Below are positions 1-64,000 of a stretch of 64,000 nt of DNA, piece by piece (positions within the stretch are counted from its first letter, which is position 1; every line of letters starts with the position of its first letter). The notes under the pieces are model-generated. The model was not told the DNA's origin and searched no databases. It was given only the letters and a program-made list of their open reading frames with translations. Both the position numbers and the translations under genes were made by a program. The DNA comes from Anaeramoeba ignava BMAN (taxonomy: Eukaryota; Protista; Anaeramoebae). The DNA lies in assembly GCA_028826165.1 (NCBI GenBank), contig JAPDFW010000073.1, positions 310,001 through 374,000 of the forward strand. Reading direction: 5' to 3'.

Positions 1-2
1 TA

Positions 3-113
3 ACCCAAAAAGATATTTTGCGCATTTCAAATAATTGTTTAAATTCTCCTTTAACTTTGGCTGCTTGGGGTGATACTACTTCTTTAAAGAATTATGAAAA
101 ATATTTGAAATGA
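3..113 (+). CDS. C-terminal end of a probable M16 peptidase (mitochondrial/hydrogenosomal processing peptidase alpha-like), partial
   Basis: Translates to TQKDILRISNNCLNSPLTLAAWGDTTSLKNYEKYLK* (TGA 111-113), resembling the MPP-alpha C-terminal pattern T-x-x-D-I...L-S-S-P-L-T-x-A-x-x-G-D. Only 36 codons are visible. Confidence 0.55.
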   Translation, partial: TQKDILRISNNCLNSPLTLAAWGDTTSLKNYEKYLK

Positions 114-158
114 TTTTTTCAATCAAAATAAAATTTTCAAAATTTAAAAAAAGCGAAT

Positions 159-1768
159 AAATTAATTTAAAAATACAATTTAATATTTAACATAAAAATA
201 TAAAAAATAAGAATAGATTTAATTTAATATTTGATTTATAAATTAATTTAAAAATATAATTTAAATAATTAATTCAATTATTAAAATAATAATTTATTGT
301 TTTAGATTTAAATATTTTATTATTTAAATATTTAACATATAAATATAAAAAATAAGAATAGATTTAATTTAATATTTAATTTATAAATTAATTTAAAAAT
401 ATAATTTAATAATTAATTCAATTATTAAAATAATAATTTATTGTTTTAGATTTAAATATTTTATTATTTAAATATTAAACATATAAATATAAAAATAAGA
501 ATAGATTTAATTTAATATTTAATTTATAAATCAATTTAAAAATATAATTTATTATTTAAATTTATGTTTAAAATAATAATTTAATGTTTTAGATTTAAAT
601 ATTTTATTATTTAAATATTTAACATAAAAAAATAAAATACAAGAATAGATTTAATTTAATATTTAATTTATAAATTAATTTAAAAATATAATTTAATATT
701 TAATTTCATTATTAAAATAATAATTTAATGTTTTAGATTTAAATATTTTATTATTTAAATATTTAACATATAAATATAAAAATTGAAAATAAGTTTAATT
801 TAATATTTAATTTATAAATTAATTTAAAAATATAATTTAATATTTAATTCTATTATTAAAATAATAATTTATTGTTTTTAGATTTAAATATTTTATTATT
901 TAAATATTTAACATAAAAATATAAAAATAAGAATAGATTTAATTTAATATTTAATTTATAAATTAATTTAAAAATATAATTTAATATTTAATTTCATTAT
1001 TAAAATAATAATTTAATGTTTTAGATTTAAATATTTTATTATTTAAATATTTAACATATAAATATAAAAATTGAAAATAAGTTTAATTTAATATTTAATT
1101 TATAAAATAATTTAAAAATATAATTTAATATTTAATTTTATGTTTTAAAATAATAATTTAATGTTTTAAATTTAAATATTTTATTATTTAAATATTTAAC
1201 AAATAAATATAAAAATAAGAATAGATTTAATTTAATATTTAATTTATAAATTAATTTAAAAATATAATTTAATATTTAATTTTATTATTAAAATAATAAT
1301 TTATTGTTTTAGATTTAAATATTTTATTATTTAAATATTTAACATATAAATATAAAAAATAAGAATAGATTTAATTTAATATTTAATTTATAAATTAATT
1401 CAAAAATATAATTTAATATTTAATTTTATTATTAAAATAATAATTTAATGTTTTAGATTTAAATATTTTATTATTTAAAAATTTAACATATAAATATAAA
1501 AATAAGAATATATTTAATTTAATATTTAATTTATAAATTAATTTAAAAATTTAATTTAATATTTAATTTTATTATTAAAATAATAATTTAATGTTTTAGA
1601 TTTAAATATTTTCTTATTTAATTATTTAACATAAAAATATAAAAAATGAGAATAGATTTAATTTAATATTTAATTAATAAATTAATTTAAAAATATAATT
1701 TAATATTTAATTTTATGTTTAAAATAATAATTTATTGTTTTAGATTTAAATATTTTATTATTTAAAAA
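159..1768. repeat. Tandem repeat family A (~144-bp unit, ~11 copies)
   Basis: The landmark TTTAGATTTAAATATTTTATTATTTAAA recurs at ~301, 445, 588, 732, 878, 1020 and onward. The same unit occurs at 5584-6400 and 18295-20125. Confidence 0.95.
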
Positions 1769-2171
1769 TATTTTGAAAATTGATTTTTGAAATTAAAATT
1801 TTATCTTTTTTTTTGAATTAAATTGAATTAATATTAATTTGGAAATTTGTTTTTAAATTTAAATTTATTAATAATTTTTAAATTCAAAAAAAAAATAAAT
1901 TAAAAATTAAATTAAAATAATTTTCCTTTTTTTTTAATAAAAAAAATTAATAAAAAATAATAATAATTTATTAATAAATTAATTTAAAATAATAAATTAA
2001 AAAGAAAATTAAATTAATTATTAATTTAAATTTATTCTTATTTTTATATTTTTATTTATTTTCAAAATCCACTTTTTATTCATTTTTAAATTTTTTTTTC
2101 ATTTTTCCTTTTTTTAAAAACAAAAACAAAAACAAAAACAAAAAACAAAAACAAACAAACACAAAAACAAA
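1769..2171 (+). promoter_or_regulatory. Conserved upstream region of the BTB-TLDc gene, with a TTTTCATTTT initiator-like motif and (CAAAAA)n leader
   Basis: Near-identical to ~20124-20515 upstream of the second copy. Confidence 0.7.
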
Positions 2172-3869
2172 ATGGATAATAATAATAATAATAACCAAAT
2201 TGAAAATGCAAATCAAAATGAAAATGAAAATGAAATGAAAAATTTAGAAAAAAAAGTAACAAAAAATTTAATTAAAGATTATTCAAACCTTTTAAATGAA
2301 AATTCATTTAAAGATTTTTCAATTTTTGTTGAGAATAAATCAAATCCTTTTGAAATTAAAGTTCATAAATCAATTTTATCTTCAAGATCTCCTTTTTTTA
2401 ATGAATCATTAAGGCAAGAATCTCTTTCTATTTCTTTAAATCAATTTAATAAAAAAGAAATGGAATCAATTTTGAGTTATATTTATTATGGAAATATTTC
2501 TTTTGAGAATCAAGAAAATCTTATTCAATTATTGGAAATTTCAATTTATTTTAAATTAAATTTATTGAAAGAAATTATTCAAAAAAAAATTTTAAATTCA
2601 ATTAATTATTCAAATTTTTTCCAATTTTTATTCCAAAATCGAAATTTAAATTCAAATGAAATTGAAATAAAATGTTTTGAATTAATAAATCAAAATTTTT
2701 CCCAAATTCAAAATAATGAAAATTTATTCAATTTAACTAAAGAAGAAATTATCAAATTTATTCAATTTAAACAAGAAAAAAAAGAAATTTTTCAATTTGA
2801 TTTTTTTCAATTTTTAAATAATTGGATTGAAAAAAGAAATCAAAGATTAAAAGGAAAGAAAGAAAAAGAAAAAGAAAAAGAAAAAGGAATTGAAAAGAAA
2901 AGATTATTTCATTCTTTTTTTTCATTATTTGATAAAGATTCAATTTCAAAACAAGATTTTGATAAATTAAAACAATTTGATTTTTTTCCTAAATCTTTTT
3001 TAGTTGATATTCAAAACAAAGTTATTCAAGATAATCAAAAAGAAATTGAAGATAAAGAGAAAGAAATTGAAAAGAATCAAAAAGAAAATCAACAAATGAA
3101 AATTGAAATTGAAGAGAAATGGAAGAAAGAAGTTGAGAATAAAGAGAAAGAAAATCAACAAATGAAAATTGAAATTGAAGAGAAATGGAAGAAAGAAGTT
3201 GAAGAGAAAGAGAAGGAAAATCAACAAATGAAAATTGAAATTGAAGAGAAATGGAAGAAAGAAGTTGAGAAAATGAAACCTATTTTTGATGAAATTGAAG
3301 AAATGAAAAAACAATTTCAGAGTTTTTGGAATTCAGAAATTGTTCAAGATATTGAATATGTTAAGAAATTACAAGAATGGATAAATGATAATGATTTTTT
3401 TTCTAAAATGAAAAAAGGATTTTCAGCAAAAAGAGATGGGTTTAATTCTCAAAATTGGCATAAAGCAGTTGATGGGAAAGGAAAAACATTAGTTATTATC
3501 AAAACAAAACAAAATTTTATTTTTGGAGGTTTTACTCAAGTTGGATTTAAATCAGCAAATGGAGAATGGAGTAATGACTCAAATGCATTTATTTTTTCAT
3601 TAAGAAATGATAAAGGAGATAGAATACCTGCAAAGTTTACTTGTAAAGAACCTCAATATGCAATTTATTCTCATTTAAATATTGGTCCAAGGTTTGGTCA
3701 AGGAACTGATTTTCGAATAAATTCTAATTTACAACCTGGTTATTCAAATTTTGGTCATAGTTATATTCCACCTAATGGAATTACTTATGGAACAGATTCA
3801 GGTAAAAGTTATTTAGCTGGTTCTTATGATAAATGGGTTGTTGATGAAGTTGAATCTTATTTCATTTAA
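2172..3869 (+). CDS. BTB/POZ(-BACK-like)-coiled coil-TLDc domain protein, copy 1 (565 aa, intronless)
   Basis: BTB motif KDFSIFV...IKVHKSILSSRSPFF; EK-rich repetitive coiled coil; TLDc motifs FSAKRDGF...GKTLVIIKT..FIFGGFT...AFIFSL...GPRFG..DF...EVESY. Confidence 0.9.
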   Translation: MDNNNNNNQIENANQNENENEMKNLEKKVTKNLIKDYSNLLNENSFKDFSIFVENKSNPFEIKVHKSILSSRSPFFNESLRQESLSISLNQFNKKEMESILSYIYYGNISFENQENLIQLLEISIYFKLNLLKEIIQKKILNSINYSNFFQFLFQNRNLNSNEIEIKCFELINQNFSQIQNNENLFNLTKEEIIKFIQFKQEKKEIFQFDFFQFLNNWIEKRNQRLKGKKEKEKEKEKGIEKKRLFHSFFSLFDKDSISKQDFDKLKQFDFFPKSFLVDIQNKVIQDNQKEIEDKEKEIEKNQKENQQMKIEIEEKWKKEVENKEKENQQMKIEIEEKWKKEVEEKEKENQQMKIEIEEKWKKEVEKMKPIFDEIEEMKKQFQSFWNSEIVQDIEYVKKLQEWINDNDFFSKMKKGFSAKRDGFNSQNWHKAVDGKGKTLVIIKTKQNFIFGGFTQVGFKSANGEWSNDSNAFIFSLRNDKGDRIPAKFTCKEPQYAIYSHLNIGPRFGQGTDFRINSNLQPGYSNFGHSYIPPNGITYGTDSGKSYLAGSYDKWVVDEVESYFI

Positions 3870-4339
3870 AAAATTAATTAATAATAAGAAAATCAAACTT
3901 TTTTTTTTTAATTTTTTTTTTCAAAATTTAATTCAATTTTAATTTACTTTTAATCAAATTAATTTCTTTAAAATAATAAATAAGAAACGAATTTAATTTT
4001 AAATAATTTAATTTTAATTTAAAATATTTATTAAAAATTTAATTAATAAAAAATAATCCAAAAAAAAAAATAATAAATTTTAAAAAATTGAATATTTTTA
4101 ATATAATAAATAAAAATAAAAATTGAAAATAGAAATTAATAATAATTAAATTTAAATTCATTAATTAAAATATTAAAATAAAAAAAATCAAATAAAATTT
4201 ATTATTAATTAATATTTAAATATTAATAAATTATAATCAAAATCAAAAATAGAATAATTAGTAAATTATTTTTTTAGAAAGTTTATCTTATTCAATCATG
4301 TTAAATTCAATTTATTTAAAATTTTTAATTTTTAATTTT

Positions 4340-4840
4340 ATTTTTAATATATTTTATTATAATTAAAATTAGAATAATAAATAATTAAAAATATTAATAT
4401 AATAAATAAAAATATTATATCAAATTAAATTAAAATAAATTTAAATTAAATTATTATTAAATATTATTAAAATTAAATATTTATATTTATTAAAATATTT
4501 ATTCCACTTTTTAATATATTTTATTATAATTAAAATTGGAATAATAAATAATCAAAAATATTAATATAATAAATAAAAATATTATTTCAAATTAAATTAA
4601 AATAAATCTAAATTAAATTATTATTAAATATTATTAAAATTAAATATTTATTTTTATTAAAATATTTATTCCACTTTTTTTAATATATTTTATTATAATT
4701 AAAATTGGAATAATAAATAATCAAAAATATTAATTTAATAAATAAAAATATTATTTCAAATTAAATTAAAATAAATTTAAATTAAATTATTATTAAATAT
4801 TATTAAAATTAAATATTTATCTTTATTAAAATATTTCAAT
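4340..4840. repeat. Tandem repeat family B (~168-bp unit, ~3 copies)
   Basis: TTATTATAATTAAAATT at ~4353, 4521 and 4690; TATTCCACTTTTT at ~4500 and 4667. Confidence 0.85.
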
Positions 4841-4849
4841 TTTCTTCTC

Positions 4850-5270
4850 AATTTTATTAAATTATTGAGAATAATTTTATATTACTTTAAATAAAGAAAT
4901 ATTAATAAAATATATAAAATAAAATTAATTTTAAATTTAATTATTTAATATTCTTTATTCCATTTTTGAAATAAATTAATTAAAATATTTTATTTATTTT
5001 ATTAAATTATTGGGAATAATTTTATATTAATTTAAATAAAGAAATATTAATAAAATATATAAAATATAATTAATTTTAAATTTAATTATTTAATATTCTT
5101 TATTCCATTTTTGAAATAAATTAATTAAAATATTTTATTAATTTTATTTAAATATTGGGAATAATTTTATATTAATTTAAATAAAGAAATATTAATAAAA
5201 TATATAAAATAGAATTAATTTTAAATTTAATTATTTAATATTCTTTATTCCATTTTTGAAATAAATTAAT
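4850..5270. repeat. Tandem repeat family C (~145-bp unit, ~3 copies)
   Basis: TTCTTTATTCCATTTTTGAAATAAATTAAT at 4951, 5096 and 5241. Confidence 0.9.
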
Positions 5271-5583
5271 GAAAAAGATTTTATTATTGAAAGAAAAGAA
5301 AAACAATATAAATTTCCTAAATTAATATTAATAATGAGAAGTGAATTATATCGAGGAATGTTTTTATCTGTAACAGATGATACTTCTAATAAGTGAATTA
5401 AGTAATAAATCATTTCAAATATTTGAATATTGGATTTATTCAAATCAAATTAAAAATGAAATTCAAATTACACAAGAAATAATTGATGAAATTCAAATTG
5501 GAATTGATTATTTTCAATTAAATCAAACAAATCCAAATTTATTTGATTTATTAATTAACAAATTTAATAATCAAAATCAATAA
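5265..5583 (+). pseudogene. Orphan C-terminal BTB-domain gene fragment with an internal frameshifting deletion
   Basis: Reads INEKDFIIERKEKQYKFPKLILIMRSELYRGMFLSVTDDTSNK / ELSNKSFQIFEYWIYSN...DYFQLN...* and aligns with the last BTB domain of the ankyrin-BTB genes (ETKDFRII...VHKLILILRSELFKGMF...DYFQLN). There is no upstream gene body. Confidence 0.8.
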
Positions 5584-6400
5584 AAAACAAGAATAGGTTT
5601 AATTTAATATTTAATTTATAAATTAATTTAAAAATATAATTTAATATTTAATTTTATTATTAAAATAATAATTTAATGTTTTAAATTTAAATATTTTATT
5701 ATTTAAATATTTAACATATAAATATAAAAAATAGGAATAAGTTTAATTTAATATTTAATTTATAAATTAATTTAAAAATATAATTTAATATTTAATTTTA
5801 TTATTAAAATAATAATTTATTGTTTTAGATTTAAATATTTTATTATTTAAATATTTAACATAAAAATATAAAAATGAAAATAGATTTAATTTAATATTTA
5901 ATTTATAAATTAATTTAAAAATATAATTTAATATTCAATTTCATGTTTAAAATAATAATTTATTGTTTTTTAGATTTAAATATTTTATTATTTAAATATT
6001 TAACATATAAATATAAAAATGAAAATAGATTTAATTTAATATTTAATTTATAAATTAATTTAAAAATATAATTTAATATTTAATTTTATGTTTAAAATAA
6101 TAATTTATTGTTTTAAATTTAAATATTTTATTATTTAAATATTTAACATAAAAATATAAAAAATAAGAATAGATTTAATTTAATATTTAATATATAAATT
6201 AATTTAAAATTATAATTTAATATTTAATTTTATGTTTAAAATAATAATTTATTGTTTTAGATTTAAATATTTTATTATTTAAATATTTAACATAAAAATA
6301 TAAAAAATAAGAATAGATTTAATTTAATATTTAATTTATAAATTAATTTAAAAATATAATTTAATATTTAATTTCATGTTTAAAATAATAAATTAATGTT
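5584..6400. repeat. Tandem repeat family A (~144-bp unit, ~5.5 copies)
   Basis: Same unit and orientation as 159-1768. Confidence 0.95.
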
Positions 6401-6621
6401 TAATTAAAAATGAATTGTTGTTTGTTTTGGAAAAGAAAATGGAAGGAATTTGAGAAGGAAAAAAACCTTTTTTATTATTTTGTTATTTTGTTAATTTGTT
6501 TTGAAAAGAAATAAAAGGTTTTTTTTTTTTGGAAAGTAAAAAAAAAATTAAAAAAAGAAAAAGAAGTAAAAAAAAAAGAAGTAAAAAATGAAGTAAAAAA
6601 AAGTAAAAAGGAAGAAGAGAA

Positions 6622-7050
6622 TTATTTGAGCATCATATTTTTGAATTCATTAAATTCAAGACCACCAGATTTATCAGTATCATGTTCAGCAAGAATTTCA
6701 TCAACTTGTTGTTCAGTAATTGGTTCACCGAAATAATTAGCAATTTGCATCATTTCATTTTTATCAATTTTGCCATTTCCATCCAAATCAAAAGCTTCGA
6801 AAATCTTTTTCAAATCATCTTCAGTTGGAGCTGAATGATCTTCAACAATCATTTTCTTGAATTCAGAATAAGAAATAACTCCATCGTTGTTTTTATCAGC
6901 AAGTTTCATCATTAAATCAATTTCGAAATCTGAAATTGATTCCCCAATTTGTTTGCAGAAATTTGTGAATTCTTGCTTGTCAAGTGTTCCGTTTCCATCG
7001 GTATCAATCATATCAAATGCTGCTTTAATTTCTTGTTCGTTCATTGCCAT
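6622..7050 (-). CDS. Calmodulin-like four-EF-hand protein (142 aa)
   Basis: EF loops DTDGNGTLDKQE, DKNNDGVISYSE, DLDGNGKIDKNE and DTDKSGGLEFNE. The start was placed at MAMNEQ (7050) because the ORF-track extension is low complexity and contains the initiator-like motif. Confidence 0.9.
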   Translation of the reverse strand: MAMNEQEIKAAFDMIDTDGNGTLDKQEFTNFCKQIGESISDFEIDLMMKLADKNNDGVISYSEFKKMIVEDHSAPTEDDLKKIFEAFDLDGNGKIDKNEMMQIANYFGEPITEQQVDEILAEHDTDKSGGLEFNEFKNMMLK

Positions 7051-7269
7051 TGTTTTATTTTTCCAATTTGAAAAAAAATGAAAAAAAATTTTTTTTATTT
7101 TTTTTTTCTTTTTATTTTTCTTTTTTTTTTTAAATGCAGGCAATTTTTTTTTTAATTAAATTTTTCTTTTTATTTTTATTTTTATTTTTTAAACCAATTT
7201 TTACTAAAAATTATTATAAAATATTAAATAAAAATTAAAATTAATTTAAAATATTAATAAAAGGCAAAA

Positions 7270-8335
7270 AAATTGCTTTTATTTTATTTTTATTGATCTA
7301 AATTTAAATTTAAAATAATTAATTAAAAATATTTAATTAAAATTATTATCCCTTTAAAATATTAATTTACTGATTATTTTCTTATCAATTTAATTTAAAT
7401 TATTTTATTAATAAATTTATTTTATTAATTATTTTTATTTTATCAAAATTTAAATTTAAATTGATTTTTTTATTTTTATTTCTAAAATAAATTTAAAAAT
7501 AAATTGAATAAAAAAAGTGGAACAAAAATTGATTTTTTATTTTATTTTTATTGATCTAAATTTAAATTTTTAAATTAAAAATAATTAATTAAAAATATTT
7601 TATTTAAAATTATTATCCCTTTAAAAATATTTATTGATTATTTTCTTATCAATTTAATTTAAATTATTTTATTATCAATTTCCAAATATTCAAAAATAAA
7701 TTTAAAAATAAATTGGAATAAAAAAAAGTGGAACAAAAAATTTATTTTATTTTTATTTTATTTTATTTTTATTAAAAATTTAAATTTAAATTTATTTACT
7801 GATTATTAATTAAAATTATTTATTAAAATTATTATCCCTTTAAAATATTAATTTATTGATTATTTTCTTATTAATTTAATTTAAATTATTTTATTAATAA
7901 ATTTATTAATTATTTTCTTATCAATTAAATTTAAATTATTTTATTAATAATTTCCAAAATAAATTTAAAAATAAAATGGAATAAAAAAAAGTGGAACAAA
8001 AAAATTGATTTTATTTTATTTTTATTGATTTAAATTTAAATTTAAATTAATTAAAAATATTTAATTTAAAATTATTATCCCTTTAAAATATTTATTTACT
8101 GATTATTTTCTTATCAATTTTAATTTAAATTATTTTATTAATAAATTTATTAATTATTTTCTTATCAATTTTATTTAAATTATTTTATTAATTATTTCTA
8201 AAATAAATTTAAAAATAAAATTGGAATAAAAAAAAGTGGAACAAAAAAATTTATTTTATTTATTTAAATTAATTTATTAATTATTTTCTTATCAATTTTA
8301 TTTAAATTATTTTATTAATTATTTTATTAAAAATT
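7270..8335. repeat. Degenerate intergenic tandem repeat E (~220-270-bp unit, ~4 copies)
   Basis: ATTATTATCCCTTTAAAA at ~7342, 7609, 7828 and 8071; AAAAAGTGGAACAAAAA at ~7512, 7723, 7986 and 8231. Confidence 0.85.
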
Positions 8336-8389
8336 TAAAATGAATTATTTAATTTTTTTTTGCTTATTTTTATTTAATTTTTTTGCTTT

Positions 8390-8821
8390 TTATTTAAGTT
8401 CAGAAGTTCTTAACATCAACTCTTTAAACTCATCATATTCCAATCTACCAGTCATATTCTTATCATAAGCTTGAAAAAGAAGATCAATATCTTCATCAGT
8501 AACTTGACCAAAAAAATCACCAAGTCGAGTTAAATCTTCTCTTGCAATTGATCCTTTCCCATCTTTATCAAGAGTCTTAAAAGATTCAAGAATATCTTCT
8601 TCTTTAATAACTGAATCCTCTTCTACAAATAAAACTTTAATATCTTCATATCGATAACTATCATCATTTTTGATATTTTTTTCTTCTGAAAATATTTCTT
8701 TGATTTTTTCTTCTTTGATGTTTATAAGTTTGCAAAATTCAATAAATTCTTTTTTGTTAATAATATTATTTCGATCTAAATCTACTTTATCAAAAGCTTG
8801 TCGAATTTCTTTTTCTTCCAT
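8390..8821 (-). CDS. Divergent calmodulin-like EF-hand protein (143 aa)
   Basis: AFDKVDLDRNNIINKKEF, DKDGKGSIARED and DKNMTGRLEYDEF; colinear with the neighbouring EF-hand gene. Confidence 0.85.
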   Translation of the reverse strand: MEEKEIRQAFDKVDLDRNNIINKKEFIEFCKLINIKEEKIKEIFSEEKNIKNDDSYRYEDIKVLFVEEDSVIKEEDILESFKTLDKDGKGSIAREDLTRLGDFFGQVTDEDIDLLFQAYDKNMTGRLEYDEFKELMLRTSELK

Positions 8822-8960
8822 TTTAAAATTTTTAAAAAATGAAAAAAATGAAAAAAATGAAAATGAAAAAAATTTTTTTTTAATTTATTTTGAATTAAAT
8901 TTTTGAATTAAATTTTTGAATTAATTTTTTGGAATTAAATTTTTTTTTTTTTTTTCGTGA

Positions 8961-9637
8961 TTATAAAAGATTATCAAGTTGTTCTTGAATTCGATCAATT
9001 TTTTCAAAAAAATCAAATAAATTTTGATGAGAAAATTCAACTACGAATTTATCTTTCTAAAAATTAAAATTAAAATTAAAAATTAAATTAAAAAATTAAA
9101 TAAAAAAAATTAAAATACTTTTTCTTGATTTAAATCTTCGGAATCATTTAATACAAATTCAAACAAAGAAGTGACATCTTTAGCATGACCAGTTTTACTA
9201 TGACTTGTTTTAAGATGAACTCTCCAATTAACGTCTTGTAATTCCTTTGGAGAAATTGAAGAAACTTTAAGATTTTCAATCAAAGAATTCGCAAATTTTT
9301 GCCAAACAGAAATAAAATCATTAATTTTCTCTTGATTAAGCCCTAATAACTGAAGTTGCGCAGCTAAATTTTTCGCATTTAATCCATGATATGCTGATTG
9401 CTGGAAAATATAGGATGATGATGTGATAATTGTGTCTAAATCCTTTTGTGATACTTTCAACATCGTTGATAATTGTAATTCTTCTTTTTCACTAAAAATT
9501 CGTGTTTTTAAATGCAATCCTTCTACAATTCGCTTTAAAATTAATGAGAATTTATCCTTGATTCCATTTATTAAATTAATTGCTTCCAAAAGTTGTTTTG
9601 TTTGATTGAATATTTGATTTTCTGCTTTTTTTTCCAT
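8961..9637 (-). CDS. COMMD10: COMM domain-containing protein 10 (exons 9637-9119 and 9056-8961; 204 aa)
   Basis: ILKRIVEGLHLKTRIFSEKEE...YIFQQSAYH; COMM domain LQDVNWRVHL...|KDKFVVEFSHQNLFDFFEKIDRIQEQLD. A 62-nt GT-AG intron restores the frame. Confidence 0.9.
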
Positions 9638-9707
9638 TTTATTTAATTTTTTTTTATTTTTAAATGAAAGAAAAAAAATGAAAAAAAATTTTTATTTAAT
9701 TAATTAA

Positions 9708-12700
9708 TTAATTTAAAATTAAATCAATTATTGAATTTGGATTTAATTGGAAATAATCTTTTAAATCATAAAATTCTTTGTTAATTTTAATTTCTTCTTC
9801 AAATTCATCATTATAAAGAAAGTAAATAAATTGATTAATTGTTTCAAATGATTTTCCTGAATAATCATGAACTTGATTTGATTGATCTTGAATATTTAAT
9901 TCAAACATTCCTTTAAACAATTCACTTCTTAATATTAATATTAATTTATGAACTTTAATTTCTTTTTCTTCACAAATAATTCTAAAATCTTTTGTTTCAT
10001 TTTCTTGATATAATTTTGATAAATCTTTTATTATTCCTTTTCTTCCTTTTTTTTCATTAACCCAATTTAAATCGAATCCAATTTCTTCAAAAAAACTTAT
10101 TACTCTATTTTCATTTTCATTTTCATTTTCAGAAATTTGTTTCAATTCTTCTGCTCGTGGATTAGTTTGATCAGATTCAAATGGATAATCATCTGGGAAC
10201 ATATCAAAATCTGGATATTCATATGTGTAAGTATATCCTGATTCATTTTGAATAATGAATTGATTACGATATTGATCAAAATCAGGAAATCCAGTATAAA
10301 GAAAATTTAGAAGAATTTCAACTTCTTCTTTTGATTTTTGAGAACAAATATCAATAAATTTTTGTAAAATAGATTCATTATTATCAAATCTTGTTAATAA
10401 AATTGGTTTATGAACTTGAAATTTGGAAGAATCATTTGATTGAATTTGTAAATCTTTTAAGTTATTAGTTGATTTTAATAAATTATTCATATCTTCATTA
10501 ATTGAATAAACTTGAGAAAAAAGTGTCAAAAATTGTTGAGAAATTTCAAGATGTTCTAAATCAAAAATTTTCGCATCATTCATCAACAATATTATAATGA
10601 ATTTGCTATTCGCATTTTGAATTGATGTTGAAAGTAAAGATTTATTCTCATTTGAAACAGAATTCACATCAGCACCTTTTTCAATCATAAATTTAACAAT
10701 TTCAAATGATTTTAAATAATTATTGCAAATATAATAAAGAGGTGTTTCATTTCATTTATTTTTGGAATTAATATCAGCTCCTTTTTCAACAAGATATTTG
10801 ATAATCTCAAGAGAATTTTTGTATTTGCAAATATAATGGAGAGGTGTTTCATTTCCATTATTTTTGGAATTAATATCAGCTCCTTTTTCAATAAGATATT
10901 TGATAATTTCAAACGAAGAGTTCTGACAAGCATAATGCAAAGGTGTTTCATTTCTATCATTTTTGGAATTAATATCAATTCCTTTTTCCAGAAGAAATTT
11001 GATAATTTCAAATGGATTTTTATATTTACAAGCAAAATGCAAAATAGAGTCGTTTTTGTAATCAAATTTTATATTAACATCTGCACCTTTATTAATAAGA
11101 AAAGAGAAAACTTCAATTGTGTCTTTAATTCCAAAGCTAAATCTTAGCAAAGCAAAGCATAAAGCTGTTTCATTTCGGCTATTTTTGGAATTAATATCAG
11201 CTCCTTTTTCAATAAGATATTTGATAATTTCAAACGAAGAGTTTTGACAAGCATAATGCAAAGGTATTTGATTTATATTTGTTTTTGGATTAATATCAGC
11301 TCCTTTTTCAACAAGAAATTTGATAATATCAAATATTGATGGTTCGTCTTTTTGGGATTGATTAAAACAAATAAAATATAACGGTGTTTCTTGGAAAATT
11401 GTTTCTGCATTAACATCTGATCCTCTTTCAACAAGATATCTTATAATTTCAAGTGAAATGAGTCTTGTACAAGCATAATGCAAAGGAAGATATGAATGAT
11501 AATTCACAATATTAATATCTGCAAGATTTTCAACAAGGCATTTGATAATTTTAAATAGAGTCTCTTTCGGACAAGAAAAATCATTTTGACAAATTATATG
11601 CAAAGCTGTGTTTTTCATATTTCTTATTTGTGCATTAATATCTGCTCTTTTAGAAACAAGAAGGTTAATAAGTCCCACAGTATATTCGTTTGGATAAGAA
11701 CAAATCACCAAAAGTGGTGTTTTATCTTCAAAATTTTTAGCATTAATATCAGCTCCTTTTGCAATAAGAAATTTAATAACTTCAACACATGTTTGAATTT
11801 TTTCACAATTAAATAAAGAAAAACATGCAGTATGCAAAGGTATCTCAACAGAACTACTTTTGGCATTAATATCTGCTCCTTTTTCAACAAGAAATTGCAC
11901 AATTTTCGTTGAATTTGCGTTTATGTTTTCACAAGCCAAATGCAATGATGTTTTCTTATCACCCTTTTTTTGTGCTTTAATATTTGCTCCTTTTTCAACA
12001 AGTAATTTAATAACTTCAAATGAATTACTTCCTTTATGTTGACAAGCAAAAAGCAAAGGAGTCATGTGATCCTGAGCTATTTCAACATCCAATTCAGCTC
12101 CCTTTTCAACAAGAAGTTTTGCTAATTCAAATGAATTTGGATGATCACATTTGCAAATAAAATGTAAAGGAGTAAGTTGATATTCTGTTTGTGCTTTAAT
12201 ATTTGCTCCTTTTTCAATAAGAAATTTAATCACTTCAAGTGAATTTTGATGTTCACAAGCATAATGTAAAGGTGTTATAAAATATTTATTCTTAGAATTG
12301 ATATCTGCTCCTTTCTCAATCAAAAATTTGATAATTTCAAATGAATTTTTATAATGACAAGCAAAATGTAAAGGTGTTCCTTCCCAATTAGTTCGAGCAT
12401 TCACATTTGCTCCTTTTTCAACAAGAAATTTAATCACTTCAAACGAATTTTGATATTCACAAGCATAATGCAAAGGAGTTAATTCATAAGTTGTAAAAGC
12501 ATTAACATCAGCTCCTTTTTCAATAAGAAATTTAATCACTTCAAGTGAGTTTTGATATTCACAAGCAAAATCCAAAGGAGTCTGATTTTGATTTGCTTTT
12601 GAATTAATATCTATTCCTTGATCAACAAAAAATTTGATAATTTCAAGTGCATTTGGGTTTGTATTCTGAGAAGCATAATGCAAAGATGTTTGTTTTTGAG

Positions 12701-13547
12701 CTGTTTCGGAATAAATATTTGCTCCTTTTTCAACAAGAAATTTAATCACTTCGAACGAATTTTGATATTTGCAAGCATAATGCAAAGGAACCTCTTGTAA
12801 ATCTGTTTGTGAATTAATATCTATTCCTTGATCAACCAAAAATTTGATAATTTCAAGTGCATTTGGGTTTGTATTGCGACAAGCATAATGAAAAGCTTTT
12901 TCTGTTGTGATCTTTTTTGGATTAATATCAGAAGCTTTTTCAATAAGAAATTTAATAACATCAACTGAATTTTGATATTGAAAAGCATAACGAAAAGGTG
13001 TTTGCATAAAATTTCCTTTTTCAAAAATATCAGCTCCTTTTTCAACAAGAAATTTGATAACATCAACTGAATTTTGATATTGACATGCATAATGTAAAGG
13101 TGTCTCATTTTCATTTGTTTTTGAATTAACATCAACACCCTTTTCAATAAGTAATTTAATAACTTCAAATGAATTTTCATATTTGCAAGCAAAATGTAAA
13201 GGTGTTTCTTTGTTATTTGTTTTAGAATTAATATCTGCTCCTTTTTCAACAAGAAATTTAATCAATTCAAATGAATTAGAATGCTTATATATACAAGCAA
13301 AATGTAAAGGTGTTTCTTCTAAATACAAGGCTTTAATATTTAATTTAGCTTTTTTTTCAACAAGAAATTTGATAATTTCAAGTGAATTTTCTTGCTGATA
13401 TTTGCAGACAAGATGCAAAAGTGTTTTTCTTTTCTTTGTTTTTGAATTAATATCAACACCTTTCTCAATCAAAGATTTAAACATTTCAAATAAGTTGGAA
13501 TTTTTCTTTTTACATAAATCAATTATTAATTTTTGATTTTTCTCCAT
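9708..13547 (-). CDS. Long ankyrin-repeat protein with C-terminal tandem BTB domains (copy B), interrupted by one in-frame TGA at 10754-10752
   Basis: More than 20 TPLHxAC...IIKFLxEKGADIN repeats. ORFs 10752..13547 and 9708..10688 share one frame (NSKNK*NETPLYYIC). BTB motifs FQVHKPILLTR and IKVHKLILILRSELF. Confidence 0.85.
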
Positions 13548-13613
13548 TTTATTTAATTTTTTTTTATTTTTAAATGAAAGAAAAAAAATGAAAAAAAATT
13601 TTTATTTAATTAA

Positions 13614-16600
13614 TTAATTTAAAAATAAATCAATTATTGAATTTGGATTTAATTGGAAATAATCTTTTAAATCATAAAATTCTTTGTTAATTTTAATTTC
13701 TTCTTCAAATTCATCATGATAAAGAAAGTAAATAAATTGATTAATTGTTTCAAATGATTTTCCTGAATAATCATGAACTTGATTTGATTGATCTTGAATA
13801 TTTAATTCAAACATTCCTTTAAACAATTCACTTCTTAATATTAATATTAATTTATGAACTTTAATTTCTTTTTCTTCACAAATAATTCTAAAATCTTTTG
13901 TTTCATTTTCTTGATATAATTTTGATAAATCTTTTATTATTCCTTTTCTTCCTTTTTTTTCATTAATCCAATTTAAATCAAATCCAATTTCTTCAAAAAA
14001 TTCTATAAGAATCATTTCTCTCATTTCAATTTTATTTTCTGATTCATTTTGAATAATGAATTGATTACGATATTGATCAAAATCAGGAAATCCAGTATAA
14101 AGAAAATTTAGAAGAATTTCAACTTCTTCTTTTGATTTTTGAGAACAAATATCAATAAATTTTTGTAAAATTGATTCATTATTATCAAATCTTGTTAATA
14201 AAATTGGTTTATGAACTTGAAATTTGGAAGAATCATTTGATTGAATTTGTAAATCTGAAAAATTATTAGTTGATTTTAATAAATTATTCATATCTTCATT
14301 AATTGAATAAACTTGACAAAAAATTGTTAAAAATTGTTGAGAAATTATTATTTGATTTCCCAAATCCAAAAAATTTACATCATTCATCAACAATATTTGA
14401 ATCCCTTTTTCGTTCTCATTTTGAATTGATATTGAAAGTGGTGATTCTCCATAACCATTTTGAAAATTTATATCAGCACCATTTTCAATAAGCAATTTAA
14501 TCACTCCAAATGAATTTTTATATCTGCAAGCAAAATGTAAAGGTGTTATGCTATCTTTGTTTTTGTAATCCACATCAACACCTTTTTCAATAAGAAATTT
14601 AACAATTTCAACTGAATTTTGAGATTGACAAACAATATGTAAAAGGAGTTTCATTTTCATTTGTTTTTGAATTAATATCAGCTCCTTTTTCAACAAGTAA
14701 TTTAATAACTTCAAATGAATTTTCATATTTGCAAGCATAATGCAAAGGTGTCTCATTTCTATCTGTTTTTGAATTAATATCTGCTCCTTTTTCAACAAGA
14801 AATTTAATCACTTCAAATGAATTTTTATATTCACAAGCAAAATGTAAAGGTGTTCTATTATTTTTGGCTTGATAATTAACATCAGCACCTTTTTCAACAA
14901 GAAATTTAATAATTTCAAATGATTTCTTGTATTTACAAGCAATATGTAAAGGCTTCTCTCTTGTTTTTGTTTTTCTATTAACATTAGATCCTTTTTCAAT
15001 AAGAAATTTAATAATTTCAAGTGAATCTTTATATTGACAAACAATATGTAAAGGAGTCTCATTTTCATTTGTTTTTGAATTAATATCTGCTCCTTTTTCA
15101 ACAAGTAATTTAATAACTTCAAATGAATTTTCATATTTGCAAGCAAAATGTAAAGGTGTCTCATTTCTATCTGTTTTTGAATTAATATCAGCTCCTTTTT
15201 CAACAAGAAATTTAATCACTTCAAATGAATTTTGATATCTGCAAGCAAAATGCAAAGGTGTTTCTTTGTTATTTGTTTTAGAATTAATATCTGCTCCTTT
15301 TTCAACAAGAAATTTAATCAATTCAAATGATTTAGAATGCTTATATATACAAGCAAAATGTAAAGGTGTTTCTTCTAAATACAAGGCTTTAATATTTAAT
15401 TTAGCTTTTTTTTCAACAAGAAATTTGATAATTTCAAGTGAATTTTCTTGCTGATATTTGCAGACATGATGCAAAGGACTTGCTTCACTGTTTTTTCTAG
15501 GATTAATTTTGGCTTTTTTTAATACTAGAAATTTGATAATTTCAAATGTATTTTGATGTTTAAATTGGCAAGCAATATCTAAAGGTGTTTCTTTCTTAAT
15601 CTTAGTTCTGACATTAACATCTGCTCCTTTTTCAATTAAATATTTAATAACTTCAATTGCATTTTTATTACAAACAAGATGTAAAGGTGTTTCATTTTGA
15701 ATTGTTTTATTTTTGACATTGGCTTTTTTTGAAACTAATAATTGGATAATTTCTAGCAAATTATTTTCTTGATATTTACAAACTAAATCTAAAGGAGTTT
15801 CTTTTTTCTTTGTTCTGACATTAACATCAGCTCCTTTTTCAATTAAATATTTAATAATTTCAATTGCATTTTTATTTTGATTTTGATTTTGATTTTTACA
15901 AATAAAATGCAAAGGAGTTTCATCTAAATCATTTTTGACATTAACATCTGCTCCTTTTTCAATTAAATATTTAATAATTTCAATTACATTTTTATTTTGA
16001 CTTTTGCAAGTATAATGCAAAATTGTTTCATATTTCAGATTTTTGATATTGACATCAATCCCATTTTCAATAAAGTATTTGATAACATCAATTACATTTT
16101 CATTTAGATTTTCATTTTGACAAATAATTTGTAAAGCTGTTTCATTTAAATTATTTGTAGCTTTAATATCTGTTCCATTTTGGATTAAATACTTAATAAT
16201 TTCAATTAATTTTCCATTTTGTTTTTGGCTTTCATTTTGACAAAGAAAATGTAAAGCTGTTTCATTTGAAGTAGTTCTGGCATCAAAATCTGCTCCTTTT
16301 TCAATTAAATATTTAATAATTTCAATTAAATTTTCATTCTGAAATTGGCAAACAAAATGTAAAGGCGTTTGTTTAAAATTAGCTCTGGCATTGATATCTG
16401 CTCCATTTTCAATTAAATATTTAATAATTTCAATTAAATTTTCATTTTGATTTTGACAAGCAAAATGTAAAGATGTTCGAGATAAATTAGCTTTGTCATT
16501 GATATCTGCTCCTTTTTCAACTAAATATTTAATAATTTCAATTACTTTTTCATTTTGACTTTGGCAAACAAAATGTAAAACGGATTCTTTTTTAATATTT

Positions 16601-16816
16601 TTGGCATTGATATCTGCTCCATTTTCAATTAAATATTTAATAATTTCAATTGCATTTTTCATTTTGTGATTGAGAAGCAAAATGTAAAGCTGTTTCATTA
16701 TATATTGTATGTGAATTAATATCTGCACCTTTTGAAACCAAAAATTTTATAATTTCAATTGAATTTTCTTTTTGACAAGCAATTAATAATTTTTCATTTT
16801 TTTGAGATTGTTTCAT
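13614..16816 (-). CDS. Long ankyrin-repeat protein with C-terminal tandem BTB domains (copy A); two +1 homopolymer frameshifts (~16655, ~14643)
   Basis: ATG at 16816 (MKQSQKNEKLLIACQKENSIEIIKFL). Ankyrin repeats continue across both frameshifts, and the BTB C-terminus is nearly identical to copy B. Confidence 0.85.
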
Positions 16817-17048
16817 TTTAATAAGAAGAAGAAAGAAAAAAAAATGAAAATCAAAAAAAAAGAGAAAAAAATGAGAAAAAAAAGAGAAAATGAGAATTTA
16901 TTCAAAAATTATTTTAAAATTATTCATAAGTGACTAAAAAAAAAAGAATAAAAGAAAAAATTTTTCATTTGATTAAGTTCATTCTTCTTTTTTTCTTTTT
17001 TTTTTACTTTTTACTTTTTACTTTTTGATTTTTTTTTAAAAACAAAAA

Positions 17049-18181
17049 ATGGATAGTGATGATATTGCAGCATTAGTTATTGATAATGGTTCAGGAATGT
17101 GTAAAGCAGGAATTGCAGGTGAAGATGCACCAAGAGCAGTTTTTCCATCAATAGTTGGAAGACCAAGATATTTAGGAGTTATGGTTGGAATGGGACAAAA
17201 AGATTCATATGTTGGAGATGAAGCTCAATCCAAAAGAGGGATGTTAACATTGAAATATCCAATAGAACATGGAATAATAACAAATTGGGATGATATGGAA
17301 AAAATCTGGCATCATACTTTTTATAATGAATTGAGAGTAACACCTGAAGAACATCCAGTCTTATTAACTGAAGCTCCATTGAATCCAAAGGCAAACAGAG
17401 AGAAAATGACTCAAATCATGTTTGAAACATTCAACTCTCCAGCAATGTATGTTGCTATTCAAGCAGTTTTATCACTTTATGCCTCAGGAAGAACAACAGG
17501 AATGGTTGTTGATAGTGGAGATGGTGTTTCTCATACTGTTCCAATTTATGAAGGATATGCTTTGCCTCATGCTATCATGAGAATTGATTTGGCTGGAAGA
17601 GATTTAACTGATTACTTAACAAAGATCTTGACTGAAAGAGGATATTCATTTGTTACAACTGCTGAAAGAGAAATTGTCAGAGATATCAAAGAAAAATTGA
17701 GTTATGTTGCTTTGGATTTTGATCAAGAAATGGAAATTGCAGCTGAATCTTCTACTATTGAAAAGAATTATGAATTACCTGATGGTCAAGTTATTACAAT
17801 TGGAAATGAAAGATTTAGATGTCCAGAAGTCTTATTTCAACCTTCTTTAATTGGAATGGAACAACCAGGTGTTCATGAAACAACTTATAATTCAATTATG
17901 AAATGTGATGTTGATATTAGAAGAGATCTTTATGGAAATGTTGTTTTATCTGGAGGTTCTTCAATGTTTCCAGGAATTGCTGATAGACTTCACAAAAGGA
18001 AATTACTCAATTATCTCCTCCTGCAATGAAAGTTAAGATTATTGCTTCTCCTGAAAGAAAATATTCTGTTTGGATTGGAGGATCAATTTTAGCTTCTCTT
18101 TCCACTTTTTCAAATATGTGGATTTCGAATGAAGAATATGAAGAATCTGGACCTTCTATTGTTCACAGAAAATGTTTTTAA
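17049..18181 (+). CDS. ACT: Actin (intronless; net +2 nt frameshift at ~17995, probably a sequencing error)
   Basis: [32 protein letters not shown]; after the shift [34 protein letters not shown]...[10 protein letters not shown]. Confidence 0.97.
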
Positions 18182-18294
18182 ATCTCAATCTAAATCTAAA
18201 TCTAAAATCAATTTCCAAATTCTTCTTTCTTTTTTGAAAATTCTTTTTTTTTTCTTTTTTGAAAAATGAACAATGAAAATCAAATTTTTTCAAT

Positions 18295-20125
18295 ATTTTT
18301 AATTTAATATTTAATTTATAAATTAATTTAAAAATATAATTTAATAATTAATTTCATGTTTAAAATAATAATTTATTGTTTTAGATTTAAATATTTTAAT
18401 TATTTAAATATTTAACATATAAATATAAAAAATGAAAATAGATTTAATTTAATATTTAATTTATAAATTAATTTAAAAATATAATTTAATATTTAATTTT
18501 ATTATTAAAATAATAATTTATTGTTTTAGATTTAAATATTTTATTATTTAAAAATTTAACATATAAATATAAAAATGGAAATAAGTTTAATTTAATATTT
18601 ATAAATTAATTTAAAAATATAATTTAAAAATTAATTTTATGTTTAAAATAATAATTTATTGTTTTAGATTTAAATATTTTATTATTTAAATATTTAACAT
18701 AAAAATATAAAAATAAGAATAGGTTTAATTTAATATTTAATTTATAAAATTAATTTAAAAATATAATTTAATATTTAATTTTATTATTAAAATAATAATT
18801 TTATGTTTTAAATTTAAATATTTTATTATTTAAATATTTAACATATAAATATAAAAATGAAAAAAAATAGATTTAATTTAAAATAAATTAATTTATAATT
18901 TAATATTTAATTTTATTATTAAAATAATAATTTAATGTTTTAGATTTAAATATTTTATTATTTAAATATTTAACATATAAATATAAAAAATAAGAATAGA
19001 TTTAATTTAATATTTAATTTATAAATTAATTTTAAAATATAATTTAATATTTAATTTTATTATTAAAATAATAATTTATTGTTTTAGATTTAAATATTTT
19101 ATTATTTAAATATATTTAACATATAAATATAAAAATGAAAATAGATTTAATTTAATATTTAATTTATAAATTAATTCAAAAATATAATTTAATTAATAAT
19201 TTTATGTTTAAAATAATAATTTAATGTTTTATATTTAAATATTTTATTATTTAAATATTTAACATATAAATATAAAAATAAGAATAGATTTAATTTAATA
19301 TTTAATTTATAAATCAATTTAAAAATATAATTTAATATTTAATTTTATTATTGAAATAATAATTTAATGTTTTAGATTTAAATATTTTTATTATTTAAAT
19401 ATTTAAAACATATAAATATAAAAAAATAAGAATAGGTTTAATTTAATATTTAATTTATAAATTAATTTAAAAATATAATTTAATATTTAATTTTATGTTT
19501 AAAATAATAATTTAATGTTTTAGATTTAAATATTTTATTATTTAAATATTTAACATAAAAATATAAAAATGAAAATAGATTTAATTTAATATTTAATTTA
19601 TAAATTAATTTAAAAATATAATTTAATATTTAATTTTATTATTAAAATAATAATTTAATGTTTTAGATTTAAATATTTTATTATTTAAATATTTAACATA
19701 TAAATATAAAAAACAAGAATAGATTTAATTTAATATTTAATTTATAAATCAATTTAAAAATATAATTTAATATTTAATTTTATGTTTAAAATAATAATTT
19801 AATGTTTTAGATTTAAATATTTTATTATTTAAAAATATTTAACATAAAAATATAAAAATAAGAATAGATTTAATTTAATATTTAATTTATAAATTAATTT
19901 AAAAATATAATTTAATATTTAATTTTATTATTAAAATAATAATTTAATGTTTTAGATTTAAATATTTTATTATTTAAATATTTAACATATAAATATAAAA
20001 ATAAGAATAGATTTAATTTAATATTTAATTTATAAATTAATTCAAAAATATAATTTAATATTTAATTCCATTATTAAAATAATAATTTATTGTTTTAGAT
20101 TTAAATATTTTATTATTTAAAAATA
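18295..20125. repeat. Tandem repeat family A (~144-bp unit, ~12.5 copies)
   Basis: Same unit. It ends in the same junction (TTTAAAAATATTTTGAAAATTGATTTTTG) as the array at 1768. Confidence 0.95.
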
Positions 20126-20515
20126 TTTTGAAAATTGATTTTTGAAATTAAAATTTTATCTTTTTTTTGAATTAAATTGAATTAATATTAATTTGGAAAT
20201 TTGTTTTAAAATTTAAATTTATTAATAATTTTTAAATTCCAAAAAAAAAATTAAATTAAAAATTAAATTAAAATAATTTTCCTTTTTTTTTAATAAAAAA
20301 ATTAATAAAAAATAATAATAATTTATTAATAAATTAATTTAAAATAATAAATTAAAAAGAAAATTAAATTAATTATTAATTTAAATTTATTCTTATTTTT
20401 TATATTTTTATTTATTTTCAAAATCCACTTTTTTTTATTCATTTTTTTTTAAATTTTTTTTTCATTTTTTCCTTTTTTTTTAAAACAAAAACAAAAACAA
20501 AAAAACAAAAACAAA

Positions 20516-22246
20516 ATGGATAATAATAATAATAATAACCAAATTCAAAATGCAAATGAAAATGAAAATGAAAATGAAATGAAAAATTTAGAAAAAAAAG
20601 TAACAAAAAATTTAATTAAAGATTATTCAAACCTTTTAAATGGAAATTCATTTAAAGATTTTTCAATTTTTGTTGAGAATAAATCAAATCCTTTTGAAAT
20701 TAAAGTTCATAAATCAATTTTATCTTCAAGATCTCCTTTTTTTAATGAATCATTAAGGCAAGAATCTCTTTCTATTTCTTTAAATCAATTTAATAAAAAA
20801 GAAATGGAATCAATTTTGAGTTATATTTATTATGGAAATATTTCTTTTGAGAATCAAGAAAATCTTATTCAATTATTGGAAATTTCAATTTATTTTAAAT
20901 TAAATTTATTGAAAGAAATTATTCAAAAAAAAATTTCAAATTCAATTAATTATTCAAATTTTTTCCAATTTTTATTCCAAAATCGAAATTTAAATTCAAA
21001 TGAAATTGAAATAAAATGTTTTGAATTAATAAATCAAAATTTTTCCCAAATTCAAAATAATGAGAATTTATTCAATTTAACTAAAGAAGAAATTATCAAA
21101 TTTATTCAATTTAAACAAGAAAAAAAAGAAATTTTTCAATTTGATTTTTTTCAATTTTTAAATAATTGGATTGAAAAAAGAAATCAAAGATTAAAAGAAA
21201 GAAAAAAAAAGAAAAAGAAAAAGGAATTGAAAAGAAAAGATTATTTCATTCTTTTTTTTCATTATTTGATAAAGATTCAATTTCAAAACAAGATTTTGAT
21301 AAATTAAAACAATTTGATTTTTTTCCTAAATCTTTTTTAGTTGATATTCAAAACAAAGTTATTCAAGACAATCAAAAAGAAATTGAAAACAAAGAAAAGG
21401 AAATTGAAGAGAAATGGAAGAAAGAAGTTGAAGATAAAAACAAAGAAATTGAAGATAAAAACAAAGAAATTGAAGATAAAAACAAAGAAATTGAAGATAA
21501 AAACAAAGAAATTGAGAATAAAGAGAAAGAGAATCAACAAATGAAAATTGAAATTGAAGAGAAATGGAAGAAAGAAGTTGAATGGAAGAAAGAAGGAAAA
21601 TCAACAAATGGAGAAGATTAAAGTGAATTTTGACTTGATTGTATTCCAAAAGAATTTTCCTCAATTTTCAGATTCAGAAATTATTAAAGATATTGAATAT
21701 GTTAAGAAATTACAAGAATGGATAAATGATAATGATTTTTTTTCTAAAATGAAAAAAGGATTTTCAGCAAAAAGAGATGGATTTTCTGGTGAAAATTGGC
21801 AAAAAGCAGTTGATGATAAAGGAAAAACATTAGTTATTATCAAAACAAAAGATAATTTTATTTTTGGAGGTTTTACTCAAGTTGGATGGACAATGAATAC
21901 ATCAAAATGGAGTTATAATGGAGGAAGTTGGGGAAGAATGAAAGATGAAAATGCATTTATTTTTTCATTAAGAAATGATAAAGGAGATAGAAATCCTGCA
22001 AAGTTTACAATTCAAAAAGGAAAAGAAGATTTAGCTATTCAATCACAAACAGTTTGTGGACCATATTTTGGATCAAACTCTCCAGATTTTTATTTATGTT
22101 CTAATTTACAACCTGGTTATTCAAATTTTGGTTCTCGATATAATCTACCTAATGGAATTACTTTTGAATCAAATGAAGCTTATAGTTATTTAGCTGGTTC
22201 TCATGATAAATGGGTTGTTGATGAACTTGAAACTTATTTCATTTAA
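20516..22246 (+). CDS. BTB-coiled coil-TLDc protein, copy 2 (frameshifts at ~21200 and ~21585 in A/G-rich runs)
   Basis: The N-terminal ~225 aa are almost identical to copy 1. The TLDc domain is in ORF 21548..22246. Confidence 0.85.
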
Positions 22247-22339
22247 AAATTAATTTTCTTTTTTTTTTTCAAAATTTAATTCAATTTTAATTTACTTTCA
22301 ATCAAATAAAATTCTTCAAATTAATAAATAAGAAAGATT

Positions 22340-22853
22340 CCAAATAAAATTATTATTTAAAATTATTAAAATTAAATAAATATTTTTATTAAAATATTTC
22401 AATTTAAATTTTGATTAAATTTTTTAATAATCAAAATAAAATAATTTGTAAATAAAAAGTATTAGTTTAATCAAATAAAATTATAATTGAATTTAAAATA
22501 AAATTAAATCAAATAAAATAATTATTTAAAATTATTAAAATTGAATAAATATTTTTATTAAATTATTTCAATTTAAATTTTGATTTAATTTTTTAATAAT
22601 CAAAATAAAATAATTTGTAAATAAAAAGTATTAGTTTAATCAAATAAAATTATAATTGAATTTAAAATAAAATTAAATCAAATAAAATTATTACTTAAAA
22701 TTATTAAAATTAAATAAATATTTTTATTAAATTATTTCAATTTAAATTTTGATTTAAATTTTTTAATAATCAAAATAAAATAATTTGTAAATAAAAAGTA
22801 TTAGTTTAATCAAATAAAATTATAATTGAATTTAAAATAAAATTAAATCAAAT
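22340..22853. repeat. Tandem repeat D (~169-bp unit, 3 copies), a diverged relative of family B
   Basis: GTATTAGTTTAATCAAAT at ~22459, 22628 and 22798. It shares ATTATTAAAATTAAAT...TTTATTAAAATATTTCAATTT with repeat B. Confidence 0.85.
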
Positions 22854-22968
22854 CAAAGCGAATTATTTTTTTGAATCCAAAAAAGAAAAAAATTTTTTTA
22901 CATTTTTTCATTTTTTTCATTTTTTCATTTTTTCATTTTTTAAAAATTTTTAAATTCAAAACAAAAAA

Positions 22969-24774
22969 ATGGCATGTTCATCAATATTCATTTTTGATTC
23001 AAAAGGAAAAGCATTAATCACACGAAATTACCGGAACGATACATTTTTAGGGCAAGCCAAACGGTACATTTCGCATTTACTTGAGCAAGCAGAAGAAAAC
23101 GAGAAGTGTCCAATTAGTGAAGAAAAAGACGGAGTAACCTTTATATACGTTGAGCACAATTCACTGTATTTTGTTGCAGCCACGCGATACAACACAAACG
23201 CAGCAATTGTTGTTGAGTTTCTTTACAGCATTATCAAAGTATTTCAGGATTATTTCAAAGAAGTTGAAGAAGAAAGTATTTCTGATAATTTTGTTTTGAT
23301 TCACCAACTTTTGGATGAAATGATGGATTTCGGTTATCCTCAATTTTCAGAGGCAAAGGTCCTTCAGGAATATATTGTTTCTGAAACTCATAAGCTTGTT
23401 ACTTCTGAAAATACTAGTGTTCCTATTGCTGTAACTGGTCAAGTTTCTTGGAGAAAAGAAGGTATTTCGCATAAAAAAAATCAGGTTTATATTGATGTTA
23501 TTGAGAAAATTAAAATGACTATTTCTGAACATAATCGTGTTTTAAAGTAATTATTATTTCAAATCAAAATAAAAATTAAAATTCATTTATAAAATCAAAA
23601 TTCATTTTAAAATTAAAATTAAAATTAAAATTAAAATTAAAATTCAAATTAAAATTAAAATTAAAATTAAAATTAAAATTAAAATTAAAATTAAAATTAA
23701 AATTAAAATTAAAATCAAAATCAAAAACAAAATCAAAATTAAAATTAAAATTTAAAATTAAAATTAAATTTAAAATTAAAATTAAAATTAAAATTAAAAT
23801 TAAAATTAAAATTAAAATTAAAATTAAAATTAAAATTAAAATTAAAATCAAAATTAAAATCAAAATTAAAATTAAAATTAAAATTTAAAATTAAAATTAA
23901 AATTAAAATTAAAATTAAAATTAAAATTAAAATCAAAATTAAAATTAAAATTAAAATTAAAATCAAAATTCATTTTAGTTCTGAAATTATTGGTTCAATT
24001 ATGTTAAATACAGAACTTACTGGAACTCCTCATTGTCATTTAGGATTAAATGATAAAATTAGACTTGAAAAGAAAAGCAGTTGTAAATTAAAATTAAAAA
24101 TTAAATTAAAAAAAATTAAATTAAATAAAAATTAAATTAAAAAATTCAAAAAAATTAAATTGAAAAATTCAAAAGCAAAAAAACTTAAAAGTTCTCAAAT
24201 GGATGATATAAAATTCCATCAATGTGTCCGACTTTCCAAATTTGATAGCGATCGGTCAATAACATTTATTCCACCAGATGGACCATTTGAATTATTATCA
24301 TATCGAGTATCACGAATAACAAAACCATTATTCACAATTGAAAGTATGATTGAAAGACATCCTGGATCAAGAATAGAATATCTTCTTAAAGTGAAATCTT
24401 TATTTCGCTCAAACGCAACAGCAACAAATGTTCATGTTTTTATACCAGTAAATGAAAACGCAGATTCTCCAAAAATTAAATCAAGTTCTGGAAAATGTAA
24501 ATATGAACCACAAAGTAATCAAATGAATTGGTGGTTCAAAAATTTCGAAGGAGGAAAAGAACACACAATGAGAGCTCATTTTGGATTGTCTTCTTTCGAT
24601 CGAAAAGAAGCTGATAAACGTCCTATTACTATTTCTTTTGAAATTCCTTATGAAACCGTTACTGGAATTAGAGTTAAATTTTTAAAGATTCAAGAGAAAT
24701 CTGGTTATACAGCATTACCATGGATTAGATATCTAGTAATTGGAGAACCAGGTGCTTATGAAATAAGAATTTGA
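22969..24774 (+). CDS. AP1M: AP-1 adaptor complex medium (mu) subunit (exons 22969-23546, 23979-24082, 24176-24774)
   Basis: DSKGKALITRNYR, EESISDNFVLIHQLLDEMMDFGYPQ, VSWRKEGI, LGLNDK, DDIKFHQCVRL, FIPPDG, KSGYTALPWIRY. Splicing restores the frame. Confidence 0.92.
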
Positions 24775-24964
24775 GGGAAAAAAATTTTTTTACTTTTCGG
24801 GAAAGTTTTTTTTTTGTTTAAAATTTTTTTCTCCTTTAAAATTTTTTCTTCATTTTTTTTTTTTTAAATTTTTCTTCATTAAAAAATTTCTTCTTTTCAA
24901 AATTAATTTTTTTTCATTTTTTCATTTTTTCATTTTTTCATTTTTTCATTTTTTTCTTTTGTTT

Positions 24965-27530
24965 ATGAAATTTCCAGATAGTGATCCTTCAATTATAGAT
25001 TCTACTGAATCAGGTAGTGATGACGAAAGTCAACATGAAAAAAAAACTGAACCAACATTAACTTATCATGCACCTTGGCAAGTATACGGATTATCATGGT
25101 GTGAAAAACCAGATACATTTACACTTGCAATTGGATCTTATACTGAACAATTAAAAAATCAAATGCAAATTATTGATTTTAATGAAGAAAATCAACAATT
25201 TTCTGTTGTTTCTACTTTTGAACAATTTTATCCCCCTACAAAAATTAAATGGATTCCCCATATTGCTAATACCCCAAATCTTTTGGCTTCTACTAGTGAT
25301 TCTTTACGTTTGTGGGAAAGTAAAGATGATAATGTTGAGCTTCGTTGTGAAATGAAAAGTGTATTTATTTTGAAATTAATATTGAAATTAAAATTCATTT
25401 TGAAATCAATATTTAAATTAAAATTCATTTATAAAATTAAAATTAAAATTAAAATTAAAATTAAAATTAAAATTAAAATTAAAATTAAATTTTAAAATTA
25501 AAATTAAAATTAAATTTAAATTTAAATTAAAATTAAAATTAAAATTAAAATTAAAATTAAAATTAAAATTAAAATTCATTTTGAAATTAATATTAAAATT
25601 AAAATTAATATTTAAATTAAAATTAAAATTAAAATTTAAAATTAATATTTAAATTAAAATTAAAATTAAAATTAAAATTAAAATTAATATTCATTTTGAA
25701 ATTAAAATTAAAATTAAAATTAAAATTAATTTTGAAATTAAAATTAAAATTAAAATCAAAATTAAAATTCATTTTGAAATTAATATTTAAATTAAAATTA
25801 TAATTAAAATTAAATTCAGAATCCTTCAATGGAACATTCAGCACCATTAACTTCATTTGATTGGAGTAAACAAGATCCCAGAATTATTGGAACATCTTCA
25901 ATAGATACTACATGTATTATCTGGGATATTGAAACACAAACAACAACAACACAAATAATTGCACATGATAAAGAAGTTTATGATATTGCATTTTTTGGAG
26001 GAAATAATTCTGTTTTTGGATCAGTTGGTGCAGATGGTTCATTTAGAATGTTTGATTTAAGACGTTTAGAACATTCTACTATTATGTATGAAAGTGCTAA
26101 TTTTAATCCAATTGCTAGATTGGCTTGGAATAATAGAGATTTCTTTTATGTTGCTTTAATTTTATTAGATCAACAAAAAGTCGAAATTCTTGATATTAGG
26201 TTTGAAAATTTTTACAAAAACATGAAATATTTATAAAATATTTAAATTCAAAAAAATATTTAAATTCAAAAAAATATTTAAATTTAATTCAATTCAATTA
26301 AAATAAATATTTAAATCCAATTAATATTTAAATTAAAATAAATATTTAAATTCAATTCAATTCAATTAAAATAAATATTTAAATTAAAATAAATATTTAA
26401 ATTCAATTCAATTAAATTCAATTCAATTAAAATAAATATTTAAATTCAATTCGATATTTAAATTCAATTAAATTCAATTCAAAAATATTTAAATTCAATT
26501 AATATTTAAATTCAATAAATATTTAAATTCAATTCAATTCAATATTTAAATTCAATTAAATTCAATTCAATTAAAATAAATATTCAAATAAATATTTAAA
26601 TCCAAATAAATATTTAAATTAAAATAAATATTTAAATTAAAATAAATATTTAAATTTAAAAATATTTAAATTCAAAAATATTTAAATTCAATTCAATTCA
26701 AATAAATATTTAAATTCAATTAAATTCAAATAAATATTTAAATTCAATTCAATTAAAATAAATATTTAAATTCAATTCAATTAAATTCAAAATAAATATT
26801 TAAATTCAATTCAATTAAATTCAATTCAATTAAATTCAATTCAATATTTAAATTAAAATAAATATTTAAATTCAATTCAATATTTAAATTAAAAAAATAT
26901 TTAAATTAAAAATAAATATTTAAATTCAAAATAAATATTTAAATTCATATAAATATTTAAATTCAATTCAATATTTAAATTCAATAAATAATTCAATTCA
27001 ATTCAATTAAAATAAATATTTAAATTCAATTCAATTCAAATAATATTTAAATTAAATAAATATTTAAATTCAATTCAATTCAATTAAAATTAATATTTAA
27101 ATTCAATTCAATTAAATTCAAATAAATATTTAAATTCAATTAAATTCAAATAAATATTTAAATTCAATTCAATTCAAATAAATATTTAAATTCAATTAAA
27201 TTCAAATAAATATTTAAATTCAAATAAATATTCAAATTAAAAATATTTTGATTTAAAAGATCTCCATCACTTCCAATAGCTACACTTGATCGTCATGAAG
27301 ATTCTGTTAATGCTATTTCATGGGCACCACATTCTTCTTGTCATATATGTAGTTGTGGAGATGATTCACAAGTATACATTTGGGATATTTCTACAATTCC
27401 AAATCCAATTGAAGATCCATTTCTAAGATATTTTTCAAATTCACCAATAAATCAAATTGAATGGTCTCCTTCAAATAATGAATGGATTGCAATTGCTTCT
27501 GATTCAACAGTTCAAGCTTTAAGAATTTAA
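24965..27530 (+). CDS. DCAF7: DCAF7/WDR68 (AN11/TTG1 family) WD40 protein (exons 24965-25360, 25820-26199, 27260-27530)
   Basis: [95 protein letters not shown]. Confidence 0.95.
26200..27259. repeat. Intronic compound microsatellite (AATATTTAAATTC / AATTC units)
   Basis: Fills the 1.06-kb second intron of DCAF7. Confidence 0.9.
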
Positions 27531-27690
27531 TCAATCAATTTAATTTTTCACCTTTTTTTTTTTAAAACATTTTTTAAACATTTTTTAAACATTTTTTTTT
27601 CTTTTCTTTTGTAAAAATTAATTAAATAATTAAAAAATCATTTTTCATTTTTCATTTTTCATTTTTCATTTAATAATTTAATTTAAAAAA

Positions 27691-29401
27691 ATGAATTTAG
27701 ATTCTTTTAATTTTTTAGAATTTTTTAATAAACAAAATATGCTTTGGGAAAATAGAAAAATTTTATTTCAAATTTTAAGAGAATCTTTATTATTAAGAGA
27801 TTTTTTTACAGCTTCACAAATTATTAATTCAATTTTTGAATTTTTTCAAGATGATTTGTAATTAGAATTTTATTATTTAAAAACAAATTTTAATTTTAAT
27901 TTTAATTTTAATTTTTATCTTTATTTTTTTTTTTGAATTAGTGTTTTTCAAATTATTTTCCCAAGTGTTTTTTATTTATTAAATAAAACAGATAATCCAG
28001 AAATTGTTGAACAAATTCCAGATTTATTTCAATTATTAATTCGAAATTTAAAAATTAATAAAGTGAATTAAAAATTAAAATTAAAATTCATTTATAAAAT
28101 TAAAATTAAAATTAAAATTAAAATTAAAATTTAAAATTTATTCTTTTTTTGAAGAGATTTCGAATTTTGTTGGAATATTCTTTATATTCAATTTTAAAAG
28201 ATGATTTTGATTTTGTTGAAAAAATTTTATTAGAGTATGAAATGAAATGAAATGAAATGATTATAAAATTTATATAAATTTATTTAAATTTATTTAAATT
28301 TCTTTAAAAGATACAAACTTATTAGAAAATTTGAAGAACATTTTCAATATGGATTTATTGGATTAATTAAATATGAAGAATGGGAAAAATCAAAATCAAA
28401 AGTATCTTCTGAAAGTGCAAGAATGAATCTTTCTTTAGCACTTCCAGATTTACCACATGAAGCTTTTGCTTTATATCTTGGAAATGTACAAGAAAAATTT
28501 AAATGAAAAATTTAAAATGAAAAATTTTAAATGAAAAAATTTAAAAATAAATTTAAAAAAAATTTAAAATCAAAAGTTACTTATTCATGAAAATAGATAC
28601 CATGAAGCTTTTGTATATATAAATAGATTCCGTTTGACAAAAAAAAATGATCCAAATCCTGAAAAAATTCTTTCTTCTTTTATTCAAAAAACTGAAAAAT
28701 TAATTAATGAAGGATCTGATGTTTTAGAAGAATCTTTAATGAATAAAGAAGATCAAATCAAACTTCATGAAAATATTTTTGCAAAAGATCCAACTTCAAA
28801 TGATTCTTTTGCATTTCTTCTTCAAAAATATGAAGAAAATGAAGAAAATCAAAAATATCTTGAACTCATTCTTGATCGTTTGGATTATTTTAATGATGAT
28901 AAAAATTTATGGAAACTTTTGGTTTATTTCTTAGAAATTGAACACACAAAAATTATTGATTACATTCGGAAAAAAAAAAATCAAAATCAAAATTCAAATT
29001 CTGATAATGAGAATGATGAAGATGAAAAGAATAAAGTTGGATTTATTGAAAATAATATAAATCAAAAAATTTTTTATTATGATCTTGAAAAATCACCAAA
29101 ACCTTTATATTTTTTATCAAGCTTAATTTCAAATGTATTTTCATCAAGAATTGAATGGTGGCCAACTTTGCATTTCTCTTCTCATTCATTGAAAATTGAT
29201 TCAACAAAAATTATTCTTCTTAAATCAAAATGCTCTTTCTTGTTATTTGGAACAAGAAATCATGAACAATATTCCACTCAAAAAAATCAATATTTAAATG
29301 ATTCAATTTCTTTATTCATCAAAAAAAAGAACCGTCACGCTTTAAAAAAATTACAATCAAGTAGAATTCCATTAAATTTTATTAAAATTCAACTTTCTTA
29401 A
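27691..29401 (+). CDS. TAF1A (TAFI48)/Rrn11-like RNA polymerase I initiation factor subunit (5 exons)
   Basis: The spliced product contains LRESLLLRDFFTAS, LLEYSLY, GLIKYEEW, LDYFNDDKNLWKLL and SRIEWWPTLHFS...LLFG, matching my recollection of TAF1A motifs (LDF...AWKYL; SRKNWWPGFHFS). Confidence 0.65.
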
Positions 29402-29415
29402 AGTTCATTTTAAAT

Positions 29416-32400
29416 CTAAATTTTTTCAAGAGCTTTCTCAATTGAATTCATTTCTTCTTCACAAAATAATTTCTCAAGAATGTTTCTTAGATTTAAATCT
29501 GAATAATTTTGTAATAGATTTTTAGTTCCCAAGACAAAATATTCAGCTCCATTTGAATCTTCTTGATTCTCAATTCTTTGTGCATGAATCAATAAAGAAA
29601 AAACAACTTCATCTTCATTTTCATCTTCATTTTCATCAATTGATTCATAATTGAAAATAATATCTTCTGAAATATCAAGTATTTTAATACAAAGAATAAA
29701 ACTTCTTGACCAAACCAAATTCATTGAACCAAATGGATCAATTTCTGAAATCATTCTTGATAATCCAATCAAACATTCATTTTTATCAATTTCATCTTCA
29801 ATTTGACTGCAATTTGTTTCAATAATTTCTTCAAAAAATTCACTAAATTTTTTATTTGAATATTCTATCAATTCTATTGCTTTTTGAGTTTCATATTTAC
29901 CAATAAAATCTAAAACAAATATTGTAAACAATCGATTATATTTTGATATTTTGCATTGATTTAATCCATTTAAAAGTTTCTCAAAAATTTCTCCAATAAA
30001 TTGATTAAATTGCATTCTATTCCAAAAAAAACAAAAATAAAAATAATTACTAAAATAAATCAATTTGAAATTTTCAATTCAAAAACTTACAAATCAAATT
30101 GTTTTGAAATTAACAAAAGAAGTTCAAATCCAAATTCTTGAATTTTTGAAATTTCTAAACATTTACAAATAATAATCCAAAGTTGATTAAATACATTTTC
30201 TATTTCTTGATATGGTATTGAGAATTGAGTTATAAAAGAAGAAATAAACCGATTCATACAAGGAATTAATGAATAATTTTTTGAAACAATTTGTTCATGA
30301 AATGATTGTAAAATGAAAGAAAAAAAATTGGAAAATTTGACGAAATGATCTTGATTTTCATTTCCAAAAAATTCCATAATTTGTGAAGCAATTTGAATTG
30401 AATATTCTGCAAGTTGCTCATTATTATTGAAAAAAGTGAAATCAATCATTTGAAATTCTTTTTCAACAAATTCTGTAGAAACCATTTTCCTCTCAAATAC
30501 TATTGAATTGAAAACTGAAAGTAATTCAAAAACATAATAATTAAATTGTGAATTTTGAGAGTTTTTGATTAGCATTTCTACAACTCTACAAATTTGAATA
30601 AATAAATCATTAGCATAATTGAATATAAATTCTTTTGAAAGAAGAACAACAGTTAAAATTGCTAATTTATCAAAAAGAAAATGAAATGATAATTTTAATT
30701 GGAAATCAAAGTTTTTTTTTTTTTTTTTGCTTGAAAAATTGAAAATAAATCACCTTTCATTATAATTTCATTTAATTCATTTTCTTTTTCAAAAATATTC
30801 CATAAATTATTGAGCATTTCTTTGTAATAAATTTCAATAATTTCTCCTTTGAAATTCTTTGAGAATTTTCTTGATATATAAAACAACAATTTATCTATCA
30901 CATAAGCTGTATAAGTTTGGATTGCATAATTTGGGAATTGAAGTATTTTTATCAAAACAAGTAAAACTTGTTTAAAAATATCAAATGAAAAATTCTTTTT
31001 AAAAGTGAAAATGAACTTCAAACTATCCAAAACTAAAACACTATTGAAATTATCAAAACCATCATTTTCAAACTCTGGAAGAATAAATTCCTTCAAAATA
31101 TTCTCAACTGAATCGATATCCAAGTTTTTCCAAAGTGATAATAATAGATTAATTGAGATATTTTTGAATTCCCAATTTTCTTTTGGATTTTCTTGATATT
31201 TTTGGAAATGAAAATCAATTAAAGAAATTATTAAATTGAGACTAGATGTGTTCAATGAGCTATATTCTTGAACAAATTCAATAACAGCTCCTTTTCTAGT
31301 CAGTGAATCTTCATGACATCCTTCAATTTCCCATCTAATAAAATCTAATTGCTCATTTGTATTTATAGGAAAATTCTCTGTAAAATTAATATTTGGAACG
31401 ATAATCTTTTCAAATAAATTTTGTTGGTAATCTTCTTGTAAAATTTTTAAATTTTCAATCTTAAATTTTCTACATAAAATTGAGAAAAAATTTGTTCCAT
31501 AAATAAAAACCTATTGAATAAATATTAAATATTAAATATTAAAAATCAATATTAAATATTAATATAATTCCTTTTATTAATAATAACTTTATCAAATTTT
31601 TGTTCATTATCTGTATTAAGCAGAATATTAAATACAATTTCAATAAGAATTGAAGAATAATTTTCCATTTCAGTTGGATTTCTTATTGTAATAATTTTCA
31701 GAAATTTAATCAAAGAAACTTGGAATTTAATAAAATTTTCATCCTTTTTTTTTTAATTAATAAATTAAAATAAATTTTAAATTATTGTTGTTTTTAAAAA
31801 TTACAGTTGAAAAATTTGAATTGATTATAATTTTAGAAAAACTTGAAATTAATTCCTCCATATTTTTAAAATTGTTTCTTGGAATTCCATGGAAAAATAT
31901 TGAATAAAATATCTAAAACAAAGAAATTGTTTTTTTTGCCATTAATTAAAATTAAAGAAGATTCAGAACAAAAAGAAAAATCACTTTTAAAATTAATCTT
32001 AATATTTGAATTAAATCATCTACAGGTTGAATTGAATAATTTTCCACAATCAAATTAAATAATTGAAACAAAGAATTACAACTCTGAATAACTTCATTAA
32101 TTTCCTTTTCAAATTCCAAATTCATTGAATAATATTTATATCTAAAAAAAAAACAAATATTTTTTTTATTCTCTTCTTTTTAATCATTCAAATTTTTGGT
32201 TTTTTTCTTTTTTGAAAATTAAAAGATTTTTCACTTTTTTAAAATGGAATGAAGTATAAAACAAATGATCTTAATTTTTCCCAAATCATCATTATTTAAA
32301 TTCAATACAAGTTCCTGATTTTTTTTTTTTTTTGAATAATAAATTTTTTCTTTCTTTTAAAATGATCTAAAATATTATATTAAATACTGATAAAAGAGAA

Positions 32401-32909
32401 CTCCAATTTATTGGGAATTCATTTTGAGATATTATTCTAATAATCTCTACAAGTTGTTTTTGTATTCTAAATTGTGAATTAAATACAAGTAATAAAATAT
32501 TTTCTTTGATAAAATCAATTTCATTTTGAGCAACTTGAATTTTCTTTTAAAAATTAAAAAGAAATTTAATAATTAAATTTATGATAAAATTTTTAGTTAT
32601 TTTTATGTACTTGTTCAAAATGTTGTTTTAAGATATTTTTTAGCCATAAAATTGAGGCTAATTTTATTGATTGTGAAACATTTTGTTGCAAAAAATTAAA
32701 TAAATCTGTTACAAAATTAGATTTTTTTTGAAATGAATCCAAATCAATTAAAATTTCTATTTATATTTTTTTTTTCAAATTAAATTAAATTTTTAAATTT
32801 TTTTTTAATTTAATTTTTATTTACGTTTTTGAGTTTCTTGATTATTTGGAATTAAAGTTTGTTTAAAAATATTTTCTAAAAAATTAAATATTTGATTTTT
32901 TTCTTGCAT
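29416..32909 (-). CDS. CSE1L: Divergent exportin-2/CSE1-like importin-beta family protein (~10 exons, short introns)
   Basis: EFPINWSSLL, IRWEIEG...TRKGA, NPKENWEFKN, LDSLKFIFTFK, IQTYTAYVIDKL, NEIIMK and FNYYVFE occur in CSE1 order. Confidence 0.75.
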
Positions 32910-33023
32910 TTTAATTTTAAAAACAAAATGAAAAAATGAAAAAAAATAATTTTGGATTTTTTTCATTTTTTCATTTTTTCATTTTTTTATTTTCTAATTA
33001 ACAAAAAAAAAAAAAAAAGAAAA

Positions 33024-34752
33024 ATGGAAGAAAAAAAAGACTTAAATTTTTTAAAATCAACCAAACTTGTTTTAAATTATCTTGAAGAAAAAAAATACAC
33101 AAAATTAAAAACAAAACTTGAAAAAATTGCAAATATTGAAAAAAAAGCATTTCCAATTGAAATGAAAGAAAAAATTTTAAAAGGAGAATTTGAAACAGTT
33201 GAAAAAATGATAAAAAATTGCGATCCAAATGAATTATTTAAAGAATATTTAGAATTACAAAAACAAAGTTGGCAAATTGAGTTGAATAATCAAATAGAAG
33301 AAATTCCATTTCCTAGAGTAAATCAAAGCATGTGTTATGATGAAAAAAATGGAGTGATTTATTTACTTGGAGGAGATGATTCAATTGATCAATATAATGA
33401 TTTTTGGAGTTTTGATTTAAATACAAAAAAGTGGAGTTTAATTGATAATCATTTCCATTATATTAATGATTCAAATCAAAAGGAAATTGTTGATTCAAGT
33501 TTTAATGGATATTATAAGTTGTTTTTTGACTCAAAAAATGGGAAATTATATGCTTTCCAAATTTTAATTGATTCTCAATCCGATCAAGAAGAGAATTTCA
33601 AATTTTTTCAATATCAATTCGAAATGAATGTTTGGAAAACGATTGAATTTGAAAAAAAAGGTGATTTCCTGCTATTCAAGCATATTTATAATGAAATATT
33701 ATTTGATTCAAATGAAGGAAAATGTTATTGTTTTTGTGGAAATGAATTCCAAATTAATTCCTTTTATTGTTTTGATCTTAATAATTTGAATTGGATTCGA
33801 CTCAAAGAAATGAATCCAGAAAAAGAAGATGATTTCCAATTTTTTGTAGATAGAAATGATTGTAGTTTAATGATAGATGAAAATAATTTTGGCAAAAAAG
33901 TAAATTAAAAATTAATATAAAATTTATAATTAAAAAAAATTAATATTAAAATTAAAACTAAAACTAAAACAGACGATAATTATATGTGGAGGTTGTGGTA
34001 ATGATTTCCGTTCTGATTTGGTTCTTTATGATATTCAAAAAGGAAAAATTTCAACTCTTCATGAAAATATTTACAATTATGGAATCCAAAAAAATTCAAT
34101 GATTTATGGATTCAATAACGAAAAAGATGGTGAAATTTATATTTTAGCAATGAATAATGAAAGAAACATCAAAATTCCACAAAGAGAATTATGGAATTAT
34201 TCGATCAAATTGAATAAATGGAAAAAATGCAATTTAGAAACAAAATTCAACAAATCAAACCGAGAATTGAGTTGCAATATTACTCAAAGTTCAATGATTT
34301 ACGATCCAAAATCAAACTCAATATTTTCTTTTTTTGGCATTTTTCACAATCAATATCAAAAAGAAAATTCCGAAAAAAATTACTTTCCTGATCAATTTGA
34401 ACTTATTTCACCTTTTCATCCTCAAATTCAAATTCAAAAAAAAAAAGATCCAAAAATTCTTTTGGATGAAATTATTTTTGCTTTAAGAAAAAGAGCTTTT
34501 AAAGAAATGATTTATTCTCATACAAAAGAAGAGTCAACAAAATATTTTCAAGAAATGATTCAACCTTTATCGATTAAAGAAGATTTTTTTTCAAAAGAAG
34601 AAATGAAGAAATTGATTCAAAAACTTTATTTAAATGAAAAAATGAAAAAAAATAATGGATTGAAAAGAATTAAGAAAAGAAAGAAATTATCCGATTATTT
34701 ATTTAAATTTTTTCCTGAACAAGTTAAAGAGAAAATAGTTGATTTTCTTTAA
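33024..34752 (+). CDS. Muskelin-like LisH-CTLH-Kelch protein (exons 33024-33899, 33973-34752)
   Basis: KLVLNYLEEKKY, ILKGEFETVEKMI, PRVNQSMCYD...IYLLGG...DFWSF, C-terminal LFKFFP...IVDFL. Confidence 0.75.
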
Positions 34753-35010
34753 TCAATTCAAATTCAATAAAAACAAAAACAAATAAAAATAAAAATAAAA
34801 ACAAAAACAAAAATAAAAATAAAAATAAAAATAAAAATAAAAATTAAAAATAAAAATTAAAAATAAAAATAAAAATAAAAACAAAAATAAAAATAGAATT
34901 AAATTAAAAATAATTTTTCTTGAAAAATAAAAACTTCAGTATTTCTTTATAAAACTTTCAAAAAGAAAAACAAAACATTGAATTCAAAAAAAAAATATAA
35001 AAGTGGAATA

Positions 35011-38000
35011 TTATTTAATTTTTCTTGGAGTTGCTTTAAAATCTACAACTTCAGTTGTTGATGATTCTCCATTTGGAAATTGTGTATACATTTTCACAAG
35101 ATCTCCTGGAACATCTTCAGACATCCAAACTAAATGAGTTGTTCTTTCTGAATCATCGTTAATTGTAAATCCTTGATATTTTATGCATTTTACTGATTTT
35201 TTAGATACTCTAATTTCGTCATTTAATTTAATTACAACCTAAAATTTAAATTTAAATATTTTTTCAATTTAATTTAAATATTCAAATTAAATATTCAATT
35301 TAAATATTCAAATTAAATATTTTTTCAATTTAAATATTCAATTTAAATATTTTTTCAATTTAAATATTCAATTTAAATATTTTCGGAATTTAAATATTTT
35401 TGGAATTTAAATATTTTCAATTGAATTTAAATATTTTTTCAATTTAAATATTTTTTCAATTTAAATATTTTTGGAATTTAAATATTTTTTGAATTTAAAT
35501 ATTTTCAATTTAAATATTTTTGGAATTTAAATATTTCCAATTTAAATATCCAATTTAAATATTCAATTTAAATATTTTTGGAATTTAAATATTGAATTTA
35601 AATATTTTTGGAATTTAAATATTCAATTTAAATATTTTCAATTTAAATATTTTTGGAATTTAAATATTCAAATTAAATATTTCCAATTTAAATATTTTTA
35701 ATTTAAATATTTTCAATTTAAATATTTTTTGAATTTAAATATTTTCAATTTAAATATTTTTTGAATTTAAATATTTTCAATTTAAATATTCAATTTAAAT
35801 ATTTTTCAATTTAAATATTTTTCAATTTAAATATTTTTTCAATTTAAATATTTTGAATTTAAATATTTAATTTAAATATTTCCAATTCAAATATTTTCAA
35901 TTTAAATATTCAATTTAAATATTTTCAATTTAAATATTTTCAATTTAATTTAAATATTTTTTCAATTTAATTTAAATATTTTCAATTTAAATATTCAATT
36001 TAAATATTTTCAATTTAAATATTTTTTAATTTAAATTTTCAATTTAAATATTTTTTAATTTACTCTTTCACTATAACTTTGAGTAGGTTCATTTCTAACT
36101 ACTGTTTTAATTGGAAATGATATTTTTTCAGCTACCCATTGACTTCTTTCTATTGAATCTAATCCTTCAGAAATTGTTTTCCAAACAGTACATTCAAACC
36201 ATTCATTTTCTATACTAATTAATTGAACTCCATATTGAACCTAAAATTAATTATTAAAATTATTAAAATTATTAAAATTATTAAAATTATTAAAATTATT
36301 AAAATTATTAAAATTATTATTATTATTAAAATTATTAAAATTATTAAAATTATTAAAATTATTAAATTCAAACTTTTGGAGTAGATGGAGAATATAACAT
36401 CATATCATCATCTTGATCATATCTCAAAGTAACAGTTTTATTAAGAGGTTCTTTATTAGAATGAGTAGTTTGTTGAATTTGAAGGGAATATTTATTAACA
36501 TTAACAGATTGAAGAGTATAAGTAATATATCTAGAAGTAGTAGCATCAGTATTTTTCCAAGTTTGAGTTTTAACATAAGAACCAGGTTTCCAAAAACCCC
36601 AAGAATGTCTTTCAATTGGGAATTGAGTCCGTTGAAGTTTTTTTGCTTTCTTGATATTTTCCGAATTTGTACTTGATTCATTTCCTAATAATTTCGCACA
36701 ATTATCACATACTCTTACTGGGTCAAAAAACCCATATTTTGGTATTGCTCGTCTTTCTGTTGAACATTTTGAACAGAAAATTAATCCACAATTTCGACAA
36801 TGATGTCGTCTTAATGTTACAGTGAATGGTGCTTTGCAATTCATACATACAGATGATTCTTTGTCAACTAACCAGATTGGCTTTTCTAATTTATTGTATG
36901 CTAATTTTCGTGGATCTTTATTGGTTATTATATTAATTTGTGTTTTCATTTTCCATCCAATTTCTTTATTTAATTTTAATTTTAATTTTAATTTTAATTT
37001 TAATTTTAAATTCAAAACGAATTTTAATTTTAATTTTAAAATGAATTTTAATTTTAATTTTAAATTTAATTTTAAAATGAATTTTAATTTTAATTTTAAA
37101 ACGAATTTTAATTTAAATTTAAATTAAATTTTAATTTTAATTTGATTAACCTTGTAATCCTCCTTGTAATTTTAAATGATTTAATTCATCTCCTAAATGT
37201 AATTCTTTGAAAATATTTGCATTTCTATTTAATTCATCATTCCAAAGAAATTCTCTAGTAATTTCAAAAGCTCTTTTAGATCTCATCCAAAGAATAAAAT
37301 CACTTTTTTTTGAAACTGAAATTAAATATATTGAAAAAGCAGTTGAATCCAAAACTCTAAATCCAAGTCTAGATTCAACAATATTATCACCAACTTTTCC
37401 TGGAATAATTGCTGTTCCATAATATCCTTTAATTGTTTGTGAAAGTGAATCAAGATGTGGTTTTCCATTTACCCAACCTGTTAATGCTGATGAATGTTTA
37501 AATTCCTTTTATAATTTTAATTTATATTTTAATTTGATTTGATTTTAAATTAATTTAATTTTAATTTATACTTTAATTTTAATTTATATTTTAATTTAAT
37601 TTTGATTTAATTTTAATTTCAATTTAATTTCAATTTAATTTTAAATTCAGTTTCTTGTTTACTTTAATTTAATTTGATTTCAATTTATAATTTTAATTTA
37701 TATTTTAATTTAATTTGATTTTATTTTTTAATTTAATTTAATTTTGATTTGATTTAATTTTAATTTTAATTTAATTTTAAATTCAGTTTCTTGTTTACTT
37801 TTCCTTGAATAAAAACTTTATTTGCTGTGAATTCAAATCCACTTTGTTCAAGTTCCTAATTAATGAATTATTATAAATAAAATTGAATTCATTTTTTCAA
37901 TATATTTTTTACTTGTAAAGCTTGTTCAATTAATATATCTAATGGTTTTAATTTTGGATCAAAATCTAAAATTGAAGAAGCTTTAATTAAAAGATAAGCA

Positions 38001-39572
38001 AGAGTATCATTACTATCAACAAGTTGTAATTCAATTGCACTTTTTCCTTTTGGAGTATCTGTTTGTTCTTGAAGCTTTTCAAATTTTAATTTTATAAATG
38101 AATTTTAATTTTAATTTTAATTTTAAATTGAATTTTGATTTTAATTTTAATTTTAATTTTAATTTTAATTTTAATTTTAATTTTAATTTTAATTTTAATT
38201 TTAAATTTAATTTTAATTTTAATTTTAAATATTAATTTTAATTTTAATTTTAATTTTAATTTTAATTTTAATTTTAATTTTAATTTTATAAATGAATTTT
38301 GATTTTAATTTTGATTTTATAAATGAATTTTAAATTGATTTCATTTACTTTCCATGAACTTGGAAAAGAAATTCCAATAAATGGATTACATCCTTCAAAA
38401 ATATCAAATTTTTCAAAAGAATTAGTTTTTGGTTTAGATAAAGTAAATGTGGCACAAGCAACAAGAAAATGATTTTTAAATTGATCCCAAACAGGAGAAC
38501 GTGCAACACCACTTTTTTTTGAAATAAATTCATTTCAATTAATCTTAATAAAATCAATCTTTTTTTTTTAAAAAAAATAATTTTAAAAAGGAGAAATTTA
38601 TTTACCAAATCATAAATATTCTTTTATTATTTGAAAAAGCCATTGCTCTCATAACATCTGTTTCAGAATCTCGAACTAAAGGATAATAATTTTAAATTTA
38701 ATTTTGAATTTAAATTTAATTTTAATTTTAATTTGAATTTTAATTTTAATTTTAAATTTCAATTTTAAATTTAAATTTAATTTTAATTTGAATTATAAAT
38801 TGAATTTTGATTTTAATTTTAATTTTAATATTAATTTTAAATTTGAATTTTAATTTTAAAATGAATTTTGAATTTTAATTTCAATTTTGAATTATAAATT
38901 GAATTATAAATTGAATTATAAATTGAATTATAAATTGAATTATGAATTGAATTATAAATTGAATTATAAATTGAATTATGAATTGAATTATAAATTGAAT
39001 TTTAATTTCAATTTTGAATTATAAATTGAATTATAAATTGAATTATAAATTGAATTTTAATTTAAATTTTAAATTGAATTTTAAATTTAATTTTTAAATT
39101 GAATTATGAATTGAATTTTAAATTGAATTTTAATTTTAATTTTAATTTTAAAATGAATTTGGAAAATACTTTTATAAGCACCACAATCAATAACAATTCC
39201 TTTTGAAGGAACTTTCCACCAACGAGTAGCGAAAATTTGCCAGTTATCAGCTTTACAAAAATATTCCATCCAATCTTCCAAATTGATTTCGAATTTAAAC
39301 TTACACATAGTAACTGAAACAAAAGGAGCAGAAGGTTCCATAACTGGAGCAAATAAACCAATAATCCACCAGCGTGGAAAGTGTTTGTTGACCTCTTTAA
39401 CTTCTGAATCAACTTGCCATTGCTTTGGTAGTACAATGCTGTATTTGTATTTTTCAAAACCGCCTGGTGTGAATTTTATTGTTTCATGCGTTTTTGCTAA
39501 TGGTTTGTTTAAATGTAATGGTATTATCGGTAAATCAAATAGAAATTGATCTTTTTCTTCTTTTTGGTTCAT
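35011..39572 (-). CDS. Multi-exon FYVE zinc-finger protein with uncharacterised N- and C-terminal domains (~9 exons)
   Basis: FYVE signature WLVD...CMNC..PFTVTLRRHHCRNCGLIFCSKCS...VRVCDNC. GT-AG splicing links the exons from MNQKEE to VDFKATPRKIK*. Confidence 0.85.
35240..36063. repeat. Intronic minisatellite (AATTTAAATATTTT-type)
   Basis: Fills the last intron of the FYVE gene. Confidence 0.9.
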
Positions 39573-39686
39573 CTTCTTTTTTTCTTTTTTTTTTCGCTCT
39601 TGTTTTATTTAGAAATGAAAAAAGCAAAAAAAAAATGATTTTTTTTCATTTTTTTTCATTTTTTTTTTTCATTTTTTTTTTAGTTA

Positions 39687-41910
39687 ATGTCAAACTGTAT
39701 AAATCAATTAAATAATAATGTATTTTTCAATACAAAATTAAATACAAATTTAAAATCAAATTCAAAATTCAATTTAAAATCAAATTCAATTTAAAAATCA
39801 AAATCAAATTCAAAATATAAATTCAATTTCAATTTCAAATTCAAAATCAAAATCAAATTCAAAATTCAAATAAAATTCAATTTCAAATTCAAATTCAAAA
39901 TCAAATTCAAATTCAAATTCAAATTCAAATTCAAAATCAAAATCAAAATTTAAATTCAAAATCAAAACCAAATTCAAATTCAAAATTAAATTCAAATTCA
40001 ATTTAAAAATTCAAAATCAAATTCAATTTAAAATTCAAAATCAAAATTCAAATTCAAAATCAAATTCAAATTCAAATTAAAATTCAAAATCAATTTCAAT
40101 TTCAAATTCAAATCAAATTCAAAATTCAAATTTAAAATCAAATTCAAATTCAAATTCAAAATTCAAATTTAAAATCAAATTCAAATTCAAAATCAAATTC
40201 AATTTAAATATAAATTAAATATAAATTCAAAATCAAAATCAAAATCAAATTCAAATTCAAAATCAAAATCAAATTCAAATTCAAAATTCAATTTAAAATC
40301 AAAATCAAATTCAAATTCAAAATCAAAATCAAATTCAAATTCAAAATCAAAATCAAATTCAAAATTCAATTTCAAATTCAAAATCAAATTCAATTTAAAT
40401 ATAAATTAAATATAAATTCAAAATCAAATTCAAATTCAAAATCAAAATCAAAATCAAATCAAAATCAAAATTCAAAATTCAATTTCAAATTCAAAATCAA
40501 AATTCAAATTCAATTCAAATTCAAATTCAAATTCAAATTTAAAAAAAAAAGATTTTTAATCGATGCATGAAAGAAACTCCTAATGGAATTGGGACTATTA
40601 TTGCAAAAACAATATATAGTTTTATTTATCCAGAATTAATAATGAATTTCTTTGTGATTTGCATAATGATTCTTCCTTGGTTAATGTTTCAAAAGAAATC
40701 AAGTTTTTCACTAGATAATTCATTAAAAAGAAGATTTTTATTATCAAAATTGAATTTTATTAATTTTATTCATCGATTATGTTATACATTTACATTAGAT
40801 ATTATTCTTTATTCAATATTTAGACAAAGAAGACCTGTATTTATTTAGAAATTTAATTAGAAATTTATTTAGAAATTTATTTATAAAATTATTTATAAAA
40901 TTATTTAGAAATTATTTAGAAATTTATTTATAAAATTATTTGAAAAATTATTTGAAAAATTATTTGAAAAATTATTTAGAAATTTATTTATAAAATTATT
41001 TAGAAATTTATTTAGAAAATTATTTGAAAAATTATTTGTAAAATTATTTGTAAAATTATTTAGAAATTTATTTATAAAATTATTTAGAAATTTATTTAGA
41101 AAATTATTTGAAAAATTATTTGTAAAATTATTTGAAAAATTATTTAGAAATTTAATTTAGAAATTATTTAGAAATTTATTTATAAATTTATTTGAAATTA
41201 TTTGAAATTTATTTAGAAAATTATTTGAAAAATTGATTTGCAAAATTTAGTGTAAATGTGAATCAAATGGTGATGGAATTTATACTCCTGTTGGATCGAT
41301 ATATGGTATGCCTTCTGGTGATTCTTTAACAGCTGCTCTTATTGGAACATTTTTAATTGAACAAGCACCAATTATGCCAATTATATCAAGAATTTTAGGA
41401 GTTTTAGTTTTTATTTTTGTGATGTTTGAAAGAGTTATTCTTGGATATCATTCATTAGGTCAAGTTATTAGTGGAGCTTCCTTGGGAGTTGCTTTGCATT
41501 TTTATTCAACTCGACTCCCTCAATATGTTACATTTATCGATAATTTCCTTCAATTAGTTTTTGGAGCAATTTTTTTACGATTAGATCCTTCACTTCGTTT
41601 TGGAAAATATGATGATAATAATTTATTTGGATGGCTTTTTGATGGTTATGCTTTTATCATTTTTGAAAGTATTTTATTGTTTAGATTCTATTGGAAAATT
41701 GATTGGAAAATGTTGAAATTTAGTTATGTTAAAATGATGAAAAATTTAGATCCTTTTGATAAAGAAAATCCAAATTTTAGTGTTAAATCAAAAATTTCTC
41801 ATTTAACTGTTTCATCTTTATCGGATACTTTTTATTTTTGGATTGCTTTTTTTATTTGTTTAGTTATTCAATATTTAGCTTATTGTTTTGAGAATTATGG
41901 TTGGGATTGA
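39687..41910 (+). CDS. PAP2/lipid-phosphate phosphatase superfamily membrane protein (exons 39687-39719, 40552-40836, 41251-41910)
   Basis: FRQRRP, YGMPSGDS, ERVILGYHSLGQV, plus hydrophobic segments. All junctions are phase 0. Confidence 0.8.
39720..40551. repeat. Intronic (AAATTC/AAAATC)n microsatellite
   Basis: Fills intron 1 of the PAP2 gene. Confidence 0.9.
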
Positions 41911-42050
41911 AAATTAAAATTAAAATCAAAACAAAAGAAAGAAAGAAAGAAAATTTTCTTTTTATTAATACAATAAAAATTATATTCAAAATAAAATTTA
42001 AAAAAAAAGAAAGAAAGCTACAAAATGATTCAAAAAAAATTATTTCCAAA

Positions 42051-44514
42051 TCAATTTTCATCATCATTTTCATTTTCATTTTCATCTTCATTTTCATTTT
42101 CATTTTCATTTTCATTTTCATTTTCATTTTCATTTTCATTTTCATTTTCATTTTCATTTTCATTTTCATTTTCATTTTCATTTTCATTTTCATTTTCATT
42201 TAAATTTTCATTTTCATCATCATTTTCATTTTCATTTTCATTTTCATTTTCATTTTCATTTTCATTTAAATTTTCATTTCATCATTTTCATTTTCATTTT
42301 CATTTTCATTTTCATTTTCATCATCATTTTCATTTCATTTTCATTTTCATTTTCATTTTCATTTTCATTTTCATTTTCATTTTCATTTTCATTTTCATTT
42401 TCATTTTCATTTTCATTTTCATTTTCATTTTCATCATCATAATCTTCATTTAAATTTAAGTTTAAATTTAAATTTTCATTTTCATTTAAATTTTTTTCAA
42501 GTTGGATATTTTGAATTTTTCTTTCAAACATTAATTGATCAATTTTTAACAATTTAAATTTAGTTGTTTCTCTTTTCAAAACAGTATTTGCAAGAGAATA
42601 AACATTATCCCATTTTTGATTCATTTTTTCTAATTGTTGAACAATTTGAAATTGAGATAATAATTGTGGATTTTTTATTCTTTTCCTTGCACGAAACCAA
42701 GCATCATTTGAAGGATCATTTTCAGGAGGTTGTGGTTTATATTCAAATAATAAACGTGTTCCAATTTTCTCCATTTTTTCGACCCAATAATTATAAACAC
42801 TTTTAACAATTTCTTGATCGATTGATTCAAATATTTTTAAAGCATCTTCAATAGTGATAATTTTTTCATCATTTCCTGATGCTTTTTCCAAATGATCAAT
42901 TATTAATTCAAGTAAATCTGGTGTTAAAATTGATATATTTTTTTGATTTTGATTTTTTTGATTTCTTGAATTTCTTGAATTTCTTGAATTTCTTGAATTT
43001 ATTTGATTTCTTTGTTTTGCATTAAATTGTTCTATAAATTTTAAATCTTCAGGTTGAATATCATAACTTATATTTAAAAAATATTCAAATTTTGGTGGTT
43101 CAATGTATCTTAAATAATTTTCTGGTCTTTTAAATGGTTTCTCAATATTTTTTCTATTATCTTTATTTATGTTTAAATTGGAAATTTGTTTCAATTTTGG
43201 AATTGGAATATTTTGGATATTATTTGCATTTTGTAAGCGACTTTTAATGTGTTCTTCCTTTTTATTTTTTGAGATGAATTATTTTGATTTATTTTGAATA
43301 TTTATTTGAAATGAAATTATTTGATTTGAATTGATTTAATATTGATTTGATTTGAATATTGATTTGAAATGATTTAATTTAATATTGATTTGAAATGATT
43401 TAATTTAATTTAAAATTGATTTGATTTGATTTGATTTAATATTGATTTGAATTGATTTGATTTGATTTAATTTAATTTGATTTAATATTGATTTGATTTA
43501 ATTTAATATTGATTTGATTTGATTTAATATTGATTTAATTTAAAATTGATTTGATTTGAATTGATTTGAATTGATTTGATTTGATTTGATTGAATATTGA
43601 TTTGATTTAAAATTGATTTAATATTGATTTGAATTGATTTGATTTGATTTGATTTAATTTGATTTAATTTGATTTAATTTGATTTAATTTGATTTAAAAT
43701 TTATTTAATATTGATTTAATATTGATTTAAAATTGATTTAATTTGAATTGATTTGATTTGAATTGAATTGATTTGATTTAATTTAATTTGATTTAATATT
43801 GATTTGATTTAATTTAATATTGATTTGATTTGATTTAATATTGATTTAATTTGATTTAATATTGATTTGATTTAATTTAATATTGATTTGATTTGATTTG
43901 ATTTGAATTGAATTGAATTGATTTGATTTGATTTAATTTGATTTAATTTGATTTAATATTTATTTGAAATGAAATTATTTGATTTGATTTGATTTGATTT
44001 AATTTGAATTAATATTGATTTAATATTGATTTAATTTGAATTGAATATTGATTTGATTTGATTTGATTTAATTTAATATTGATTTAATTTGATTTAATAT
44101 TGATTTGATTTGATTTAATTTTATTTGAAAATTGATTTAATATTGATTTGATTTGATTTAAATTGATTTAATATTGATTTAATATTAATTTGATTTGATT
44201 TGAATATTGATTTGATTTAATATTGATTTAATATTGATTTAATATTGATTTAATATTGATTTGTATTGATTTGATTTAAAATTTAATTGAATTTAATTGT
44301 TTTGAAATTATTTTGGAATGAATTGTTTGATTTAATTTGAAATTATTTGGAAAAGAAATATTATTTGATTGTTTACTTTTTGTTCTTCTTCTTCTATTCC
44401 TGTATCAACTTCTGGCATTACTTGAATTGTTGGCATTGCATCAATTTCAGATTTTGGAATAACTTTAAGTCTTTTTTCTGGATTAATTGGTCTTGAACGA
44501 ATTGAAATGCTCAT
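42051..44514 (-). CDS. Enhancer of polycomb (EPC/Epl1)-like NuA4 subunit with a poly(Glu-Asn) tail (exons 44514-44377 and 43257 to ~42051)
   Basis: IRSRPINPEKRLKV, TGIEEEEQKEEHI, IPIP, FKRPENYLRY, YDIQPEDLKFI, VYNYWVEK, AWFRAR, KRETTK. The stop is at 42051 if two 1-nt deletions in (GAAAAT)n are corrected, otherwise at 42274. Confidence 0.8.
43258..44376. repeat. Intronic (GATTT)n-type microsatellite
   Basis: Fills the 1.1-kb EPC intron. Confidence 0.9.
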
Positions 44515-44662
44515 TAAAAATAATAAAAAAAAATGAAAAAAAAAATGAAAAAAAAAATTTAACTTTTTTTAACGTTTTTATTTATTTTTTTGATATTTTT
44601 TATTTTTATTTTGATTTTGGAAAATTAAAAAAAATTAAGAAATTAGAAAAGAAAAGAAAAGA

Positions 44663-47600
44663 TTAATTTGTAGAAACTTGATGAAGACAATTAAAACCAT
44701 CAGAATTTTCAACTAATAAAAATGGATTCCATTTATTTTGAGTATCCCATTCAAAAACAGCAGAAGCAAGACTAAAAAATTGAAATTAAAAATTAAAATT
44801 AAAATTAAAAATTAAAATTAAAATTAAAATTAAAATCGGATAAAAAATTAAAATTAAATTTACAATTAAAATTAAAATTAAAAATTAAAATTAAAATTAA
44901 AATCGGATAAAAAATTAAATTTAAAATTAAATTTAATATTAAAATTAATTTATAAAATTAAAATCGGATAAAAAATTAAAATTAATTTACCTTGGATTTT
45001 TTAAAATTAAAACACATTCTTGTGCTCTTGAAACAACAAAATCTCCAAATACATCTTTTGAAAGAACAATTTTTGTTAAAGTTAATAAAGCTCTTGGAAT
45101 TAATTCATGATCTCTTGCTGCTAATTTTGAAAATGAAAAAACAAGTGTTGTAAATAATCTTGAATTTTGTGCTTCTTCATTTGAAAGAATTTTTGATAAT
45201 TCTAATGGTGTTTTTGGTTCTGTTTTTAAATTTTCAAGTGTTTTATTTTCACTTTGTTCTGTTTTTAATTGAAGTAATTTTTCAAAAGTGAATGTTTCCA
45301 TTAACTAAATAATTAAAGAAAATAAAGTTAAATTTTGAATTTCAAATTAAATTATTTCCAATTAAATTATTTCCAAATTAAATTATTTTTAAATTAAATT
45401 ATTTCCAAATTAAATTATTTTTAAATTAAATTATTTCCAAATTAAATTATTTCCAAATTAAATTATTTCCAAATTAAATTATTTCTAAATTAAATTATTT
45501 TTAAATTAAATTATTTCTAAATTAAATTATTTATAAATTAAATTATTTCCAAATTAAATTATTTCTAATTAAATTATTTCCAAATTAAATTATTTATAAA
45601 TTAAATTATTTCCAAATTAAATTATTTCCAAATTAAATTATTTCTAGATTAAATTATTTCCAAATTAAATTATTTCTAAATTAAATTATTTCCAAATTAA
45701 ATTATTTATAAATTAAATTATTTCCAAATTAAATTATTTTTAAATTAAATTATTTCTAAATTATATTATTTTCAAATTAAATTATTTTTAAATTAAATTA
45801 TTTCTAAATTATTTCTAAATTAAATTATTTCCATCTTAATTCTATTGGTGTTTTGAATTTAAAATTTAGAATTTAAAATTGTCCTACTAACATCATAAAA
45901 TTCAAAAATCATTTTGTTATCACATCTTTCATCAACTTTAGGAGAAGTATATTCTCCAATTAACCAAAAAATATTAACAAGAAAATCAACTGAAGATCCT
46001 GAAATAGAACTAATTAAATGATCTTTTAAATCAACAATCAAAGCTGGATATTGTTCAAAAAAAGCCAGAATTTTAACACTAATAATATTTTGAACAGGTA
46101 ATTCATATCTTTCAAAAGGAATTAATTGATGAAATCTTTCAAACATATTAGAAACAAGTTCTTTGACTTGAACATAAGATCCATAACAAAGAATAACATC
46201 AAAATAAATATCAAGTAATGCAGGAATAATAACACAAGCTTGAATAACTCGAGGACTTAAAGTTTTACGATGAAATTTCATTAAGAAATCAAAAAAATTA
46301 GTGAAAATTGGAAGAGTTGATGAATTCCAAAAATTTCCAAAAGTTCCGACTTCTCTTCTCATAATATAATTAAATAAAACTCTGAATTCTTGTAATTTAG
46401 AATCGGATTCAATTGAAGAAAAATTTCCACCTTCATAAAATAATTTCCATTCAAGAGAAGCTGTTAAAAGTGGAAGATCAAGAATTAGGTGGAAAATTTC
46501 CAAATAATTTGTTGGATGAATTAATGAAGGAAGAATTTCAACAAATTCACTAATTTGATTAATATTTAATTTAATATTGATTTGAATTGAATTGAATTGA
46601 ATTGAATTGAATTGATTTGATTTAATTTGATTTGATTTGATTTAAATTTGATTTGATTTGATTTGATTTGATTTGATTTAATTTGATTTGATTTGATTTG
46701 ATTTGATTAATTTGATTTGATTTGATTTGATTTGATTTGATTTGATTTGATTTGAATTGATTTGATTTGAATTGATTTGATTTAATTTAATTTAAATTGA
46801 TTTGATTTGATTTTGAATTGAATTTGATTTGATTTAATTTGAATTGAATTGATTTAATTTGAATAATGATTTGATTTGATTTAATATTGATTTGATATTG
46901 ATTTGATTTGATTTGATTTGATTTGATTTGATTTGATTTGATTTGATTTTGAATTGAATTTGATTTAATTTGATTTAATATTGATTTAATTTGATTTGAA
47001 TAATGATTTGATTTGATTTGATTTATACCTTGCAAGTGTTTGTGGATTCCATGCAACAACTCTTAAAATTGGCATGACATGATCTGAAAAAACTGTTGTT
47101 CGAATCAAAATATCTCTATTTTCAATTACAAAATTCATAGTTTCAAAAGCAACTAAAGAATCATAATCTTTTAAAAGAAATAGAAAAAAAGAATAATTCA
47201 ATTCAAATTTAAATTTAAATTTAAAATTAAAATTTTGAAATAATAATAATTACATTTTTCAGAAATAATTGAAAAACAAGATTCAAAATAAGGATCAGAA
47301 TCAAAAACATCATTTCCCATTAAATGATGACAAACAAAATCTAAAACACCTAAAGCTAAGAAAACATCTTGATTAGAATTACTTTTATCAAGTAATTTTT
47401 TTGTTAAAGGAGTGAATCTTGAAACCTTAAAAAATCGGAAAAAAATATTTGAATAAAAAAATCAATCATTTTAATATAATTATTATTTACAAGTGATTTA
47501 TCTAAAGAACATAATTCATCAAGTATTCTTAGTGATTCAAGTGCAGAAACTTTTTGAAATGCTTTATCTTTTTTTTCAACAGGAGTAATATCCGATTGTT

Positions 47601-49748
47601 CTATTACTCTTGTACAATATGAAATTAAACAATCTCGAAATTCTGATTTTAATGAAGAAAGTGGAGTTTTTTGAAAATAAAATAAAGATAACTTTTGCTC
47701 TTCCTGTTTAATTATAATTTTAATTATAATTTTAATTTTAATTTTAATTTTAATTTTAAATTTTAATTTTAATTTTAATTTTAATTTTAATTTTAATTTT
47801 AATTTTAATTTTAATTTTAATTTTAATTTTAATTTTTAATTTTAATTTTAATTTTATAAATTAATTTTTGATTTTAATTTTATAAATTAATTATAATTTT
47901 AATTTTATAAATTAATTATAATTTTAATTTTAATTTTAATTTTAATTTTTAATTTTAATTTTAATTTTAATTTTAATTTTAATTTTAATTTTAATTTTAA
48001 TTTTAATTTTAATTATTTTCTTAAACACACATTAATTTGTATAGTTTTTTCATTTGTTTCTGTTTCACTTTCTTTTCTATTTTCTTTTGGTGTTTGTTGT
48101 GGTGTTTGATCAAGATTAGAATCTTCTGAAATTTCAGAAGTTTTAAAATAAATATTGCTAAGCCAAGAACGAATTAATGAAAATGAAAGAGAATTATAAA
48201 CTTGGTCTAAATTTTTTGAATTTCAATTTTTTGAATTTAAATTTTTTGAATTTAAATTTTTTGATTTTAAAAATTTCTGTTTAAAAATTTTTTGAATTTA
48301 AATTTTTTGAATTTCAATTTGTTTTAAATTTTTTGATTTTAAATTTTTTGAATTTAAAAATTTCTGTTTAAAAATTTCTAATCAACTAATATAAAAGATA
48401 ATATACCTGCTGCATAAACTTGAGATCCATTAAGAATTGTAAAAAAATCTTTATATCTACTTCCATCTAATTCAACAGTAGAAATTTGAGTATCCTTTCT
48501 CCAAACTAAAAAATTAAAAAATTAAAATTAAAATTAAAAAATTAAACAATTAAAAAATTAAAAAATTAAAATTACAAGTTCCTGATTGTTCAATAACTAA
48601 AGATGCTGTTTTAAGCCATGTTGTCATTTGTCTTTCAATAGTTTCAATAGTTGATGAATTATCTCTGAAAATATTTGAATGAGAATAAACTAAAATTTTT
48701 TAAAAATTAATGAAAAATATTTTTGAATATTTTGAAAAAGAAAAATTAATTTAATTTACTTAATTGGTTTAAATTTGTTAATATTAGTTCGCATGCTATT
48801 AAATCTCTTTGAAGCCATGATTCAAATTGAGATAATTTACTTTGTAAAACTGAACCATCTTTAATAACATGAAGAAGATCCATTAAAGCTAATAATTTAT
48901 CTCCATTAGATTCTGAAAAACTAATTTAAATATAAATTTAATTATAAATTTAATTATAAATATAATTATAAATTTAATTATAAATTTAATTATAAATTTA
49001 ATTATAATTATAAATATAAATTTAATTATAAATTTGATTATAAATTTAATTATAAATTTAATTATAAATTTAATTATAAATTTAATTATAAATTTAATTA
49101 TAAATATAATTTTAAATTTAATTATAAATTTAATTATAAATTTTGATATAAATTTAATTATAAATATAATTATAAATATAATTATAAATATAATTATTAA
49201 TTTAATTATAAATATAATTATAAATTTAATTATAAATTTAATTATAAATTTAATTATAATTATAAATATAAATTTAATTATAAATATAATTATAAATATA
49301 ATTATAAATATAATTATAAATTTAATTATAAATTTAATTTTAAATTTAATTATAAATTTAATTATAAATTTAATTATAAATATAATTTTAAATGTGAATT
49401 TTTACGAGGAATCAACTAAACTTGTTTTCATTCCTGTTGATTTTCTAAGAAGATGAACACAAATAGATTTAATTTTATTTGAAGATTTTGGATCTTGAAG
49501 AAGATTTAAACTTTTTTAAAAAATAAAAATTTAATTTAAAATTTTAATTAATTTAAATTAATTTTATTTTACAGTAATTTTATTAATTGTTTATAAGATT
49601 TTGATTTCTTTTTAATTGTAAATTGATAAAGAAAAATTTTGCGAATTTCATCTAACATTTCTCTTCCTCTATTTCCTGATTGAAAAATAGTAATTGCATT
49701 TGATAAAACTTTAGCAAAATCTTTTGAAGCTAATTTAGGTCTTTCCAT
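44663..49748 (-). CDS. AP5Z1: AP-5 complex subunit zeta (many exons; one probable homopolymer frameshift near 49610)
   Basis: PILRVVAWNP, EFVEILPSLI, EIFHLILDLPLLTASLE, WLIGEY, FSKLAARDHELIPRALLTLTK, RAQE...LKNPSLA. Confidence 0.85.
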
Positions 49749-49868
49749 TAATTTAATTTAATTTTTAATTTTGAAAAAAAATGAAAAAAATAATTTTAAT
49801 AATTTTAATAATTTTAATAATTTTTTTTTTGTTAATTTTTTTTTTCATTTTTTTTTTTCTTAATTTAA

Positions 49869-54012
<4,144 letters not shown>

Positions 54013-54089
54013 TTATTGATTATTAAAGAAATTTCAAATTTGGTTGTTATTTTTAAATTTAAAAATTAAAAAATAAAAATTAAAATTGA

Positions 54090-55310
54090 AAATGAAAAAA
54101 AGTGGAATAAATTGATTATTAATTTGATTTTAATTTTGATTGATTATTGATTTATTTTTAGATTTAAAATTAAAATTAAAATGAAAAAAAGTGGAATAAA
54201 TTGATTATTAATTTGATTTTAATTTGATTTTAATTTGATTATTGATTTATTTTTAGATTTAAAATTGAAATAAAAAAAAGTGGAATAAATTGATTATTAA
54301 TTTGATTTAGATTTGATTTTGATTTATTTTTAGATTTATTTTTAGATTTAAAATTGAAATTAAAAAAATGGAATAAATTGATTATTAATTTGATTTAATT
54401 TAATTTAATTTGATTTATTTTTAGATTTTAAAATTAAAATTAAAATGAAAAAAAGTGGAATAAATTGATTATTAATTTATTTTTAGTTTTGAATTTTAAT
54501 TTGATTTAGATTTATTTTTAGATTTAAAATTAAAATTAAAAAAAGTGGAATAAATTGATTATTAATTTGATTTTAATTTAATTTTAATTTGATTTTAATT
54601 TTAATTTAATTTGATTTTGATTTGATTGATTATTTATTTATTTTTAGATTTAAAAATTAAAATGAAAAAAAGTGGAATAAATTGATTATTAATTTAATTT
54701 AATTTTGATTGATTATTGATTTATTTTTAGATTTAAAATTGAAATTGAAATAAAAAAAAGTGGAATAAATTGATTATTAATTTAATTTAATTTAATTTTG
54801 ATTGATGATTAATTTATTTTTAGATTTGAAATTAAAATTAAAAAAAAGTGGAATAAATTGATTATTAATTTGATTTTAATTTGATTTTGATTTGATTATT
54901 GATTTGATTTGAAATTGAAATAAAAAAAGTGGAATAAATTGATTATTAATTTAATTTAAATTTGAATTTAATTTGATTTATTTTTAAAATTGAAATTGAA
55001 ATAAAAAAAGTGGAATAAATTGATTATTGATTTGATTTAATTTAATTTAATTTGATTTATTTTTAGATTTAAAATTAAAATTAAAAAAAGTGGAATAAAT
55101 TGATTATTGATTTTAATTTGAATTTGATTTTGATTTTGATTGATTAATTTATTTTTAGATTTAAAATTAAAATGAAAAAAAATGGAATAAATTGATTATT
55201 AATTTGATTTAATTTTAATTTTGATTGATTATTAATTTATTTTTAGATTTAAAATTAAAATGGAAAAAAGTGGAATAAATTGATTATTAATTTGATTTTG
55301 ATTTTGATTT
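54090..55310. repeat. Intergenic tandem repeat F: core AAAAAAGTGGAATAAATTGATTATT with variable-length low-complexity linkers (~14 copies)
   Basis: Cores at ~54101, 54191, 54280, 54369, 54455, 54545, 54672, 54760, 54848, 54929, 55010, 55090, 55183 and 55270. Confidence 0.9.
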
Positions 55311-55476
55311 GATTTTAATTTCGATTTCGATTTTAATTGATTTTTTAAAAAGAAAAAAAAAAGTAAAAAAGAGAAAAATTACATCATCACTTTTAAAAAA
55401 AAAATTTTTTTTTTATTAAATTTTTTTTTTCATTTTTTTTTTTCATTTTAAATTAAATTAAATCAAATTAAATTAA

Positions 55477-58400
55477 ATGGAAAAAACAAATTTAAAACCT
55501 GCTATTGTCAAATACGTTCAATCAGGAGATGTTGTTACTGTCAGAGGAAGAGATAGTAAAAAAGGACCACCACCAGAAAAGACATTGACACTTGCGAGCA
55601 TTCAAGCACCCAGATTAGGAAGGAACAAGGAAAAAGACGAAGCTTTTGCATGGGAATCAAGAGAATTTCTTCGGAAGTTGTTAATTGGACAGGAAGTGAC
55701 GTGGTTTATAGAATACATTGATGAAAAAAGTGGGAGAGAATTTGGGACGATTTTTCTTAACGGACAAAATGTGTCAGTGATGGTTGTTGAGGAAGGACTT
55801 GCAAGACCTCGGGCGCTTGGAAAGAAGGTGTCTAAATATTATCGGAATCTTGAAGAGGCGGCCGAGGCTGCAGAAACCGCTAAGATTGGGATTTGGAGCG
55901 ATACCAAAAGAGAGCATGAAAATTCAATCCGTAAATTACCGCGTGACATTGACGTCAAAAGCATTTTGAACCAGAAAACCTTTCAAGGAATTGTGGAGTA
56001 TGTCCGAGACGGAAGCACTGTACGCGTTTTGCTGCTCCCGAGTTTCCAGTCAATTATGGTCTATTTCGCAGGCATACAGTGTCCTGGATTCAAGAGAGTT
56101 TCAGCCAATGAAAAAGACGAAAAGAGCAAAAAGAAAAAAGAAAAAGACAATAAATCCTCAGGAGATGTGTCTTATGTCCCCGAGCCGTATGCGTTGAACG
56201 CCAAGTTCTTTACCGAAAGCAAACTGCTTGGGAGAGATGTTAAGGTCGGTATTGTTGGTATCGATAAAAATGAGTTCTTTTATGGTGACATCCAAGTGGT
56301 TGATGATGAAGAATCTTTTCTTTATCAAATTTTAACTGAAGGTTATGCTAAAATTGCTGAATGGAGCATTAAATACTTGCCAAATCCTGAGAAAATGAGA
56401 AATTCTGAGCAAATGGCAAAAAATAAAAGAAAAAGAATTTGGAAAAATTATACGCTTTCAGAAAAAGACTTGCGAATGCAAGAATTAATCACTTCCATTT
56501 CAGAAACAAAGGATTTCTACGGAACCGTTGTGGAAATTATCGGCGGAGACTTCATTTCCGTCCGTGAAAAGACAGAAAAGGATCCAAATTGCAAAACTTA
56601 TAAACCGTTAGAAAGAAAAATTTCACTTTCAAGTATAGTAACCCCGAAAAAATTCAAACACTCGCTCGAGCCCTTTTCTTTTGAGGCTAAAGAGGCCCTC
56701 AGGAAAATTGCTATCGGCGCTGATGTCAAAGTGACAATCGATTATGTCCGAGAATCAGACTCCAAGTCCTCCAACGGATTGAGGGAGTACGGAACTGTTT
56801 TAATTATAAAAAATGGAGATCAATCAAGTCAAGAAGATGATCAAAATGCAGAAAAAAAGAAAAAAGGAAAAGGCAAAAAAAAACAAGAAACTTCAACTGG
56901 CAAAAAACAAGAAACTCCAACTGGCGAGAAAAATTTAGCTGAACATCTTCTTTCTCTTGGTCTTGCTTCTGTTGTCAGACATCGCTCAAACGATCCAAGA
57001 TCCCCTTTTTACGATAAATACGTCTCCTTAGAAGAAGCAGCAAAGAAAAAAAGACTTGGCAAATTCTCAAACAAAAAACCAATCACACAATTCAACGACT
57101 TGACAAACCAAAACGCTTCAAAAGTGACCCAAATTTTTAGTCTGTTTAATAACGTAAAAAAAATTCCTGCAATCGTTAATTTCTGCACTTCTCCTTCGCG
57201 CTTTATTATATTAATCCCGAAGGAAACAATCATCGCACGTTTTGCATTATCATGCGTTTCCGTAATGAACTCAAGCGAACCGTTATTCGACGAAGCAAAG
57301 GATTTCGTTCGTTTTCTTTGCCAAGATCGTCAAGTTGAATTGGAATTTGAAAGAATAGACAAAAAAGGAACAGTGATCGGAAACATTCTCATCAATAACA
57401 CAAGTCTCACACATCTTATACTCTCCAACGGATATGCCCAAATACACGAATTCTCTGCACAAAAATCTGGCGATTATCAAAATTTAGTTCAATTAGAAAA
57501 ATCTGCAAAAGAAAAAAAACTTGGAATTTGGGGACATGAATATTACATCTCAAAATTACAATCAATCGAGAAAAATTCGGAAAAAAAAAGACAAGAATCA
57601 TTGCCATCAAAACCAATAGAAGAGCATTTCGAAGGGTTTGTTAATATTGTGTATGGTGCAAATTCGTTCTATATTTGCAACAAGGATCGGGAGAACGAAC
57701 TTGAGAAAATCACAAAATTCACCGATTCCATTTCAAAAAAAATTTCGCAATCAAAATCAAAAAACAAGAGTCAAGATTTGAAATTCAAAAAGGATGATTT
57801 GTGTTTATCTCAGAACGCAGAGACAGGGAAATGGTGTCGAGGAAAAATCATTTCGGAGCACAAAACAGCATACAAAGTGCTTCATATTGATTTCGGAACA
57901 ATTGAAAATGTGACACTCAACCAACTTTATCCACTTGAAGATAACGAGATTGCTTCTATACCACCACTTGGCGCACAAGCCAAGCTTGCTTTTATTGAAA
58001 TCCCTTCAGATCAAAGAAGGCTTGAAATTGATCCTGTAGAATTTTTGGAAGATTTGATTCTCGGAATTCCAACAGAATGCACTCTTTTAAGACAGAAAAA
58101 CGTCGCCGTTATGAATTGCTTCATTTCTGCTTGGAAACCTGAAGCAGAAATCGATCCAGAACCTGTTAATTTAACTTCCAATTTGGAACAAAAAGGATTT
58201 GTTGTTAAAAAATCAAAACAAAAGAAAGGAAAGAAAAAATCAAAACAATCAAAAGTAAATTTGAAATCTCAAGAAAAACAATTTTTGGAAGATTTTCCAT
58301 CACTTTCAGAACAACCAAAAAAAGAAACAAACAATGAAAATCAAAATCAAAACGAAAATGAAAACGAAAATCAAAATGAAAATCAAAACGAAAATCAAAA

Positions 58401-58626
58401 TGAAAATCAAATTGAAAATCAAAAATTAATTAAAGTTGATATTGTTAAACATATTGTTTCAAAAGGTTTAGCGAAAGTTGATAAAAATCAAGCCAAATTG
58501 TTCTCAGATTCAGACTACTTTGATTATATTAATCAACTCAAAGAATTAGAAAAAGAAGCAAAAGCAAATCATTTGGGTATTTGGCTTTTTGGTGATTCTT
58601 ATGGTGAAGATTTAGATGCTTTTTAA
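55477..58626 (+). CDS. SND1: Tudor staphylococcal nuclease (1049 aa, intronless)
   Basis: VKYVQSGD...GPPPEKTLTLASIQAPRL...DEAFAWESREFLRKLLIG; four SNase repeats, a Tudor-like domain and the C-terminal GIWLFGD. Confidence 0.95.
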   Translation: MEKTNLKPAIVKYVQSGDVVTVRGRDSKKGPPPEKTLTLASIQAPRLGRNKEKDEAFAWESREFLRKLLIGQEVTWFIEYIDEKSGREFGTIFLNGQNVSVMVVEEGLARPRALGKKVSKYYRNLEEAAEAAETAKIGIWSDTKREHENSIRKLPRDIDVKSILNQKTFQGIVEYVRDGSTVRVLLLPSFQSIMVYFAGIQCPGFKRVSANEKDEKSKKKKEKDNKSSGDVSYVPEPYALNAKFFTESKLLGRDVKVGIVGIDKNEFFYGDIQVVDDEESFLYQILTEGYAKIAEWSIKYLPNPEKMRNSEQMAKNKRKRIWKNYTLSEKDLRMQELITSISETKDFYGTVVEIIGGDFISVREKTEKDPNCKTYKPLERKISLSSIVTPKKFKHSLEPFSFEAKEALRKIAIGADVKVTIDYVRESDSKSSNGLREYGTVLIIKNGDQSSQEDDQNAEKKKKGKGKKKQETSTGKKQETPTGEKNLAEHLLSLGLASVVRHRSNDPRSPFYDKYVSLEEAAKKKRLGKFSNKKPITQFNDLTNQNASKVTQIFSLFNNVKKIPAIVNFCTSPSRFIILIPKETIIARFALSCVSVMNSSEPLFDEAKDFVRFLCQDRQVELEFERIDKKGTVIGNILINNTSLTHLILSNGYAQIHEFSAQKSGDYQNLVQLEKSAKEKKLGIWGHEYYISKLQSIEKNSEKKRQESLPSKPIEEHFEGFVNIVYGANSFYICNKDRENELEKITKFTDSISKKISQSKSKNKSQDLKFKKDDLCLSQNAETGKWCRGKIISEHKTAYKVLHIDFGTIENVTLNQLYPLEDNEIASIPPLGAQAKLAFIEIPSDQRRLEIDPVEFLEDLILGIPTECTLLRQKNVAVMNCFISAWKPEAEIDPEPVNLTSNLEQKGFVVKKSKQKKGKKKSKQSKVNLKSQEKQFLEDFPSLSEQPKKETNNENQNQNENENENQNENQNENQNENQIENQKLIKVDIVKHIVSKGLAKVDKNQAKLFSDSDYFDYINQLKELEKEAKANHLGIWLFGDSYGEDLDAF

Positions 58627-58851
58627 AAAGAAAAATATTTCTTTTTCTTAAAAAATTCAATCCAAATTATTCCTTTATTTTCTTCTTCTTCTTCTTCTTC
58701 TTCAAATCATTCTTTTATCAAAATCTCATAATTTTCTTTTTCATTTTAATTCAAAAAGAAAAAAAAAATTTAATAAAGATTCTTTTTAGACCAAAATCAA
58801 AAATAAAAAATTTAATTAAATTTTTTATTAAAATTTTTTTATTAGAATTTT

Positions 58852-61800
58852 TTATTTCTTTTTTGGAAATATTTTCAAACATTCTTGAGCTAATTGTTGA
58901 ACTTGGAAACTTAAACTTAAATTTGTTGATAATTCTTGAATTTTTCCAAAAAGAAAATTTAGAAGTGATTCAATTTGAGAAGATTTTAATAAATTTTTTA
59001 TACTTTTCAGAAAACATTCAATAATTTCATTATCTAAAGAATCTAAAAGATGAAGAAATGGTTTTAAATCAAATCCAACTTTAATTAAACAATTTTTTGG
59101 TTTTTCTATTTTTATTATTAATTTTTTAAATGAAAAATTTTTTTAATTGAAAATGTTTTAATTTTTTTTGTTGAAATTAAATTTTACCTTTTTCAGTTAA
59201 ATGAAGTAACATTTTAAGTCCTTCCATTTGAAGAATTTTATGTTCTGAACTAATTAATAAAATGATTGATGAAAAAATTTCTTTTTGAATAAAATCACAA
59301 AGTAATTCTGGATCTTCTGTATTTAAAACTAAATTATAAAGAACTCTAACTGAAGAAAACATTGAACGTTTTAATGATTCATTTTTGGATAATTTCATTA
59401 AAGGTTGAAATCCTTCATTTTCAACAATAAATTTAGAAATTTCAGGAACTATTTTTTAAAACAAAATTAAAATTAAATTTAAATTTAAAACTGAAAAGGA
59501 AATGAATTTTTTTTTTCTCTTTTGAATTTAACCTGATGAAAGAAAATGTAAAGCAGAAACGCAATAATTTTGAACTTCAGCTCTATCTGTATCAAGTAAT
59601 TTGATTAATAATTTCATAATTTCTGGAAAATGAACAAATAAATTTCTTGTTTGTTCTAAAATTTAAAATATAAATATAAATATTAATATAAATATAAATA
59701 TTATAAATATAAATATAAATATTATAAATATAAATATAAATATAAATATAAATATAAATATAAATATAAATATAAATATAAATATAAATATAAATATAAA
59801 TATAAATATAAATATAAATATAAATATAAATATAAATATAAATATAAATATAAATATAAATATAAATATAAAAATATAAATATATAAAATAAAATATAAA
59901 AAAAAACATAAAATAAAAATATAAAATAAACATAAATAAAATATAAAAATATAAATATAAAATATAAATATAAAATAAAAATAAATATAAATATAAATAT
60001 AAATAAAAATATAAAATATAAACATAAATATAAATATAAAATATAAATAAAAACATAAATATAAAATAAATATAAATATAAATATAAAATATAAATATAT
60101 AAATATAAATATAAATATAAATAAAAAAATAAAATATAAAATAAATATAAAATAAATATAAATATAAATATAAAATAAATATAAATATAAATATAAATAT
60201 AAATATAAATATAAATATAAATATAAATATAAATATAAATATAAATATAAATATAAATATAAATATAAATATAAATATAAATATAAATATAAATATAAAT
60301 ATAAATATAAATATAAATATAAATATAAATATAAATATAAATAGAAATATTTAAATAAAAATATAAATATAAATATAAATATAAATATTTAAATAAATAT
60401 AAATATAAATATAAATATAAATATAAATATAAATATAAACCTGGTAATGTTAAATTTCTAATTGTTCCTGCAGCTAAATGTTGAATTCTAAAATCTTTAT
60501 TTCTCAAAAATTTTTCAAGAGGAATTAAAACAGTTCTTTCCATTAATTTCATACAAACAGAATCTTGATTTCATTTTTTAAATTTTTTAAATTTTTTGAA
60601 TTTTTGAATTTTGAATTTTGAATTTTGAATTTTGAATTTTGAATTTTTTATACCAGTTCTTGCTAAATTTGCCATCCACATTGCTGCTGAAAGAGATATT
60701 TCTGAATCTTCTGAATAAATTAATTTAGTAACAAGATCAATAACATTATTATTAAGCATTATTTCCATTGCATCATCATTTAAAGCTAAATAAGTTAAAA
60801 TTCGGAAAAGATTTTTTTGATTTTCATCAAAATTTTCAAGATTAATTAATTGAATTAAAGGAAGAACAAGTTTTTCTTTAATAATTAAAGTTCGACATTT
60901 TTCTAAAAAAGAAATTAAATTAATTTTATTTGAATTGAATTGAATTTAATTTAATTTAATTGAATTGAATTGAATTGAATTGAATTTATTTGAATTGAAT
61001 TGAATTGAATTGAATTGAATTGAATTGAATTGAATTGAATTGAATTTATTTGAATTGAATTGAATTGAATTGAATTGAATTAAATTTAATTGAATTGATT
61101 TGAATTGAATTGAATTGAATTGAATTGAATTGAATTGAATTGAATTAAATTGAATTGAATTGAATTTATTTGAATTGAATTGAATTGAATTAAATTGAAT
61201 TGAATTTATTTGAATTGAATTGAATTGATTTAAATTTAATTTAATTGAATTGAATTTATTTTATTTGAATTGATTTGAATTGAATTGAATTATAAAATTT
61301 ATACCTTCAATTGTAATAATAGATAATATTTCATAAGATATTTCTTGAATTTCTCCTGTTGAATTTGTTAATAATTTAAATAAAGGAATAACTGAATCTA
61401 AATCAGAAAGTATTTTTCGATTTTCTTCAACTTCTATTAAATTATTAATTGTACGAAGAGTAACAAGTAATAATTGTTGATTATCAATACTATTTATAAA
61501 TGGAGTAATATACTGAAGTCCTTTTTTCTTTCCAATTTCTGTTTGAATATCCTCTAAAAAAAATTTAATGAAAATCGGAAAAAAATTTTTAATTTGATTT
61601 TGATTTTGATTTTAATTTTAATTTGAATTTTAATTTTAATTTTAATTTTAATTTGAATTTTAATTTTGATTTTGATTTTGATTTTGATTTTAATTTTGAT
61701 TTTAATTTTAATTTTAATTTGAATTTTAATTTTGAATTTGAATTTTAATTTTGATTTTAATTTTGATTTTAATTTTAATTTTAATTTTAATTTTAATTAA

Positions 61801-62620
61801 TTTTGATTTTGATTTTGATTTTAATTTTAATTTTGATTTTAATTTTAATTTTAATTTGAATTTTAATTTTAATTTTAATTTTGATTTTAATTTTAATTTT
61901 AATTTTAATTTTAATTTTAATTTTAATTTGAATTTTGATTTTAATTTGAATTTTTAAATACCATTTTCATTTGAAATATTGAGAAAAAATCCAATACAAA
62001 TTCGAATAAACTCTGAATTATCTTTAATAGATAAAGAAGAAAGAATTTGAAGAGGTTTTTCAAGTCCACCTTTTTGGAAAATTAATTCACTATTTTTAAC
62101 TAAAAAAATCCAATTAAAAAAATACAATTAAAAAAATCAATTAAAAAATTAAATAAAAAAATTAAAATGAAATACAATTATCAAAACATAAATTTGCTAA
62201 TAATCTCAGTGTTAAACGTTGAAAATCAAGATTTTTCTTGCTTAATAAAGGAAATAATGTATTTAATAATTCATCAGAAATAATTATTTGTCTAATTTCA
62301 TCATCTTTTGCAAATTCACCAAGAATATCTAAAGATAAAATAGGAATATTATTGGGTTTCATTGTTAAAGTTGTTATTAAATTCTTTATAAGTTCGTTAT
62401 TAAAAAATTCTGTTCGTTTTTCTTCTGTTTTTTTTTTTAATTTTTATTTTAAAAATTTAAATTTATTTTTTGCTTTTTTTTTGAAATTTTTAAATTTTTT
62501 TTTAAAACCTGTTGATGTAATTTCTTGTAAAATTTGTTGAAGAATTTCACGAATAATTGATGGTTTTTCTTTTTTTGAAATTGATTGAATAAATTTTTGA
62601 ATTAAATTTTGAGAATCCAT
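58852..62620 (-). CDS. Armadillo-repeat protein, SmgGDS/RAP1GDS1-like (~9 exons)
   Basis: [61 protein letters not shown]. Confidence 0.75.
59660..60438. repeat. Intronic (TAAATA)n hexamer microsatellite
   Basis: Fills an intron of the ARM-repeat gene. Confidence 0.95.
60925..61295. repeat. Intronic (TGAAT)n pentamer microsatellite
   Basis: Fills another intron of the ARM-repeat gene. Confidence 0.95.
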
Positions 62621-62722
62621 TTCAAAAAGAAAAGAAAAGAAAAGAAAAAAAATGAAAAAAATTAAAAAAAATTAAAAAAATTATTTTTTTTTTCATTTTT
62701 TTTTTCATTTTTAAAAATTTAA

Positions 62723-64000
62723 ATGGATATTGAAGAAGTAAATTTAGCTATTGTTACTTCATTAAAACTTTCTAGTAGAGGAAATGCTATTATTGCAGAA
62801 CTTTTCAGACTTTCTGATAATATTCCTGAAATTTATAAAAATGAACCTGAAAAAATTCATGAATTTATTTTAATGGATTTTCAATATTTAACTCAATCAG
62901 GTTTTGTTGAAAATCAAATTTCTGAAAATCCTGTAAATTTATAATTAAATTAATAATTAAATTTATAATTAAATTTATAATTAAATTTATAATTAAATTT
63001 ATAATTAAATTTATAATTAAATTTATAATTAAATTTATAATTAAATTTATAATTAAATTTATAATTAAATTTATAATTAAATTTATAATTAAATTTATAA
63101 TTAAATTTATAATTAAATTTATAATTAAATTTATAATTAAATTTATAATTAAATTTATAATTAAATTTATAATTAAATTTATAATTAAATTTATAATTAA
63201 ATTTATAATTATATTTATAATTAAATTTATAATTAAATTTATAATTAAATTTATAATTAAATTTATAATTAAATTTATAATTAAATTTATAATTAAATTT
63301 ATAATTAAATTTATAATTAAATTTATAATTAAATTTATAATTAAATTTATAATTAAATTTATAATTAAATTTATAATTAAATTTATAATTATATTTATAA
63401 TTATATTTAAAATTAAATTTATAATTAAATTTATAATTAAATTTATATTTATATTTATAATTAAATTTATAATTAAATTTATAATTATATTTATAATTAT
63501 ATTTATAATTAAATTTATAATTATATTTATAATTAAATTTATAATTAAATTTATAATTAAAAATTTATAATTAAATTTATTTAATTAAATTTATAATTAA
63601 ATTTATAATTAAATTTATAATTATATTTATAATTAAATTTATAATTAAATTTATAATTAAATTTATAATTAAATTTATAATTAAATTTATAATTAAATTT
63701 ATAATTAAATTTATAATTAAATTTATAATTATATTTATAATTAAATTTATAATTAAATTTATAATTAAATTTATAATTAAATTTATAATTAAATTTATAA
63801 TTAAATTTATAATTAAATTTATAATTAAATTTATAATTAAATTTATAATTAAATTTATAATTAAATTTATAATTAAATTTATAATTAAATTCATAATTAA
63901 ATTTATTTTTATTATTTTCTTTTTATTAGACTTTATCAGAAATGGATGAACAATTTCAAGAAAATTATTTCCAAATTATTGAAAGATTTTATTGGTTATT
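62723..64000 (+). CDS. WASHC5: WASH complex subunit 5 (strumpellin), 5' part (exon 62723-62932; exon from 63930 onward)
   Basis: SRGNAIIAELFRLSDNIP...ILMDFQY...|LSEMDEQFQENYFQIIERFY. Confidence 0.9.
62934..63902. repeat. Intronic 12-bp satellite (TAAATTTATAAT)n
   Basis: A near-perfect array filling WASHC5 intron 1. The same unit occurs at ~48930-49390 in an AP5Z1 intron. Confidence 0.95.

Follow-up and report, generated by a model that had tools for sequence, protein, structure and literature searches.

Hypervariable TLDc domains joined to a near-constant BTB half: a candidate germline-encoded recognition repertoire in Anaeramoeba ignava

Anaeramoeba ignava, an anaerobic amoeba among the metamonad protists, carries a large family of dispersed, intronless genes for proteins composed of a BTB domain, a coiled coil and a TLDc domain, whose N-terminal half is nearly constant and whose TLDc domain varies strongly at a small set of sites. 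Positive selection on about 22 TLDc codons is well supported, and we are highly confident that such selection and gene conversion have together shaped the family. With somewhat better than even confidence, we read these genes as an immune-type, germline-encoded repertoire of Cullin-3 adaptors in which the TLDc domain provides varied recognition. Two members, here called genes A and B, are present in the 64,000-nucleotide stretch of DNA that was analysed (the window). This stretch is part of a 42.8-Mb, 147-contig assembly of a genome with an A+T content of 80.65%, for which Nanopore R9 reads were followed by Racon, Nanopolish and Pilon (PMC11550330).

Gene A (2172..3869, + strand) is an intact, intronless open reading frame of 565 amino acids, and an identical protein is on record (P0001). 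Its BTB domain (aa 39-142; 2286..2597, +; PF00651, E 2.7e-13, 50.5 bits) is near-constant in the family and is followed by helices resembling a 3-box/BACK region (2598..2741, +), through which phmmer matches to KBTBD4, KLHL11 and SPOP extend. A coiled-coil linker (3042..3268, +), built from 66-bp and shorter repeats according to TRF and differing in length when the linkers of the copies are compared, leads to the TLDc domain (aa 387-565; 3330..3869, +; PF07534, E 1e-19). The Pfam match of the latter covers residues 389-534 and scores 71.5 bits against a cut-off of 24.5. Gene B (20516..22246, +), recognized from its open reading frames, Pfam matches and alignment, is a paralog with the same layout and a different 3' flank; as assembled it contains two compensating frameshifts, which take it out of frame at about 21194-21210 and back at about 21580-21590. 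The preliminary description had counted some four differences in the first 225 residues of the two proteins, and there are exactly four (positions 11, 15, 43 and 141); the identity it reported for TLDc framework DNA holds as a 94-nt run (3346-3439 = 21687-21780), and all five pairs of diverged segments that it quoted are found in the alignment. Its further statement that discrete segments are replaced, with indels, is correct with regard to short loop indels; the segments themselves resolve, in an alignment of 70 copies, into single hypervariable codons that alternate with invariant ones.

Searches of the A. ignava genome with the TLDc domains of genes A and B, covering the best 150 of 666 and the best 150 of 660 candidates, respectively, together identified no fewer than 170 distinct loci, distributed over more than 60 contigs; with the N-terminal half as query, about 110 matches reached 90% identity or more. 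The existence of a large family with a constant N-terminal half, as initially proposed, is borne out by these counts and by a median difference of only about 2% in the BTB domain. Seventy loci were fetched, giving 74 distinct copies with those of the window included; they are the copies closest to gene A and hence a biased sample. The copy L065, which did not align in register, was excluded from the later statistics on variation and selection; these refer to 70 copies. All close homologues of the family are from A. ignava, indicating a large lineage-specific expansion. Small tandem clusters, in which young cassettes are mixed with more diverged TLDc genes, were observed at two of the loci (L044:1-10000 and L034:1-5801), and one of these diverged genes has a canonical BTB-BACK N-terminal half. 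The diverged genes of these clusters are possible donors in gene conversion.

Each gene is part of a cassette of about 5 kb that is inserted between unrelated genes, with a shared order of elements: a 144-bp array, the 5' flank, the gene, the 3' flank, one to six 167-bp repeats, one to five 145-bp repeats and usually a fragment of a BTB-type gene. Upstream of gene A, TRF detects an AT-rich tandem array of eleven 144-bp units (178..1766), and the same array lies upstream of most fetched copies with enough upstream DNA (40 of 75 rows). It is followed by a conserved proximal 5' flank (1790..2171, +), likely comprising promoter and 5' UTR, that is present in 58 of 75 rows with a median pairwise difference of 2.4-2.7%; within it, in both cassettes, a 46-nt segment (2010-2055) repeats part of the 144-bp unit in inverted orientation with 93% identity. 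The proximal 3' flank (3870..4330, +; 61 of 75 rows) is near-invariant. Further downstream come three 167-bp and three 145-bp repeats (4341..5286; TRF), whose numbers differ when copies are compared, and the 3' fragment of another BTB-type gene (5288..5580, +), assigned to its family by eye and interrupted by a stop in the cassette A copy; such a fragment trails the 145-bp repeats in 14 of the 19 loci with enough DNA. A second 144-bp array of six units (5547..6401) follows. In cassette B, an array of the 144-bp type with about 13 units (18298..20121) lies upstream and three 169-bp repeats (22341..22857) lie downstream, both detected by TRF. Neither window cassette showed long terminal inverted repeats, its ends not being linked by arms of high identity, and a foldback or TIR transposon was consequently rejected as an explanation for these two cassettes.

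Genes A and B have unrelated neighbours. An EF-hand (calmodulin-like) open reading frame (6622-7143, -) is separated by AT-rich repeats from a second short EF-hand-like stretch recognized by eye (about 8390-8820, -), and ankyrin-repeat genes with C-terminal BTB domains stand in tandem, as several open reading frames, at 9708-16728 (-), so that a second adaptor-like family lies beside the TLDc cassettes. Directly upstream of cassette B is an actin-like gene (17049-18180, +), whose open reading frame ends at 18029 and whose sequence seems to run on in another frame to about 18180. Two hexamer tandem arrays of about 70 units each (23561-23970 and 25373-25814) are also present, the former between two open reading frames of an adaptor-complex mu subunit gene.

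The copies differ very unevenly along the unit. Median pairwise differences among the 70 copies are 2.4% in the 5' flank, 1.7% in the BTB domain, 3.7% in the N-terminal half of the TLDc domain, 15.6% in its C-terminal half and 0.66% in the 3' flank; in the C-terminal TLDc half no copy has a neighbour closer than 7.8%, and in the BTB domain the nearest may be only 0.17% away. Of the 179 TLDc positions, 71 do not vary at all, while 22 sites exceed 1.75 bits of entropy (gene A residues 461-463, 466, 491, 493-496, 499, 501, 503, 504, 507, 510, 512, 515, 517, 524, 529, 540 and 553), and a separate set of 65 paralogous proteins has the same site profile (Spearman rho 0.88). Hypervariable loop 1 (aa 461-468; 3552..3575, +) stands out by its entropy and occurs in a short and a long length class; gene B has the long form, which is common among more distant paralogs and may be a grafted segment. 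A second variable loop (aa 491-496) is continued by the strand sites Y499, H501, N503 and I504 (3642..3683, +; 1.9-3.1 bits; sites 495, 499, 501 and 504 also identified by codon model M2a). The strand and turn sites R507, Q510, T512, R515 and N517 (3690..3722, +; M2a), which alternate with near-invariant G, P, F, G and D, have entropies of 3.0-3.5 bits, with 11-16 residues each in the alignment that still included L065, and entropy and M2a mark further variable sites at Y524, H529, G540 and D553/K554 (3741..3833, +). Twelve sites accommodate at least ten different residues, with a maximum of 15. Tyrosine (28%) and asparagine (18%) predominate at the variable sites, followed by Gly, His, Arg, Ser, Trp and Gln; antibody binding surfaces, too, are typically rich in tyrosine. 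Each of the 70 copies has its own combination of residues at the 13 core sites, and the entropy summed over sites is about 54 bits. Mosaic variation, partly in the same loops, is also seen in close TLDc paralogs of metagenomic origin (P0208, P0210, P0211, P0215, P0216, P0222 and P0231-P0234), and in one A. ignava TLDc protein (P0184) loop 1 has grown into a long Gln/Asn/Pro/Phe repeat.

AlphaFold models the TLDc domain with a pLDDT of 92 as the alpha/beta sandwich typical for this domain, and Foldseek matches the model to NCOA7, OXR2, mEAK-7, Skywalker and Oxr1p with TM scores of about 0.7 (E 6e-8 to NCOA7 and OXR2), although sequence identity to canonical TLDc proteins is a mere 14-18%. A single-sequence search of the PDB gave only chance matches to Fab fragments, which are not meaningful. 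Strand order and the alignment with Skywalker equate the model strands at domain residues 112-115, 121-122, 128-130 and 137-138 with beta6-beta9 of NCOA7, strands that make up the second sheet along with the beginning of beta10 (PMC8329711). Homology places the variable sites on this second beta-sheet and its adjoining loops. Since sites 499, 501, 507, 515, 517, 524 and 553/554 lie on or beside the beta6-beta9 strands and alternate with conserved residues, the predicted secondary structure and the published topology suggest that the variable sites may form one exposed, outward-looking face.

Binding of the V-ATPase is the established function of TLDc domains (PMC9263379, PMC8804929), and in mEAK-7 residues P316/Q317 contact its subunit A (PMC9263379). 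In the alignment these two residues coincide with the hypervariable, length-variable loop 1, and mEAK-7 G276/H277 coincide with G423/F424, of which the glycine is conserved and the histidine is replaced by phenylalanine. The mEAK-7 contacts Y341, T354, Y367 and K384 would, as we presume from sequence spacing, also fall within variable loops. Judged by these alignments, the surface with which TLDc domains normally engage their ligand has likely been turned into the variable face.

Selection on the variable sites was evaluated with codon models, implemented in purpose-written code with F3x4 composition correction and fixed relative branch lengths, in which M2a was preferred over M1a with a 2dL of 769 and assigned an omega of 7.1 to 10% of the sites and of 0.04 to 62%. 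Divergence of the aligned paralogs is consequently far from uniform, a rapidly changing class of codons being embedded in a purified framework. As recombination can produce false 2dL values of up to 353, a tree-based test is unsafe on its own, and tree-free contrasts were therefore added. At variable sites that had been defined on the separate set of 65 paralogs, piN is 0.49, compared with a piS of 0.058 in the conserved codons interleaved with them and of 0.037 in the BTB domain; piN/piS is 0.18 in the conserved TLDc framework codons and about 0.5 in the BTB half (aa 23-220; piN 0.018, piS 0.037; 25 intact copies). At the core variable codons, 40% of first and second positions depart from the consensus, versus 5.6% at adjacent fourfold sites. 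Five neutral simulations with recombination, in which independent genealogies were drawn every 3-10 codons, yielded 2dL values of 13-353, omega values of 1.8-3.1 and at most six to seven residues per site, with no site reaching ten. Model comparison, piN/piS contrasts and residue counts beyond those of the neutral simulations thus agree on site-specific positive selection, one of the two processes suggested beforehand; the exact size of its effect is not fixed, the simulations being slightly less diverse than the data (0.07-0.09 vs 0.098 observed).

The second process suggested beforehand, segmental gene conversion, is upheld as conversion and revised as to scale. Computed on shared polymorphisms with the most variable codons excluded, r2 falls from 0.21 at 3-10 nt to 0.12 at 10-30 nt, 0.03 at 30-100 nt and about 0.02 beyond, a decay that none of 1000 permutations matched in strength; linkage is lost within about 30 nt, and the tracts are short, in the range of tens of bases, and not long segments. 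Distances between the parts of the unit are only weakly correlated (-0.11 for BTB vs C-terminal TLDc half). All four gametes occur in 41 of 45 pairs of multi-base markers with identical codons, and of the four exceptional pairs two overlap in position and none departs from independence; the spread of site combinations among copies equals that obtained by column permutation. This free assortment of variants among copies that reside on different contigs implies frequent short-tract ectopic gene conversion. The replacement of blocks from diverged donors was rejected as the main source of the diversity because the interleaved synonymous sites are nearly invariant.

Two explanations that would detach the diversity from selection on ordinary mutation have to be weighed here. 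A targeted mutator, either DGR-like reverse transcription or a deaminase, could be invoked on the grounds that most variable codons are of NNT type and centre on Asn and Tyr, that arginine is encoded by CGT in 30 of 57 instances at variable sites and by AGA in 140 of 141 in the framework, and that fourfold sites are about six times more variable in the variable zone than in the N-terminal half (5.6% vs 0.9%). Synonymous adenines adjoining variable codons are fixed (Pro506 CCA and Gly536 GGA, each in 69 of 70 copies), however, first positions with T or G as consensus vary as much as those with A, and first and second positions change far more often than adjacent fourfold sites; retention of NNT is the outcome of nonsynonymous point changes in a genome with 80% AT. 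DGR activity, which lacks support because of these fixed adenines, was rejected for want of adenine-specific mutagenesis. The window open reading frames that were scanned also revealed neither a reverse transcriptase nor a template repeat of such an element. The mild local rise in synonymous variation fits hitchhiking in short tracts; it leaves a little room for a local mutator, and we regard a mutator as the source of the diversity as quite improbable. An artefact of assembly, be it uncollapsed haplotypes, polishing chimeras or sequencing error, we consider hardly credible. The combination of Nanopore R9 reads and Pilon (PMC11550330) and the recurrent -1 or -2 homopolymer indels in the BTB half speak for it, and polishing may somewhat inflate BTB identity. 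Against it stand TLDc differences that preserve the frame and fall mainly at codon positions 1 and 2, nearest neighbours at least 7.8% apart in the C-terminal half, and copies spread over more than 60 contigs, with unrelated neighbours in the case of the window copies; in addition, the positions that vary in 37 TLDc relatives from outside Anaeramoeba, taken from other datasets, overlap with those of the family (rho 0.54), a similarity that surface exposure alone would partly produce.

Errors of this type do bear on how many genes appear to be intact. An unbroken frame from BTB to TLDc is found in about 25-28 of the 74 copies as assembled, and about two thirds of the copies, including copy B, are frameshifted. 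Many of the breaks are losses of one or two nucleotides in A or T runs, recur at the same few positions of the BTB half and cluster in single copies, a profile expected where short reads lack unique placement, and many frameshifts are therefore probably nanopore errors. The TLDc parts are without internal stops in copies that were chosen for good matches. Among the matches listed, the only transcriptome-derived one from A. ignava is a distant TLDc protein (41%), and low expression per copy, or transcripts that were not assembled, is weakly suggested.

The N-terminal half matches Cullin-3 adaptors best; phmmer aligns it with KBTBD4, KEAP1, KLHL11 and SPOP over the BTB domain and the helices that follow, reaching the start of the BACK domain of KBTBD4. 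Pfam BACK has no match in copy A and does match older paralogs, and a single-sequence model of this half (pLDDT 57) is helical after the BTB domain with low confidence. In the commonest allele, the alpha3-beta4 loop, which is the site of the Cullin-3 phi-x-E motif, is four to five residues shorter than in KBTBD4; a Glu aligns with that of KBTBD4, and the hydrophobic position is an Arg unless the register shifts. The motif loop appears degenerate in the young clade, and one older paralog keeps the canonical form. Binding of Cullin-3 by the N-terminal half is plausible.

We suggest that this young, genome-wide family of adaptors would act as a germline-encoded recognition repertoire, in which a near-constant BTB/BACK-like handle is connected via a length-variable coiled coil to a TLDc domain that would serve as binding scaffold. 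Point changes at about 22 codons are positively selected on a purified framework, and the resulting variants are reshuffled among the dispersed copies in the manner expected of short-tract gene conversion. The ligands may be foreign or fast-changing proteins, derived from a symbiont, prey, a virus or a mobile element, and bound targets would be handed to a Cullin-3 ligase and ubiquitinated. Ectopic recombination and the dispersal of the cassettes may be seeded by the minisatellites and near-identical sequences on either side of the genes. A far-reaching extension, in which programmed micro-conversion among the repeat-bracketed cassettes creates new TLDc faces within a clonal culture as an active, anticipatory system of intracellular receptors, and in which the TLDc subtype is a widespread and unrecognised immune scaffold of eukaryotes, appears doubtful to us.

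Other functions can be envisioned for a variable protein of this build, the most serious of them, though still unlikely, being that of a receptor that is not a Cullin-3 adaptor. Its BTB domain would only dimerise and, with the coiled coil, build up a multivalent sensor or decoy of the TRIM type, which would trap its targets or signal about them. The seemingly degenerate phi-x-E loop of the young clade, set beside the canonical motif in an older paralog, would suit this proposal, as would the occurrence, in other eukaryotes, of the TLDc subtype in fusions with B-box, Ig, EGF and FN3 domains; it is at odds with the purifying selection on the BTB domain and its 3-box/BACK-like helices (piN/piS about 0.5), for which Cullin-3 adaptors are the best matches. 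It is less probable, in our view an outside chance, that the family regulates or guards the cell's own V-ATPase, for instance in the acidification of symbiosomes or phagosomes, and varies to escape microbial antagonists, or that it protects from oxidative stress. The established ligand of TLDc domains (PMC9263379, PMC8804929), the conservation of the glycine aligned to mEAK-7 G276 and the TLD expansions of symbiont-bearing ciliates (PMC11834939) are in its favour, but an interface that serves a conserved self ligand should itself be conserved, yet the segment matching mEAK-7 P316/Q317 is hypervariable and differs in length, and a role in dosage does not predict an omega of 7. Slightly more remote still is a selfish cassette bracketed by repeats, the copies of which would compete with, or have to recognise, each other, so that the variable face would confer self-specificity. 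Dispersed families of this kind are exemplified by the wtf drive genes of fission yeast, and the 5-kb unit with its conserved arrays and carried gene fragment between unrelated genes, together with conversion and changes in repeat length that are typical of such families, fits the picture; yet no transposase or reverse transcriptase was detected among the window open reading frames scanned, the window cassettes are devoid of long terminal inverted repeats, and neither a second co-varying gene nor a toxic domain was seen in the unit.

The design of an adaptor repertoire is known from other organisms. In nematodes, a conserved F-box is combined with a positively selected substrate-binding domain (PMC12062965), and expansions of F-box and MATH-BTB adaptors are described from nematodes and plants (Thomas 2006 as cited in PMC12062965 and PMC1866355). 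They resemble the A. ignava family in being large and unstable, with a purified cullin-binding module, a positively selected substrate-binding domain and a proposed role in pathogen defence. The A. ignava family differs in its binding domain, TLDc, in its metamonad host, in the dispersal of its copies, in a handle that is about 98% identical, in linkage equilibrium beyond about 30 nt, in the minisatellite-bracketed cassette and in a Cullin-3 motif that is seemingly degenerate. TRIM5-type RING/B-box/coiled-coil/SPRY sensors and the highly variable NLRs of plants likewise combine a constant effector handle, a spacer and a positively selected, high-entropy sheet or loop surface; the A. ignava family shares this arrangement of handle, spacer and variable surface, but its domains are unrelated, and RING, NB-ARC and LRR domains are absent. 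Mosaic alleles formed via short conversion tracts, upstream repeats and conserved 3' ends are known from trypanosome VSG genes, Borrelia vlsE and chicken Ig pseudogenes and recur in the A. ignava family, which, unlike these systems, has no evident signal peptide or membrane anchor and shows no sign of an expression site, a silent archive or programmed conversion.

With OXR1/Oxr1p, NCOA7, mEAK-7 and TBC1D24/Skywalker the family shares the fold, and its variable loop aligns with V-ATPase contacts of mEAK-7; canonical TLDc proteins, however, are encoded by few genes and have conserved interfaces, as opposed to hundreds of genes and a hypervariable sheet in A. ignava. One of the canonical proteins, NCOA7-AS, is interferon-induced and antiviral. 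In cnidarians, rotifers, arthropods and amoebozoans, the TLDc subtype found here is combined with BTB, BACK, B-box, Ig, EGF and FN3 domains, and these BTB-BACK-TLDc and B-box/Ig/EGF/FN3-TLDc proteins have architectures similar to those of the A. ignava family. The TLD expansions of Paramecium bursaria and Tetrahymena utriculariae have been read as protection from oxidative stress (PMC11834939), and for other TLDc/TLD expansions, those of symbiont-bearing protists included, we found no report of hypervariability or conversion. Nor did a literature search, conducted largely outside subscription journals, produce a paper in which TLDc figures as a hypervariable binding domain, or one on an Anaeramoeba TLDc/BTB family; the family is neither discussed in the genome paper (PMC11550330) nor named in the searched portion of its supplements. 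The use of TLDc as the variable binding domain of an otherwise known design is apparently new.

How single-celled eukaryotes distinguish the microbes and viruses within them, or keep these in check, is barely known. In a host whose bacterial symbiosome is structured, the family offers a candidate that is defined and open to testing: a small soluble domain with about 20 mapped variable positions. It also provides an alternative reading for the TLDc expansions of symbiont-bearing ciliates and other lineages, which have so far been attributed to protection from oxidative stress, and it shows with unusual clarity how paralogs spread over dozens of contigs can act as one freely recombining population.
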